DNA of 64,000 nt from Amphiscolops sp. MND2022. Taxonomy: Eukaryota. The stretch is from NCBI GenBank assembly GCA_964187785.1, contig OZ076409.1, forward strand, positions 69,752,001 through 69,816,000, in the 5' to 3' direction. The first letter of the stretch is position 1. Each line of letters begins with the position of its first letter. Below are positions 1 to 64,000 of this stretch, piece after piece. The notes under the pieces are model-generated. The model was given only the letters and a program-made list of their open reading frames with translations. It had not been told where the DNA came from and ran no database searches. The translations under genes were made by a program, and so were the position numbers.

Positions 1-185
1 AATGTATGACTTGCATATGTTTTTGATTTTTTCATAACGGGGGCGCTTGGAACAAACAATCCAAGTCGTCTCTTGATTGTATTTAATTTTCTTCATGTTC
101 GAATCCTTCTCCCAATTCCGTAGAAGCAACCATTTGTTTGTTTCGAAGTCAGTGAAACAAGCTTGAAGTCCAAAATACCAGCCTT

Positions 186-970
186 CTAGTGTGAAGGGTC
201 GCTTTCATGAGTGTGATTGTCTTTCAAACTAATGACCACGTTCTGGTTTATCTTCAAAACGGCTGGGCATTCAATTGAATAGTACTTCGTGCATCTCCAA
301 TGAAGGCAACTCGAAGTGACTTGTTTTTAGTCGGCGCTTTTCTGGTGAAAAGAGCCCGACTATTACACTGGCTAGTTTTTTTAGTCAGACCACAGACCGT
401 ATCGTGTGTCTACCACTTTTTAGTACACACTTTACTCGGTTTACGGTGAACCCAGCGGTCTTTGGTTCGAGTCCTTGCTTCAGCCAGAAACTTTTTCAGG
501 CATTTGTGAAAGCGGACGACACTGAATGGTCCCCACTTTCAAATTTTTTAGCACCGTGCGACTTTTTTTTGCCTTCAAAAGGTCCCACCTTCAAGTTTTT
601 TTGATATTTTGCAGCAAACTAAAGTGCCAAATAACACAAAGGGTCTCCCTTTTTATGTTTTTGGCACTATGAGACTGTTCAAAATTCTCACTTCAAGTTT
701 TTTTTCAAAATTTACAAAAAACTCGACATGAAAACAAATTCGAAAAATTTTTTGTCTCCAAATTGTTCCTCCATCGGTTTATTCGATATTTTGCAACAAA
801 CTGGGTTTTCAAAACACCCGAAGGGTCCCCCTTTTACAGGTTAAAACATTGCGCTTTTTGAGGCTTGGATATAGCACCGATTTTAGACGTTCCCATCTTG
901 TTGATTGTAACAGTAACCTTTATGTACTGCAATATTGCCCCCTCTATTTGATTTTGATTTGAACTAACAT
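186..970 (-). pseudogene. FLYWCH zinc-finger coding remnant (MULE/Mutator-like N-terminus), interrupted by a repeat insertion at ~326-902
   Basis: Minus-strand translation across the insertion gives KSNRGGNIAVHKGYCYNQ...VTSSCLHWRCTKYYSIECPAVLKINQNVVISLKDNHTHE, matching the FLYWCH pattern (RG..L...GY.Y..WRC...C.A....H.H). Frameshift near the ATG at 970, stop at 186. Confidence 0.75.
326..902 (+). mobile_element. DINE-1/HINE-like non-autonomous Helentron, family 1
   Basis: 5' hairpin TAGTCGGCGC...CCGACTA, degenerate 3' subterminal inverted copy (GCACCGATT), ends CTTGTT, sits in a T-run with no clear TSD; homologous to other copies in the window. Confidence 0.65.
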
Positions 971-1066
971 TTTGAGTTTTGAGATTCAAAATTATTGGAC
1001 TTGCTGTGTGGACTAGTTACAATTCAGTTGACTTTGCTATTTATACTACTAAAACGTTGCAAGCAG

Positions 1067-1165
1067 TTATCACATTTCATAGTGTGAAAGATTATTGTTA
1101 GTCGCTGGACTCTTTTATCACATTTCATAGTGTGAAAGATTATTGTTAGTCGCTGGACTCTTTTT
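1067..1165. repeat. Tandem duplication, 49-bp unit x2
   Basis: TTATCACATTTCATAGTGTGAAAGATTATTGTTAGTCGCTGGACTCTTT occurs twice in tandem. Confidence 0.9.
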
Positions 1166-1235
1166 ATAGCTTCACTAATTACCATAAAGGCTTTCATAAT
1201 TAGCACTGTTTGAGAGTAATCATGCGGAAGTGTGA

Positions 1236-1365
1236 TAGGTTGAAATTACCGTATGTTGAAATTGCAAAAGGTTGAAATTGTGAACGGTTGAAATTGCAAG
1301 CGGTTGAAATTGTGAACGGTTGAACTGGCAGCGGTTGAAAATGCATAGGTTGAAATTGCATAGGA
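1236..1365. repeat. ~15-bp minisatellite (GGTTGAAATTGCA/GTGAAC), probably subterminal repeats of a DNA transposon
   Basis: About 8 degenerate GGTTGAAATTG units. Confidence 0.8.
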
Positions 1366-1822
1366 CGAAATGTCCTGACATCACAATTGAAACTACCGAA
1401 GCTAATAAATAATAATTTTTATTTTTTAACCAGAATGAAAATGTTCTTTTAGAACGTGGAATCATTGTTTCTGGGTGCGTGCAATGAAGCACATCCTCGA
1501 TCGTTTCACTCTTTTCAAGTCCCAAATTTGTTATATTTGCCAACCTTTTGATAGAGATGCATTTGTTTCACTGAAAAGGTTGACAAAATTTGCTTTTTTT
1601 GCCGAAAAAGGAATTGATATCTATATTTTTCTTGTTCAAGTTCAAAGGAGGTTTCACCAACGTTTGTTGAATGTATACACATTCCTCTTCGCCATTCAAT
1701 TTTTTAAAGCAACGGCTTTTAGTATTTTAATCAACGGTTAGGGAGACTATAGACCTACAATTACAACTCTTGTCAGCCAAATGTGTTTTTTTGTCCACTG
1801 GAGATAGAGGACGCCAAACAAT

Positions 1823-1890
1823 CTAGAGTTGAGAGATTCGAACCTGATACCGCCCTAGTGCAGACTGAAGGCTCCAAACACTACACCCTT
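1823..1890 (-). mobile_element. tRNA-derived SINE head remnant
   Basis: Minus strand GGTGTAGTG (A box) ... ATCAGGTTCGAATCTCTCAACT (B box); nearly the same B-box flank occurs at ~52637-52660. Confidence 0.5.
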
Positions 1891-2283
1891 CCTGATGATC
1901 ACAAAATGAAACAATCTAAATGTGTCCACACAATGGACCCGTACTGACACTCCATAGCAATCCGCCATTGACCATCCATGGCCCACCAAAGGCGATGGTG
2001 GAAACTAACATGATTATGTCAATACTTTTTCACCGGTGGTCATCCATGGTCCAGGGGTGGCCTACTGTGGAAAAATTCCAATCCAAAAACTTGTTTGAGT
2101 TTCGAAGCTACAACTTTCCAAAACCACAACACTTGAAATGTTAAACCCACATAACTTAAAACACATCCACATAATGTTAATCCCACACCTTGATGACTCC
2201 GGTAACAATTCGCGACGCTTACAAGAAAATTTTGAAACTGCTATGTATGCAGCTTGCCGAGCAAGTATAGCTCAGTCAAAATT

Positions 2284-2461
2284 AGGGAGAGCAGGAATAA
2301 CGTCCAAGGAATAACGTCTAAAGCCATGTCATGGTTAGTCATGCTCAGCTCAGTCATGCTCATTCCCAATTTTAATACATTGAATTTAGACGTTATTCCT
2401 TTAGACGTTATTCCCGGAACACTTTTTAGACGTTATTCCTTTAGACGTTATTCGCGCCCCT
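2284..2461. mobile_element. Small MITE with inverted arrays of a 15-bp repeat
   Basis: AGGAATAACGTC(C/T)AA x2 at left and the inverse TTAGACGTTATTC x4 at right; GGGAGAGC...GCGCCCC ends flanked by TA. Confidence 0.65.
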
Positions 2462-3169
2462 ACAAAATTAGCAAGCAACAAGCGCAAAGGGTCGAATGGT
2501 AACATGTTGGACTGCTGCAAAAAGTTGTTCAAAACTAAAAATCTTTCCGTTACTAGCACACCGGTGGTCCATTCATAGTCACTGCAGAATGAGTCATAGC
2601 CACCGTATTGGCTGTGGGCCGCGGATGACTGTTCTGATCTAAAAACATATTAGATTTGCGGTTGGATTTTGAAAAAAAAAGAAAAAAATCTGTTGAACTA
2701 CTCTTCTAGTTTTGGTTGAAGTTGAAATGCATGATTCAAATATAATTTTCAAGTCATACACGTACTTTCCGTTAAAATTTTCTATTTTTCTTTCCAAATG
2801 TTTTTTGAAAAACCCAACAAAATGCGTCAAATTGTCATCTTAAGCCAAATAGTGTACCAGAAAGGCCTGTTGTCTTTTCAATTAAGATTAGTTAATTCGA
2901 GGGTCTCAATTTGGAGCACCAAAGTAACCCGATTTGATGCTTCGTTTACGAAAACCTTTGTCCGTTCATTGAGTAAGCATGGCTTCCATGGAACAACTGA
3001 AACAAATTGGTTTGGATGAGAGACAGATTGCAACACAACCATCATGAAACGGAGTGAAATTGGAACCCCAGCCGAAGCATGGACAAGATTCACGTTCCAC
3101 CACGAAGATTAGCAACAATGTTGGCCTAGATTTTACCTAATAGTAAAATACAGTAATCTATGATAAGCA

Positions 3170-3345
3170 CAAGCAGCTACGAACCCGAACCGAGGAGTAC
3201 CAAGCAGGTTTTTCAAAAATCAACTAAAAAGAGGAGGTGCTAACGTCATCGTGACATACTAATCTTGGGCTAACAGCTACCGTTCGCTACAGAAGAAGTT
3301 CCTCAATTCCCATTGTCTCCAATATTCGATTTTATAACACTGAAG
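3170..3345 (+). mobile_element. Degenerate 3' end (integrase tail, PPT, partial LTR) of a Gypsy D-family element
   Basis: RTRTEEYQAGF resembles RTQTQKYQAGF at 62158-62190; PPT AAAAAGAGGAGG; the following ACGTCATCG...CTACCGTTCG..GAAGAAG..TATAACAC matches the D LTR at 57960. Confidence 0.65.
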
Positions 3346-3649
3346 AAAGGAAACTCGCCGTGAATGAGTTCAAGCTTTGTAATCTTCTGGAAGCGTGAAA
3401 AATCCACAGACATGCTCGCGGTTTTGACATAGCATGTTTAGAAGCTAGAAACAAGGTTTTTAGGATGTAAGAAGAACTTCTTCCATTAGAAGAAGTCACA
3501 CGTGTTTTTATTCCAGCGGGAGGTAACCCTTGAGTTCTGATGTATGTTTGGTAAATCACGTTTCTGTTAACTTCGTTGAAAGCCGTTGAACTGAAAATAT
3601 CAGCTTGTCGTCTCAGTTAGCCTTGTTAACTGCGAACGCTATTGGCCTA

Positions 3650-4861
3650 GCCCGTTTTGGGTGTCAAGCACTCATGTACTTAGAAAAACCAAGGCGGAAC
3701 AAGTTTGAAAGTAGAGTCGTGGAAAGTTTTTTACTCGGCAATAGCAACAAATATATGTCAATGTTGGTCGAAATTCAATTGGCACAGAATTCATCGCGAT
3801 TAATAGCCGCAATAATAAATCCACGAGAATAGTTACCCAGATAAAACACACTTCGCAAACACTGCAAGTGACAGTGAATTTTTTTCGAATTAAACGAACG
3901 AGGGAGTGAAATAAAGTTCCAAGACACAGAATCAGTCGTCAATTCACAAAACTTGACTAGCGATGTCAGTGAGTTGCAAAACAGTGACGTTTGCGGTAAT
4001 CTAGAAGTTTTGGATACTGAGCGATCAGACAGGACTAACACAAAATCTGCAGCGTAATTAGACTATGCGTTCTTCGACAAATATGGACAAAAAGTGAAGC
4101 CGCCTGATAGATATATCCCTGGTACAAGCAGCAGCTTGTCTTCCGACTTAGGTTCGTCTGATTTCGATAAAACTGAAACGCTCAAAACGCATACCGGTTA
4201 TGTTGATAAAGAGTTCTTAAAAAGCATTGAAGAAGCGCTTCCCACTCCATATTGACATCGTGCAATGAAATAGGAAAACGAATCGTTACAGGAAACTGAA
4301 CTGTGGGAACTCAATGAAATGACAGAGAAACACACCCTGTTACAGGTAAATGGTTTCTTACACGTAAACTAAACAGTAATGGAGAAATCATCGAGAAGAA
4401 AGCAATGTACGTAGTCAAAGGATTCAAACAAATGCAAGGTGTTGACCACAATCAAACACATAGTTGTGAAAAAGGTTACATTTAGAGTTTTGCTGAGTTC
4501 AGCAGATCGAAGAAAAATGAAGTTAAAACAGTTAGACATGAAAACGATTTAGTTGAACGCAGGTAAAGAAGAAAAGTTTTGCAGACCAGCCAGAAAGGTT
4601 TTCCAAGGAAACGCTAATAGCAAAAACTACATTTTTTAGATATAAAAAAATCACTTTATGCATTGAATGAATCCGGACTACTGGTTCAATACACTTAGAA
4701 TTCTTCTGCGCAGCATTCAGTTCAAAACGAACAAGATTGATCCTTGTTTGTTCTTGAGAGAACGAAACGGTCATATAGACTTCGTAGCAAACGAAATATG
4801 AATAGATACGGAAAAGGATACTACGATACATGTCGACAATGAGACTTGTACCGCAATAACC
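3650..4861 (+). pseudogene. Ty1/Copia pol remnant (post-integrase SH3-like domain, RT, start of RNase H)
   Basis: RFGCQALMYLEKPRRNKFESRVVESFLLG (SH3-like); PVTGKWFLTRKLNSNGEIIEKKAMYVVKGFKQMQGVD, TFRVLLSSADRRKMKLKQLDMKT, WFNTLRILL..DPCLF (RVT_2 motifs); TIHVDNETC (RNase H). Many stops and frameshifts. Confidence 0.85.
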
Positions 4862-5066
4862 AACAAGCCAAGAACGGCCAAAGTCGGCGCTATATCTAAG
4901 GCTCAATATTGTGAAAGGGGACTCTTCGGGCTGTTTTAAACTCCAACTGGTTGCAAAATATGAAAAAATTGAAGGGGGACACTTTGGCGACATTAAATAA
5001 TTTCCAAAATTTTTTTTTTGAATTCAACTTTTTGAACAGTGTCACATTGCCGAAAAATGTAAAATG
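4862..5066 (-). mobile_element. HINE family 1, 3' part (rest at 7587-7979), inserted in the Copia RNase H
   Basis: Begins AACAAGCCAAGAACGGCCAAAGTCGGCGC, the reverse complement of the family 3' end; matches the intact copy at 22705-23268. Confidence 0.75.
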
Positions 5067-7590
5067 CATCATTTATAGCTCTTTGGATTTGGGAACTAAC
5101 GCTACTCATCATCTCATCCATTTCTCTAGATATTCTGGAGTTTAACTCGCTCGACAACTTGTTAATCTCGGCTTGAGAGTTCATGTCTGTTGAATTTTGG
5201 CCATAATCGGCACTTGACCTGACATTAGAATTTCTATGATCCGAATAAGGGTTTTCCTCCCTTTCATCTAAATTGTTACTCACAATACTCTCATGCCTCC
5301 TAATTGAAGTGCTATCGAGACTTCCGTCTCTTTCAGCTTCATTGAAATGATTTTCTCCCAACATGATATCGAAGTTTTCGATATCTGAGAGGATTTCTAA
5401 ACCTCTTGATGTCCTCGCTTTCTTCTGTTTTCTGGTGGTAGGCATTGAAACAGTTCCGAATCAACAATGAATCAATCAATACGGAAAATAACAGCGGTGC
5501 CGTTTGTAGATCAATCTTTACTAGGAGAAAATAATATGAATTGTGTCCCACTCATGCTAAACACCGGTATTTATACCCCTGAGTGGATGACAACCACATT
5601 TTTCACATATTTCTAGTTAAGATTAATATTGTAATGTATATGATCTTTACATATCTTGGGAATTTATAAGATAATATTTCGGAAGGTATTTAAGTCATCA
5701 AACACCTCTAGTTACATACCTCACATATTAGTGAGTAGCAACAAAGTACATATTTCAACAAAGTCCCAATTGGGAAAACTCCCGACATATACGTGTTTCC
5801 CAGAAACGCAAAATCAAACGATTAACATTTTGGTAGGTGTACATAGTAGTACTTCAAACAACATTTTCATGAAAATATTATCATTCTATCGTCAACAAAT
5901 GATATTGCCCGTTGATGGAATGCAAAACTCGCATCACTGGTATGTTATGCTAGCACGTGCCACCACGCGACTATTAATCAACATTGAGGGAAGCAAATCA
6001 AACAATGCATGCACAGTCTATTTGAGATATCATCACACTATTGGAACAGAGTATTTTCTAAAAGTGGCCGAAACCGGCTACTATCCGTTTGGTCTTTACT
6101 AACATGAAATAATAGTTCGGTGAATGGCCCTATTCGGCCGAATAATAAAATAGGGCATTAAACTGCAAAAATGAGTATCCAATTAACATGATAGACACAA
6201 TTATCCGATTACCAATTAAGTACATGTATGCTAGACAGTTTATTACTCACAAGTGCAAGACGGCCGGAACCGGCCATTTAACCAAAGTACCAAACAATAA
6301 AGGCAGAATTACGTCATGTGGCCTAATCCGGCCAAATAGTGAGTACAATAAAAGCACCACCAAATGAGCGAACGTGATTGGTTAGCGTAACGAGCTCAAG
6401 TGACTTTTCCGAATTTGGAGTTACCTTCACTTGAACTCGTTTCCTTTACGCTGCAAAGCTGTTTAATTGTTTCAATTGCTTACAATGTTATACTGCACCT
6501 CTATTCTGATACATACCAGTCCAATCTTTCGATCCAGTCCATAAGCTTTGTAATTTTAAAAGACTAATGCGTATACATATACAAATGGGAAAATTTAACA
6601 ACATCAATAAATGCAACATATTTAAAGCAACAAAGTAGTGTAAAATTTTGTTTAATTGTTCTTTTGGCTAATAAATGGGGAGTGTGCCGGACGCTGTCTC
6701 CTGTCCTTGTGCAGTCGTCGTGATCTTAGTGCCGTCACAGGCGGCAGCCTGCGACACTGCGGGTGCTAAGAAAAATGCACTACCGCGTTAAGGCCGTTTG
6801 AATAGGCTTCTCTTCGTAGGGCGGTGACATAAGCGGATTCACTCCTGGGCGTAGATCTTTCCATGTACCAGTTGATTTTCTCTTGTTTTATCTCATCAAT
6901 TGATTTGCCACAAACCATACAACTGTGGCATCTCTAACGGCTAAGGTCCGCATACGGCAACACATTTTGTATATGATAATAGACGTGGTAGTTGTCACTT
7001 ACTGCTTGCGGCATAGGAGTGTCCAGTGATGGTCCCCTTTCATGATCGAGGGGAGAAATAGGCGTTTCTAGGACTGGTAAGATGGTGTTGCATAGTTCGA
7101 TTCTTGTCTTCTGCTTTTTAGAGGGAGCTAGACACTTTTCCATATCAAAGTATTTGAAGCCCAGCTTGGGGGTAGAAGGCGGAACCGGCTGCGCGTTGCT
7201 ACGTCCCGCTTCCAATTCGTCATCTAGCCCTTCAGTTGTCATTATTCGTCCCGCGATGAGAATTGGGCGTGACTTAACCTCCCGTTCGATTTTGCTGATC
7301 GGCGCTTCCGTGTCTGTGGACCAGTCCGAATCCCAATCGCTGGATACTTCGTCCTCACTGTCACTGGAAATGTAAATCACGGAATCCGCTGATTCCTCAG
7401 AACTTTGTTCTTCGAAGTCGAAAAGTTTTTTCGACAAGTTAAATCTTTGCATTATTCTTTTCTTTGCAGTTTTGATTGATGCAAGAGGCAACTGGTTTAG
7501 TTAGAACTTCGAAGTAGAATGAAATCACTAAATTCTAGAATTTAGCCGAGTCGGGTCTTTTCCGGGCAGTTCGTTTTGGCGGTTGAAACT
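5067..7590 (-). repeat. Templated copy of Gypsy A segment 8152-10662 (partial LTR, gag N-terminus and accessory ORF)
   Basis: Near-identical to 8152-10662; contains ORFs 4993-5445 (MPTTRK...) and 6934-7491 (MPLASIK..., premature stop). Confidence 0.9.
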
Positions 7591-7979
7591 TTTTGAACAG
7601 TGTCACATTGCCGAAAAATGTAAAATGGGACCCTTTGAGCACTTCTGACATCCATTGTGTTGCAAAATATCGAAACAAAAGACAGGGAGACCTTTTGGTG
7701 CAATCCAAAATGTTTCAAAAAAATTCGCATAGTGCCGAAAAAAAGTGGGGGGGGGGTTTAGCTAAAGGAGGGGATCCTTAGTGTGTTTTCGATGTTCTGC
7801 ACGTGTGTTTGTTTTGTTTTTCCTTTTCGTTTTGGATGCGCTTCTGAGGTTCGAGTGATTTGAACCTCCGCTGTAGTTCAAGTTGTTGAACAAATGAACA
7901 AAAAAGTGAGCCTTACCCGAGTAAAAAAATACCACTGTGAGAGTCCGGCAAACTTTCTACGAAAATGCGCCGACTAAAA
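7587..7979 (-). mobile_element. HINE family 1, 5' part
   Basis: Matches 22866-23268; ends in the hairpin arm AAAATGCGCCGACTAAAA. Confidence 0.75.
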
Positions 7980-7986
7980 GCACAGT

Positions 7987-9827
7987 TGTAATGAACATGT
8001 CGGTTAGTGAACTCGCCATTGAGGTGGCCATCACTCTGTTCATTTCTAAGATTAGTTTTTGCGAACAGAAGCTTCCCATCCCCATCTAGTCTCATGTCCC
8101 GATCCGGCTATGATGGCACTCTGGATTTGGGGTAGAACTTGATTGTTTATGGCATCATTTATAGCTCTTTGGATTTGGGAACTAACGCTACTCATCATCT
8201 CATCCATTTCTTTAGATATTCTGGAATTTAACTCGCTCGACAACTTGTTAATCTCGGCTTGAGAGTTCATGTCTGTTGAATTTTGGCCATAATCGGCACT
8301 TGACCTGACATTAGAATTTCTATGATCCGAATAAGGGTTTTCCTCCCTTTCATCTAAACCGTTACTTACAATACTCTCATGCCTCCTAATTGAAGTGCTA
8401 TCGAGACTTCCGTCTCTTTCAGCTTCATTGAAATGATTTTCTCCCAACATGATATCGAAATTTTTGATATCTGAGAGTATTTCTAAACCTCTTGATGTCC
8501 TCGCTTTCTTCTGTTTTCTGGTGGTAGGCATTGAAACAGTTCGGAATCAACAATGAATCAATCAATACGGAAAATAACAGCGATGCCGTTTGTAGATCAA
8601 TCTTCACTAGGAGAAAATAATATGAATTGTGTCCCACTCACGCTAAACACCGGTATTTATACCCCTGAGTGGATGACAACCACATTTTTCACATATTTCT
8701 AGTTAAGATTAATATTGTAATGCACATGATCTTTACATACCTTGGGAATTTATAAGATAATATTTCGAAAGGTATTTAAGTCATCAAACACCTCTAGTTA
8801 CATACCTCACATATTAGTGAGTAGCAACAAAGTACATATTTCAACAAAGTCCCAATTGGGAAAACTCCTGACATATAGGTGTTTCCAAGAAACGCAAAAT
8901 CAAACGATTAACATTTCGGTAGGTGTACATAGTAGTACTTCAAACAACATTTTCATGAAAATATTATCATTCTATCGTCAACAAATATTATTGCCCGTTG
9001 ATGGAATGCAAAACTCGCATCACTGGTATGTTATGCTAGCACGTGCCACCACGCGACTATTAATCAACATTGAGGGAAGCAAATCAAACAATGCATGCAC
9101 TGACTATTTAAGATATCATCACACTATTGGAACAGAGTATTTTCTAAAAGTGGCCGAAACCGGCTACTATCCGTTTGGTCTTTACTAACATGAAATAATA
9201 GTTCGGTGAATGGCCCTATTCGGCCGAATAATAAAATAGGGCATGAAACTGCAAAAATGAGTATCCAATTAACATGAAAGACACAATTATCCGATTACCA
9301 ATTAAGTACATGTATGCTAGACAGTTTATCACTCACAAGTGCAAGACGGCCGGAACCGGCCATTTAACCAAAGTACCAAACAATAAAGGCAGAATTACGT
9401 CATGTGGCCTAATCCGGCCAAATAGTGAGTACAATAATAGCACCACCAAATGAGCGAACGTGATTGGTTAGCGTAACGAGCTCAAGGGACTTTTCCGAAT
9501 TTGGAGTTACGTTCATTTTAACTCGTTTCCTTTACGCTGCAAAGCTGTTTAATTGTTTCAATTGCTTACATTGTTATACTGCACCTCTATTCTGATACAT
9601 ACCAGTCCAATCTTTCGATTGTAATTTTAAAAGACTAATGCGTATACATATACAAATGGGAAAATTTAACAACATCAATAAATGCAACATATTTAAAGCA
9701 ACAAAGTAGTGTAAAATTTTGTTTAATTGTTCTTTTGGCTAATAAATGGGGAGTGTGCCGGACGCTGTCTCCTGTCCTTGTGCAGTCGTGGTGATCTTAG
9801 TGCCGTCACAGGCAGCAGCCTGCGACA
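7987..9827 (-). repeat. Gypsy A 3' LTR (~1.84 kb)
   Basis: Direct repeat of 23276-25224; on the minus strand starts TGTCGCAGG and ends GTTCATTACA. Confidence 0.8.
8052..8531 (-). CDS. Gag N-terminal (coiled-coil-like) segment encoded inside the 3' LTR
   Basis: MPTTRKQKKAR...EINKLSSELNSRISKEMDEMM; three copies in the window; lies downstream of the LTR TATA box. Confidence 0.65.
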   Translation of the reverse strand: MPTTRKQKKARTSRGLEILSDIKNFDIMLGENHFNEAERDGSLDSTSIRRHESIVSNGLDEREENPYSDHRNSNVRSSADYGQNSTDMNSQAEINKLSSELNSRISKEMDEMMSSVSSQIQRAINDAINNQVLPQIQSAIIAGSGHETRWGWEASVRKN

Positions 9828-10563
9828 CTGCGGGTGCTAAGAAAAGTGCACTACCCGCGTTAAGGCCGTTTAAATAGGCTTCTCTTCGTAGGGCGGTGAC
9901 ATAAGCGGATTTACTCCTGGGCGTAGATCTTTCCATGTACCAGTTGATTTTCTCTTGTTTTATCTCATCAATTGATTTGCCACAAACCTTACAACTGTGG
10001 CATCTCTGACGGCTAAGGTCCGCATACGGCAACACCTTTTGTATATGATAAGAGACGTGGTAGTTGTCACTTACTACTTGCGGCATAGGAGTGTCCAGTG
10101 ATGGTCCCCTTTCATGATCGGGGGGAGAAATAGGCGTTTCTAGGACTGGTAAGATGGTGTTGCATAGTTCGATTCTTGTCTTCTGCTTTTTAGAGGGAGC
10201 TAGACACTTTTCCTTATCAAAGTATTTGAAGCCCAGCTTGGGGGTAGAAGGCGGAACCGGCTGCGCGTTGCTAGGTCCCGCTTCCAATTCGTCATCTAGC
10301 CCTTCAGTTGTCATTATTCGTCCCGCGATGGGAATTGGGCGTGACTTAACCTCCCGTTTGATTTTGCTGATCAGCGCTTCCGTGTCTGTGGACCAGTCCG
10401 AATCCCAATCGCTGGATACTTTGTCCTCACTGTCACTGGAAATGTAAATCACGGAATCCGCTGATTCCTCAGAACTTTGTTCTTCGAAGTCGAAAAGTTT
10501 TTTCGACAAGTTAAATCTTTGCATTATTATTTTCTTTGCAGTTTTGATTGATGCAAGAGGCAA
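9739..10563 (-). CDS. 274-aa accessory ORF of Gypsy A (acidic N-terminus, CxxCxxC motif), 3' end overlapping the LTR
   Basis: Intact ATG-to-stop ORF with SDSEDKVSSDWDSDWSTD and CHSCKVCGK; the last ~29 codons lie inside the LTR; second copy at 6934-7491. Confidence 0.65.
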   Translation of the reverse strand: MPLASIKTAKKIIMQRFNLSKKLFDFEEQSSEESADSVIYISSDSEDKVSSDWDSDWSTDTEALISKIKREVKSRPIPIAGRIMTTEGLDDELEAGPSNAQPVPPSTPKLGFKYFDKEKCLAPSKKQKTRIELCNTILPVLETPISPPDHERGPSLDTPMPQVVSDNYHVSYHIQKVLPYADLSRQRCHSCKVCGKSIDEIKQEKINWYMERSTPRSKSAYVTALRREAYLNGLNAGSALFLAPAVSQAAACDGTKITTTAQGQETASGTLPIY

Positions 10564-11588
10564 CTGGTTTAGTTAGAACTTCGAAGTAGAATGAAATCAC
10601 TAAATTCTAGGATTTAGCCGAGTCGGGTCTTTTCCCGGCAGTTCGTTTTAACGGTTGAAACTTCGGTAAAACATCCTAATCCGACATAAACATTCCTAAA
10701 TGGAGTTTCATAATTGGTCGGCAGTCTTTGATAGCTCGAAGTTTACCCCTCATCAATATCATCACTAGAAGAGGTGTGAATGACGCTCGAATTATTGATA
10801 TCAACTACACCAGTCTCAAGTGGGTAATTAACGGGTTGCTTGGAGGCGAATAATGGCACGCGTCACCAAAATTTCTCAGAATGGCTTGGGCCAATCAGGA
10901 ACACCCACCACTAAAATGAAAAATAAATTATTAAAATGGCAAAAGTAATGACTGAAAATAATCTAAAATGGCGGAAATTCTAACTAAGGGTAACTAGGAT
11001 AACAGAACAAAGCGGTAAAATAGGGTGAGGCAAAGGCCGTAACCGGCCACTAGCTGGTTGAGCTACAAGTAATGTAAGAATCTTTGTACATTTCGCTGGC
11101 AGACTCCATGTACAATTTTAAATATGTAAATAACTATATAATATTAGTCTGGTAATTCCTTCAGCCACGAACTCCAACTTTCACTCTTTTGATTGTTACA
11201 AATTTCAATTGTCTTTTTTGTCTATACTAGTTATATTTGTAACCTTCCACTTCTTTGTCGCGGATTACACCTTGCATCTTTGTTCAATTCCAATCTCCCC
11301 TTTTGGTTCTTCCCGTGGAGTTATCCAGCTCATTTCCCTTTTCCTGCTGAGGTCGGTCCGTTCTTTCGACTATGTCATCCGATCAAGGACTGCTTCCTGG
11401 AGGACGGGATCTTCACAGTGGAATGACTTCGAACGAAGGTTGGTTTGGATTTCATATTTTGAACTAATTTAACTTGATCAAGGCTAAACTTTGTTCACTA
11501 GATGCTTCCTGTTTCCATCAAAGAACACGTGATAACACGTTTTCTCAAAGTTTTCAAAACACTTCCGGAAGTTTTCTAACGCGGTAAA

Positions 11589-14500
11589 ATGGATTTCTTT
11601 CAAGGAAGCTCACCGCCAAATTTCATCTCTTTCTGTTTAGACAACCAGAATGTCAATGAGACTCAAACATCCTCCAACCCGGTTCTAGAAATTCCAACTG
11701 AGCCACTCCAGACCCAGGCCTCAACAGGTAGTGCGCTACCTGATACCCCTACTGAGCCGGATTCTGGACGGCCCAACGTTGCAGCATTTGAGGCCTCCCC
11801 CGGAAGCATTGATAGTCAAACGGACGTCAACGTCTATGCTGAGTTAATGGTGCGTCGGCTTGAATCTTCACAAGCTTCAGAGCTGAGAGCCGCCCCTGTT
11901 CAGGTTTCTTCAGGGCTCGATGGGACTTCGGAGCCAAGAGAACAAAGGGAATGGACTCCTCTTCCATCTCCAAACTTGGCCAATACCCCTTCCAACCCAG
12001 TGAGGGTATATCCATAGATAGTAGTCTGACCCAGTTAGAGCCCACTCTCAGAGTTGCTACTACATCGAGGACGCAACTCCCCGAATTACTCTCGACCCAT
12101 GACTTGTCCCGAGAACACTCTGATCCTTCCAACTTGCAGTCTAACGAGGATAATGATTCTTCCATCTACGAAGTTCCTGCCTTTCCAAGTGGAGAAGCCA
12201 GAGTGCGATTCTTAACTGATTTCAGTGAAGCAGAGAAAACTGCTGAAGAAGCTAGCCACGTCGATCTCACCGTTCTTTATGGGAATAATCCAGTCACATC
12301 CGAGTCAGGGACCGAGGGCGGTGATGAGATGGACTCCATTTCACAAGAGGTACGACTGAACAGGCCTAGTACCTCATCTGTCAGAAGGCTTGATGACGGG
12401 CTCCCTGAGCTCTCTGGCTGGAGTCGGGCATTGCTCAAGACTTACTTTGATGAAGTCAAATCCTTCAATTTGACACAGGGGCATCCCACTGTGGTTTTCT
12501 CCGAATCGCAAATGTATCACTTGCTGAGGATCCTAGCGGATAAAACTTTGAGCATGTCATACACCACTATGGAACGCATGGTTCTGGACGCTATTAAAGG
12601 CACGCCCACAGCTGTTCCCTCGAGGACGGACCAACTCCTGTTGAAGACTCGGGCCTCCACTCCCTTCCGGGTTCCTGACAGTGATTCAAGCGATGCTGAA
12701 TCAGCTATAGTCGATGTCCGGCGAATTGAAACATCAGACTCTGGGGAATCTTGTACCCTAGGAGACATATCCATACCCGAGGAGAGTGACAGTTCAGGGG
12801 AGATGGATCTCACTTCTCAGTCTTTCAAAAAATCAAGTTAGCGTATTTCCACACACCAAGTCCAAGAGATAGCGACAACTTCTTCGCTGGGAAAATGGCC
12901 TGAACAGGATTGTACCAGCAGCGATGATGCGACCCTGTCTGAAGTGAGAAGACAAACACTTGGAGAGAAGGAACAAACGACGGGTAAGGACAAGTTGCCA
13001 AAGAAGAGCAAGAGGCAGCCACACCGAGGGGTCCCTATGCGGGAGGAATTCTTCGCCAAGATTTGGTGGACCCGTTCCTTTATATCCGGTCCCGCTGACC
13101 CACTCCATAACCCTTACATGGTGTGGTGTCACATGTGCAAAAAAAAACATTTCCATTCGCAGTAAGGGAACTATGGAAATCCTCCGCCACCATAGGACCG
13201 AAAGGCACCTTTGAGGAAATCAACGGTGCCAGTACGAGCACCTGAGGAGCGTTGATCCCGTCACAAACAAGCTGCAGCATCGGGTGCGTGGCCGGAATGG
13301 GAAGCTCTTGACTACGATTGAGCTGGCGCGTGAGCTGCTTAAGTTCTTACACGCGGAACTCGTTGACACTGGTGAGCGTTTTCCCTTTTACCACGACTTT
13401 ATTGAAGGCCGGACCACAGCTTTAGTAACACCCGAATCCAGGGCTAATACTCAATTGCGAATTGTCGGCGATTTTATCCAACGCCAAGGAGACTTTTCCG
13501 TCCTTCGAAGTTTATGGTCCAGCATCAGCTCTCTCGCAGATCATCACGCCAGTCTCTGTGACTTTGATTGGGGAGATGAGAGAATGACGGTAATCATTAA
13601 TTTGTAGTTGGTACTTCTTTTCCCAAATAAGTCCTCTGCTCAATGCATTTGTTTAGTCTTTAGGTTATTTTCCAGCATTTCTTCAATTGTGCTTTATCTG
13701 AGATCGCGGAGCACGTTGCCACCGAACCGAACCTTGCCATTGAGTTCGAAACCAAGGGCACTAAACGGTTCATGTCCGTGCGATTCTGGAAGGGAGAGGA
13801 TTTGTGCAGAGTGCTTGTTTGCCGGAATGGGCTACCGTCCTCGGAGTTGACTGGAGAGCTAGGATCATTGGCCCGATTGCTCTCTGTGGTTTCGACCAAG
13901 ACTGACATCGTTGCTTGTTCTGGGTGCCCAGTCGACCTTCTCCGCACAATTGATCAGTCTCCCTTCTTCACTGGAGGTGTTCAGAGTTGCTTCAGATTCG
14001 AACAAGTTGACGTGCCTAGGCTCATGCACAAGCTGAACTACAGTGTTTTCGTACACATCGATTTCTTCTCAGTATTGAGAGGGCTTTTGATATCTCTGGG
14101 TAGATCTCTCACGACGGACTGGATTCAACGCAGCCCTGAGCTGACAAGGGTGAGTACCTTTTGGACATTTTGAACTTACCGGAGATCTCTAAGTCTGTGG
14201 GGTAGGAAGTTCCATATCCACTCAATCAGTTCAAGTAGTGACGTATGTAAATTTTCTTCAGGCCCTTACCATGAGCAAACTGGATCTACCAATACTGCCA
14301 AGAGTTGGTTGACGAATGGGATTCCGTCACAAAATACCTTACTGAGCACTGCCCTCGCCAACAAGGACAAGGAGTTAGGACGCGGGTAATTAGAGTGATT
14401 TTTCCACTAGAGGGTCGGTTTAGACCTGGCAGTGTAATTAAGTAGACCTGTCCGGCCAGATCTCTTCATGTCCCCTGATTTTGTTTTTCCATGTTTAGGT

Positions 14501-15939
14501 GCAGAGTTTAGAGTGGGCTCTCATTTGCGACGAATTCTTCGCCGTGAAACTGGAATTCTTCTACCGACTTGTCAGCGACTGTTAGTATATTTTGTTGCTT
14601 CAGAAGATCTCTCAGTTCCTATAAGCATTGGGTCACTTTAGGGCGCTCGGTAGGCATTTTCTCAGTATTTTGCATTGTTCCCAACCTGATTGTTCTCCTT
14701 ATTGTCCAATGTGGTTCGGATTGTAATGTGGGCTTCTTGTTCCTCTCGGTACTTCAATCATTTCAGTTTCTCTGTTTGCAGTCAATTCCAGTTTCTCAAT
14801 CAACACCAAGCAACGACGTGATTCCTCTTTCTTCTTGTGTGGTGAAGTTTCGCGCTGTATCCACAAATTGTGTTCCAGATGTTATACTTCAGACACCTTT
14901 CCGCTTGAAAATTCCTGGTTCCTCCTGTTGGCATTCCGAACCAGTGATGGGACCTTCTTCTCTGGGGAGGAGTTCTTGATCCGTCTAAACATGAGCAACA
15001 AAGTTACAACGGCGAGCAAACGAAAAACGGAAGGGGTCCATTCACGCAAGCGGATAGAGAGGGCGATTCTTCAGAAGACGACTGATACCATCAAGGCAGA
15101 GTTTGTGCAGGACGGGTTGCAGTACCTACAGTGCTTGATTGGGGAGGTTCTGCGACAAGCTGGCTTGAGCTCCAACATACTTAAGGGGTTGGCTGCATTT
15201 GACCCCTTCATCATGTTTAGACGGCCAATTGAAGTTGCCCTTCGGCACTTTGACCTCTTGTATGACACATTCCTGCGTCGATCCTTGGTAACTGCAGCGA
15301 ATCAGGTTGCTTGCCGAGACGAGTATGTTAGCCTCTTGGATTATCTTCGGGCCAATTATTCTCCTGATTTTGTTGTTACTGATTTAGCGCGTTACCTGAT
15401 GGATTTTATGATCAATTTGGAAATTCTGCAGTCTCGACGGCTTCTTATCTATCTTTTCAAACTCAGCTGTTGGTGCATCACAGCCGTCAGTCCTCAGTAT
15501 CCCTCCGTATCAGCGGGTCGTTTTGACACTTCTGGGTTTTGTGACAGGTTTACCGATGTAGTCCTGCCCTCCCAAAGTTACCTTTCCGCCGTGCCAGGGG
15601 CTGTACCCTATTGTAGCTCCGATGCTCAGCTTGCAAACTTCTCTCTTCTTACTGCCTCTTTTGGGCAGACTGCCTTCTCACTAGATCTCCCTGGGACAGT
15701 GTTCACCAAGTTGGACGGGCGAAGATCTATAAATCACTGGTGTCTTCGTACCAGAAATTCTCTCTGGGCCTAAAAGGGTCTCTGTGCGGGAGGAAGCCGG
15801 AGAGACTATCACCATTGCTGATCAGTCTGCCTTAAAGGTCCCCAGCAGCACTAAACGTCGAAGAAGGGAGCGGACTGCCTCTCGATCTGCCACCTAATCA
15901 GTAGCTGGGGAATCCGAGCAAAGCACATCTAACCTCTAA
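11589..15939 (+). pseudogene. Spliced antisense accessory gene: S/P/E-rich N-terminus, BED-like zinc finger, possibly hAT-transposase-derived body
   Basis: WCHMCKK-NISIRSKGTMEILRHHRTERH (CxxC...HxxxxxH) across a frameshift; GT-AG introns 13590-13663 (phase 0, joins ORFs 13284 and 13772 in frame), 14150-14261 and 14386-14498; long ORF 14835-15773; several frameshifts. Confidence 0.65.
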
Positions 15940-16050
15940 TTGTCCATATGTGCATGTGTATCCAAAACTGTAAACTTTGTTAATTTCTTTTGTTGTTTTG
16001 TAACCTTCGATCCCTGTATTTATTTCTGGAAGGGATTCCTTGTTGCCATG

Positions 16051-16062
16051 CCCCTTTTCTCT
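16051..16062 (-). promoter_or_regulatory. Polypurine tract just downstream of Gypsy A pol
   Basis: Minus strand AGAGAAAAGGGG followed by CA-TGGCAAC, ~100 bp after the pol end. Confidence 0.6.
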
Positions 16063-16149
16063 AAAGTACGCTCTTGGGGCTAAAAAAGAAAAAATGAAAG
16101 GGAAAAAGAATAGAGAACAGCGTTCGTTCTTGGACGTAATTTAATCTTT

Positions 16150-19100
16150 TTCTGGTATCTAAGGTCTTCTGAATAGTTTGGGTTAGGGTGAGGCCTGAGG
16201 TTATATTTCCCTCCTCTAGGGCTCAGACTTTCATTTCTTGCATCATTTTCCGATATTTCGGGCACGATAATATCATCCCCCTTTTTGGAGAACTTTGTTC
16301 GTCGTTTTCATTGACTGGGTTTGTTTCTGGAAAATTTTCATCGCTTTTCAGTTTTTCATCCGTTTTCAGCAAGGATTTTTCTTGTTTTTGAGGAACCGGC
16401 CGGATTCGGCCAATCAGATTTTTCATTTCTAGTCCCTTCACTAGTTTCATTTCTTTCAGTGACGTCATCATTTAATCTTTCTTTCCGGCTCTGCGCCGCA
16501 TGGTCAGTGTAATTTGTTTCGTCTCTCGTGATTATGTAATCCGCTTCATTCTCGTCTACGTCACTTTGAATCGGTTCCGCCGCGTTCGGTTGTTCGCCAT
16601 TCGGCAAGCTAGTCGGAATAGGATCATGTCCTCGTATAACATGCTGCTCGCCAAAGTCCGTTTCCCACGCTATGATATATAAGTCATCTTGCGGAATAAC
16701 AATTTTTTCATCAGGCTGTAGCCGCTGTTCTCGGAAATTGTCCTCAAGCGGTTGATTGGGGACGAACTTTTTAAGGCGAATCCGATGCAATATTTGAGTC
16801 TTGTTTGTTATAATTCGTCGTACAATATAATTTTCATTAGGTAAAACTTTTTGGACTATAAATGATCCGACCCAACGATAATCACGGAATGGAATTTTTG
16901 ATCCTTGATGATCTGCTTTTGGCTGTAAGACAAAGCAGTAATCATTCTCCTTTAATGGAGCGGCTTTTGCCTTGCGGTCATAATCTTCTTTGTACTTGAT
17001 AAACGACTGCATAATATTTTGCTTTGTTTTGTCAATCAAGATTTTTGTCCGGTTTCGTATTTCTTCAGCAAATTCAGTTGTTGGATTGATCTGTTCGTTT
17101 GGATTATTCCCAAGTTTGTGATCGAGAATACTATATGGGATTCTTCCATGAAATACTCTTGTCGGCTCACAACCGATGCTGGCATGGTAGCTAGTGTTAT
17201 GGTTTAGTACTGCTAGTGGCAAGTATCTGTGCCATTGTCGGCGGAATTCTCCACATGCCATTTTGAGGTTTGTTTTCAATGAGGCATGGGTCCGCTCTAA
17301 TTCCCCAATTGTTTGCGGGTGTTTTGTTGTTGCACATTTGAGTGTTATGCCCAAAATTTGCGTAATCTCCGCAATAATTGTGGACGTGTATGCAGTACTT
17401 TTGTCAGTAATAAGTGTTGTCGGTAAAAATGCATGCTTGGTCATAATGTCAATGAGCGCTTTTGCTACATTGATCGCTGACGCGTCCGTGAGAGGATAGG
17501 CGAACAGGTATCTGAAAAATACATCAATTGCTGTTAGGACGTTTTCATACCCTCCACTTGGGGGAAGATTCGGCAATAGGTCGATCTGCATGGCGTCCTC
17601 AGGTCCGAGGTCCCATTCGGGCAAGTTGAGCAGTTCGGGTGTAATTGTTGTGTTAGGGATCTCTTGTCTCTGGCACATTGTTCGCACCCGTCTACCCACT
17701 TTTTGACGTGTTTAGCCATGCTAGGGTAGTATTACCTCTGTCGGATATCCTGCAACATTTTTGAGATACCAGGATGTTTATGCGCTGTCCCATGGAGAGA
17801 CTGAAGCAATTCCTGGAGTAAGTGCTGCGGGAGCAGAATTTGGTGGTATTTAACGTTCCCTGTTTCGTCAAAGTATTGCCTCGTCAGGATGTCGTCCTTA
17901 AGTACGATTCGTTCCAGGTTGTTTGCATAATGTCTGTATCGAGCATCCCGTTGCAGTAGGTTCTCTGAATACTCTTCATGAAGGAGTTTTGCCTTCAATT
18001 GTTGTAGTACTGCATCTTTGGATTGTTCGATAATGATCTGGTTCGTTTTCCTTAATAGGACTTGTATATCAGGATGTTGTTTGACTAGGTTTGTTGACAG
18101 AGATTGTATTGAAACAGTGGGCTCATCAATAGCTGGATTTTTCCTGATTGCCTTTTTTCTTGCCCAATATTGTTCTTCTGTCTCATCGTCATCATTAGTG
18201 TAGACGATTTGTTCTTCTTGTGGCACTCCTGCTGATTGGACGTTTCTTTCAATTGGTAGGGTTTGAACATCTTCGCGGATTTTCATTACTAATTTGTCCT
18301 TCGGGTCTGCTTCCAAACGGGACAAATAGTCGGCAGCTGTATTTTGTGCTCCTGGGATGTGCGCTATGACAAAATTGAACTGAATCACATAATCACACGC
18401 ATTCCACAGGGCTGGGGGTTTTATTTTCGTTTGAAAAAATCGCATGACAGCTTTGTTGTCTGTAAGGATTATGACCGGTTTAGGCGCACCCCAGAAGATA
18501 TGTCCGAATTCTTTGAATGCGAATTAAATTGCAAGAAATTCCTTGGCATAAATAGACATCTTGATTTGAGCTGGGGTGAAGGTTTTTGAGCCATAAGCGA
18601 CCGGTGCATACGATTTTCTGAGTGACGTAAGTTTCTGGTTCGGGTCGTCTTCAATTAGGACTGCATATCCAGCTGCACCAAAACTGGCGTCAGTCATTAG
18701 TGCAATTTGTTTGTTTGGAATGGGATGTTGTAGGGCCAAATGGCAACACTTGTCGAGTGCTTTTCTGATTTCCTCGAATTGTTAATTCTTTCGATACCAG
18801 GACCTTTTCGTCACTTTTCAGCATCTTGTAGAATGGAGCAAGGCGTTCTGAGAGTCTTGGGACATAATTTCTGTAGTATTTCAAGAATCCCAAATAGCGT
18901 TGTAAAGCCTTTTTCGACTTTGGGAAATTGGTTTTTTCCAGAAAGTTTTGTACGTTCTGTTTCTGCGGTTTGACGCCTTGTGGGGAAATTGTTCGTCCGA
19001 GGAAATCAATTCCTTTTGCACCGAAGTGACATTTGTGCATTGTCAACTTCAGGCCTGCTTCCTGAATGCATTTGAACGTTGCTCTCAGGTTAGTTATGAG

Positions 19101-21340
19101 GTGGTCAGCATCATTGGCTGCGATGCCGATATCGTCCACATACTGGGCACATTGATCCGCTTTGATGACTTTGTCAAGGTATTCCCTCATAAAGCTCGAG
19201 AATGCGGAGAAAGACCGGCTAAGGGCTTTTGCCAAACGTCTGCATGCAAATGTGCGGCTGGCGAAATTAAAGGCCAACTTTTCAATCGATCGTTGGTCAG
19301 CCATGAAAAGGCAGTGGTATGCCTGCGGGCAGTCTAATTTACAGAATACTTTTTTGCCTGCCAAGTGTTGGGCGGCGTCGACTAAAGTACTGACAGGGTG
19401 ATTATTGTTTATGTAATCATCCGATATAAGGTTGTTAATTTTCCTCAAGTCAACCAGGAGTCTGAGTTTTCCATTCAGTTTCTTTTGTGCGAATATTGGA
19501 CTCGCATATTTCGAGAATGGTAGGGTGGTGATTATGCCATATTTGTGTAACATGGCAAATTCAACTAGGATGTCCTCCTTCAGGTTGATAGGGGCTGGGA
19601 AGCTCTGGCTATAGGCTGGGGAATCGTCCTTAGGTGTCAATTTCACTTTGAATTCCTCATTCTTGCCTATATCAAATCTGTGTCGTGCAAATATATCATG
19701 GAATTCCACTAGTAATTCTTCGATCTTCCCCTTTTCTTCGGGAGTAAGAGTAGAATCTTTCCAATTGAAGTTTTCTAGGATTTTTGCACGAGATTTTTCA
19801 TATTTGGTGGAGTCGAGTGTTTCCAGGTCCTGTAAGGCCTGTAATTCACGGAGAATTCTTTTCTGGATGGGCGTGTGTTCCTCAGGATTTCCAGGGTTTT
19901 CTGGAGTTGGGAACCAGTAATTTTCAGAATTTTGAGGGTTTTTATTCGTTTTGATGAGGCTGCTGACATAATGGGCTGCCTGCTCTTGGTCAGTTTGCAA
20001 AAGGTGCCAGGTTGATGCCGGTTTGACGTATTTCATTTGTTCCGGCGTCATGACAGAAAAATTGGCAATATGGATTCCTTTTTTAGGTTTGTAAGGGTGG
20101 TCCGTGAAATTGTTCACTGGTATCAGTATACTGCCGTCATTCAGAGTGACTAAGGCTGGGCAAAATGTGATGTCTCCTTCTTCATGTAAAAGGTCACTTG
20201 GTTGTAAAATGCCAGTTACAGCATTCTCAGGGTAGAGTAAGGAGTTGGTCCTAATTAGGCCTCTGTCATTTGGCGGAATGGTTAACTCAGTAGGGTTGAG
20301 GATTGGTTCTAGCACATTTGAATATTTATGATCAGCTGTTTTGAGCTGCATTGAAAAGAACGGGAAATTCAGTAATCTTTGCCTCATGTCCAGCACTGTA
20401 TGATTTCTCTGAAGGAACATTAGTCCAATAATCGGTCCTGTCAAATGTTCCATCACTATGAAAATTTCATGGAACTCAATGTCACCAACTTCGAATTTGA
20501 GCTCTATGGTACTCTTGGGAGTCTCCGGTTGCCCATTAGCGACCATGATTTGGAAGTTCGGAGGCCGTCCTTCCCTGATGACAGATTGTGGAGATAGAAG
20601 GCGAATTTTCCGGAGGTCCATTTCAGGAATTCCACTGGACAGTGCCCCAGTGTCAATGAGTCCATCAATGGTCAATTCCCCAAAGTCCATTGGGAAATAA
20701 AGCATGCGTTTCTTGCATTTGAGATTATTGTTGATTGACAGGGGTATGCAGTCTGATTCACCATCTTTGGTAATGAGTACGTTTTGGAACTGTTTCTCGT
20801 CTAATAGTGATTTTGGTATGGATTCGGCAGTATTTTCACAATTCGCGGTCCCCAAGGGGTTTAGGAACACTGGGTGGTTTGTACCATTGTTCATTTGCCA
20901 ATTTCCAATTAGTGCTCGTGTTTTATTGTTGTGGGTAATTGGAGGGTTCTCGCGGACTGTATTGTTGTAGTGTTCAATGTCGTCTAGAACATACTGGAAT
21001 TGCAATAAATCTTGATCATAAATCTCAGTGTCCCAAGAGGGATCTCTACCATAGTCTGGGTCGATGTATGTTGGATTGTAATCATCGATCAGGGGAATGG
21101 ACCTGAACCGGGTAGTGAAGGTTGTTGTATAGTCAGGGTCCCAAATAGGAATTGGTTTTTGGAATAAATGGGTATGTTATAGGTAATAGTGATAGCTTTG
21201 TCCATCTGTTGCTGCCAGACAACAGAGGGATAACCCATCAACTGCTGGGTGTATTGGTGAAAGATTTTTGTTGGAGGATCCGACCTGATGTATTGGAGGA
21301 CGGATATTAGTTCGTTATGTTGGAGTCGTGGCGAAGTTAG
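16150..21340 (-). pseudogene. pol: Gypsy A pol (protease, dUTPase-like insert, RT, RNase H, integrase), frameshifted
   Basis: LIDTGA protease; YVDD RT; TDAS..GAVL..VAYGSK RNase H; HKHPG..CEQC zinc finger; IDLL..DVFFRYLFAYPL..TDKST..HPQTIGELERT integrase; C-terminal KYNLRP. Confidence 0.93.
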
Positions 21341-21346
21341 TTTTTT
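21340..21346 (-). promoter_or_regulatory. Putative -1 ribosomal frameshift slippery heptamer A AAA AAC at the gag/pol junction
   Basis: Minus strand ...GAGTAAAAAAAC-TAA at the end of gag; the overlapping frame reads KKTNFATTPT. Confidence 0.6.
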
Positions 21347-22463
21347 TACTCAACATTAGGAGATGAGAATTGAGAGCTTGATGATGTCGGCTTGTTCTGT
21401 GGTTTCTGAGCCTTTGAATTGGGCTTATTGTCATTGGAGTCCTCGGATCTGGTGCGTTTAGGTTCAAGATGCGCACCAGCGCCTTGCCAACATCTTTCCT
21501 CCGGGTGATTCTTTTTGCCACAAGTGCCGCACTCTGGATATGTTCTCTTCTGAGTCAATTTGCCTTGTTGGGCATCTTTCTCTTTTTTCTTTTTCAACTT
21601 CTCGCAGTCTTTGACCATATGGCCCTTCTCTTTGCAATAGTTGCAAGTTATGTCCGACATTTGCCCTGTGGAAAGGGGAGTTTTGGGTTTGGAGGATGAG
21701 GTGGTCATTGTTGCCATGGGTAGGTCATCTGACTCCTCAAGGGCATTAAGCTCTAGTTCTCTTTCCAAATGAGCAACTATTTCGTCGTAAGAGCCGTTTT
21801 CTAGTCCTGTCATATTGACTGATCTTTTGAGTTTTGGTGGCAGTTTTGCATATAGCAAACTGTCAATCATTTTCTGCGCATGGTCGCCAAATGCCTTTTC
21901 TGCACCTTGATTTAATTCTTCAAGGAAATCGGGCAGCTTCATCGTATTGGGATCGAAGACCAGACGGTGCCATTTATGTTTGGCAGTCGCCTGCGACTCA
22001 GGTTTGACGTATTATCGTCGGAAGATGACTAGTACGTCTTCAAGAGTTTGTCGATTTGTCGAATTGATGTTTCTAAATGTCTCGAGGGCATTTTTCCTCA
22101 GTAGTGAATGGAAATGGTTAATTTTCATCTGTTCGGTCATTTCTGGCTGCATCTTGATCATAGTGTGAAAAAGATCTTCGAACAGCTCAAATTTCTCACT
22201 TTTGCCGTTGAAGGTCATGGTATTGGAATTGACCGGGCGTATGGTGAGTTGTTGTGCTGTTGGTCTATTCTGCATAGTAGTCAAGACGTCGGCCAATCTG
22301 GTATTGGGATCAGGATCTGCAGCTGTAGCGATTCGCTCATGCGCTGGGATCATCGTGTCAAGGTTGATGTCCTCATAGGACTGATTGAGATGACTTCTTG
22401 ATGGGATACGTCCTGTGAGAAACTCAGGAACTTGATTTGGAGATTCGTTGTCTGCTGTCACCA
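21346..22463 (-). pseudogene. gag: Gypsy A gag, internal part (capsid-like region, two zinc knuckles)
   Basis: FNGKSEKFELFEDLF..INHFHSLLRKNAL; CNYCKEKGHMVKDC and CGTCGKKNHPEERC; one frameshift near 22012. Confidence 0.88.
22452..22463 (-). promoter_or_regulatory. Primer-binding site of Gypsy A (TGGTGACAGCAG)
   Basis: Directly follows GTTCATGACA, the same 10-mer that ends the LTR at 23276; starts with TGG. Cognate tRNA not assigned. Confidence 0.7.
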
Positions 22464-22500
22464 TGTCATGAACGTTCAATTCAGTGTAATGATTGTTTGA

Positions 22501-23275
22501 ATGCATTGAATGAATCCGGACTACTGGGTCAATACACTTAGAATTCTTCTGCGTAGCATTCAGTTCAAAACGAACAAGATTGATCCTTGTTTGTTCTTGA
22601 GAGAACGAAATGGTCATATAGACTTCGTAGCAAACGAAATATGAATAGATACGGAAAAGGTAACTACGATACATGTCGACAATGAGACTTGTACCGCAAT
22701 AACCAACAAGCCAAGAACGGCCAAAGTCGGCGCTATATCTAATGCTCAATATTGTGAAAGGGGGACTCTTCGGGCTGTTTGAATCTCCAACTGGTTGCAA
22801 ATCATGAAAAAATTGAAGGGGGACACTTTGGCGACGTTAAATAATTTCCAAAATTTTTTTTGATTCAACTTTTTGAACAGTGTCACATTGCCGAAAAATG
22901 TAAAATGGGACCCTTTGAGCACTTCTGACATCCATTGTGTTGCAAAATATCGAAACAAAAGACAGGGAGACCTTTTGGTGCAATCCAAAATGTTTCAAAA
23001 AAAATTCGCATAGTGCCGAAAAAAAGCGGGGGGGGGGGGGGTGGCTTTAGCTAAAGGAGGGGATCCTTAGTGTGTTTTCGATGTTCTGCACGTGTGTTTG
23101 TTTTGTTTTTCCTTTTCGTTTTGGTTGCGCTTCTGAGGTTCCAGTGGTTTGAACCTCCGCTGTAGTTCAAGTTGTTGAACAAATGAACCAAAAAGTTCGC
23201 CTTACGCGAGTAAAACAATACCACTGTGAGAGTCCGGCAAACTTTCTACTAAAATGCGCCGACTAAAAGCACAGT
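22501..23275. repeat. Duplicate of the Gypsy A 3' flank (Copia RT/RH fragment 22501-22704 plus intact HINE 22705-23268)
   Basis: Matches 4658-5066 plus 7628-7986. Confidence 0.9.
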
Positions 23276-23288
23276 TGTCATGAACATG

Positions 23289-23861
23289 TCAGTTAGTGAA
23301 CTCGCCATTGAGGTGGCTATCACTCTGTTCATTTCTAAGATTAGTTTTTGCGTTGAAGTTGCGTAGGACTTCGGAGTTAATTTCCGGTTTCTCAACAGAA
23401 GCTTCCCATCCCCTTCTAGTCTCACGTCCCGATCCGGCTATGATGGCATTCTGGATTTGGGGTAGAACCTGATTGTTTATGGCATCATTTATAGCTCTAT
23501 GGATTTGGGAACTAACGCTACTCATCATCTCATCCATTTCTCTAGATATTCTGGAGTTTAACTCGCTCGACAACTTGTTAATCTCAGCTTGAGAGTTCAT
23601 GTCTATTGAATTTTGGCCATAATCGGCACTTGACCTGACATTAGAATTTCTATGATCCGAATAAGGGTTTTCCTCCCTTTCATCTAAATTGTTACTCACA
23701 ATACTCTCATGCCTCCTAATTGAAGTGCTATCGAGAGTTCCGTCTCTTTCAGTTTCATTGAAATGATTTTCTCCCAACATGATATCAAGATTTTCCATAT
23801 CTGAGAGGATTTCTAAACCTCTTGATTTCATCGCTTTCTCCTGTTTTCTAGTGGTAGGCAT
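23289..23861 (-). CDS. Gag N-terminal segment inside the 5'/solo LTR
   Basis: 190-aa ORF MPTTRKQEKAMK... ending 13 nt from the LTR terminus; the stop is probably a CGA>TGA change, since the copy near 8000 has CGA. Confidence 0.65.
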   Translation of the reverse strand: MPTTRKQEKAMKSRGLEILSDMENLDIMLGENHFNETERDGTLDSTSIRRHESIVSNNLDEREENPYSDHRNSNVRSSADYGQNSIDMNSQAEINKLSSELNSRISREMDEMMSSVSSQIHRAINDAINNQVLPQIQNAIIAGSGRETRRGWEASVEKPEINSEVLRNFNAKTNLRNEQSDSHLNGEFTN

Positions 23862-23958
23862 TGAAAAAGTTCCGAATCACCAATGAATTATTCAATACGG
23901 AAAATAACAGCGGTGCTGTTTGTAGATCAATCTTTACGAAGAGAAATTAATATGAATT

Positions 23959-24008
23959 GTGTCCCACTCAGGCTAAACACCGGTATTTATACCCCTGAGT
24001 GGATGACA
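23959..24008 (-). promoter_or_regulatory. TATA box within an inverted repeat (LTR promoter candidate)
   Basis: GTGTC-CCACTCAGG...CCTGAGTGG-ATGACAC arms enclosing TATAAATA (minus strand), ~125 bp upstream of the gag ATG; conserved at ~5544-5590 and ~8630-8677. Confidence 0.55.
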
Positions 24009-25224
24009 CCCTTATATTTCACATATTTCTAGTTAAGATTTATATTGTAATGCACATGATCTTTACATATCTTGGGAATTTATATGATAATGTTTCGAAA
24101 GGCATTCAAGTCATCAAACACCTCTAGTTACATACCTCACGTATTAGTGAGTAGCATCAAAGTACATATTTCAACAAAGTCCCAATTGGGAAATTCCTGA
24201 CATATACATGTTTCCCAGAAACGCAACATCAAACGATTAACATTTTGGTAGGTGTACATAGCGGTACTTCAAACAACATATTCATGAAAATATTATCATT
24301 CTATCGTCAACAAATTTTATTGCCCTTTGATGGAATGCAAAACTCGCATCACTGGTATGTTATGCTAGCACGTGCCACGACGCGACTACAAATCAACATT
24401 GAGGGAAGCAAATCAAACAATGCATGCACAGTCTATTTAAGATATCATCACACTATTGGAACAGAGTATTTTCTAAAAGTGGCCGAAACCGGCTACTATC
24501 CGTTTGGTCTTTACTAACAGGAAATAATAGTACGGTGAATGGCCCTATTCGGCCGAATATTAAAATGGGGCATGAAACTGCAAAAATGAGTATCCAATTA
24601 ACATGAAAGACACAATTATCCGATAACCAATTAAGTACATGTATGCTAGACAGTTTATCACTCACAAGTGCAAGACGGCCGGAACCGGCCATTTAACCAA
24701 AGTACCAAACAATAAAGGCAGAATTACGTCATGTGGCCTAATCCGGCCAATTAGTGAGTACGATAATAGCACCACCAAATGAGCGAACGTGATTGGTTAG
24801 CGTAACGAGCTCAACTGATGTTTCCGAATTTGGAGTTACGTTCACTGGAACTCGTTTCCGTTACGCTGCATAGCTGTTTTAATTGTTTCAATTGCTTACA
24901 TTGTTATACTGCACCTATGTATACTGTTATATGTATATTATAATGTATATTATTATAGTACCTTTGTAGACTAGTTATACTGTCTATTCTGATACATACC
25001 AGTCCAATCTTTCGATTGTAATTTTAACAGACTAATGCGTATACATATACAAATGGGAAAATTTAAAAACATCAATAAATGCAACATATTTAAAGCAACA
25101 AAGTAGTGTAAAACTTTGTTTAATTGTTCTTTTGGCTAATAAATGGGGAGTGTGCCGGACGCTGTCTCCTGTCCTTGTGCAGTCGTCGTGATCTTAGTGC
25201 CGTCACAGGCGGCAGCCTGCGACA

Positions 25225-25601
25225 ACAGTGAATTCTGAAAGTGAAGCATTTTGCAATCAAGTTAAGTTTAAACAAGAACAGATATGCTACACTTGCACGG
25301 TGCGTTCTGGTAACCAGTAAAATGAATGCTGACTTGCTAACTGGACAGTTGAGAAAGGTGGAAAGTGGTAAGGTGGAGATGTTCAGCATTAGCTTCTCTG
25401 AAAATAAAACTTGTAGCAAGCTCCGGAAAGGGAGACTTTTGAGAAATATAGAAGACATTGCATGTTTCGAAGCTAGGAACAAGATTCGTAAGATGTATGA
25501 ACAATTTCGTCAGTCAAAAGAACTCATTCATTTTTGTATTTCAACGGGATATAATTATTAACTTCTGATGTATGTTTAGTAAATCACGTTTAAAGGGAGG
25601 A
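25225..25601 (+). pseudogene. Ty1/Copia RNase H C-terminus and PPT (continuation of 3650-4861)
   Basis: KVKHFAIKL..VTSKMNADLLTGQL resembles the Copia KHIDI..V.T..Q.AD.LTK motif; purine run AAAGGGAGGA at ~25592-25601. Confidence 0.75.
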
Positions 25602-25604
25602 CCA

Positions 25605-25782
25605 CCCTGTCGCAAAACATCAAGAAATTGAAGAGGGAACCCCTTAGGATTTTTTTAATTGCGAAAAACAAATTTCGCAATGCCGAAAAAACTGAAAGTC
25701 TCTATTTTGGTCAGTTCGTGTGGATTGAAACAAAGAGTCGTTATAATAGTCGCGTTTCACTTCAGTAAGCGCCGAGTAAAAA
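25605..25782 (-). mobile_element. Diverged partial HINE family 1 copy
   Basis: GCCGAAAAAACTGAAAG internal motif and terminal TAGTCG...GCGCCGAGTAAAA hairpin. Confidence 0.5.
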
Positions 25783-27078
25783 CCACGTCCTGAACACACT
25801 ATTACTATTAGTACTAGTAATAATAGTAGTACAGTTATGGGGCAACTTTGATGTAACGCTTGGATAAAAATAATACCGAAAAATGAGATGCGCAAAAACG
25901 TTTCTGGCTCAATGTTAGAGAAATCTAACAAAGACTGTGAGCGTTGACTCAAGATACCTTCCTGAATATTCAGCTACCGTTTTATATTGAAACAGTATTT
26001 GTTTTGAAGCTTTTTGTATTGGGTTCTTTTCTGTTTGCTCCCTCACCTCAGTCAAAGTTAACTTCTACTTGACAAAGTTAAATTCTACTGTGACAGAAAA
26101 AGAAAGCTGTTGATTTCCTGATCAACAATGCGCGACTTCATGAGGAGAAATCGTGTGAAGAAAGTTTATAACTGGATCAAAAATTGTCACCTTGAAAGAA
26201 TTTTAAATGAATGTTACTGGTTTGGTTTTTAGTCTTTTTGTCCCAACATTTTCACTAATTTTTCAGACACGAAGCTCCTTTTGATATATAAGAAATAGTT
26301 CAACATCCTACAATGAGATTGAATTCCGGTTAATGAGGCATGTCTAAGCAGCGAGACGTAAAGATGTGATGAATAAAGTGAAACTCCATTTTAAATTAGG
26401 TTTTCTCCAGTTGACAGTAGCTAGATCACGTTGTCAAAGTTCTCAATCAAACCCAGTCATTGAGATATGTTTCAAAGTGAAAGTAAACCTCTCTGGACTC
26501 TATGAAGAAACATTATTCACTGAATCAGCTAATTTCACTCGCGAACACTTTAAAAGTGCATTTTTGCATTTTTTCTTGGGAAATGCATTTGACATAAAAA
26601 GTTACAGGAGCCAATGTTTCTCAGATTTTGATTGAAATTACAGCGATATTTTTGTTTTGAAACTGAAAGAAAATTTAAAAAAGAGATACCAAATGGCGTT
26701 GTGAGGGTAATTTGAGAAATTTTGGAACTTTCTGAACTTTGTTACGCAAAATCTAAAAAATAACTACTGGTCAGAAAAAATCTTCGTCCAACATTTTTGT
26801 ATCCATGACACCGTTTTTGAACTTTCATGGAAAACACTTTTACTGGAAATGTTTTCTTGAAATCGAAGCGCCAAATACAGCTGTAATTCAGTCAAAACAA
26901 TTTGTTGCCGGAAAAAAATTTCAGAAATTTGTAAGTTGTTATCATTTTGCGGTGTAAACTTTTAAGGCGTGATTTCAGATAAAGTATTAAAATCAAAATT
27001 TATAGATCTGAATCGAAGGTTTGTCCCAGGTGGTTTTTAAGATATAGAATGATGAATTTCTGATAACGACGGAAGTAA

Positions 27079-27220
27079 AAACAAGACGCCCGCTAAGCAC
27101 CGGGATATTTTCCTCCCTTTTCGCCTTCATCAACTGAGCCATTTTAAAATGAGGGGTCGGAAAATAACAACACAGATGATGATTTTCCTCCCCCATTTTA
27201 AAATGAGGGTCGGAAAATAA
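27079..27220 (-). mobile_element. HINE-like family 2 fragment (inverted homolog at 55890-56262)
   Basis: AACAAGACGCCCGCTAAGCACCGGGATATTTTCC is nearly the reverse complement of 56226-56259; CCATTTTAAAATGAGGG(G)TCGGAAAATAA x2. Confidence 0.55.
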
Positions 27221-28537
27221 AAAACGAAGCAATGTGTTCCAGCTTTGGTAATGTTTGTTTGAATTCAAATAAAAAATAAACCTGTAATTCTGATCAAAAA
27301 TTGACAACGTTTGGTTTCTTGGACTTTCGTGCCAATTGATTATGTAAAATTTATTGCAATTTGAAAGTTTTCGTCTGCTAAATTGAGTGTCTTTGCTTTC
27401 TGGTACCCTATTGTAGTATTCATTTCAACATTCATAAGTAGCAGTTTTGAATTTTCAAAATAAGCACTCATAGCAAATGCTCTTTTGCAGAAAGAACGTT
27501 TCCGCTAAGGTTAGTTTCATTTTTCAAAACACAGGAAAAGTAGACAAAATTGTTCAAAAAATGGTCCTTTTAGAGGTCTTATTCTCCTTTTTTGTCTTTT
27601 TTGACTTTTTCAATATATTTTCTGATATGAATCACGTTATATAATCAAACATATCGTCTTTCAAAGGCATTGCCGCGAACATCATCAACGAAATTGTCAC
27701 TTTACAGTTTTAGGCACGTTTTCTGAGAAAAAATCAAAGCTTTCTTTTTTTCACAATGTTGAGCAATTTCCTCTCTGAATCCTTGAAGTTGTCTACTGAG
27801 CTTGCATTAATAGTTTTCAATATTTACACAGAAAAAAAACATTGCAATTAAGTAAACATTAACAAAAGAATTAACAACGGTTGCTATTTAGCAATATAAT
27901 TGCAATCATTTAGCAGTCAAGCATACTCTCAATTTACGTTTCCTATAACCGCCAACCGCAATGTTTCTGACCTTTTGCGTAATATTTTGCACCACTCTCC
28001 AGAAAACAATCAAGTGAAAGCTTTCACACTTTTCATCTTCTGATGCCCTCAATCGTAGCACCAATATGATTAGGCAATTGCATGTTGGCGCCAACTTCGG
28101 CTAATTAAAATCAACTGGGGCCACTCCCAGAAACTTTGCTTTTGCTCTACAATTGCGAAGGTCGTGTGAAAAACCTCAGGAAATTGTACTCCTGTATGTT
28201 TTGAAAAACCAGACATTGTCCTGAGTCTTAACACGCTTTGGAATTGGAAAACATTTTGCGCTAAAGACTGAAAAAGGAATCAGAGGATTTTTGAATGCAC
28301 TTGATGTGAGCAAGGAGTTTTCATATCAGATAAAAGATAAGTTTGAATATTATGTGTACGTTTTTGTCCTCACAGCCCGTTTCTTGGAAAAAAAACACAA
28401 AGCATTCATCAATGTCATGATTTTCCTAATTCCGTCAGCTACATGTTAGCTTTAGAGTTCTATTAGTCGGTGCTTTTTTAACCACAAGGGCAGGGCCCGA
28501 CTGTTCAGAATATTTTAATCACTCTTTAGCAGGGGCA

Positions 28538-29077
28538 TTTTTAGTCGGCGCATTTTAGTAGAAAATGTGCCCGACTATTACAGTGGGTAGTTTTTTTTTT
28601 AGACACGAAAGGTCCACTTTTTGTTCATTTGTTCAACAACCTCCACAACTTCAAACCTCAACAACTCCAACCTCAGAAGCGTCCAAAACGAAAAGAAAAA
28701 ACAAAACAGACGTCCACAACCTCGAAATCACACTAAGGATCCCCACTTTTTTCGGAACTATGCGACTTTTTGAAACTTTTTGGATTGAAATTTTTTCCCC
28801 AAAGGGTCCCCCTTCAATTTTTTTTGATGTTTTGCAACACAATGGATGTCAAAAAATCGCAAAGGGTCCCCCCTTTTACATTTTTCGGCACTGTGATACT
28901 GTTCAAAAATGTCATTAAAAAAATTTTTCGGAAATTTTTTCATGTCTCCAAAGGGTCCCCCCTTCATTTTTTTAAAAATTTTTTGCAACCAGCTGGAGTT
29001 TCACAAAGCCCGAAGGGTCCCCCTTTTAAATTTTGAGCCTTAGATATGGCGGCGACTTTGGCCGTTCCCGGCTTGTT
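28538..29077 (+). mobile_element. Full-length HINE family 1 copy
   Basis: 5' hairpin TAGTCGGCGCATTTT-AGTAG-AAAATGTGCCCGACTA; internal AAGGGTCCCC repeats; 3' GCGGCGACTTTGGCCGTTCCCGGCTTGTT. Confidence 0.75.
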
Positions 29078-29852
29078 TAAACAAAGTCTCGGACTAATCA
29101 CCGTATAGTTTTGTTTTCTCAAGGCCACATAGTGTATCTGAATGATCCACTGTTTAATAAACCTTTTCAATATCTAAAAATGACCAAAGCGTTCTAAGAG
29201 GTCTTCCATTTGATTACTTTACCTTTTTACGAAGCTATATGAGATCAAATGATCCCTTTGGTTTTTCCGACATTGCGCGACATTTTTGGAAACTTTTGAT
29301 GCTTTTCTGAGAAATTGTTCTGAGGAAGCTCTGAGAAAAGTTCGACACTGCAGTCGAACCATGGTCAGGTGCGAACTTCCGGCCGGGAAGGCCATTTGAA
29401 GGAAAACAATCTTGAAAAAGGCGCACAATACTGAGAAAACATGAAGGGAGTCACTTTCCTCAATAATAGTCTGACAGTACCAAAAAACAGTTTTTCGATA
29501 TGGTTAAAATTGTGGAAGGAAAAGGGTTACTTTTCAACCCTGGATACATTTTGGAACTCGGGTTAAATTGAAGTATTGCAAAAAATTGTCGTTGAAATGC
29601 ATTTGGGTTGAATAATCAGTTTCTGACCAATTGTATTCTATAGACTAATGGACTACGACGCATTCGGTTACAACGAATTTTGTTTTGAAAACTTTTTGAA
29701 ACTATGACTTTTTTCGAAGCTAAAATCTTCATCGAAAAGCCCCTCGATTTTATTGTTTCCCGTTCAAGAAAACCGATATAGGCTAAAGATTCGCTTTTTG
29801 ATTTTGTCGGCACCATGGGATCTTCTACAACTTTCTGAAATCTAAATAGTTA

Positions 29853-30240
29853 TTATTTATTTTTTTTGAAAATGCGTTTTTTGAATCAATCCTGAGTGAG
29901 AGCACTGTAAGAAAATGTATATACGTTTTCTTAGAGTTGTTATACGGTGATATACCGCGTCCGAATTATTCGGTTCAATGAAGTGCCAATCAAACTGAAA
30001 ATGAACATATACCAACAAACTATAATTGTTCCTCTTTCTGTTTATACATATTTTTATACATATGTACACTAGATTAGTTTCGTAAGGAACCATTGTTGTT
30101 AACGTAAATTTACGATACAGTTTGGCATTAGAAAATAGAAATCAGTACTGACATTGTTTTATTATATCTTAACAAAGCAGAAATAGAACAAGAGTGCTTT
30201 CAGGATTGATTAAAAAACGCAGTTTTTCAAAATAATAAAT
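29853..30240. repeat. Imperfect palindrome (~65-bp arms) interrupted by the Gypsy B LTR
   Basis: TTGAAAATGCGTTTTTTGAATCAATCCTGA..AGCACTGTAAGAAAA versus TTTTCTTAGAGT|GCTTTCAGGATTGATTAAAAAACGCAGTTTTTCAA. Confidence 0.75.
29938..30190 (+). repeat. Gypsy B solo LTR (253 bp) with TSD AGAGT
   Basis: TGTT...AACA; AGAGT at 29933-29937 and 30191-30195; appears identical to 36612-36864. Confidence 0.9.
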
Positions 30241-31440
30241 ATAATCACAAACAAAATGTCTTAAAATGATAGCAGTATTGGTTCAAAAATTCCATGAAGC
30301 TATATTTGCGATCCTGGTTGAACCAAGATTAGACTTTTTAAAAAAAACATTGTTTCAGAGAGATCCAAGCCTTCGTTCTAACGTTGTTAAAGTTACAGTA
30401 TTTCAAAGTGAGCATTATTTGCAAAGTACAGAAACTATATTGAGCCTTAAAATGCGCAATATCTAGTTTCAATCTCCACTGAAAGAAATCTCCACTTCTC
30501 TTTTGGAAGTTTTGTATCGCATTGAGAAGCCGGATGATAAACCACAAACTCTAGAATCTAGTTTTTTTGTTTCTCTTCAAAGCACTTCAGGACGCACGGA
30601 GACGTCAAAATGTTACCTTCTGAATTGTAACCTTCCAAGGTGGTATTCTTTTCTGAGACGAGCTCTTTGCTAAATAGCTCTCTCCGAAGCCTTTTTAAAT
30701 ATCTAAAATGGAAATCCATGAGCAGTGACAAAAACGTATTTCAATTCCAGTTTTTTGTCTCAGAACATGGTAAAGCAAAATCTCATTTCAAACGTCGTAA
30801 AATGCACAGTTTATGAGAATGCTTTCACTTTTCAATTTTTGTACCATATTTGCTTTCTAAAAACCAAAATTGTTACTTGTCAGTTATTTTTGTTCAATTG
30901 ATGCTTTTTCAGAAAGCTTTTTGTGTATCTATTTGACCGCTAGAATTCTAAAGAAACCAAGGATAACTATCGCTCGATTGATTATGGGGGATATTTCGGC
31001 ACATTCAAAAATTCATGACTGATTTTGGCTTCAAATTGTGTTGAAAAATCATAAGCTCTTGAAATAGTCTTGAATTTTGCCGAGTTAAGATGTCGAGTTA
31101 AATGTATTAAACTTTTTCACAATTTTTTCAAATCAGGTCATTCCTGCCCGAATTTTTTTTCTGTCGGGAAACTAGATTTTTTCTGACTAATTCTTTTTAC
31201 AATCTAAAGTAAGAAAGTAAGTTAAAGAAACAGAAGGGATTAATACAGTGAAATGAAACGATACGAGGTTAGGATGACTATTCGTATGTAGATGTCTAAG
31301 CAGTTACATCAAACTCTTTACACAGTCTTCTTCTACCATATATGTATGGGATTGCATGCCTTCAGAATAGTAGCAGGTACTTGGAATGTTCTTTTTAGGT
31401 TGGCCATGAACATATTCGTTTCACACTCCCCCTCTTTGGA
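30191..31440. repeat. Duplicate of the Gypsy B 3' flank (36865-38110), including a Gypsy C LTR copy at 31205-31425
   Basis: Near-identical sequence with a few substitutions and small indels. Confidence 0.92.
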
Positions 31441-34400
31441 AGCAACAACAGACGGAAAGAAGATATTCACACCGAAACAATGGCTGGAACGATTCCGGCA
31501 ATACACAAAACGGAAATACAAAACGGACATTGCGGAATTGATCCGAGGAGAAGGCAGGACGCAAGCAGACTGGGCCACAAAAGAAAACCAAGTACAAGAC
31601 GATTTCATATGGGGTATTGGCCCAGAAGCTCTATACCAAATGACAAGAGCAGAGTACAAGACAGAACCGGACAAAATCGCAATCAAAGAATTAATTCGGC
31701 TATTCAACGAGTATTTTTTACCGAAAAGAAATACATATCACAACCGGCGAGAATTTTTCTGGACTAAACAAACAGAATCCGAAACACCAGAAGACTTCTG
31801 GCGAAGACTGATAGAAATCGAAAAAGAATGCAACTTCGAAAGCATAACAGACGAAGAATTACTCATTTCCAAATTTATGACCGCAATTACGGACAAGAAA
31901 CTCCGAGACAAATTAATGAAAGAAAAGAAACTCGAGATGAAAAAAGCGATAGAAATGATCAAGCAAAACACATACGAGAAGAAAAACAACAAAAACACAA
32001 TACCGGAAGCACTAATATCAAACCGAGAAAAAGAGATTAAAGAAGAACCGATACAGAGAATGTACAAATTTAACACACGACCGAGAAATAAATTCAACAA
32101 TAACAGACCATGTAGATTCTGCAATGCACCGAACTGGAACCAATCACACAAATGCCCAGCATTAGATCAGACATGCAATAATTGCGGAAAGAAGGGCCAC
32201 TTCGCCCGGGCATGCAGACAAAAAGATTATCACAAACGCAAAATACGGAATGTAACCGAGAACGAAGCCTCAACAATTGATGAAGAAAGCGACGAATCAG
32301 AATCGAGTATCTACAGAATTGAAAGAATAAACAGAATCGTCGACAAAAACAAATATTTAACAACGACAGTGAAAATCAACGGAACAGAGAAAGAATTTAT
32401 AATAGACACCGGATCACCAATATCGATAATGCCGGCGGATAAAACAATAGTGAAAGATACCGAAATCCAAAAAGTGAGACACCGGTACCAAGATGTAAAC
32501 AAGAACGAAGTAAAATTCCGGGGAAAGATACCGGTAGACATCGAATATGAGAACAACAAACAAAAGATGCAACTATTAATTACCGAACGAAATGACATAA
32601 CACCACTACTTAGAATGGACTGGTTAAAGAAATTCAAATTAACAATCGGCAACATCCGATTGGACGATAACAATCAATCAGAAAAGAGACAGATCGTAGA
32701 GAAATTTCCGGACTTGTTCAAGAATAACACAACCATAAAAGATGCTGAAATAAATATACAATTGAAACCGGGACATTATCCGGTAAAACAAAAAGCAAGA
32801 CCGATCCCTCTTCCTCTACAAGAAGCAGTCGGAAAAGAAATTGAAAAATTAACGAAATCCGGACACTTGGATAAAGAAAAACAAGTAGATGAAGACTGTT
32901 TTGTGTCACCGGTAGTGATAACTGTGAAAAACGATAAATCGGTAAAAATAGCACTCGATTCACGAAAACTGAATGACAGTTGCATCAAAGTCCGACCTCA
33001 CATGCCGAATATGGAAGAACTGCTGAACCAAATTTCGGTGGAGATAACAAAAGACCGAACGAAAGAATTAATGATGTCAAAAATACATCTTGATTATGCA
33101 TACGGTCAAATGATGTTATCGGAAGAAACAAGCAGACAATGTGTATTTGCATTTACCGGGGGAAATTTCAGCGGCTGCTACCGATTTAAAAAAGGATTGT
33201 ACGGATTAGCCGACATACCCACAATTTTTCAGGAAAAAATTGATCGAACACTGGAATATTGTACACCCGCATGGTTAGACGATATTATAGTAGTAACACG
33301 GGGAGACCGAAAAGATCACGAAAAGAAACTGTTCGATGTACTGAAGAAATTGGAAGATGCCGGTTATAGAGCAAGTGAGAAGAAATCCGAATTCTTTCAA
33401 AACAAAATGAAATGGCTCGGACATGAAATAGACGAAGAAGGAATAAAACCAAACAAAGAAAAAGTCAAAGCCAATCTGGATTTGAAACACCCGGAAAACC
33501 CGAAGCAATTAAAGTCGTTTCTCTTGGCAATACAGTACCTAGCAAAATTCCTACCGAGGCTGTCAGAAAGAACCGACAAATTACGAAAACTACTGAAGAA
33601 AAATACAGAATGGAAATGGGAAACGGAACAACAAAATGATTTTGAAATGATCAAAAAAATGCTCACCGAAGAACCGGCATTAGCACACTACGCAAAAGAC
33701 AAAGACAACATTGTATCAACCGACGCAAGCAAAACCGGTCTCGGAATAACATTATGGCAAAAACAAGCAGATGGAGAATTAAAACCGATAGCGTTCGGTA
33801 GTAGATTCCTTAATGACAGCGAAAAGAATTATTCGATCGGAGAACTTGAATTATTAGCAGTTGTATGGGGATTAGAAAAATTCCGTTTTTACTTATACGG
33901 GAAAAAGGTGTTTTTATACACCAATCACCAAGCATTAGAACCCCTAATTAAACGAAATAGATGTAACAAACAATACAGCGCAAGACTAACCAGATGGTTA
34001 GACCGGCTAGCACATTTTGATATCTCAATACAACATATAGCCGGAAGCAACTTGAAATTCACGGACTATTTAAGCCGCAATCCGGTAGAGGGCGCCACGA
34101 CCGAAAACACATACGATGAACAATACGTAATAAATACTCTCACGGAACAAGCCGAATTGAATTTGAAATACAGAAGAGTTTTCACAAACCAATTACAGCA
34201 CGCACCGAACGCAAAAATTACACACGACTGTGAATTGAGCGGCCAATCAGAAACGAATAGAACATTCGAGAAAAACCGACACGTGAACAAAACAAACGAA
34301 CGAACGGAAACCAGTCCAAATAGCGACGCGATAGAATTCAAACGCCAAGAAACTTTACCATTACATAATCATTTGAAACCAACAACAGCATCAATTGAAA

Positions 34401-35512
34401 AAGAAATGGATCGCGATTACTTTCATTGGGGCGCAACTGCCGAAATCATGCAAATTATACAAAGGAGAGAAAAGAGTCCGGAAACCCGAAGATTAGCGGA
34501 GAGAAGGCTAGAGATCGCTAGACCCGGCACAATGAGAAGAAGATATGACCAGAATGCCCAGCGAACAATCTTTGTCCCATCCCGACCGAACAAAAGAAGT
34601 AGGGAAGAAATCGCCGAAATAGACGGACAATTGATACAACGGGCAAACAGGTTGGGAGGAGGATACCAACCCCTACAAACAATTAGAGAAGAACAGGAAC
34701 AAATCCCGATGGAAGAACAATTGCCGGAAGAACAATCAAATGACCCGGAGAGTGAAGGAAAAAGCCAAATCATACGCGGGGACAACCTACCAATTGTTGA
34801 TCTAAAGAACTACAACACGGAAGGAAAAGAGGCGCACTACGTGCAAATCAATCAAATAATCGGAGTGGTCATCGAAGGAAAGAAAGTCACCGAAGAAACA
34901 ATTAAGAAAGCGGAAATGGATTTCATGCTGGACCTGAAAAGCTTAAGTGCAAAATCGGCAACGGACGCCGAACTAAACCGGGTAAAACTAGCATTAACAA
35001 GAGAAGACCGCAGCATCTCACCCGAACATTATCGACAACAATTTGAAAACATCTCAACAAGATGGGGACTAACTTTCATAAACGACAAAATAATTGTACC
35101 AACCGAACTCCGAAAGAAGCTATTGAATACCTTACACTTTGGACATGCGGGAACCACCAAAATGGCAGCAGAAGCAAAAATCTTTTGGTGGCCAAACATC
35201 ACCAAAGACATCGAAGAAAAAGTCAAAAATTGTGTAGCCTGCTTATCATCCGGTAAGAATTTAAAATATCAATTACCGAAAAACGAAAGCGGAAAATTAA
35301 AAACACTTACCGAACCGGGACAAGAAATTCAAATCGATTTTACCGGAAAATTACACAATAAAAAATTGAACGGGGAGAACCAGCTACTAATTGCGGTAGA
35401 TAGATTTAGTAAATGGCCGACCGTAAAAATTTGCAAAACATCCGAAACAAAAGAAGTAATTAACTTCCTAAAACAAAACTTTAACTTGTACGGAATACCG
35501 GAAAAAAATTAA
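31292..35512 (+). CDS. Gypsy B gag-pol polyprotein (chimeric first ~50 aa; integrase continues frameshifted to ~36477)
   Basis: CRFCNAPNWNQSHKC and CNNCGKKGHFARAC knuckles, IIDTGS protease, WLDD RT, TDAS RNase H, HFGHAG..CVAC and IDFTG..VDRFSKW integrase. Confidence 0.92.
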   Translation: MSKQLHQTLYTVFFYHICMGLHAFRIVAGTWNVLFRLAMNIFVSHSPSLEATTDGKKIFTPKQWLERFRQYTKRKYKTDIAELIRGEGRTQADWATKENQVQDDFIWGIGPEALYQMTRAEYKTEPDKIAIKELIRLFNEYFLPKRNTYHNRREFFWTKQTESETPEDFWRRLIEIEKECNFESITDEELLISKFMTAITDKKLRDKLMKEKKLEMKKAIEMIKQNTYEKKNNKNTIPEALISNREKEIKEEPIQRMYKFNTRPRNKFNNNRPCRFCNAPNWNQSHKCPALDQTCNNCGKKGHFARACRQKDYHKRKIRNVTENEASTIDEESDESESSIYRIERINRIVDKNKYLTTTVKINGTEKEFIIDTGSPISIMPADKTIVKDTEIQKVRHRYQDVNKNEVKFRGKIPVDIEYENNKQKMQLLITERNDITPLLRMDWLKKFKLTIGNIRLDDNNQSEKRQIVEKFPDLFKNNTTIKDAEINIQLKPGHYPVKQKARPIPLPLQEAVGKEIEKLTKSGHLDKEKQVDEDCFVSPVVITVKNDKSVKIALDSRKLNDSCIKVRPHMPNMEELLNQISVEITKDRTKELMMSKIHLDYAYGQMMLSEETSRQCVFAFTGGNFSGCYRFKKGLYGLADIPTIFQEKIDRTLEYCTPAWLDDIIVVTRGDRKDHEKKLFDVLKKLEDAGYRASEKKSEFFQNKMKWLGHEIDEEGIKPNKEKVKANLDLKHPENPKQLKSFLLAIQYLAKFLPRLSERTDKLRKLLKKNTEWKWETEQQNDFEMIKKMLTEEPALAHYAKDKDNIVSTDASKTGLGITLWQKQADGELKPIAFGSRFLNDSEKNYSIGELELLAVVWGLEKFRFYLYGKKVFLYTNHQALEPLIKRNRCNKQYSARLTRWLDRLAHFDISIQHIAGSNLKFTDYLSRNPVEGATTENTYDEQYVINTLTEQAELNLKYRRVFTNQLQHAPNAKITHDCELSGQSETNRTFEKNRHVNKTNERTETSPNSDAIEFKRQETLPLHNHLKPTTASIEKEMDRDYFHWGATAEIMQIIQRREKSPETRRLAERRLEIARPGTMRRRYDQNAQRTIFVPSRPNKRSREEIAEIDGQLIQRANRLGGGYQPLQTIREEQEQIPMEEQLPEEQSNDPESEGKSQIIRGDNLPIVDLKNYNTEGKEAHYVQINQIIGVVIEGKKVTEETIKKAEMDFMLDLKSLSAKSATDAELNRVKLALTREDRSISPEHYRQQFENISTRWGLTFINDKIIVPTELRKKLLNTLHFGHAGTTKMAAEAKIFWWPNITKDIEEKVKNCVACLSSGKNLKYQLPKNESGKLKTLTEPGQEIQIDFTGKLHNKKLNGENQLLIAVDRFSKWPTVKICKTSETKEVINFLKQNFNLYGIPEKN

Positions 35513-36864
35513 ATCGGATAAAGGCGGAGCATTTATTTCAAAAGACTATATTGAATTCTGTAAATCGAAAAACATTGAAATAGAATACAGCACACCGAGA
35601 ATACATACCGGTACGGGAGCAGTAGAACGCGCTATACAAACCATGAAGAACTTAATAGTGGCTAATTTAGAAGACAATTTATGCCTGACCGAATGTGTAA
35701 ACAGAGCATCAAAAGTAAAGCGATTTACAATACACACCGGATTAATATTAACGCCATTCGAACTACACCACGGTAGAAAGCCGCGAACCGAATTAACCAA
35801 TCTGGTTAAAGACGGTAAATCATTTCTGTCTGATTGGACGGAACTATCTGTTTCAGCTCAAAGAAAGCCAAAAATCCCAATCTATGTATCGAGGGATGAA
35901 GAGGGGGATGTAACAAATTACCTGGTCATGGCAAAAACCAAAGCCGAGGAAAAGGCGGTGGACAAACAACCGAAAAGAAACATTCGGTTAGTGAATATCC
36001 CTTTAAATTTGTAAAAAAAACTACAATAGAAAATCACTAGAAGGAAAATTTCAAAAGAAAATTCAAACCGCGGTGAGCGGAACCGAACATACCGTAACCA
36101 CCGAAAGTGGAAGAATAATTCACCGAAAACACATTTCGGGACCAATTGTATTTCAGACCGAAAAGAAGAAAGAACGGGCACCGCAAATCGGAGACAAAAT
36201 TACACCGAAGAATCGACACTGTCTCCGAGGCGTCGACGGGAAATACATTCAGTGGAATGAAATACTCCGCGATATACTGAATGGAAAATTGAAAATCATA
36301 CAAAATCGGACACATAAAGACGAATTGAGACTACACACTGACGGTGAGATGCCTACCGGTGAGAATGAAAATAAATTTCTAGAAACCGAAAAATCACCTG
36401 TTAGAAGGTCAAGCCGAAAATGTAGTCAACCGAATTTGTACGGGGGAGTACGATATACAAAAAACTTTTGGTTATAAAAAAATGATCTGTTTCAGGAAAT
36501 AACCAAAGTAGTTCAGAATCAGCACTACCGAAACCAGCAGATTTCCAAAGAGAGATGAGCCCAATGCCGGGAACTTCCAAGATGTGAAAGAGAAGCCCAG
36601 AAAGGGGGGAATGTTATACGGTGATATACCGCGTCCGAATTATTCGGTTCAATGAAGTGCCAATCAAACTGAAAATGAACATATACCAACAAACTATAAT
36701 TGTTCCTCTTTCTGTTTATACATATTTTTATACATATGTACACTAGATTAGTTTCGTAAGGAACCATTGTTGTTAACGTAAATTTACGATACAGTTTGGC
36801 ATTAGAAAATAGAAATCAGTACTGACATTGTTTTATTATATCTTAACAAAGCAGAAATAGAACA
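31441..36864 (+). mobile_element. Gypsy B internal region, PPT (36600-36611) and 3' LTR (36612-36864); 5' end and PBS lost
   Basis: GAAAGGGGGGAA then TGTTATACGG...AGAACA followed by AGAGT. Confidence 0.9.
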
Positions 36865-37878
36865 AGAGTGCTTTCAGGATTGATTAAAAAACGCAGTTTT
36901 TCAAAATAATAAATATAATCACAAACAAAATGTCTTAAAATGATAGCAGTATTGGTTCAAAAATTCCATGAAGCTATATTTGCGATCCTGGTTGAACCAA
37001 GATTAGACTTTTAAAAAAAACATTGTTTCAGAGAGATCCAAGCCTTCGTTCTAACGTTGTTAAAGTTACAGTATTTCAAAGTGAGCATTATTTGCAAAGT
37101 ACAGAAACTATATTGAGCCTTAAAATGCGCAATATCTAGTTTCAATCTCCACTGAAAGAAATCTCCACTTCTCTTTTGGAAGTTTTGTATCGCATTGAGA
37201 AGCCGGATGATAAACCACAAACTCTAGAATCTAGTTTTTTTGTTTCTCTTCAAAGCACTTCAGGACGCACGGAGACGTCAAAATGTTACCTTCTGAATTG
37301 TAACCTTCCAAGGTGGTATTCTTTTCTGAGACGAGCTCTTTGCTAAATAGCTCTCTCCGAAGCCTTTTTAAATATCTAAAATGGAAATCCATGAGCAGTG
37401 ACAAAAACGTATTTCAATTCCAGTTTTTTGTCTCAGAACATCGTAAAGCAAAATCTCATTTCAAACGTCGCAAAATGCACAGTTTATGAGAATGCTTTCA
37501 CTTTTCAATTTTTGTACCATATTTGCTTTCTAAAAACCAAAATTGTTACTTGTCAGTTATTTTTGTTCAATTGATGCTTTTTCAGAAAGTTTTTTGTGTA
37601 TCTATTTGACCGCTAGAATTCTAAAGAAACCAAGGATAACTATCGCTCGATTGATTATGGGGGATATTTCGGCACATTCAAAAATTCATGACTGATTTTG
37701 GCTTCACATTGTGTTGAAAAATCATAAGCTCTTGAAATAGTCTTGAATTTTGCCGAGTTAAGATGTCGAGTTAAATGTATTAAACTTTTTCACAATTTTT
37801 TCAAATCAGGTCATTCCTGCCCGAATTTTTTTTCTGTCGGGAAACTAGATTTTTTCTGACTAATTTCTTTTTACAATC

Positions 37879-40800
37879 TAAAGTAAGTTAAAGAAACAGA
37901 AGGGATTAATACAGTGAAATGAAACGATACGAGGTTAGGATAACTATTCGTATGTAGATGTCTAAGCAGTTACATCAAACTCTTTACACAGTCTTCTTCT
38001 ATCATGTATGTATGGGATTGCATGCCTTCAGAATAGTAGCAGGTACTTGGAATGTTCTTTTTAGGTTGGCCATGAACATATTCGTTTCATGCCACACTCC
38101 CCCCTCTTTGGGTTTTTAGGGGAACCAGCCTCGGGTCGGCGTGTCCTTCTTTAATCGGGGGAAGAGTGTGATCGGGTACCTCTTCGGCGTAGTGAAAGGG
38201 AAGGCGTTCCCTAAATGGACAGTGTTTTAAAAATGTTCTACTCCGCCTAGCTTTACTACTCTTTGGGCCGACCTTATCCTTTCGGATCTACGTGGCTCTA
38301 ATTCGGTTCTAGTTTGGGTTTTTTCAAGGTTCATTTTTTGTTTTGACCTAAGTTTACCTGTCGATTCCTCTCCCGTCTGTGCGGTATCGTCGATTTCTTG
38401 GCCGTGTATCGGGGTGCCTGAATGGTCGGGTTGTGTCGGATTGTTTGCTAACTCGGTGCTACATCCGATCGGTGACGTGAGTGTCGGGGTTTGAGCCCGT
38501 AGCCTTTCTATCTCCCGTCCGATCTCGGCCCTCAAGTTGGTAGCTTCTGTGTTGTCCCCCGTGTCTGAGCTATCTTCATCGGCACTAGCATTAGTCAAGT
38601 TGGAGTCGCGGCTGGACTAATCGTACACGGTCACGCGGTTGTAGTTTCGTTTTTTCTTCATCGGTATCGTCGGTAAAGTGTGACTGGTGCCTGGCTCGTT
38701 GTCCGCGATGTTGTTGTTTGAGTCTTGAATTTGCGTCTCGGGGTGTTGGTGGTTTTCGCAGAATTCGCCACTGCGGAATTTTCCGCATTTGCGACATCGA
38801 TTGATGACCCTCCTTCGTTCGTCAGTTCCCCTGGAAGTCTGAAATTTTAACGGTTTAGAAGAAAATTTTTTATGTATTATTCTTCCTTCAGAAGTAGTGA
38901 TGGTATGATCAGCTTCTTCAACCGCTGTTAAAATTTTATTTGTTTCAAAACCACATTTCATTGGGTTGGGTTTGTTCTCTCTTTCGTAAAATTGGTACTT
39001 TTTAATATTCCGGCTTACCGAACGGCCTCTCTTCCTTGTGTCGTTCAGCACCAGATAGTCCGCCATTTCCCCCTCTGAATCGTTGATGGTAACTACCTGT
39101 AGTTCCGTCGGTTGTGCTGAAATGTATTTGGTTAAGGTTCTTTTCCAATTAGACAGTAGACATTCAGGTTTACCGATTAAGTTGGTGAGCGCGGTGCGTG
39201 GTTTTCTGCCTAAATGCATTTGGAAAGGTGTCATGTTTAATCTACTATGTGGCGTTTGTCTAATTGTTTTGATCGCTAATTGGACGCTGTCTTCGAATAT
39301 TAATCCGTCTGCCATTGTAGCTCTAGTCAGTGATTTAATTGTCCGTATCGTTCGCTCGACTAAGCCGCTACCAGTGTGTAAATTCGGAGTGCATCTAATA
39401 CGTTTAATATTTTCGCCGGTGCAAAATTTTTTGAATTCGTTGCTTTTAAAACAACTACCGTTATCGGTTCTAATACACCGGTGCTCCATTATCCGTAAAT
39501 TACAAATACTTGGTTAAAAACTTTAGGACGGTCCGAGTGTCCGTATTTTTGCACACTTGCGCGGTAGGCCATTCACTGAAGCGGTCAACTGCCACCAGGA
39601 TATATACATCGCCGCGTGTCTTTGATTTGATTGGCCCAATGAAGTCCAATTGGATTTCCTGATTCGGTTCAGTTATAATTTCTAAATTATTTTTTTCCAT
39701 TGACGGGATTTGTGTAATGATATTCTTACCTGCGGCTCTGCAGCTCGGGCATGTTTCCGCCTTCTCTTGTATTTCCCGGTACATGCCGGGCCACCAGAAA
39801 GCTTCGGCCAGTTGATCCATTTTGGCTGCGCATGTATGGCCTTGACGTAACATGGCAATGATGGTTGTGCGCATGTTCTCGGGGGTTACTATTTTGTCGT
39901 TGTAAAACAACAGTCCGAATCTGGTAGAAAGGTGTTGTCGATGTGGGCGGTATGGATAGAAAATGCTTTCCAGTTGATTCTTCTCGATTGCTGCTATTGC
40001 GTTCATCTTGATGTCTCGGGCTGTCTCATCCACTAGTAAAGGTAGATCTAGGGCGAAGTCGTCCTCTGCCTTCTTGATGACCTCCGATGTTTTTTCGTTT
40101 TGCTCTGGGTTGAGGATGTTCATCTTCGCGGTTTGTTTGAGCCCTTTTTATCTTTTTAGCCCTGCTGATTCTCCATCAGATTGATTATTGTTTATCCAGG
40201 ACTCGTTCTGCTGGAATTCTTGTAGCGGTGTTGTTTCGAGTGTCTCCCAATAGTGGAAGAAGCGATTGTAAATTTCGATATTTAACTCGGCAATTCGTTT
40301 GCGGCCTTCTTGATTTGGTCGGTATTCTTGGATCCGGTCACTCTCTTTGCCTTTTCCACAATCCGAGTCTTGTCTGGCTTCAGGATGTGGTTTCTTTCAG
40401 TCCAAAGGCGTTTGGTTTCAAGGAAGTGGCCCCTCTTTTCGTAGATAAATTCCATATCTATACCGTTGACTTTGTCCATTTCACTATGCGGTGACGGTAA
40501 AGTTTTGTTCAACATTTTTGAATCAATACTGTTTGGTAACGATGAGGCTTTGAGCAAGTGAGTGTTTTGATTTCGTTCGCACGTATTTTTGTCGCTCTGT
40601 GATTGGTCGAAATTTTCTCTCGTGGTGGTTCGTTCGGTACATCGTTTTATGCTTCCGCACTTTTGGTTGAATTCTAAACTCCTCTTCAACTTCCGCTTCG
40701 TTTAATCCGTCCGCTTTGTTTTCTAGTTCGATAATCTTGGTCGGTACGATCGGATGGCGGCTCAAATAGTCCGTTAGCGGAATGTTTGTATCGGCCGTGT

Positions 40801-43735
40801 ATTGGACATTAACGTCAAAATGGCTCAATCTATCCAGCCAACGCGTTAATCGTGCGCTATTTTGCTTGTGTGCGCGGTTCTTTTTAATAATGGCTTGGAG
40901 GTCAGTTAATAGGTTTACTCTTTTTCCGTACACAAAATACCTGAAGTACTCTAACCCCCAGAGTGCCCCCAGTAATTCTAATTCATTTATTGCATTTTTT
41001 TACAATCAGTTAGAAATCTACTCGCAAAAGCAACGGGTCTAAAAGTTTCACTTCTTTTTGCCACAATGTTGCGCCCAATCCAGTATTACACGCGTCCGTA
41101 GTGATGTAGTTGTCCTTTTTTGGGTCGAAGTGGGTTAAGCATGGGGCTTCTGTGATTTCCTTCTTCAATTCTTCGAAATCCTTCTCTAATTCCTGCGTCC
41201 AGTCCCATTTGACAGCTTTCTTTAAAAGTTTTCTGCCGGTTTTTTTCGATAGATTGTTAATGAATTTCGACAGGTGTTGTATGGAGCTCAGAAAAGACTT
41301 CAGTTTTTTACGTTTTTTGGTGCTTCCAGTTTGGTTATCGCTTCTGTTTTGTCTTTAATTGGTTTGACGCCGTTTTGATCAATGTGGTAACCAAGCCAGG
41401 TTAGTTCCTTCTTGAACAATTCTGTTTTCCTCTCACTGGCCCGATATCAGGCGTTTTGCAATTTTGTGAGAACTTCCCCACCTCTTTTTCATGATCTTTG
41501 ATGTTACCATTAGTCACACAAACAATGTCATCTAGCCAGACCGGTGTTTTAAATTCCAACACGGCGTCTATATGTTCTTGAAACACCGTGGGGATATCCG
41601 ATAAGCCGTAAAAACCTTCTTGAAACGGTAATGTCCGGTAAAGTCTCCTCCAATAATTGAGAATACACAATGTTTAGCGGCTTCTTTGGATAGTTTTGCC
41701 TGGCCGTACGCGTAATCCAAGTCGATCTTTGACATCCAGATCTCTCCTTCGTCTTTGGTAATTTTAGCGGAGATTTTGCTAATTAGCTCTTCTATGTTCG
41801 GCATGGCTGCTTTTCTATTTATACATGCCTCGTTTAGTTTTCTTGAATCCAGTGCTATTTTGACTGACTTGTCTTTTCTGATAGTGATGACTGTGGGTGA
41901 TATAAAACAATTTTCAGTGGTTTTGTCTGCTTTTTTGAGGTGTCCCTTTTCGATTAGTTTTTCTAGTTCTTCGCGAATAAATTTTTGAAAGTGAATGGGA
42001 ACCGGCCTTCCCTTTTGTTGTATGGGTTTGACGTCTTTTTCAGCTGGATGTCGATGGTGAGATCTTTGATAGTGTGGTTGTTTTTGAATAAATCTTCGTG
42101 TTCGTCGATGATTTTTTTTCTTCGTTCTTCTTCTTCCACGTAACGGATGACGTTTGTTTTCGTACTGCCTTGTACTCCAATTTCCAATTCGTCTAGTCAA
42201 TCTAAGCCCAATGATAGTTGAGCGTTTTTGTTTTCTGTTATGAGAAATGGTAATATATCTTTGCTTTTCCCGCTTTTTTCCGTTTTCACTTCGACCATCG
42301 CTTCACCTTTGAATTATATTGGGTTTTTGTTTACGTCCACAAAAGTTTTTGTTGTCTTCTTCGTCTCAATTGGATTGATTATCGGTGGGATAATTATCAC
42401 CGGTGAGCCAGGATCAATAATAAATTCTATTGACTGGCCGTGGACCAATAGGATTGTTTTGTAAAAATCGACTCGGTTATTACCGTTGACGGATTGAATA
42501 TGATCGATTTCCGGCCCTGGCTCGGTATAACTGTCCCATGATACTGCTTCGATTACTCGGCTGACGGTCTTTGATTTGCACACTTTGGCAAAATGTCCCA
42601 TCTTTTTACAGTTGTTGCATTGGACTTTCCGTGCCGGACAAATATGTTCTAGTGACCAGTTCGGTTTTCCGCAGAAGCGGCAGTTTCAGTTTGAAATTTT
42701 TTTCTTCTCGTTGCATTGGGTTTTCCGCTTCCGTGTTTAGTTTGATGACCGATCAATTCGGAGGATGTTGAGCTACTTGTTGAGTCTTTTCTGGCCTTTT
42801 TGATTTTTGGTTTTTTGTCTTCGTATTTTCTGTTGTAATTGTCGAGTTCTATGGTTTCCAGTACCAGTTGTATTTTCAATGGGCCTTTTATAAGTTTGTC
42901 ACGGGCTCTTTTGTCTTTGATGGTGGCCGCGAATTTGTATGTAATAATTTCTTTCGCTGTGATATTTTTGAATTGTTTCTTTCAGTGTCCACCAGTCTTT
43001 TCCAGTATTCATCGATTGTTTCATTGTCATCTTGTTTCATATTGAAGAACTGGGCCCTACTGTGGAATACATTTCTCACTGGAAGAAAAGTTTTCTTGAA
43101 TAATGTCAATAGTTCTGGTAGGTTGACATCTTTCAACTCTCGACCCCATTGGCCTCTCATGATTTCGTGTTTGGCCTTTGGGCCCAATGTCCAGATGACG
43201 CCACCTTTTATGTGATACACCGTATGTGGTTCCATGTATTCGATTCCCGCGTCGATAATTTCATCAAGGTTTCGGTTGTATGTCAAATGAATATACTCTG
43301 ATATTTGTTCCCACCACATCTTGGGGTTGGTCTTTGTGAGATCTGTTTCCCTGTCCGATAAAATCGGGATTTTGTATTTACTTTTTTCCGCTCCTCGGAC
43401 GTTGTTTTTTGTTGATTGTTCTTGTTGATTGTTCTGATGACATCGGTCTGCCCTCCGTTGAATTGGGATCGGTGTTGTTGTTTTCCATGGTTTTTGTTCA
43501 GATTGTTAACTGCGCCATAAAGTACGTTAAAGAAACAGAGGGGTTTAATACAGTGAATTAAAATGATACGAGGTTAGGATAACTATTCGTTTGTAGATGT
43601 CTAAGCAGTTACATCAAACTCTTTACACAGTCTTCTTCTATCAGATATGTATGGGATTGCATGACTCCAGAATAGTAGCAGGTATTTGGAATGTTCTTTT
43701 TAGGTTGGCCATGAACTTATTCTTTTCATGCCACA
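37879..43735 (-). mobile_element. Ty3/Gypsy element C, 218-bp LTRs (37879-38096, 43518-43735), PBS TGGCGCAGT (tRNA-Ser type), PPT AAAGAGGGGGAG
   Basis: Direct repeats starting TGTGGCATG and ending TACTTTA on the minus strand; PBS at 43509-43517; PPT at 38097-38108. Confidence 0.88.
38227..43488 (-). pseudogene. Gypsy C gag-pol, heavily frameshifted, related to B
   Basis: GHFAKVC knuckle, FIIDPGSP, IDLDYAYGQ, WLDD, GHTC..CPSC, LDFIGP..VDRFSEW, TDNG..ERTIRT. Confidence 0.9.
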
Positions 43736-44205
43736 CTCCCCCTCTTTGGGTTTTTAGGGGAACCAGTCTCGGGTCCTCAAGATCTGGTAGCAAAAAGGCC
43801 ATGATTAAGTTCATTTCCAATTTTGCTTGGAGACAGGAAAAATGTTGAAATACAATTTATAAACACTCTTTCATCAGCTATTTTTAATCAGTGCGTTTTG
43901 GGAAAGAAATGCCCGAATATTAAAATTGACAATTTTTCCTCCAGACGACTGAACGCACACTGCATGGTCCACTTTTCCCCAATTTTTCGAAAACGTCCCG
44001 AGCGACTCTCTTTTGATATTTATAAATTTTTTCCATTTTTTCAAAAAGAAAAAAAACATGAGACCAAATTATCCCCTTTTTCAGTTTGGACGAAACTTTT
44101 ACCTTCTAAATGCTCCCCTTTCAAGTAACTTCAAGCTCAATGATATTTATCTGAGCTCTCTCAAAAACAAAACTCCGAAAATTTTGCGCTTTTTAAGTAA
44201 ATTTT

Positions 44206-44381
44206 TAGTCCCGTAGCTCCCAGAATACTGATTCAGACGCCAGTTAAGTGTTTCCGAGCGTAACGAGAGCACGCTAACCGCCCGCGTGTCAGTCGGAACA
44301 CACAGAGTGGAGAGGCCTAAGGCATTGGTTTCAATCCTGATTAGCTAAAAAGTCATTTCAAGTTTCAGGAGCTATGGGACT
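44206..44381. mobile_element. MITE with ~15-bp TIRs
   Basis: TAGTCCCGTAGCTCC ... GGAGCTATGGGACTA. Confidence 0.65.
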
Positions 44382-44469
44382 AGAAACTTATTTTCGGAGC
44401 TATGAACTCCCTCCCACTTGCTTCTTCTTAAACTTCCACGGTCTCAAAATCATCTTCACAACGTGTATA

Positions 44470-44645
44470 GACAAAGGCGCCCCAGACAAAAGCACCCCAG
44501 TCAAAAGCGCCCATCTTACACAGTTATAAGCGCCCTGATCAAAAGCGCCCCGGTCAAAAGCGCCCCGGTCAAAAGCGCCCCGGTCAAAAGCGCCCCGGTC
44601 AAAAGCGCCCCGGTCAAAAGCGCCCCGGTCAAAAGCGCCCCAATG
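44470..44645. repeat. 15-bp minisatellite GGTCAAAAGCGCCCC (MITE subterminal array; related arrays at 46480-46563 and inverted at 46855-46895)
   Basis: About 7 near-perfect tandem units plus degenerate ones. Confidence 0.9.
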
Positions 44646-44659
44646 CAAAACGTTCTACT

Positions 44660-46460
44660 GGGCTTACAAAGCAGTTTTCGTTGATGTTGTTGGCTTTTTC
44701 GATGTGTCCTTGTTTTATTAGTTTTCCTATTTCCTTTTCCACCGAATGTTGAAGGTGAATCGGTATTGGCCTTCCTTTCTGTTGTATCAATTTCGCGTCT
44801 TCTTTTAGTTGTATCTTTACTTCCAGTCCGTTTAGCGTATGGTTTTCGGTGAACAGTTTTTTGAACTTCGTTTTCAATGACGTTATGTCTGGGTCTTCTT
44901 TTTTTTTGTTGTATTTGTGGGACGGTCTCCCCCGTCTCCGGCTTTATCCCCAACTTTTTCATCCAGTCTAAGCCCAGCAATCGGTTAGTTCTTTTAGTTG
45001 TCACTAAAATTTCCAGTTCTTTTTGTTTCCGTCGATTTCTACTTTGGCCATTGTTTTTCCTTCGAATTGTATCCAGTTATCATTTACATCCCTGTATTCC
45101 GTTTTCAGTGGGGGTAATTGTGTGATGTTGTTGAATAGTGATCTTGGTATTCATGTTACCGGTGATCCGCTGTCAATGATAAATTTGATTGGTCGGTTAT
45201 TGACCAATGCGGTGATTGTGAAGAAGTCTGGTCCATTGCTGTTTACTGATCGTGTTGAATGGATCTTTTGTTTCACTGAATGGATTGTATTCGGTGTCCA
45301 ATCATCTTCGTTCGCGCTACTTGTTTCTTCTTCCATTATATGGTTTAGTTTTTTACTTGTGCGGCAACATTTGGCAAAGTGGCCTATCTTTCCTCATTTT
45401 GCACATTTCTTTCCTCTGGCTGGGCATTCGTGTTGTCTTGACCAGTTTGGTGCCCCGCAGCGGTTGCAGTCGACTTTTTTGATTTTTGTCGGTTTTTCCG
45501 GTTGTTCTTTCATGGGTTTTATTCTACGTTTGTTCAAATAACGTATTTTCTTCTCCTCTTCTGTTTCGGGTGAGTCATTTAGTTTGTCATAAGTGTACTC
45601 TATTATCGGGTCGGTTATTGCTTCTACCGACATGGCACTTTTTGGGGTTTTTTTTCTTTAGGTCATAGTCTCCGGTTGATTTTCTGATGACTGACAAGAA
45701 TTTTGATGCTAGAAGTTCTGCTGCGGTTTTACCGTCTTCTCGTTTTAGGTCAAAGAAATCGGCTATGCTGTGCTGTACATTCCTTTCTGGCGTAAGATGT
45801 AGTCGGAACAGTGTGTAAAGTTTTACAATGGTAGTGAGCTCGGTTCTCTTTCTCTGATTGTTTTTGTCATTTCCGTGATAGCATTCTGTCTGATTGCCCA
45901 GATGAATATATCTTTTGTTTCTGTTTCGAATTGATCACGGTATTGTATCAGTATCTCCTTGTTGTTTGTCATGATCGATTGGTCAATTTCTTTCGTCATC
46001 TTTATGTACTGGACGAATTTTCTCCACCACAAGTTCGCACTGGTGTGATCAAGTTTCTCCATTGTGGGAATGGTCAATTTCTGAGTGCAGGTCCGGTCTG
46101 CCGTCCTGTTCATTGTATCGTTCGGCAATGTTTGGTTGGTTTGCCGTGTTCCCGATGATGACAGTATGGTGTTCCCATTCCTTGGGTCTTCTTCCGTGTT
46201 TTCATCCATATCTTCTTTCTGGATGCTTTGTAGTTGTAGTGTTTAGCTTCAGTTCTAAGCTGACTGCGCCATGTTGTAACTTGCTTCTATGACTATGAAT
46301 AGTATTAGCAATTCAAACTTTATTCTATCATGTTCTCCAACTTTATGAAAGTTCATCGTCTGCATACAATAGGCAGGTACTTAATAAAAGAACATCAAGC
46401 AATATTATAATAATCATATAAATGCAGACTAATTAAATTGTAAAGTCTGAGTCCTCTACA
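44660..46460 (-). mobile_element. 3'-truncated Gypsy element F (B/C-related): 5' LTR 46272-46460, PBS TGGCGCAGTC, gag-PR-start of RT
   Basis: LTR TGTAGAGG...GTTACAACA; CNRCGAPNWSRQHEC knuckle; FIIDSGSP; QQKGRPIPIHLQ..CFVSPV, then a break. Confidence 0.85.
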
Positions 46461-49400
46461 ATGACAAATAAACAGCCGTGTACAGACAAAAGCGCCCCAG
46501 ACAAAGGCGCCAGTCAAAAACGCCCATTTTACTGTCATAAGCGCCCCAGTTGAAAGCGCCCCAATGTAAAATTTCTTACTAATTTTCGAGTTGATTTCAC
46601 CGCCTCTAATTTTGCTTAATTGAAGGTGTTCAAAGACAAGGTTAACTCACTGGTAATGCCAGATTTGTAATTTTCACACCTAGCAATTCTCAATTGAAAA
46701 CGACTTAAACTGCTAATTTTGGCACTTCTGTACGAACTGTATCAGTAAGTTAGTTTGTCAATAAACTGGTTTGAGATGAATTATTGATAATTATTTAATT
46801 GGAGCAAGAAACTTGAAATAGGTTCTGGAAAAGATTTTACATTGGAGTGGCATTGACTGGGGCGCTTTCGACTGTGTCTTTTTGGGCGCATTTGAATGGT
46901 GTCTTGTAACCCTTTGTAACGATCACCTCTAAGACCCAAATGCAGTGATGTTGCGATTGAAGAAATTTGATGAAATATTCTAATTCGATGTTTGATGTGG
47001 CTCTGAGCATGTGATTGCTCTTTTCGCCATGTATACGAAATTGGTAGGTACTTGGACAACAAAGAGCAAGAACGAGCAAAAACATAAAGGCAGCCGCCAG
47101 AACAGACGCCAAAGACTGGAAAAACTTCTGAAAGTAGACTCTTTTATAGGTGCTAACCTTGATTTCAGCAGTATGCTACCTTAAGTTGCGAAAACCGTAA
47201 AGATGAGTCTTTCTGTCTAGTTCACGAGTCTGTGCCTGTGGTGTCCCAGATTGCGACCTGAATGTGGATATTGCCAAATTATTGTTATGGACAAGATTGC
47301 TGGAAATTGTTGTAATTTTATGGCTACTTTGACAATTTTAGATCTTATTCCGCAATTTTGGATATTATTCCGCAAGTCACCCTGAATGACCAAAATTTAA
47401 CATAATTTTCTTTTGGAACCTTTTTAAAGCCTGTCTAAGCGGTAGTTTCGGAAAAAAACAAGCGTAATTCACGTAACTGACAGCAATTGAAGACTGGATC
47501 AGCCGGCGAGCACTCCACACGAAGCGGAATCGTCCTCTGACGGGACAGTTTTTACCCGAAGTAGGCAAAGTGGGCTCGTGGCTATGGGCGCCTGTCCCGG
47601 GCAAATACCCATGTCATGGGCTCCTCCATCTCTATGACTGAGCAGCGGCAATGGTGAGAGCTTACCGTTACACTTCACAATGAGCTGAAATATAGGAATA
47701 TTGTCATTTTCTCAAATCAACAGAAATGCAAACACAATAAAGACAGTCACGACTGAACTATTTGTTTCGGATCTAAAAACAAACACGCAAGAATTCGAGA
47801 GCCACGAGCTGGTTTGTGTACTCTTAAGGGTTTAGCTTTAGATCAGCGTACTCCTTAGAACCGACTTGTGAGCAATAATGAAAAAGTAAAAGATGTATGT
47901 GAAAGAACTCCAAAAAATTCTTTCTAGAAAATCTAGAAAATGTCACATAAAAACATTTTTTATTGACTGTACTGGCCTTGAAATCGCACTTCAGTTGTTA
48001 TATGCCAGCATAAGTAGAGACCGTAAACAGACAAGCATTTGTTTGGTCTCTTGACATCGGAAAACGTAATGATCGATCACGTTATAACGAAAACCCATTC
48101 GAAAGTTGTCAATATCTTCTTGAAAACGATAAAGTTTGGCCTTGGTCGTTTCTTAAACTTCCACTAAACTAAAGGTCAGACGAAAGAAAAAAAGAAAGAA
48201 ATGAAAGAAAATATGATTTTATTGGATATTCTTGACTTTTATCAAAGCATTTTTAAAAAGCAACACAGAACTACAAAACATATTATACAAACATGCAAAA
48301 TGAGTTATCAAGCTCTTCAAGTCTTCGACCTAGAGAACCGACATGGCACAAGGTTGGGAATTACTATTCTGAAAGGTTAAATTTTATAGGTTAAAAATGT
48401 AAAAAACGACATTGTCGATGATATACGTACTGCTTAGCTCAAGGTCGTATTTTTGAGACTACGACATCATGTCTATGTTGGGTGTTATCAAATTAAAGTT
48501 TTATAAGCAGTTAAATATCTTGCGTAACGGTGCTCTTTGCGTGCATTCCTATGTCCTAATGATTCTCTAACTTCGCTGGCTTTAAGTTTTTCACAATACT
48601 GACTCGGTATCCCGGAAGCACTTTTCGAAAAGTTTGAGCTGCATAGTATACATTTAATTTTTTACCAGAAAGTTTATACAATAAGTGACGATTCTTGTGG
48701 GATCTTTCGGCCGTCTTGCCAAATTAAAATACCCATTTCTTCAGTCTTTGGTGTCAAGATCAAAACGGCCACGGCGAAAAGGAAAAGGTTGTCTGTGACA
48801 TCTTTTCGACAGGAACTTACAAGCTAACTGCTGGGCAATTCAGCAGTTTCTGAGAATTTTGACTGAGAAAATGTGTTGTATATGAAAAAAGGTATTTTCA
48901 TTTGCTCTAACACTGCAGATTTCAGCATGTTTTTCTCACATTACGTTAACTTTGCAAACGGTCGATACATGTACAACAGTTTAACTAACAGTTTTTCGAG
49001 CTTGTTAAGTGATTTGAGTGCCTTTTGATGTAATGCCGAGCCGCCGAGTCGCCGAGCCGCCACTTTGGCCGCCGAGCCAGCCGGTCTTTTCTATTCAGGA
49101 ATGGAGCCCTCGAGGCAAAACCTGTACTACCGAGCGTACGAAAGTCTATTGTCGATAAATCCTTGACTACACTGACTCCCCAGGTTTTCCCGATTGATTT
49201 GACGCCTTTGTAAGGCTTAGGTCACAACTCGTACGGTTGCAAGTCATACTCAAGGCATAACATTGATTCATTAAAAATCATATTAGTGACTTGAACTTGT
49301 CCGAAAATGAGGATTTCATCAAAAGTTTCACTTCAAATTTCTGTACCTCAGAGAACGGCCCCTTTTGTTTCTATGGTTTAGGACACTAAATAACTAAATA

Positions 49401-52400
49401 ACTTTTCAGAGCGTAATAATTTTGAATTGTCGGCTCATCTCTCGTAGATGTGACAACCAATCTTTCCAATAAAGGTGTTGACAAATCGTACCGCAGCTCT
49501 GCTAGGTATCAGTCCAAAAATTGCTTGAAAATGAAGCAATTCTTTTTTCGGCCGCAGGTGAGCGTCCCGGAAACTGCATTCAATTTCTATCATTCAGCTG
49601 AAAATTTGGCGTAATCGTACCGCGATTGTAGTAAGATCGTATTACAACGTGCATGTGAAGTCACTACATGGGATGGTAGTTTTCCTGAGGCCTTCCTTGG
49701 AGCAAAGGTTTGTTTGGAAAGAGGCCTTTTGCGAGACATATCCAACAGGCCGCAGTTATCGAATAGTGAAGGAAGATGAGGAGTATCCCAATAAACTATT
49801 TTCAATCATTGCACGCTTTTTTCAAATGCATTTGAGGTCACGAATCTGGTTCTCCAACAGAGTATCGTTTTTGTTTTGACTTTCAACTTCAGCTGCTAGG
49901 AACAGTTGAAGTTGTGTTTTTCAGGTACTCTGTTGGAAATACATTCGGTGTCAAATATCTTAATGAGGCATTGATGTTCATTGAACGTTTAAACACGTTT
50001 CGCAATACGTTGTGTGTGGGACTTTTAGATTTCGGCAATTTTTGTGAAAATCTCATTATTTTTGCACAGAATCCAGACGATAGACAGAGCTATGTTTATC
50101 ACAGTTCTATACCGTCGGATAAGTAAAAACAACTCAGAAGGTTGACTATAGCGTGTTTTAAAAATGCTTATTGGGTAAACCTGGTATTTACTCAGTGGAC
50201 GAAACTTCTAATTATTCTATGCTAACTATTGAGTTACATCAGCGATGTAGTTGCTCGAATCGGCTACGATAGAGTTGATCTCTTAGAGCGAATATTACTG
50301 ACATTCACTTTTGACCGAAACTATTCTAAGGTACTAAACTGGAAAACCAAGTATGACAAAATCTGCAACCACGCCCTCCCCTGTATAAATTCACCCGAAT
50401 TTCTCGAAAAATATTAGTCATAGAGAGCTGCAACTTGGCACACGTATACTTGAGCTCTTATACATGCTACTCGTTTTTAAAACTGGAACCGAGTCGAGAC
50501 CTCGGGCTATTAGCACTGGAAGTGCACTAGGTCAACCCCCCAAAGGGGGGCATCGACAAAGCTCGAAATATGTCGTATTATATAAAAACTGATATTTCAT
50601 AGAACATTAACCAATTTGCATATGTTTTCGGAACCCTAAGACAGGCGTGGGGGAGCACGGACCCTATGTTAAGCAAACCGTGATTGGTATGTAAATCGTC
50701 AACCGTTGATCGTCAACCGTTGATCAAAACATGCCTAAGATGTTCACCCACCAATTCTAAGTAAAATACATAAACGTGACGTTATTCGGTCCTTTGCGCG
50801 CGAAGTTTCGTTTGTTTAAACACGCGTGACCTTGGCTTGTAATGTCTCAAAAGAACCGTGATAGCGAACGTAGTCGATTTCAACTTTGAATTGTAATGGT
50901 GTGACCCGACACGGAAAAACACCTGAAATAATCAAGCCAGACGAACAACATGTAACTCGGAGACCAATAACCGCACTTTTCTATAACCCGGTTTATAGGA
51001 ACGTTAGATTACATCGAGAAGCTTCGAGGTCACTGATCGGTTAAAAGGTCGCCTCAAGGGGCGACCTCTGAGTTAATGGAAAAAAAGTACTTTAAAACAT
51101 GTAATTCAACGTTATTTGCGTCATAAATTATGCATTTAAGTTAGGCTCGCAAGGAACCGCACTCAGAAAGACGGAGAAGTGTCCCTCACACGTAGAGAAC
51201 ATGTAAACCATGTGGTTGAAAGTCATTGAGCAAGTGTCTAGATATTGAAAGTATCTTGTGATACTTGAATTATCATTGAAATTGAAATTTGGATAAGTTG
51301 TTGAATTATTTGTCGTTGGCGGCAAAAAATGTTTAGTTGAAGTATACCTAGTGGCATTCACTATACCATGAAAGTGAACTCATGAAAACTTAAGATGCCG
51401 ACGCCCACTAAAATAAATGTCAAGTATGGTGGAATGTCGAGATGAGATCACTAGAAACACGCGCGCTGAACAAACAAAACTGAGGCAGAATTGGAATATA
51501 CTGGAATAGACACAACCGAGTTAGAGAGCTACAAACAAGTTGAGCCTCGAGACTGGTCGAGAAACTTGGCCTAGCGAAAAGAACTTGTTTGTCGCTAGCA
51601 CTGTGACCTAAGGATAGAGTTTCTACTAGTCGGGAACTTGCGAATAATTGTTAATTAGCTCATATTGTTACAGAACCAGGATGGTTTTCTTATTAAAAAT
51701 AATTCGATAAAAACTTCATTGTTTAATTTTTAGTCATTTCAAGAGAGCCGATCAACTCGAGCTACAAGGCAGATTTTGCGCTTGCGGGTACGCGATAGAA
51801 AGTGCAGAATTTACTCACCTAAAATCTTTTTTTTTCTGAATGAATTAGATTTCTGGGAAATTATCTCCGCCCTCGATATTCAGATTTTCTGCATTGTGGA
51901 GTCTACTGGTGGATAGTGGGTGTTGAACTTCACTAAAATGTGAGGTAAAACTAATTGTTGAAAATGTTTGTTAGCGGTTTCTCTTCCAAAGTTGTTCCTC
52001 GGTAGGAATTTTTTCTACGTACGTTCTACATACTTTTGTTCACTTTCGGTCACTTTCGTTTTTTCCTCCACAGTCATTCTGCAGTAGGCTCCAATTCACG
52101 TAGTATACCGATAGTTTCAATATTTTTTTCTGCCTTCCTACTTGTTGACCATTTTCCAGCATTCTGAACTGGAAAGTGTTAAAAAAATCCCCTTAGAATG
52201 TTTTCATCGTTTTTGTTTATTATGAAATTTGATTCAGAAGGTGCCCTTGAGTTGCTTGATTTTCTTTGCCATCATTTGCACCTTAAAACAACCCAAATGT
52301 CAATCTGGTACTTTCATACAGCTTCAATTTACAGCTTGTATCTGAACTGGCACATGTGTTGTAGTCTAAATAATTGGCGTTCAAACACAATTACTTTATT

Positions 52401-52591
52401 TTTTATATAGACACTGAAACTTCAAACTTGGATACACGAGAAACTTTCTCGTTTCATCAATGCTTGTTGTTTCGAGGGTTACACTTTCGAATGCGGGATG
52501 AATTGAACTTGGGTGAATTTATTTGCTGTAGAATGAATAAACATCAGTGGTAACAGTATCGTATCTGTATTTTGGAGAAGAGGAAGAAACG

Positions 52592-52705
52592 TGAGCATGG
52601 TGTCGTGGTTAGTTCATTCACTTGTTCTGGAGCAGAATCAGGTTCGAATCTCTGTCAACTCACCATTGTTGAGCTTTGAGCAAGTCATTAATCCTTAGCT
52701 GAGTA
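52592..52705 (+). mobile_element. tRNA-derived SINE remnant
   Basis: TGGTGTCGTGG A box, GGTTCGAATC B box, then TTGAGCAAGTCA-TTAA core-like motif (repeated at ~52790). Confidence 0.55.
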
Positions 52706-55076
52706 GTATGATCATTACAAAAAAATAGCGCATTTGGCGCAGAAAAGCAAAAACTAGAAAGAGCAACGGTGAGCAGTCGGACGTTGGTGACCTTGAGCAA
52801 GTCGCTTTGAAACCACAGCTTCAAGTTCACCATTACTTAACTACTTGGCTGCAAATATGGTACCCTAGCTTGCTATGGGGAGATAGTATCCGAAAACTGT
52901 TTTTTTTTCAGCTTCCACCACATACTAATTTTCTTCGATTGAATTGATTTCCATTTTGAAACTTCTTTTAACTTCTGCTCTGTTAATTTCAGAATAGCAC
53001 TTGATGTCTATTTGGGACCTAAACAAATCAGTAAATGAACAATTAGTCGAAGCGTTTCAACAAATGCAACCCGCAGAAAACAACAAATCGGATTTGAAGG
53101 GTCGACTCGATGTGAACGTGATCGCGAACTAATCTCATTTATTTTAATCAAATGCAAACTCGTACGAGTATTTTTAGGCCATTTCTAAGCACCATACATT
53201 TACATCACAAAAGATGCACAAAAGTTTAGAAGTTTTAATTTTTGGCACTAAACTTTTCTGCTGTGCGAAGCGTTCCTACCACTAACTTCCTGAAAATCAC
53301 AAAGTTAGTCCTAGATTTGTTAAAAATCTTGAATGATTTAGTCTAAGTCATTGATCTTAAGTCAATGATTAAGAATCTAAAACGTTCGTGCCTTGAATAA
53401 TATCCATTTTTATTATTATCTGTAAACTGCTAATCTTTTCTGATACAACCAGCCATTATTTAAATGAATTCCGTAACCTTTGCAGAATTCGGATTCAGGA
53501 TAAATTAAGGAAATGAGTTTTTCCATTATAAGTGAATGACACGCTGAGTAAGAAATGTAAATATCGGAGATTCCTTTGATAACGAGCTAAAAATTCTTTC
53601 TTTGATGAATTGTCAACACTCCAAAAATCCCATTGGGCTAATTTCAATATCGAATATTTTCACTTTGTTCAAACTCGATTCATCTAAGTATCGATTTTTC
53701 ATCAAAGCAAAAATATTTTGTGGGAAATCGAAAATGAAGACGTTGAATATATATAGTTTTTACTCACCTGGTATTGAGAGCGAAAACGTTTGACTTTTTA
53801 TCCTCTCGCTAAATTATCAGCAGAAAATAGTGCATAGCATTGTTTCCTATTGTTTTTCAATCAATTAGGATCCTTGATTCAATGTGGGACTTTTCACAAA
53901 AGAACAAACCCGGAGAGAAAAGATAATTATAAGGTACGCGTGACGCACTTATAAGGTGCTATTTCTTCTAGAATGCATTGCAATTTAATTTCGTCCGCAA
54001 TAACTTCTCACTTAATTCGCCGATTGATTATCACAATCTTCCCCCTGAGGGCATTGTGATAATCCTATCTGCAACTTCCATTACTTCCAAAACTCATGGC
54101 TGAATTTTCAATGCTCATGGCTGAATTTTGGATGCTCATAGATGAATTTTACGTCTAATTGAACTCACAGCGATCTCAAAGGCCAGTCAGTATACGTCAA
54201 CGAGTCTATCCAAGCAGTCTGCATTTTTGGGAGGGAGTGTTGAAAATGATAATGAGTTTTCCGTCTTCTATTTTTTTTCTTTTATTCGTCAATTTTCCAC
54301 ATAACTGGTCGCCCCTTTTTTGTATCACGCCCCCGGCAGAACAAACAGGATGTAAACTGCCCCGAGAACCGAAGAATAGCTCGCAAATATATATATGAAA
54401 TTTTTATGCTGATATTCTTATATACTTGTGTGTATAGTTCCCACGAATCGCAACAAAGTGCAATAAAATATATTTCACTTGCTCATCGAATTCTTTGAGC
54501 GTGATTCACCTCCAAGCTCGTTGGAACTCGCGATTTCATTGAACTTTTACGGATCACTTTTCCTACATGTTAAATAAGTGTCCTATTCCATCAGATTTCA
54601 GTAGCGTGTCTTTGCATATTTAATTTTCTAATTCTTCATAAAAATTTCCATAATAATCGCTCTCTCATTCTGTTCCCATATTGATTTTATTGGAAAACGT
54701 ACAAAAGAAGAGAATTTTAATTGTCAACGATTGTTGCCTCCAGTTCGCTTTGGTAGTTTTCCAGCTTTTACAAGTGCATTAGTGGAATATAATTTATAAA
54801 AATCTGGATCACTGCAAATGACCCATAACTCGTGGCTCAAATACGCGGATAAGGTAAGTTTGACATCACTCTGATTTCTTTCAATTTCGTTTTTGTAGCT
54901 TTAGCTAAAGACTCTTAAGGGACTCGAACTCGTAAACTAGTTATCAATGAAATTATTTCAAACTTTTTTCCTTGAGTTGCTCAATTGTTTCTAAGAGCCT
55001 TCCAATGAATTCCAATACGTATTGAATCACTGTTTTATTTGTTGTCATTTTGTTTTTGTTGTGACAAATTGATACT

Positions 55077-55888
55077 TCCCTAGTTGAAAAACAAACAAAT
55101 CTTGCATTTTTCTGGCAGGTTTCTTGCAAGATTCTTGCAAGATATACCTCATCTTGCAAGATTCTTCCATGATGAAACTTTAGCTTGCAAGATTCTTGCA
55201 AGACAAACTTTTCTCTTGCAAGATTCTTGCAAGATATGCCATTTCTAGATTGTAGTGTTCAGCATGTTCCAAAAAGTCCTCGTAGCATGCTTCTGCCTCG
55301 TGCCGTTGAAGTTCTAGTTTGACAGAAAGACAACCGTATGGCAATTTTTCGAATGGTTCGTGGGTACTTTTTCGAAATTTTGGTGCCGAAGACTTGCAAT
55401 TTTCACTTAACTACGAGTTTTGTCAGTTTCATTGATTTTTTTTGTTTTTTTTAGTGCTCCGATAAAAAAAACTGGAGACAAAAACTAGTCACTGCAAGAG
55501 CCGTGCTTTTTCCCAGGAAAGGTCGACTGTATTAAAACTTAGTTACTGTAACTTCTGGGTTCTTTTGCTCCTAAAGCGCCATTTATCTAAAAAAGGAAAC
55601 TTTCACCTGTGATTGCGGCTGTGTTGCTCTCTCTAGGAGCGAAAAAGGACAAGAAACTCTCCGGTGCCCATGTTGGTCATTTTAAGTGAAATTTTTGAAA
55701 AAAGAAACGTTTGCTCTTGATTTGATGTATTTCTTGCAAGAATTTGACAGAAAAAGTATTTCTTGCTAGAATCTTGCAAGATTCTTGCAAGAATTACTTT
55801 TTCTGTCATGTTCTTGCAAGAAATGTATTTTCTGCCCGAATCTTGCAAGATTTGTAGTTTTTGTCAAGATCTTGCAAGAATTGTATTC
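55077..55888. mobile_element. MITE/foldback-like element with arrays of the palindrome TCTTGCAAGA at both ends
   Basis: Clusters at 55100-55235 and 55730-55880. Confidence 0.65.
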
Positions 55889-55889
55889 A

Positions 55890-56262
55890 TTATTTTCCGA
55901 CCCCACCTTTTCAATGGGGGAGTAAAATCATGATCTGTGATTTGTTTTTTTTTCAAATTCTGCCAAATTTGACTCACCTACTCACCTAACTCACCTGACT
56001 ATCTTAGTTATATGACTATTTTAGTTACTTGACTACTTTATGGGAATAATATCTAAAGTCAAAAAAGAGAATAATATCGAAAGGGAATAAGATCTAAAAT
56101 TTCAGGATGGGAATAAGATCTAAAGGGAATAAGATGTAAAATAACTAAATTTTAGTTCTTATCCTTTAGATCCTATTCCCTCCTCCCAAAATAACTATGG
56201 CTCAGTTGGCGAAGGCGAAGAGGGCGGAAAATATCCCGGTGCATAGCGGGCGTCTTGTTTTC
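55890..56262 (+). mobile_element. HINE-like family 2 copy containing GGGAATAAGATCTAAA repeats
   Basis: Ends ATATCCCGGTGCATAGCGGGCGTCTTGTT; inverse of 27079-27220. Confidence 0.55.
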
Positions 56263-56949
56263 AACCAGGGGTTTGCTTCAATTTGAAATTCAACGCAGGA
56301 ATTTTCAGACGGTCGCGTCTTAGTTTCTAGATCCAAAAAATCGCTGAAAGTGTATACTCTGAAAATGATATGGAAATGATTAGAAGTCTTTTGGAATTAT
56401 CATGGCACACATGACAAAAATGATGACAGCCATGTAATGATGTCATGATTCGGACCATGATTCGTGCTTATAAAATTACGTTTACATTCAATGAGATCGA
56501 AACATTTCAGAACGATCTAATATCCTCTCAAGTTTTGTCTCAGCAAACAAAAATTAGTAACATTACTATTTTTCGTTACTGAACATATGCTCAGTTTTGC
56601 CAATAGTTTTGCCGACTATTGACGACAGGAAAAATTTATGGAAAAGAAGCCGAGAAAAACTAAAAGTTGGCACCCTTGCTGTAAAAGTAATGGAAAAATA
56701 GCAACTGCCATGTCGGCCGGCTTGTTCATTTTTGCCGCATTGGTGTGTCACTGAAATGAACCAATAAAGTAATTGAAATGGTCAGGCGACTTTAAACTTA
56801 ACTGAAACTACAATTCTTAAAAATTGAACCTATTTCGAAGCCGTGGAAGACTATGATGGGAAGAACGTAGATGTGACGATTCATTTTTTGCGAATTCAGG
56901 ATGTTTGTTTCATTTTCAAAACCTATAAAGTTTTCAACGGTTCAATATA

Positions 56950-57430
56950 AATTCACCCCACGTTCATTTCATCCCACGTTCATTTCACCCCACGTTCATT
57001 TCGTCCCAAATTCATTTCACCCCACATTTCAATTATCGAATGCGTCTCAGATTAATGACTACTGCCACACAACTTCAACCTTCGCGTCAAACGAAAAGTG
57101 TCTTGAATCTTATTACCATTAGATAATCAAACGATGCTTGCTATTTGAACCACCAAATTTCGAACCAAAAAGAGCTCTCGTTGCGCAACCAAACTATGGA
57201 TGCAGCGAATCTTCAGCAAAAATTTACATATTCCGTTTTATTAGTCACGTATGGACAGAACCTGATAATCAAATCAGAGCTGACTCAAAATAGACAGTAG
57301 GCTTCAAAATTCAGTCGGTATCTGGTTAATTAGGGCGAGGCGCTTTTGTATAATTACAATATGGTGTTAAGTGAATGTAGGGTGTAATGAACGTGGGGGG
57401 AAATGAATGTCGGATGAAATGAGCGCACAC
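56950..57430. mobile_element. MITE-like element with inverted CCCACGTTCATTTCA arrays
   Basis: About 5 units at 56950-57025, inverse units at 57370-57425. Confidence 0.55.
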
Positions 57431-57635
57431 TTTGTCAAATGCCGGCTCCATTTTTTTCCTCAGATATTTCTATATCAGTTTTGGTTCATGCTCAGCTGTG
57501 ATTCTAACAAACATCAAGTTGCTGAACTTGGTAGTATTTTTATGCGAGAAAAGCGGAGTGACCGAAACCTATTGGCCAGCAAATTTTCATTGAGGAAATT
57601 TTCTTTTCAGTCCGTTATTTGTAACAGCTTCGTGT

Positions 57636-57959
57636 TTTTAGTCGGCACTTTTAAGGAAAAATGCCGGACTCTTACAGTGACTTTTTTTTCTTCAGACCAC
57701 AGACCTCACACTGATCGGTCCACTTTTTAGAGAGACTCCTGAAGCCACAAACCACTAAGGCCAAGTGCCAAGTCCGGCCAATGCCAACTTAGACCAAAGG
57801 GTCCCCCCTTTCATTTTTTCGGCACCATGCGACTTTTTTGAAAACATTTTAATGTCTCAAAAGGGTCCCCCTTCGAGTTTTTTGATATTTTGCAACAGAA
57901 TGTATGTTAATCAATCTCAAAGGGCCCCCTTTTACATTTTTCGGCACTATAAAACCATT
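57636..57959 (+). mobile_element. HINE family 1 copy interrupted by Gypsy D (resumes 62530-62567)
   Basis: TTTTAGTCGGCAC..GCCGGACT..CAGACCACAGACC as at 326-400; ..TTCGGCACTAT continues after D as GAAAGTTCTCATTTT. Confidence 0.65.
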
Positions 57960-60900
57960 TGTGGTGACGTCATCGCCACTTGTTGTTATTCGGTAAACAA
58001 CTACCGTTCGTTACCGAAGAAGCTACTTCAATTTCATTGGTTCCGAGATTCGGTTATATAACACCGCAGAATAGAAACTTTCAAAATGCGTTACCGATGA
58101 ACGGTGAAAGAACTCAAGTAAACTCTTACATAATAGACTTGTATTTTAACTGGTGTCAACTATTATTTTGAATATTATTTTACTGTTTTGTACGGACCAT
58201 AAAGAAATAAAACGAAAACCTGAATTGAACTGAGTTTAAAACAAAACCTTTTCAAACCACTTTACGACAAATGGTGTCCAGACCATCGAAATTCCTCTAA
58301 ATTTGAAAATTGATTGCTAAAGAAACAGAAGATTTCTTACCGTTATTTCGTTTCAATCGAAAGGGAGAAGATTATATTCAGTTCGTTCGATGGAAATATT
58401 GAAACGCAAGCAACCGAGACAAAAAAGCAACTCAATCTGCACGAACCCGAAGCTGCTCTAGCCTGGATAGACGCATTCAAAGCGCGATGTCGGGCCGAAA
58501 AGAAAGCAGATGTACCGGCAGCTTGAACAACACCGGCCGATTTACAAGTAACGGATCAATTTCTTTTCCGTTGCGGTGTGGAAAGTCTTATGAAGGTCAA
58601 ATCGCTTGTTGCACCGACAAAAGTGGAAACAATGGCTTTCAATGACATTGAAACGGTACTGGAAAATTACCTGCAGCCTAGAAAACGACTTATTATTGCC
58701 GAACAAACAAAATTCGTGGCTATTACCCAGAGGAATGAAGAATCATCGGGAGATTTTTTGGTACGTCTGAAGGAAGCAGCACGATATTGTGAGTTCGGTA
58801 ATTTGAAAACTATCGCTGATCCCGAAGCTTACATGATACGGTTACGTTTTATTGCTGGATTACAAAATTCCGAACACAAATTCAAAGTGTTGGAACATCT
58901 TCAACAAAACCCAGACGCTACAATAGACGATATTTTGTTGGTTATTCAGCAGCGTGAACGAACCGTACAGTTTGTGAACAAACAAAACGAGCCGAATGAA
59001 ACAGTTTCCTTTGCACGGAACGGTCAATTACGAAAAAAGACAACCGGAATAGCAAAATTTCAACCGGCATCCACAACAAAACCAAAGAATGCCCGAAATG
59101 CGGAACGAGGCATGAACCAAGGAGTTGTCCGGCCTTCGGCAAAACATGCAACAACTGCAAGAAGCCGAACCATTTGGCAAAAGTGTGTCGGCTGAAGAAA
59201 CAAACAAACCAGTTTGTTGGAAAAGAAGCCAATATCGAAGAAAACAATGGCAGTACCTCCGACTATTCGTATTTTATTGGGCACACCGACTATATCAAGA
59301 ATGGTACAATGGAGAAAATTATAGTGATTGGTAAAGAAATACCAATGATGAAAGACACTGGAGCATCACTGACGCTGATTTCAAAGAAGCTGTGGAAGCA
59401 AATCGGGCAACCGAAACTTGAAGAAAAGAACACCGGAATTGAAACATATGACAAACATAAAATGAAATATCTCGGTGCCTTCTTCTCAACAGTGTTTTAT
59501 AATAACAAAGAGCTTAATATAAACATTGCTGTCGTTGATGCTGATAGAAATTTTGGTTTATTGGGACGTGATGTAATAAATAATAGCAAAGAGCCCATTG
59601 AACGTTGCTTCAAAGCAGAAGTATCCGAACAGTTACCGACAGTGAAAGGTGCTAAAGCTTCCATTAAATTGAAACCCGATGCTAAACCAATGTTTTGCGC
59701 GGCACAGTGGTACCGTTGCCACTTGAACGGAAAATCAATAAAACCATTGATGAATTACTGTTGTTGGGAACTCTTGAACCGGTTGAAGCCGGTGGTGCAG
59801 ATAATTGTTCCCCGGTTGTTTGGGTGAAAAAAGGTGATAAACTACGAATGTGTGCTGACTATAAAGTACATGTAAATGATAAAACTAGTACCGAAGCCTA
59901 CCCCCTCCCTTGTATTGAAACCATTTTCTCAAAAGTATCAGGCGCTAAACTCTTTGCGAAAATTGATATATCTAATGCTTATTGGCAAATTCCACTTGTT
60001 GAAAAATCCCAATATGTGTGTACAGTGAATACAACCCGAGGCCTTTTTCGAGTCACCCGGTTACAACAAGGATTGAAAAATGCAGCGGCGATTTTCCAAC
60101 AAGCTATCGAAGAAGTGCTCAAAGGACTGGATGGTTGCGCCGCATATCAAGACGATATCTTGTTGTTCGGTGTAACCGAGGCCGAACTCCGGAAAAGATA
60201 CAATGAGGTCAAAGAACGGCTGGCAGCAAAGATCTTCACCGTGAATGAAGACAAGTGTGTATCATTCGCGACAACGTTATCCTTTTTGGGCTATGAAATT
60301 TCATTGGAAGGAGTAAAGCCGGAACAGAAGCACGTTCAAAAATTTCTTCAACTGCAGCCACCGAAGGATGTCAAAGAAGTTGAAGCTTTTATCGGACTTA
60401 TCAACTACTTTGGGCGAATGATTCGAAACTATGCAGCCGAAACGCGGTGTATCAATGAACTCCGGCAAAAAGGTAAACCTTTCAAGTGAACCGATGAATG
60501 TCAAAGGGCATTCCAGTCACTGGTAGATGAGCTTACAAGTGAACCATTGGTACAACCGTACTCATTGGATAAAGAAGTGACTCTCACAACGGATGCATCC
60601 AAAAAACCACTGGTGCTGTATTAACGCAGAATGATCATCCGGTTATCTACATATCTCGAAACTTGACATCAGCAGAACAGAAATACAGCAACATTGAACG
60701 GGAAGCGCTTGCTGTAGTATTCGCAGTGACACGACTTCGACAATTTTTATTGGGAGGAAGTTCACTCTTAGAACAGATCACAAGCCACTACAGTATATCT
60801 TCAATCCGAGCAACCAGATACCGAAAGTTGTATCAGCGAGACTTGCGCGATGGGCAATAACCCTGATGGCCTATGACTATGATGTACAATACACTCCCGG

Positions 60901-62524
60901 TCAAGATATTGGTCATGCGGATGCAATGTCACGCTTACGGTTCCAAGACGATGAAGACGACTTAGTTGCGGTAGCAATGGCTACATTCGAGAAACTTGTG
61001 GTTGATGTCGACAAGTTACGGAAAAAGATGCAATCGAATGAATTCAAGAAACGGATGATGAACAGAATCCGAACTGGAAATTGGAAAATTGTACCAAGAT
61101 GGAGAAATCTTTCATGAATGTTTCAAATGCATTAACAGTACAAAATGACTTGATATACAATGGGTCGAGAGTTTTTATACCAATTACATGCCGAAAACAA
61201 GTGAATGAAAAATTTCACGACGTCCATCAAGGAATCAATGCTTTGAAAAACTTGGCGAAAAATAATACGTGGTGGCCGTTTATGGACAACAATATCGAAC
61301 AATTTGTCAAAAACTGTTCCGAATGCAGCAAAAACCGACCGAGACTGACTGATTCCACCGACAATTGGTAAGAATCCGCTCAATGGGAAAGACTGCATAT
61401 GGACTGGCTTTGTGAAGCAGAACACGGTAACATTCTGATCATTGCTGATGCTGGGTCCGGTTGGCTGGAAGCTTTCCCGTGCACGGACCGATCAACGCGG
61501 AACGTGGTCAGATGTCTCCGAACAATCTTTTCTCGGTTTGGAATACCATATACGGTTGTGTCCGATAACGGAAAGGAGTTTGTATCCAAAGACCTGAAAG
61601 ACTGGTTGGCAGCACAAGGATGCAAAAAGATTGACACACCTTTTTATTCACCGAGAGGCAATGGAATTGCCGAGAGAGCTGTTCAAACATTGAAAAGAAG
61701 CCTGAAATTTTACGATAAAGACATCGGTTGTTCACTGACTACTTACCGTGATAAAATTTTGTTCAGTCATCGAAATTCTTCAAATGCTAGAGGTGACACT
61801 CCTGCCAAAATACTACTTGGAAAAAACTTAAGAAACCCTGTTGTTGGTTTTTATGAAGTTGGTGAAAAAGTGCTGTACAAACCCACTTCAAACCATGAGC
61901 CGAAAGAATTGACTTACATTATACGGAAAGGACGAAACACGGCTTGGCTTCATGACAACAACCAAACAATTTTGGCTAGTGGCGGACAAATCACACCGCT
62001 ACCAACATCAAGCGTAGTGAATGTAGAACATCAACCAAACATTGGACATGAGGCTATTCAAGATCCAGTCACCCCGAAGACTAGTAACGCTGATAACTTG
62101 AGTCCGGTGCTTACCGAAGAACATACCGCAGTGACCAATGATAGACAGAAACGATTACGAACCCAAACCCAGAAGTATCAAGCAGGATTCGCATGAGGCA
62201 ATTAAAAAAGGGGATTCGGTGACGTCATCGTCACTTTCTGTTATTCGGTAAACATCTACCGTTCGTTACCGAAGAAGCTACTTCAATTTCATTGGTTCCG
62301 AGGTTCGGTTATATAACACCGAAGAATGGAAACTTTCAATATGCTTTACCGATGACCGGTGAAAGAACTCAAGTAAACTCTTACATAATAGACTTGTATA
62401 TTAACTGGTATCAACTATTATTTTGAATATTATTTAACTGTTTTGTACGGACCATAAAGAAATAAAACGAAAACCTGAATTGAACTGAGTTTAAAACAAA
62501 ATCTTTTCAAACCACTTTACGACA
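57960..62524 (+). mobile_element. Full-length Ty3/Gypsy element D (Mag-like), 310-bp LTRs 57960-58269 and 62215-62524
   Basis: LTRs differ at about 16 of 310 positions by eye; TSD CCATT/CTATT; PBS TGGTGTCCAGA at 58272; PPT AAAAAAGGGGA at 62204-62214. Confidence 0.93.
58390..62196 (+). pseudogene. Gypsy D gag-pol, frameshifted
   Basis: CPKCGTRHEPRSCPAFGKTCNNCKKPNHLAKVC knuckles, KDTGAS protease, YQDD RT, TTDAS RNase H, HDVHQG..CSEC, SDNG..AERAV integrase. Confidence 0.92.
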
Positions 62525-62567
62525 CTATTTGAAAGTTCTCATTTTTCATTTTTTTTTCGAAAATTAT

Positions 62568-63322
62568 TGTAACGTCCGGCTAGCGGCGCACATCTAGGAA
62601 GAGGGACAATGCCTAGGATGCTTAAACAGGAGACCGTTGTCTTACTACATACCTAGACACTAGTTTTTGATCCCAAAATGGTCTCCAAGGGGGACTTTTC
62701 TAACGTCTAAGGAGGCTCCTCTAGTTAGAGCTCCGAAGCGACGTGCCGGCACTCTCAAAGTCCGGACACGCCCCACAAGCCTGTAAAAACGTATCCTAAG
62801 GTTTCTAGCGCGTTCCTGCTATCTCCTACATACTTCCGAGGTCCAAAAAGGTGTCTAGCTGAAATACATTATATTGGTGAATAAGGACTAAAATGAGGCC
62901 CTAGTAGGTCAAACATTATCCAAATACGCTATAAACAGTCAAAGTAGGTGGGGATAGGCCCCAATAAAGTATACAGTTACAGTTCGGTGGCGATCATCGG
63001 CTTCCTGCCTCTGGCATCATTCCTCATCTTCGGGGCACAATGGTCTCATTTGGCACTTTTCTGCCAAAACCCTGTCTTTTTGCTGTCAGATGGCCGAATT
63101 CCTGATTCTCACGCCTTCTGGGTGATGACATCTCGGACATTCTCGTTCCTGGGTGGTGGGTTGGGTCTTTTTTGGGCGTGTTTTTTCTTTTTTTTTGCTT
63201 CCTCTACGGTTCTCGTACCTGCTGGGTCGGCCATCTTGAATGTGCTTGTTTGATGTCGCTTATTTCGAATTTTTGATCGAAATTTTCAAAAACTTCTGCA
63301 ACGCCGACTGCCGGACGTTACA
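62568..63322 (-). repeat. 3' LTR (755 bp) of element E, extending beyond the window
   Basis: Perfect 13-bp terminal inverted repeat TGTAACGTCCGGC/GCCGGACGTTACA; adjacent GGGGAGGA PPT on the minus strand at 63323-63330. Confidence 0.8.
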
Positions 63323-64000
63323 TCCTCCCCGGGCCGTAGTTTGTCGTCCTCGACAAACGAGAGAGGACGTTCACATCTTGGTTGCCACCATCCAGTGATC
63401 CAGTGATACTGTTGCAACATGGTACTTCAGGAATCTAAATGGAAGTCGTTGCCCAAAAACACGTTATTGCCCAAAAACATGAGTTTTTGCCAGCCTAGCA
63501 GGTTTCCTTGGATTCCACACCAACAACGGGTTCTTGCACTGGAAAAATATTAGCAACTTTAGACACTTAGCCTTATTTTCAAAACAAATTCAAACTTTTA
63601 ATTTCGCACCAAGATTTCAAAATTTCTAGCACCTTATTGCATCTGCATAATAAGCACTCATCACAATAGGTTTGGCACTGACCTGGGGTCCGCCTGATAG
63701 GTTAGGTTTTATAACATGCACGATAGCACTTGAAAAGCGAAAAATAAAAGTAACAGCTGTGGTCTTGCAAAGTTCATGGCCAACAGAAACTGCACAATAA
63801 CTAGCACTAATGGTGAAATAGGCCTCAAAAAATCAAAAATATCACAAAAAATGCGGAACTATTCAATCTATTGTGTCAGCAATGTACGCCCAGTTAAAGC
63901 TATTGTCTAGGTAGTACAAGCACCAGTGTATATGCAAGAGATGGAAACAAACTACTTCTCAAGAGGGGACAATGTCACTAACGATGATAGAGCAGAACCA

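Follow-up and report, generated by a model that had tools for sequence, protein, structure and literature searches.

Antisense open reading frames between pol and the 3' LTR have been described in several Gypsy retrotransposons, namely plant Retand (TRP28, PF04195), maize Grande (gene23), rice RIRE2 and fungal Boty (PMC11963269, PMC7264820). According to these reports, such frames occur in nearly all active copies, have an internal promoter of their own in Grande, and have been proposed to have a nuclear or DNA-binding role (PMC11963269, PMC7264820). The same sources call the origin and function of the antisense genes of LTR retrotransposons open, and an origin by nested insertion lacked support (PMC7264820, PMC11963269). 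The window analysed here, 64,000 nucleotides of Amphiscolops sp. MND2022 DNA, holds a Gypsy element with the same arrangement, and almost every active copy of its family carries such a frame. Our reading, to which we give a probability of about 0.5 as a whole, is that this is a fixed and selected antisense gene of hAT origin, whose catalytically dead product would bind DNA in the nucleus as a regulator and would likely sustain transcription of its own element.

The Gypsy element and its antisense gene

The host of the antisense module is a Ty3/Gypsy LTR retrotransposon lineage with elements of ~16 kb. The window copy is organised as follows.

7987..9827, minus strand: 3' LTR, matching the 5' LTR in two blocks at 92.5-96.5% identity
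16356..21176, minus strand: pol (protease, RT, RNase H region, integrase) in Ty3/Gypsy order, in three frames in this copy
21346..22463, minus strand: gag with a CCHC knuckle
22452..22463, minus strand: primer-binding site, in relatives complementary to the 3' end of a tRNA-Leu of the same genome
23276..25224, minus strand: 5' LTR (TG...CA ends), flanked by ACAGT

In this copy, ACAGT (7982-7986) lies just outside the 3' LTR and matches the flank beyond the 5' LTR, and ~800 bp of duplicated left-flank DNA stands between the 5' LTR and the primer-binding site. Pfam recognised RVT_1 (E 8e-16), rve (E 1e-8), Integrase_H2C2 and gag-asp_proteas in the window's pol. The gag frame of unbroken relatives begins within the 5' LTR and crosses the primer-binding site (564-592 aa frames over LTR and internal region), and the tRNA-Leu(CAG) end that matches the primer-binding site TGGTGACAGGAG was called by ARAGORN in 1/6 loci scanned. 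LTRs of family copies measure 1.5-1.95 kb, end in TG...CA and are 95.4-99.95% identical within pairs. A short purine run of the AGGGGAG type precedes the 3' LTR in 9/33 loci (all deep lineages), and a CCCGCAG type is found in the remaining 24, the window's group included. In a quick tree of this genome's elements only, the RTs of 37 module-bearing copies form a single clade separate from two further Gypsy elements of the window (SH-aLRT 98). The family is very abundant and young, with at least several hundred copies in the genome.

Two additional genes stand head-to-head between pol and the 3' LTR, one of them on the strand opposite to gag-pol.

9739..10545 (open frame 9739-10572), minus strand: orfM, a conserved additional gene of ~270 aa, on the strand of gag-pol, reaching ~29 codons into the 3' LTR
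10546..11588, strandless: spacer between orfM and the antisense gene, 1.0-1.2 kb
10589-10594, minus strand: Inr-like TCATTC facing orfM, before orfM in 27/30 copies against a background of about 0.1 per 45 nt
11475-11480: TGATCA, 32/32 copies
11561-11571: ETS-type palindrome ACTTCCGGAAG, directly before the antisense ATG, 31/32 copies
11589..13589, plus strand: antisense exon 1, ATG at 11589, broken in this copy
13590..13663, plus strand: intron 1, phase 0, GT..AG in 55/57 copies, 69-249 nt
13664..14149, plus strand: exon 2, predicted RNase H-like strands b1-b5 lacking the hAT catalytic aspartates
14150..14261, plus strand: intron 2, phase 0, GT..AG in 57/57 copies
14262..14385, plus strand: exon 3, 124 nt and out of frame here, 135 nt in most copies
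14386..14498, plus strand: intron 3, phase 0, precisely missing in 14/57 copies, splice dinucleotides 42/43 where present
14499..14580, plus strand: exon 4, 82 nt
14581..14781, plus strand: intron 4, phase 1, GT 57/57, AG 57/57
14782..15939, plus strand: exon 5, all-helical and in this resembling the insertion and C-terminal domains of hAT, E-R-x-F-S absent, broken near its end here
15940..15990, plus strand: 3' UTR, where relatives have a UGUA-rich motif immediately behind the stop; the motif is degenerate here

On the strength of the conservation of its three motifs, the spacer is likely an internal two-way promoter shared by orfM and the antisense gene. The first ATG of orfM is at 10524, with a conserved KIAKK-type peptide just upstream of it; the protein has an acidic V-I-Y-I-S-S motif, a CxxC in 26/26 copies and a SIM-like motif in 20/26.

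The antisense gene encodes ~1290 aa in five exons. Exon 1 specifies, in order, a conserved N-terminal peptide, a long S/P/E/D/T-rich stretch, a conserved helical block, a BED-like finger and a further domain. The finger, W-x3-F ... C-x2-C-x16-H-x5-H at about 13127-13209, retains both cysteines in 30/31 copies and both histidines in 31/31; its W and F are conserved too, its H-x5-H spacing equals that of one hAT of the same genome, and the best Pfam zf-BED match has E 4.1. Exon 5 includes a basic NLS-like tail (21/21), and TGTAHAWA follows a stop within 12 nt in 30/37 copies. In the one copy analysed no transmembrane stretch was found in the module protein (maximal 19-residue hydropathy, KD19, 1.54). 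An env-like third ORF was considered and rejected, the module being antisense and the hydropathy maxima being 1.54 for the module and 1.34 for orfM (one copy).

The first-pass annotation had placed a plus-strand gene at 11589-15939 with this ATG and GT-AG junctions at 13589/13664, 14149/14262 and 14385/14499, and all of these match the present model, as does its view of intron 1 as an in-frame link between two ORFs (phase 0). Its three introns are real, but its count fell short, the phase-1 intron 14581-14781 having been overlooked; there are four. The long S/P/E-rich N-terminus that it described is confirmed, S, P, E, D and T making up 46% of the N-terminal 485 aa. Its C-C-H-H finger holds as regards ligand conservation across copies, but in the window copy the CxxC and the His pair do not share a common frame.

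Indeed, the window's own copy of the module is a pseudogene. Exon 1 contains a frame shift near 11990-12010, a stop at 12839-12841 and a further stop near 13213, and an additional frame shift in an A-run near 13140-13148 lies inside the zinc finger, so that the CxxC and the two His fall in different frames. Exon 3 is 124 nt long here vs 135 nt in 19/20 other copies, and exon 5 is shifted in frame near 15690-15760.

Linkage, selection and splicing

The antisense gene is far beyond chance, because its exon-2 frame is matched throughout the genome (150 scored matches out of 5715 candidates, 63-100% identity, down to E 1e-68) and because splice dinucleotides occupy identical places (55/57, 57/57, 42/43 and 57/57 copies for introns 1-4) while intron sequence and length diverge. 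Chance ORFs were rejected as an explanation. The antisense mRNA is very probably spliced and translated. Splicing is indicated indirectly by the repeated and precise loss of intron 3, which is gone at 0 nt in 14/57 copies that do not form one clade (AU p 0.003, 6 vs 13 rows). Exon joins in the database proteins P0094, P0133 and P0208 agree with the prediction, and P0133 and P0208 run exon 4 directly into exon 5.

It is virtually certain that the module is fixed cargo of the Gypsy element and not a nested insertion. At loci chosen by the gene, integrase adjoins it on the opposite strand in 42/43; at loci chosen by integrase (the best integrase copies), all exons plus orfM are present in 20/20. 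Complete elements show a 5-bp target duplication in 25/28 and an 8-bp one in 0/28, and the module is colinear with the retroelement flanks in all full copies. The cargo status claimed by the first-pass annotation is thus upheld by linkage and target duplications, and element copies without the module, whose existence it had left as a possibility, are not represented among the 20 integrase-chosen loci. Its statement that neither terminal inverted repeats nor a target duplication surround the gene agrees with the 8-bp count and with the inverted repeats of 10500-16400, where none of the 25 longest (of 61 pairs) brackets the module.

Comparison of the copies indicates that the antisense gene is kept intact by selection. 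Median dN/dS is 0.14 and 0.06 for exon 1, 0.07 for exon 2, 0.10 for exon 5 and 0.13 for orfM, values drawn from unsaturated pairs only, most pairs being saturated and dropped (62/351 kept for exon 2); the comparison across copies proposed earlier therefore gives 0.06-0.14, not a ratio near 1. That the module is a recent nested hAT insertion or a passive passenger is scarcely credible. The window copy is a pseudogene, as a passenger might be, and one locus in 43 (C1530) has a shortened module with no pol beyond; but position and orientation are constant across lineages that share only 26-40% identity in their module proteins, dN/dS is about 0.1, and neither TIRs nor an 8-bp duplication occur. 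The nested hAT insertion is refuted by dN/dS, by the layout in deep lineages and by the 20/20 integrase-chosen loci.

Probable relationship of the protein to hAT transposases

The antisense protein is probably a descendant of a hAT transposase, and its ~1290 aa likely represent such a transposase without its catalytic residues. For the front half, Foldseek placed Hermes transposase in rows 1-3 and in 6 of the top 10, with a best E of 3.6e-3 that misses 1e-3 and a model of mean pLDDT 40; when the same pLDDT-40 model was re-aligned with VIA, Hermes ranked 1, 2, 5 and 7 (Z 3.7, rmsd 3.9, 85 residues). The predicted order of exon 2 in this low-confidence model is b1-b2-b3-aA-b4-aB-b5. For exons 4-5, Dimer_Tnp_hAT clusters accounted for 27/30 ESM Atlas hits and FAM200/GTF2IRD2 for 2 more (score 0.91), at 123-141 shared features only, the range of distant or chance hits; the query was P0133, a database homolog 39% identical, in place of the window's protein, and P0001 gave no usable match. 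The first-pass annotation had suggested a transposase-derived factor from the finger; this derivation can be extended, because the hAT likeness covers the whole conserved part of the protein, although no sequence score is significant.

Other searches returned little. A wide VIA search with both models gave no hAT row save the Hermes BED domain (Z 2.9), the best row for the front half being unrelated (Z 3.6); the exon-5 model (pLDDT 59.5) found no hAT among PDB folds, and the viral fold library yielded nothing under E 1e-3. Pfam reported no family above cut-off for the module or orfM, whether the query was a window ORF, a database homolog or one of 64 alignment members (PF05699 0/64), and a PDB search by sequence profile gave nothing below E 0.6. 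When exon profiles were searched by HMM against 108 ORFs near this genome's hAT matches, the top two were wrong-frame artefacts. Alignments by hhalign to two hAT profiles of this genome did not exceed reversed controls (probability 1% or less); the best of these non-significant alignments land on matching hAT positions, finger on finger and A-F-D-P on I-F-D-P. A genome search with Pfam DUF4371 and a database search for relatives of one hAT of this genome both returned nothing.

It is improbable that the cargo is instead a non-hAT zinc-finger protein, from a host gene or a virus not yet known, that resembles hAT by chance. The non-significant Pfam, PDB-sequence and profile-profile matches and the low-confidence models speak for this explanation. 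Against it, two separate methods point to hAT for two halves of the protein, the finger, RNase H-like strands, helical block and F-D-P motif follow the hAT order, and the best profile alignments, non-significant as they are, fall on corresponding positions.

With catalytic positions assigned from predicted topology and known motifs, the Asp after strand 4 is absent in 37/37 copies, the strand-1 position is E/A/D (30/6/1), and E-R-x-F-S is absent in 30/30. Column counts did not reveal the hAT DDE triad or the CxxH and RW motifs, and the exon-3 alignment has no R-W. A still-active nuclease or transposase with a rebuilt active site is highly improbable. One strand-1 glutamate, two residues off the usual catalytic position, is invariant (37/37) and speaks for it, but no acidic residue follows strand 4, the third-residue motif is missing, and there are neither terminal repeats as substrate nor 8-bp duplications.

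Possible function and comparison with known systems

The gene moves inside an element that inserts with 5-bp duplications, which is observed. An ancestral hAT may have landed antisense in the spacer between pol and the LTR, an orientation in which its introns go unrecognised when the genomic RNA is spliced and so survive reverse transcription; its catalytic residues and terminal repeats would since have been lost. The motifs conserved in the 1-kb spacer suggest an internal promoter there that would drive the antisense gene head-to-head with orfM. The protein would then enter the nucleus, where the zinc finger and the transposase scaffold that it has kept would bind element DNA and the long acidic N-terminal part might recruit or block chromatin factors. 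The anatomy retained appears regulator-like, with invariant zinc ligands, a basic tail, an S/P/E/D/T-rich N-terminus and no transmembrane stretch. We give about an even chance that the protein is a positive regulator or anti-silencer. VANC offers a precedent for an element-encoded regulator (PMC13317346), and Grande gene23 and Retand TRP28 for such a role in antisense genes (PMC7264820, PMC11963269).

A role at integration, in which the hAT-derived cargo escorts or tethers the cDNA-integrase complex to chromatin for import or target choice, is rather unlikely. hAT transposase scaffolds bind element ends and target DNA, which would suit it, as would the basic NLS-like tail (21/21). Nuclear import has also been raised as a role for antisense ORFs (PMC7264820). 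However, the 25 target duplications share no obvious sequence by eye, the long acidic N-terminus better suits a role in transcription, and conservation within the main group is 80-93% for integrase vs 50-75% for the module, so that the two evolve at unequal pace.

Decidedly unlikely is a self-limiting repressor, in which the protein or the antisense RNA dampens the element and spares the host and thus the element. HBZ, a spliced antisense nuclear protein, lowers viral transcription (PMC10186651), the antisense transcript would stop close to where pol ends, and the UGUA-rich 3' UTR suggests tight control; but the family is young and has very many copies (95.4-99.95% identity within LTR pairs), and the gene persists in 20/20 best integrase copies, whereas cheaters would tend to lose a pure brake. 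Returning to the positive regulator, we tentatively suggest, at somewhat less than even odds, that the retrotransposon has domesticated an ancient hAT insertion together with its introns, that the resulting obligatory antisense gene, with its own promoter, and the SUMO-interacting-type orfM form a counter-silencing cassette of two genes behind the expansion of the lineage, and that introns are still being lost through the element's reverse transcription.

Host-domesticated hAT derivatives (FAM200/GTF2IRD2, ZBED proteins) lose catalysis and retain DNA binding. With hAT transposases themselves (Hermes; intron-containing BuT2, PMC3942097), the protein likely shares the order of BED-like finger, RNase H-like strands, helical insertion and C-terminal domain, as well as several exons. 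It differs in having no TIRs, 8-bp duplication or DDE and an extra disordered N-terminus of 480 aa, and its keeper is a transposon, not a cell genome.

The available text on the Retand-type genes describes them as of unknown origin and without likeness to other TEs, and does not mention introns (PMC11963269, PMC7264820), whereas the present gene has four introns, ~1290 codons and a likely hAT derivation; TRP28 (PF04195) had no Pfam match in window ORFs, homologs or alignment members. Planarian Burro and the ORF3 of bdelloid Vesta and Juno likewise show large Gypsy elements with captured accessory coding, but the extra genes described there are ORFs on the sense strand or domains of the polyprotein (GDSL, DEDDy, BIR, env), and the words 'transposase' and 'intron' are absent from the main text of the bdelloid Gypsy paper (PMC6431247, PMC5408684). 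In the literature within reach, which leaves aside most subscription journals and Repbase, no Gypsy element was found described with an antisense gene that derives from a hAT or contains introns.

HTLV-1 HBZ is likewise encoded antisense towards the 3' side of an LTR element, by a spliced gene, and is a nuclear regulator, as is proposed for the present protein; but HBZ is small, of the bZIP type and expressed from the 3' LTR, in contrast to the internal promoter-like motifs and transposase-like protein here (PMC10186651). VANC of Arabidopsis VANDAL DNA transposons is also an accessory protein that its element encodes; it is proposed to act on that element family and evolves fast beside a conserved core enzyme, but it is another protein in another element class, and anti-silencing, as that report describes it, is demonstrated for VANC and inferred here (PMC13317346). 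If the account is true, the inheritance and loss of introns within a retroelement could be studied in this family as a natural system. The gene would also be a candidate, open to testing, for an anti-silencing factor that a retrotransposon encodes, and the family would supply a case of traceable origin in which one class of mobile element has tamed the enzyme of another.

The element and its module

Element A, a Gypsy retrotransposon on the minus strand, resides in a genome of 1.07 Gb and carries between pol and the 3' LTR an antisense gene, the module (11589-15939, plus strand), and, head-to-head with it, a second extra gene, orfM. Its layout is as follows.

25224-23276, minus: 5' LTR
between the 5' LTR and pol, minus: gag
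21176-16356, minus: pol, with Pfam RT and integrase
pol to 3' LTR, 6.5 kb: spacer, with the antisense gene and orfM inside
9827-7987, minus: 3' LTR

Both outer sides are flanked by ACAGT. The window copy is old and rearranged: its LTRs are 92.5-96.5% identical to each other, a second copy of approximately 800 bp of left-flank DNA (22474-23275) separates the primer-binding site from the 5' LTR, and 5066-7591 duplicates 8152-10663. A partial LTR-plus-internal duplicate (4658-7986) is inserted in the left flank. The element is Gypsy by every structural test except the purine tract; where this tract would be expected, ahead of the 3' LTR (9828-9840, minus), CCCGCAG stands in the window's group, many copies of which are young, and AGGGGAG in deep lineages. 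In the window (23289-23876, minus) and in relatives, the gag frame begins within the LTR and reads on through the primer-binding site, so that each LTR carries approximately 195 gag codons. Three further Gypsy-type elements of the window (29938-38111, 37879-43775 and 57963-62524) have no module; one has repeats of 1.5 kb and encodes gag-pol in a 1406-aa frame, one is broken and on the minus strand, and one has 307-bp repeats. The window also contains a tandem array with a 15-bp unit (44455-44657; related sequence near 46477-46571), and the genome contains a long tandem array of tRNA-Leu-like 3' ends at 230-300 bp spacing (G000:C8:35587100-35637577 and beyond), whose pattern has 1013 matches, most on one strand.

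The first-pass annotation took the antisense gene to be cargo of the retrotransposon, and the genome-wide evidence upholds this. The exon-2 frame gave 150 scored matches among 5715 candidates. Four gene searches of growing distance supplied 43 loci (6 closest, 20 at 63-74%, 7 at 57-60% and 10 at 35-40% in exon 2). Integrase follows directly downstream, on the opposite strand, in 42 of them; the exception (C1530) has a break within exon 5 and no pol past it. Conversely, all exon groups and orfM were present in 20/20 of the top-ranking minus-strand matches to integrase (the window, three loci known from the gene searches and one short contig being omitted), a best-scoring and hence young sample in which deleted copies are under-sampled; no copy without the module appeared among them. 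A module with its own terminal inverted repeats and 8-bp duplication was not found either: no inverted repeat brackets the module, and both ends could be recovered for 28 elements, mostly 15.4-16.4 kb long, of which 25 show a perfect duplication of 5 bp and not one shows 8 bp. An autonomous hAT was ruled out as the identity of the element. LTR pairs are 95.4-99.95% identical, and in a quick tree the RTs of 37 module-bearing elements form one clade (SH-aLRT 98), apart from elements B and D of the window.

Exons, introns and flanking motifs

The gene and its start lie in the window sequence where they had been annotated. The three proposed introns are all in place; a fourth (14581-14781, phase 1) had been missed, and comparison with 20 other copies revealed both this intron and the broken state of the window copy, where the frame is changed or stopped at several points, one of them within the zinc finger. 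A natural unbroken copy has exons of 2007, 486, 135, 82 and 1160 nt, totaling 1290 codons. GT..AG occurs at the profile-predicted sites of introns 1, 2 and 3 in 55/57, 57/57 and 42/43 loci, respectively; for intron 4, GT and AG are each present in 57/57, and intron lengths range from 66 to 250 nt. Among 268 database proteins examined, exons 3-4 are joined at the predicted place in P0094, and exons 4-5 in P0133 and P0208. Intron 3 is absent to the exact base in 14/57 loci, which do not group together in either the exon-2 or the exon-5 tree, and a single clade of such copies is rejected (p-AU 0.003, 19 rows). This repeated exact absence would be best explained by loss via copies of spliced mRNA; the predicted antisense mRNA has the same polarity as first-strand cDNA.

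In the 32 of 38 copies where the start was found, the approximately 1-kb spacer before the antisense ATG holds an ETS-type palindrome (31/32) and TGATCA (32/32). On the other side, orfM is faced by an Inr-like motif in 27/30 copies, and a UGUA-rich motif directly follows the antisense stop in 30/37; these motifs are candidate elements. In orfM (9739-10545, minus), conservation begins at a KIAKK-type peptide ahead of the first Met, one deep lineage has no Met at that site, and the second codon lies within an AAA-ATH-GC context, so that a non-AUG start is possible. The frame, which runs into the 3' LTR, encodes a CxxC and an acidic V-I-Y-I-S-S motif that resembles a SUMO-interaction motif.

Affinity of the antisense protein and selection

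Pfam and PDB sequence-profile searches gave no match for the module protein. Its finger, W-x3-F...C-x2-C-x16-H-x5-H, keeps its ligands in 30-31 of 31 copies. The model of the natural read-through frame (finger and exon 2) has a pLDDT of 40, yet shows an RNase H-like strand order; with this low-confidence model as the query, Foldseek placed the Hermes hAT transposase at ranks 1-3 of 350,542 chains (E 3.6e-3), and Hermes remained first after re-alignment (Z 3.7). An unguided wide structure search with the same model gave no clear hAT match, and the exon-5 model gave no fold match. Independently, for a homolog spanning exons 4-5, language-model features identified hAT dimerisation-domain clusters in 27/30 matches (0.91), with 133-141 shared features among the matches listed. 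Profile-profile comparison with the genome's own hATs was not significant; the best alignments nonetheless fell on matching positions. One hAT subgroup of the genome (L241, L242, L247 and L256) carries intact frames of 590-620 aa with an I-F-D-P motif as in exon 5, and shows no significant profile similarity to the module. Searching 1.84 billion representatives with the exon-5 profile yielded 654 relatives. All ten relatives looked up are unnamed ENA proteins, and two at 28-34% identity represent young families of the same genome; P0208 has no match >31% there, so the lineage likely extends further.

Taken together, the Hermes ranking and the hAT clusters, set beside the searches without significant match, favor the annotated transposase-derived reading, and we put a hAT origin at a probability of roughly 0.8. 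A gene for TRP28, the Retand antisense-ORF domain, was ruled out. If the hAT origin holds, catalysis has almost certainly been lost: the expected catalytic site at the end of strand 1 is E/A/D, the aspartate after strand 4 is absent in 37/37 and the E-R-x-F-S motif is absent in 30/30.

Pairwise dN/dS was computed over 27 natural copies, keeping only unsaturated pairs with dS > 0.3 (39-114 of 300-351 for the module). In the four module segments the medians are 0.14, 0.06, 0.07 and 0.10; orfM has 0.13, and RT, integrase and gag lie at 0.03-0.04. The values near 1 that the first-pass annotation had set against its own reading were not observed. Module synonymous sites approach saturation (dS > 2) where RT dS is approximately 0.46 in the same copies, implying that the module diversifies as pol is either exchanged or kept under constraint. 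Since the integrase tree topology also disagrees with the module tree, pol exchange among subfamilies is likely frequent.

Proposed history and known antisense genes

An intron-containing hAT gene may have inserted antisense into the pol-LTR spacer, where its introns would be kept since the genomic RNA carries their complement. Its ends and active site would then have disappeared, a long acidic N-terminus would have been added, and the gene would have turned obligatory for the element. The parts held by selection are the finger, the transposase scaffold and the basic tail, which together are the anatomy of host-domesticated hAT regulators. The antisense protein has about an even chance of being a positive, element-directed regulator or anti-silencer. 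Quick module change beside slow pol would fit an arms race over chromatin like that of VANC, the anti-silencing protein of Arabidopsis VANDAL, which evolves fast next to a conserved core enzyme (PMC13317346). An integration cofactor is an unlikely role for the protein, and a brake on the element, like the antisense nuclear regulator HBZ of HTLV-1, is slightly less likely still. Intron-containing hAT genes do exist, as excerpts of PMC3942097 describe for BuT2.

Our literature comparison, which also took in parts of PMC6431247, PMC5408684, PMC12477816 and PMC10186651 and did not extend to Repbase and most subscription journals, found no description of this arrangement. Excerpts of PMC7264820 and PMC11963269 place antisense genes at the same position as here in plant Retand, Grande and RIRE2 and in fungal Boty, state their origin as unknown and find an insertion origin unsupported by similarity to other TEs. 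The antisense position is already known; what would set this element apart is its unusual, testable origin.

What the first reader, a model, noticed from the sequence alone, without database searches (positions are those of the whole stretch)
7987..16062. PPT lies 6.2 kb from the TSD-defined LTR edge: possible ~8 kb LTR or non-canonical plus-strand priming
Seen: the TSD (ACAGT) fixes the U3 edge at TGTCGCAGG (25224; equivalent 9827), but the sequence before 9827 is pyrimidine-rich coding DNA (CTTTTCTTAGCACCCGCAG), not a PPT. A good PPT followed by CA-TGGCA (one mismatch from TGTCA, the inverse of the TGACA end) lies at 16062-16044, just after pol. Established: the PPT normally abuts the 3' LTR. 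Inference: either the true LTR is ~8 kb, contains both accessory genes and integrase used a cryptic internal TGTC end here, or the family primes plus-strand synthesis unconventionally.
Basis: partly seen in the sequence, partly recalled or inferred. Interest (0 to 1): 0.75.

Follow-up and report, generated by a model that had tools for sequence, protein, structure and literature searches.

The report
Retrotransposons thriving without a polypurine tract
A large, recently copied group of jumping genes has a mixed, C-rich sequence where the purine-rich signal that normally starts the second DNA strand should sit, yet its copies have exact, normal ends, so its copying enzyme likely picks that start point by position rather than by purine content.

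Summary
The 8-kb LTR is refuted. The missing PPT is real and family-wide. In 27 of 43 relatives examined at both ends, 1.7-1.95-kb LTRs start at the 9827 equivalent (TGTCGCAGG) with matching 5-bp TSDs; three further-checked pairs have 100%-identical LTRs. None has a purine tract there; most read ACCCGC(A/T)G|TG. The genome holds 1,221 such junctions, against 192 with eight purines. The purine-type copies are sister lineages of the same architecture, reading AGGGGGAG|TG at the homologous codons of an ORF that crosses the LTR edge. Three more distant families carry other mixed sequences there. Silent sites just before the edge are conserved (C at -5 in 15 of 16 subfamilies) while upstream silent sites are scrambled. 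Best reading (0.6, inferred): RNase H leaves a non-purine primer at the ancestral site. HIV with a mutated G-tract loses such priming and stops integrating; these elements evidently do not. The scan earlier noted PPT-less gypsy clades in plant and fungal genomes, and this clade's antisense hAT-like gene.

The parts
7982..7986 (+). 5-bp target-site duplication ACAGT
7987..9827 (-). 3' LTR (1,841 bp), TGTCG...TTACA; holds the last codons of ORF-S, a TATA-like box near 8655 and the start of gag (8052-8546)
   Evidence: same edges in TSD-bounded copies
9804..9827 (-). Predicted 9-10 bp hairpin that starts at the first LTR base
9828..9835 (-). PPT position occupied by ACCCGCAG (4 of 8 purines); inferred plus-strand primer end
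9839..9846 (-). T-rich tract (Phe/Leu codons) upstream of the inferred primer; possible U-box
9739..10572 (-). ORF-S (stop to stop, 277 aa): sense accessory ORF with an acidic N-terminus and an H...CxxCG motif; crosses the PPT/U3 edge in frame; function not established
   Evidence: no Pfam match, no usable Atlas hit, low-confidence model
11580..15773 (+). Degraded copy of an antisense gene with GT-AG-bounded interruptions (likely spliced), a BED-like finger and a weak hAT-transposase-like fold
   Evidence: Hermes Z 5.8, rmsd 11.5, weak; earlier findings e1-8580077, e1-8616659
16044..16062 (-).
16276..16286 (-). Purine run in the integrase tail (K/R-G-D codons); interrupted in several young copies
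16356..21176 (-). pol (PR-RT-RH-IN order), broken in this copy
21346..22463 (-). Internal part of gag (zinc knuckles), broken in this copy
22452..22463 (-). PBS directly after ...CATGACA; 11 of 12 match here, 12 of 12 in relatives, to the 3' end of host tRNA-Leu (CAG/AAG)
22464..22500 (-). Remnant of a 5' LTR end of a different subtype
22501..23275 (+). Repeat of the left flank (4658-5066 and 7587-7986), ending in ACAGT; marks a rearrangement
23276..25224 (-). Right LTR (1,949 bp) with ACAGT on both sides (solo-LTR-like); 92-96% identical to the left LTR
25225..25229 (+). Target-site duplication ACAGT
5066..7591 (-). Local 97% duplicate of 8152-10663; runs through the junction (6756) without a break

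Best explanation
This is a Ty3/gypsy LTR retrotransposon clade whose 3' LTR has no polypurine tract, and whose RNase H likely leaves a mixed-sequence RNA primer ending ...CCCGC(A/T)G at the same site where sister lineages keep AGGGGGAG. Shown: the LTR edge is fixed to the nucleotide across lineages (second base of a Val/Leu codon of ORF-S); ends and TSDs are normal; the bases just before the edge are under nucleotide-level constraint; purine content there runs from 8 of 8 down to 3 of 8 between lineages. Inferred: RT primes plus-strand DNA from this fragment and removes it cleanly. The cut is probably set by features that survive purine loss: G at -4 (the only base before the edge that is invariant in all 16 aligned copies, though also a first codon position), S|U at the scissile bond, an upstream U- or A-rich tract, and possibly a U3 hairpin that frees the RNA 3' of the cut. 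Overlap with ORF-S would have pushed the site away from purines, and RNase H changes may have accommodated this.
For: Edge and TSDs: 27 of 43 pairs of this clade with TSDs at 1 mismatch or fewer, none with more than 5 of 8 purines before the 3' LTR. LTR pairs are 100% identical in L079/80, L085/86 and L199/200. Genome counts are 1,221 CCNGCWG-type versus 192 eight-purine junctions. The homologous PPT-like 8-mer lies at the same codons in sister lineages. Silent-site test on 16 subfamily representatives: 13 upstream fourfold sites have a top base at 31-60%, but -5 is C in 15 of 16 and -2 is only A or T. The clade is one side of a branch at 100/99 (89/90, which included a long-branch copy). Three distant families have other mixed sites at the same place. 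RNase H catalytic residues are intact. The G-K-N-N loop of purine lineages reads G-A-Q-N in this clade and G-A-M-N or G-S-M-N in two mixed far families. Literature passages: PPT and RT co-evolve (PMC3185511); -4G and an upstream U-tract matter in HIV (PMC1802577); T-box importance and weak PPT conservation in fission-yeast elements (bioRxiv 2022.12.06.519325).
Against: There is no direct evidence of the primer: no cDNA or RNA data. In HIV the G-tract is the main determinant, and mixed G-tract mutants fail to prime and stop integrating (PMC1802577; PMC13332604 passages), so a C-rich 8-mer should be a poor primer unless this RT differs. The -7 and -6 bases and -4G are also constrained by codons. 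The hairpin has only 2 double changes, both from one family; its structure was derived from these same sequences; it is absent in the most distant family. The RNase H correlation rests on two or three branches. A search for insertions that kept primer bases before a 5' LTR found 0, so the primer's 5' end could not be mapped.
Confidence: 0.6

Rival explanations
1. The junction is a second (3') binding site for the primer tRNA-Leu. RNA -5 to +13 would pair with the tRNA D arm and anticodon stem, as the 3' PBS of Ty3 and Drosophila gypsy does, and this pairing would mark or protect the plus-strand start, or supply a tRNA fragment ending CGCAG.
For: 16 of 18 positions can pair in CGCAG copies, and the C at -5 and the change from GGGAG to CGCAG extend the duplex. 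The junction is the best tRNA-pairing site among 4,644 windows in L079 and in the top 0.2% in five CGCAG copies in a first, less even scan. A 3' PBS has precedent in gypsy (PMC1635307 passages).
Against: Shuffled tRNAs pair as well in 62, 289, 245, 641 and 430 of 1,000 trials for five copies, and the site ranks only 7th in L199. Far families use the same PBS but do not pair in this register. There is no CCA before the edge. T at -2 (15 of the first 100 listed) would mismatch a tRNA-fragment primer. In gypsy the 3' PBS was dispensable for cDNA synthesis (PMC1635307).
Confidence: 0.12
2. An accessory protein (ORF-S product, Gag NC, or the antisense hAT-like protein) binds the junction or hairpin and shields the primer from RNase H, or itself primes.
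For: Every family sampled carries the antisense gene; ORF-S homology crosses the edge in all but the most distant one. ORF-S has conserved His and Cys residues.
Against: Purine-type lineages carry the same proteins, so their presence does not track PPT loss. No fold or function was found for ORF-S.
Confidence: 0.1
3. Plus strand starts upstream (16062, the integrase-tail run at 16286, or scattered sites), giving a long U3 end that integrase or another nuclease trims at an internal TGTCG att site. This is the general form of the reader's 8-kb LTR.
For: A purine run followed by TG is common in the integrase tail of this clade. The first ~16 LTR bases are strongly conserved (partly by my selection).
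Against: No copy starting at the 16048 equivalent among 41 matches. The 16062 run occurs in 4 of 46 copies. The integrase-tail run is interrupted in young copies such as L199 and L215. No 5' extensions were found (its pattern would catch about a quarter of them). It does not explain constraint at -5 and -2. Internal cleavage by a retroelement integrase is not the normal reaction (own knowledge). Earlier notes call the hAT-like protein catalytically dead.
Confidence: 0.08
4. The edge is a splice acceptor (pyrimidines, then CAG|). A spliced RNA would bring a PPT next to U3 and provide plus-strand strong-stop DNA to a co-packaged unspliced genome.
For: TTTTCYTAG...CAG|TG looks like an acceptor in most copies.
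Against: 15 of the first 100 listed junctions end in CTG, including the 100%-LTR copy L199. Far families end in CC or AC. Of 30 purine-adjacent loci, 28 are sister lineages with their own ORF-S and none shows pol sequence next to the LTR.
Confidence: 0.04

Closest known systems
Canonical PPT priming in Ty3, HIV-1 and fission-yeast Tf1-type elements (PMC3185511 passages; PMC1802577 abstract and discussion part 1; bioRxiv 2022.12.06.519325 passages)
   Same: tRNA PBS, TG...CA LTRs, 5-bp TSD, primer site abutting U3, T-rich tract upstream, G at -4; sister lineages have an 8-purine tract.
   Different: Known primers are all-purine or carry a single pyrimidine (HIV-2, MPMV per PMC3185511). Here half or more of the last eight bases are pyrimidines in copies with recent-insertion signatures.
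HIV-1 3'PPT G-tract mutants (PMC13332604 passages)
   Same: Mixed sequence replaces the G-tract, and the site lies in a reading frame (nef in HIV, ORF-S here).
   Different: HIV mutants lose 3' priming and persist as 1-LTR circles without integration. These elements show exact two-LTR insertions with TSDs and outnumber the purine-type junctions about 6 to 1.
[quoted passage not shown]
   Same: Several kb between pol and the 3' LTR, carrying an antisense transposase-related ORF.
   Different: No TRP28 match; intron-like interruptions; an extra sense ORF crosses the LTR edge. The passages seen report no PPT loss.
Bipartite PBS of Ty3 and Drosophila gypsy (PMC1635307 passages)
   Same: Possible tRNA pairing near the RNA 3' end.
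   Different: Not significant against shuffled tRNA here, and the site overlaps the PPT/U3 edge.

Membership tests
Ty3/gypsy (Metaviridae) LTR retrotransposon | gag then pol in PR-RT-RH-IN order, RT related to Ty3 | tested here: met
   Pfam; Ty3 RT 4ol8 at E 5e-25; domain order
Ty3/gypsy (Metaviridae) LTR retrotransposon | Direct LTRs TG...CA with a 4-6 bp TSD | tested here: met
Ty3/gypsy (Metaviridae) LTR retrotransposon | tRNA-complementary PBS after the 5' LTR | tested here: met
   12-nt match to host tRNA-Leu 3' end plus CCA
Canonical PPT-primed LTR elements | Purine tract abutting the 3' LTR | tested here: not met
   0 of 27 TSD-bounded copies of this clade; met in sister lineages (10 of 11 TSD-bounded copies with 8 of 8 purines, one with 6 of 8)
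Canonical PPT-primed LTR elements | Plus strand starts from an RNase H-generated RNA primer at the U3 edge | not testable with these tools
   needs cDNA intermediates or RT assays; RNase H catalytic residues intact
Elements with very long (about 8 kb) LTRs | 5' repeat starting at the 16048 equivalent and holding the accessory genes | tested here: not met
   5' LTRs 1.4-2.0 kb starting at the 9827 equivalent; 0 of 41 matches start at 16048
Bipartite-PBS elements (Ty3, gypsy) | Second tRNA-binding site near the RNA 3' end | tested here: inconclusive
   top-ranked in one copy, p about 0.06 or worse against shuffled tRNA
Retand/Tat | Antisense TRP28 (PF04195) ORF | tested here: not met
   no Pfam match for the antisense ORFs at E 0.5
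hAT transposase (antisense gene) | Hermes-like fold with DDE triad | tested here: inconclusive
   Hermes 8edg Z 5.8, rmsd 11.5, 196 aligned, for the last exon only; the triad was not tested here

The most novel reading that the evidence does not exclude
A whole superfamily of Ty3/gypsy elements has uncoupled plus-strand priming from purine content. The start is marked by structure (U3 hairpin and/or the primer tRNA bridging the edge), which let an overlapping gene rewrite the PPT at least twice, with matching changes in the RNase H loop. This would be a second, structure-guided way to start the retroelement second strand.
Probability: 0.3. Interest if true: 0.85.

Novelty: new variant of a known kind. 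Interest (0 to 1): 0.7.

Why it matters
How RT picks the plus-strand primer is still described as largely unresolved (PMC3185511 abstract), and in HIV loss of the G-tract abolishes normal ends. This genome offers a natural series at one homologous site (AGGGGGAG, GCCGGGGAC, ATGCAGGAC, ATGCTGGCC, ACCCGCAG) with closely related RTs. The window's clade and its purine-type sisters are about 80-90% identical in RT-RNase H. This makes the determinants of primer choice directly testable in vitro. It also means that LTR finders which require a PPT could miss or mis-bound over a thousand junctions in this genome (inference).

Tried and rejected
Rejected readings. (1) 8-kb LTR: rejected. (2) A possible LTR start near 11300, suggested by where distant alignments ended: rejected by paired LTRs. 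(3) Spliced copies bringing a PPT to the edge: purine-adjacent loci are sister lineages. (4) A second copy of the primer motif (central PPT or hepadnavirus-like translocation): the match at the integrase HPQ codons also occurs in purine lineages and does not co-vary. (5) A target-site asymmetry as a sign of odd U3 ends: A at TSD position 4 in 34 of 65 versus T at position 2 in 17 of 65 (p 0.004; one of the 65 was an internal junction), but purine lineages show it too, so it is not specific.

Searches without result. No RNA holder was listed for L079. Accessory proteins: no Pfam match, no usable ESM Atlas hit, unnamed homologues only, and an ORF-S model at pLDDT 49 (119) that was not used for a fold search. 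Larger samples of the distant families, and genome-wide counts of -5 and -2 variants, were not obtained. P0184 and P0180 had no close match in this genome (66-67%). The host was not identified; an acoel guess from recall (search listing only) was not tested.

Literature. Searches (open-access PMC and bioRxiv only) surfaced no description of a PPT-less Ty3/gypsy family; subscription papers and supplements were not seen. PMC2864245 (passages) had nothing on PPT loss.
Full report
The window holds a degraded Ty3/gypsy element on the minus strand: gag at 21346-22463 and pol at 16356-21176 with protease, RT and integrase domains (Ty3 RT at E 5e-25). A 6.3-kb region follows, carrying an antisense gene and a sense ORF (ORF-S), and then an LTR at 9827-7987. 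This copy is rearranged. The right LTR has ACAGT on both sides, about 775 bp of left flank is repeated between it and gag, only a 37-bp remnant of another LTR subtype precedes the PBS, and 8152-10663 is duplicated at 5066-7591. The locus alone therefore cannot settle the question, and I turned to other copies in the 1.07-Gb genome (host not identified by my calls).

The LTR is not 8 kb. All 38 other top matches to the 9827 region (40 scored of 1,234 candidates) run through it. Of 19 pairs of stretches, 13 showed a 5' LTR beginning at the 9827 equivalent; the other six had no intact 5' LTR in range. Across 43 pairs of this clade, 27 gave TSDs with at most one mismatch by script. Of the rest, 5 were incomplete, 5 lacked the 3' end and 6 mismatched; two of those six match when read by eye. 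Measured 5' LTRs were 1.4-2.0 kb. Three pairs have 100%-identical LTRs, so PPT-less copies inserted recently. None of 41 matches to 15900-16200 starts at the 16048 equivalent. The PBS is normal: TGGTGACAGGAG abuts the LTR and matches the 3' end of host tRNA-Leu.

The missing PPT is a clade trait. All 27 TSD-bounded copies have ACCCGC(A/T)G or a close variant before the 3' LTR. Exact counts give 3,601 LTR starts for a 22-mer, 1,221 CCNGCWG junctions and 192 junctions with eight purines (these two share the same 16-nt LTR anchor). Of 30 purine-adjacent loci, 28 proved to be sister lineages with the same architecture and 2 were chance flanks. In those lineages ORF-S reads P-G-G-V (CCA GGG GGA G|TG) where this clade reads A/T-P-A-V (RCA CCC GCA G|TG). 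A family reached by protein search rather than by my LTR pattern also has CCAGGGGGAG|TG, with TSDs in 3 of 3 copies. RT trees put the 19 C-rich copies on one side of a 100/99 branch, with purine lineages between them and more distant families (89/90, which included a long-branch copy; the root is by midpoint only). The distant families (pol about 50-60% identical or less) are also mixed. One reads AAAAATGCTGGCC|TG (17 internal junctions among 30 loci; TSDs match in 3 of 4 pairs; 163 LTR starts). In single copies of two more families the sites read AAAAATGCAGGAC|TG and AAAGCCGGGGAC|TG. The edge is thus fixed while purine content is labile, with at least two changes on the tree.

The site still matters at the nucleotide level. 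Among 16 subfamily representatives (21 representatives from 47 open-frame junctions, clustered at 85%), 13 fourfold-degenerate sites from -160 to -28 have a top base at 31-60%. By contrast -5 is C in 15 of 16, -2 is A or T in 16 of 16 and -17 is T in 12 of 16. The five purine representatives fix A, G and A at -8, -5 and -2. In the first 100 junctions listed genome-wide, 89 have C at -5. Across all lineages G at -4 and TGTC at +1 to +4 are invariant. A hairpin starting at +1 is predicted in the main lineages; 91.9% of cells pair and two pairs show double changes, both from one far family, while the most distant family does not form it. RNase H catalytic residues are intact. The loop HIPGKNN of purine lineages reads HIPGAQN in this clade, HVAGAMN or HVAGSMN in two mixed far families, and HVPGRMN in the most purine-rich far family. 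This is suggestive, but it rests on few independent changes.

Mechanism. The simplest reading is that RNase H cuts at the ancestral position and RT extends a mixed-sequence primer (0.6). The position, precision and local constraint are shown; the priming itself is inferred. Against it, HIV G-tract mutants fail to prime and replicate as 1-LTR circles (PMC13332604, passages), and the G-tract is the main determinant in vitro (PMC1802577, abstract and discussion part 1). PMC3185511 (passages) allows only single pyrimidines but notes PPT-RT co-evolution. Rivals were tested. Pairing of the primer tRNA across the edge, a lead prompted by earlier scan notes on plant elements, is top-ranked in one copy but matched by 62 to 641 of 1,000 shuffled tRNAs. 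Upstream priming with trimming finds no extended insertions and no conserved upstream tract. A splice acceptor is contradicted by CTG, CC and AC ends. A duplicated primer motif does not co-vary. No RNA data were available, so splicing and expression were not examined.

Comparison. The element meets the Ty3/gypsy tests but not the PPT test. The long pol-LTR region with an antisense gene resembles plant Retand elements (PMC11963269, passages) without the TRP28 domain. Earlier notes call the antisense protein a disarmed hAT transposase; my model gave only a weak Hermes match (Z 5.8, rmsd 11.5). Ten searches of the open-access library found no account of a PPT-less Ty3/gypsy family. Earlier scan notes report such clades in plant and fungal genomes (unchecked). 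Verdict: a real, family-wide departure from a textbook requirement and a new variant of a known kind, with a mechanism that is likely but unproven; interest 0.7.

Noticed in passing
window 22452-22470 and 8052-8546; L080:3718-5475: gag starts inside the 5' LTR and reads in frame through the LTR end and the PBS, so both primer sites of this superfamily lie in coding sequence.
   Followed up: partly
65 flanks of 5' or solo LTRs: The target site looks asymmetric: A at TSD position 4 in 34 of 65 versus T at position 2 in 17 of 65 (p 0.004); seen in purine lineages too.
   Followed up: partly
window 10600-11560: The region between ORF-S and the antisense gene has repeated AAAATGGC(GG) motifs (YY1-like, from recall) and CCAAT boxes; a possible internal bidirectional promoter.
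   Followed up: no
orthologues of window 16020-16070: AATAAA in the sense strand just after pol in 36 of 46 copies; may give a short gag-pol mRNA beside the full-length RNA.
   Followed up: partly
L235, L236, L238, L115, L197: Tandem elements sharing an LTR (3' LTR followed by PBS and/or gag), and tandem arrays of junction fragments such as C1:47790865-47797067.
   Followed up: partly
L109, L077, L040: Identity to the window switches abruptly (for example 91% to 74% near 12100 in L109), pointing to recombination between subfamilies.
   Followed up: no
L239, L240, L243; G000:C8 from 35.58 Mb: Of 833 matches to the tRNA-Leu 3' pattern, most listed ones form a tandem array of about 296-bp period on C8 in which ARAGORN called almost no tRNA; some dispersed matches are 3' tRNA pieces with CCA next to other sequence.
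   Followed up: partly
window 525-906, 4858-5064, 7587-7986, 22705-23275, 28539-29077, 57797-57950: A family of short MITE-like repeats; the element's left edge abuts one, and the 5066-7591 duplicate sits inside it between two 40-bp direct repeats.
   Followed up: partly
window 31292-36477 (+), 38617-45541, 58527-62196: Other long ORFs (one of 1,406 aa), a 1.5-kb 98% repeat (29938-31439 and 36612-38111) and a 15-bp tandem array at 44455-44659; probably further mobile elements.
   Followed up: no
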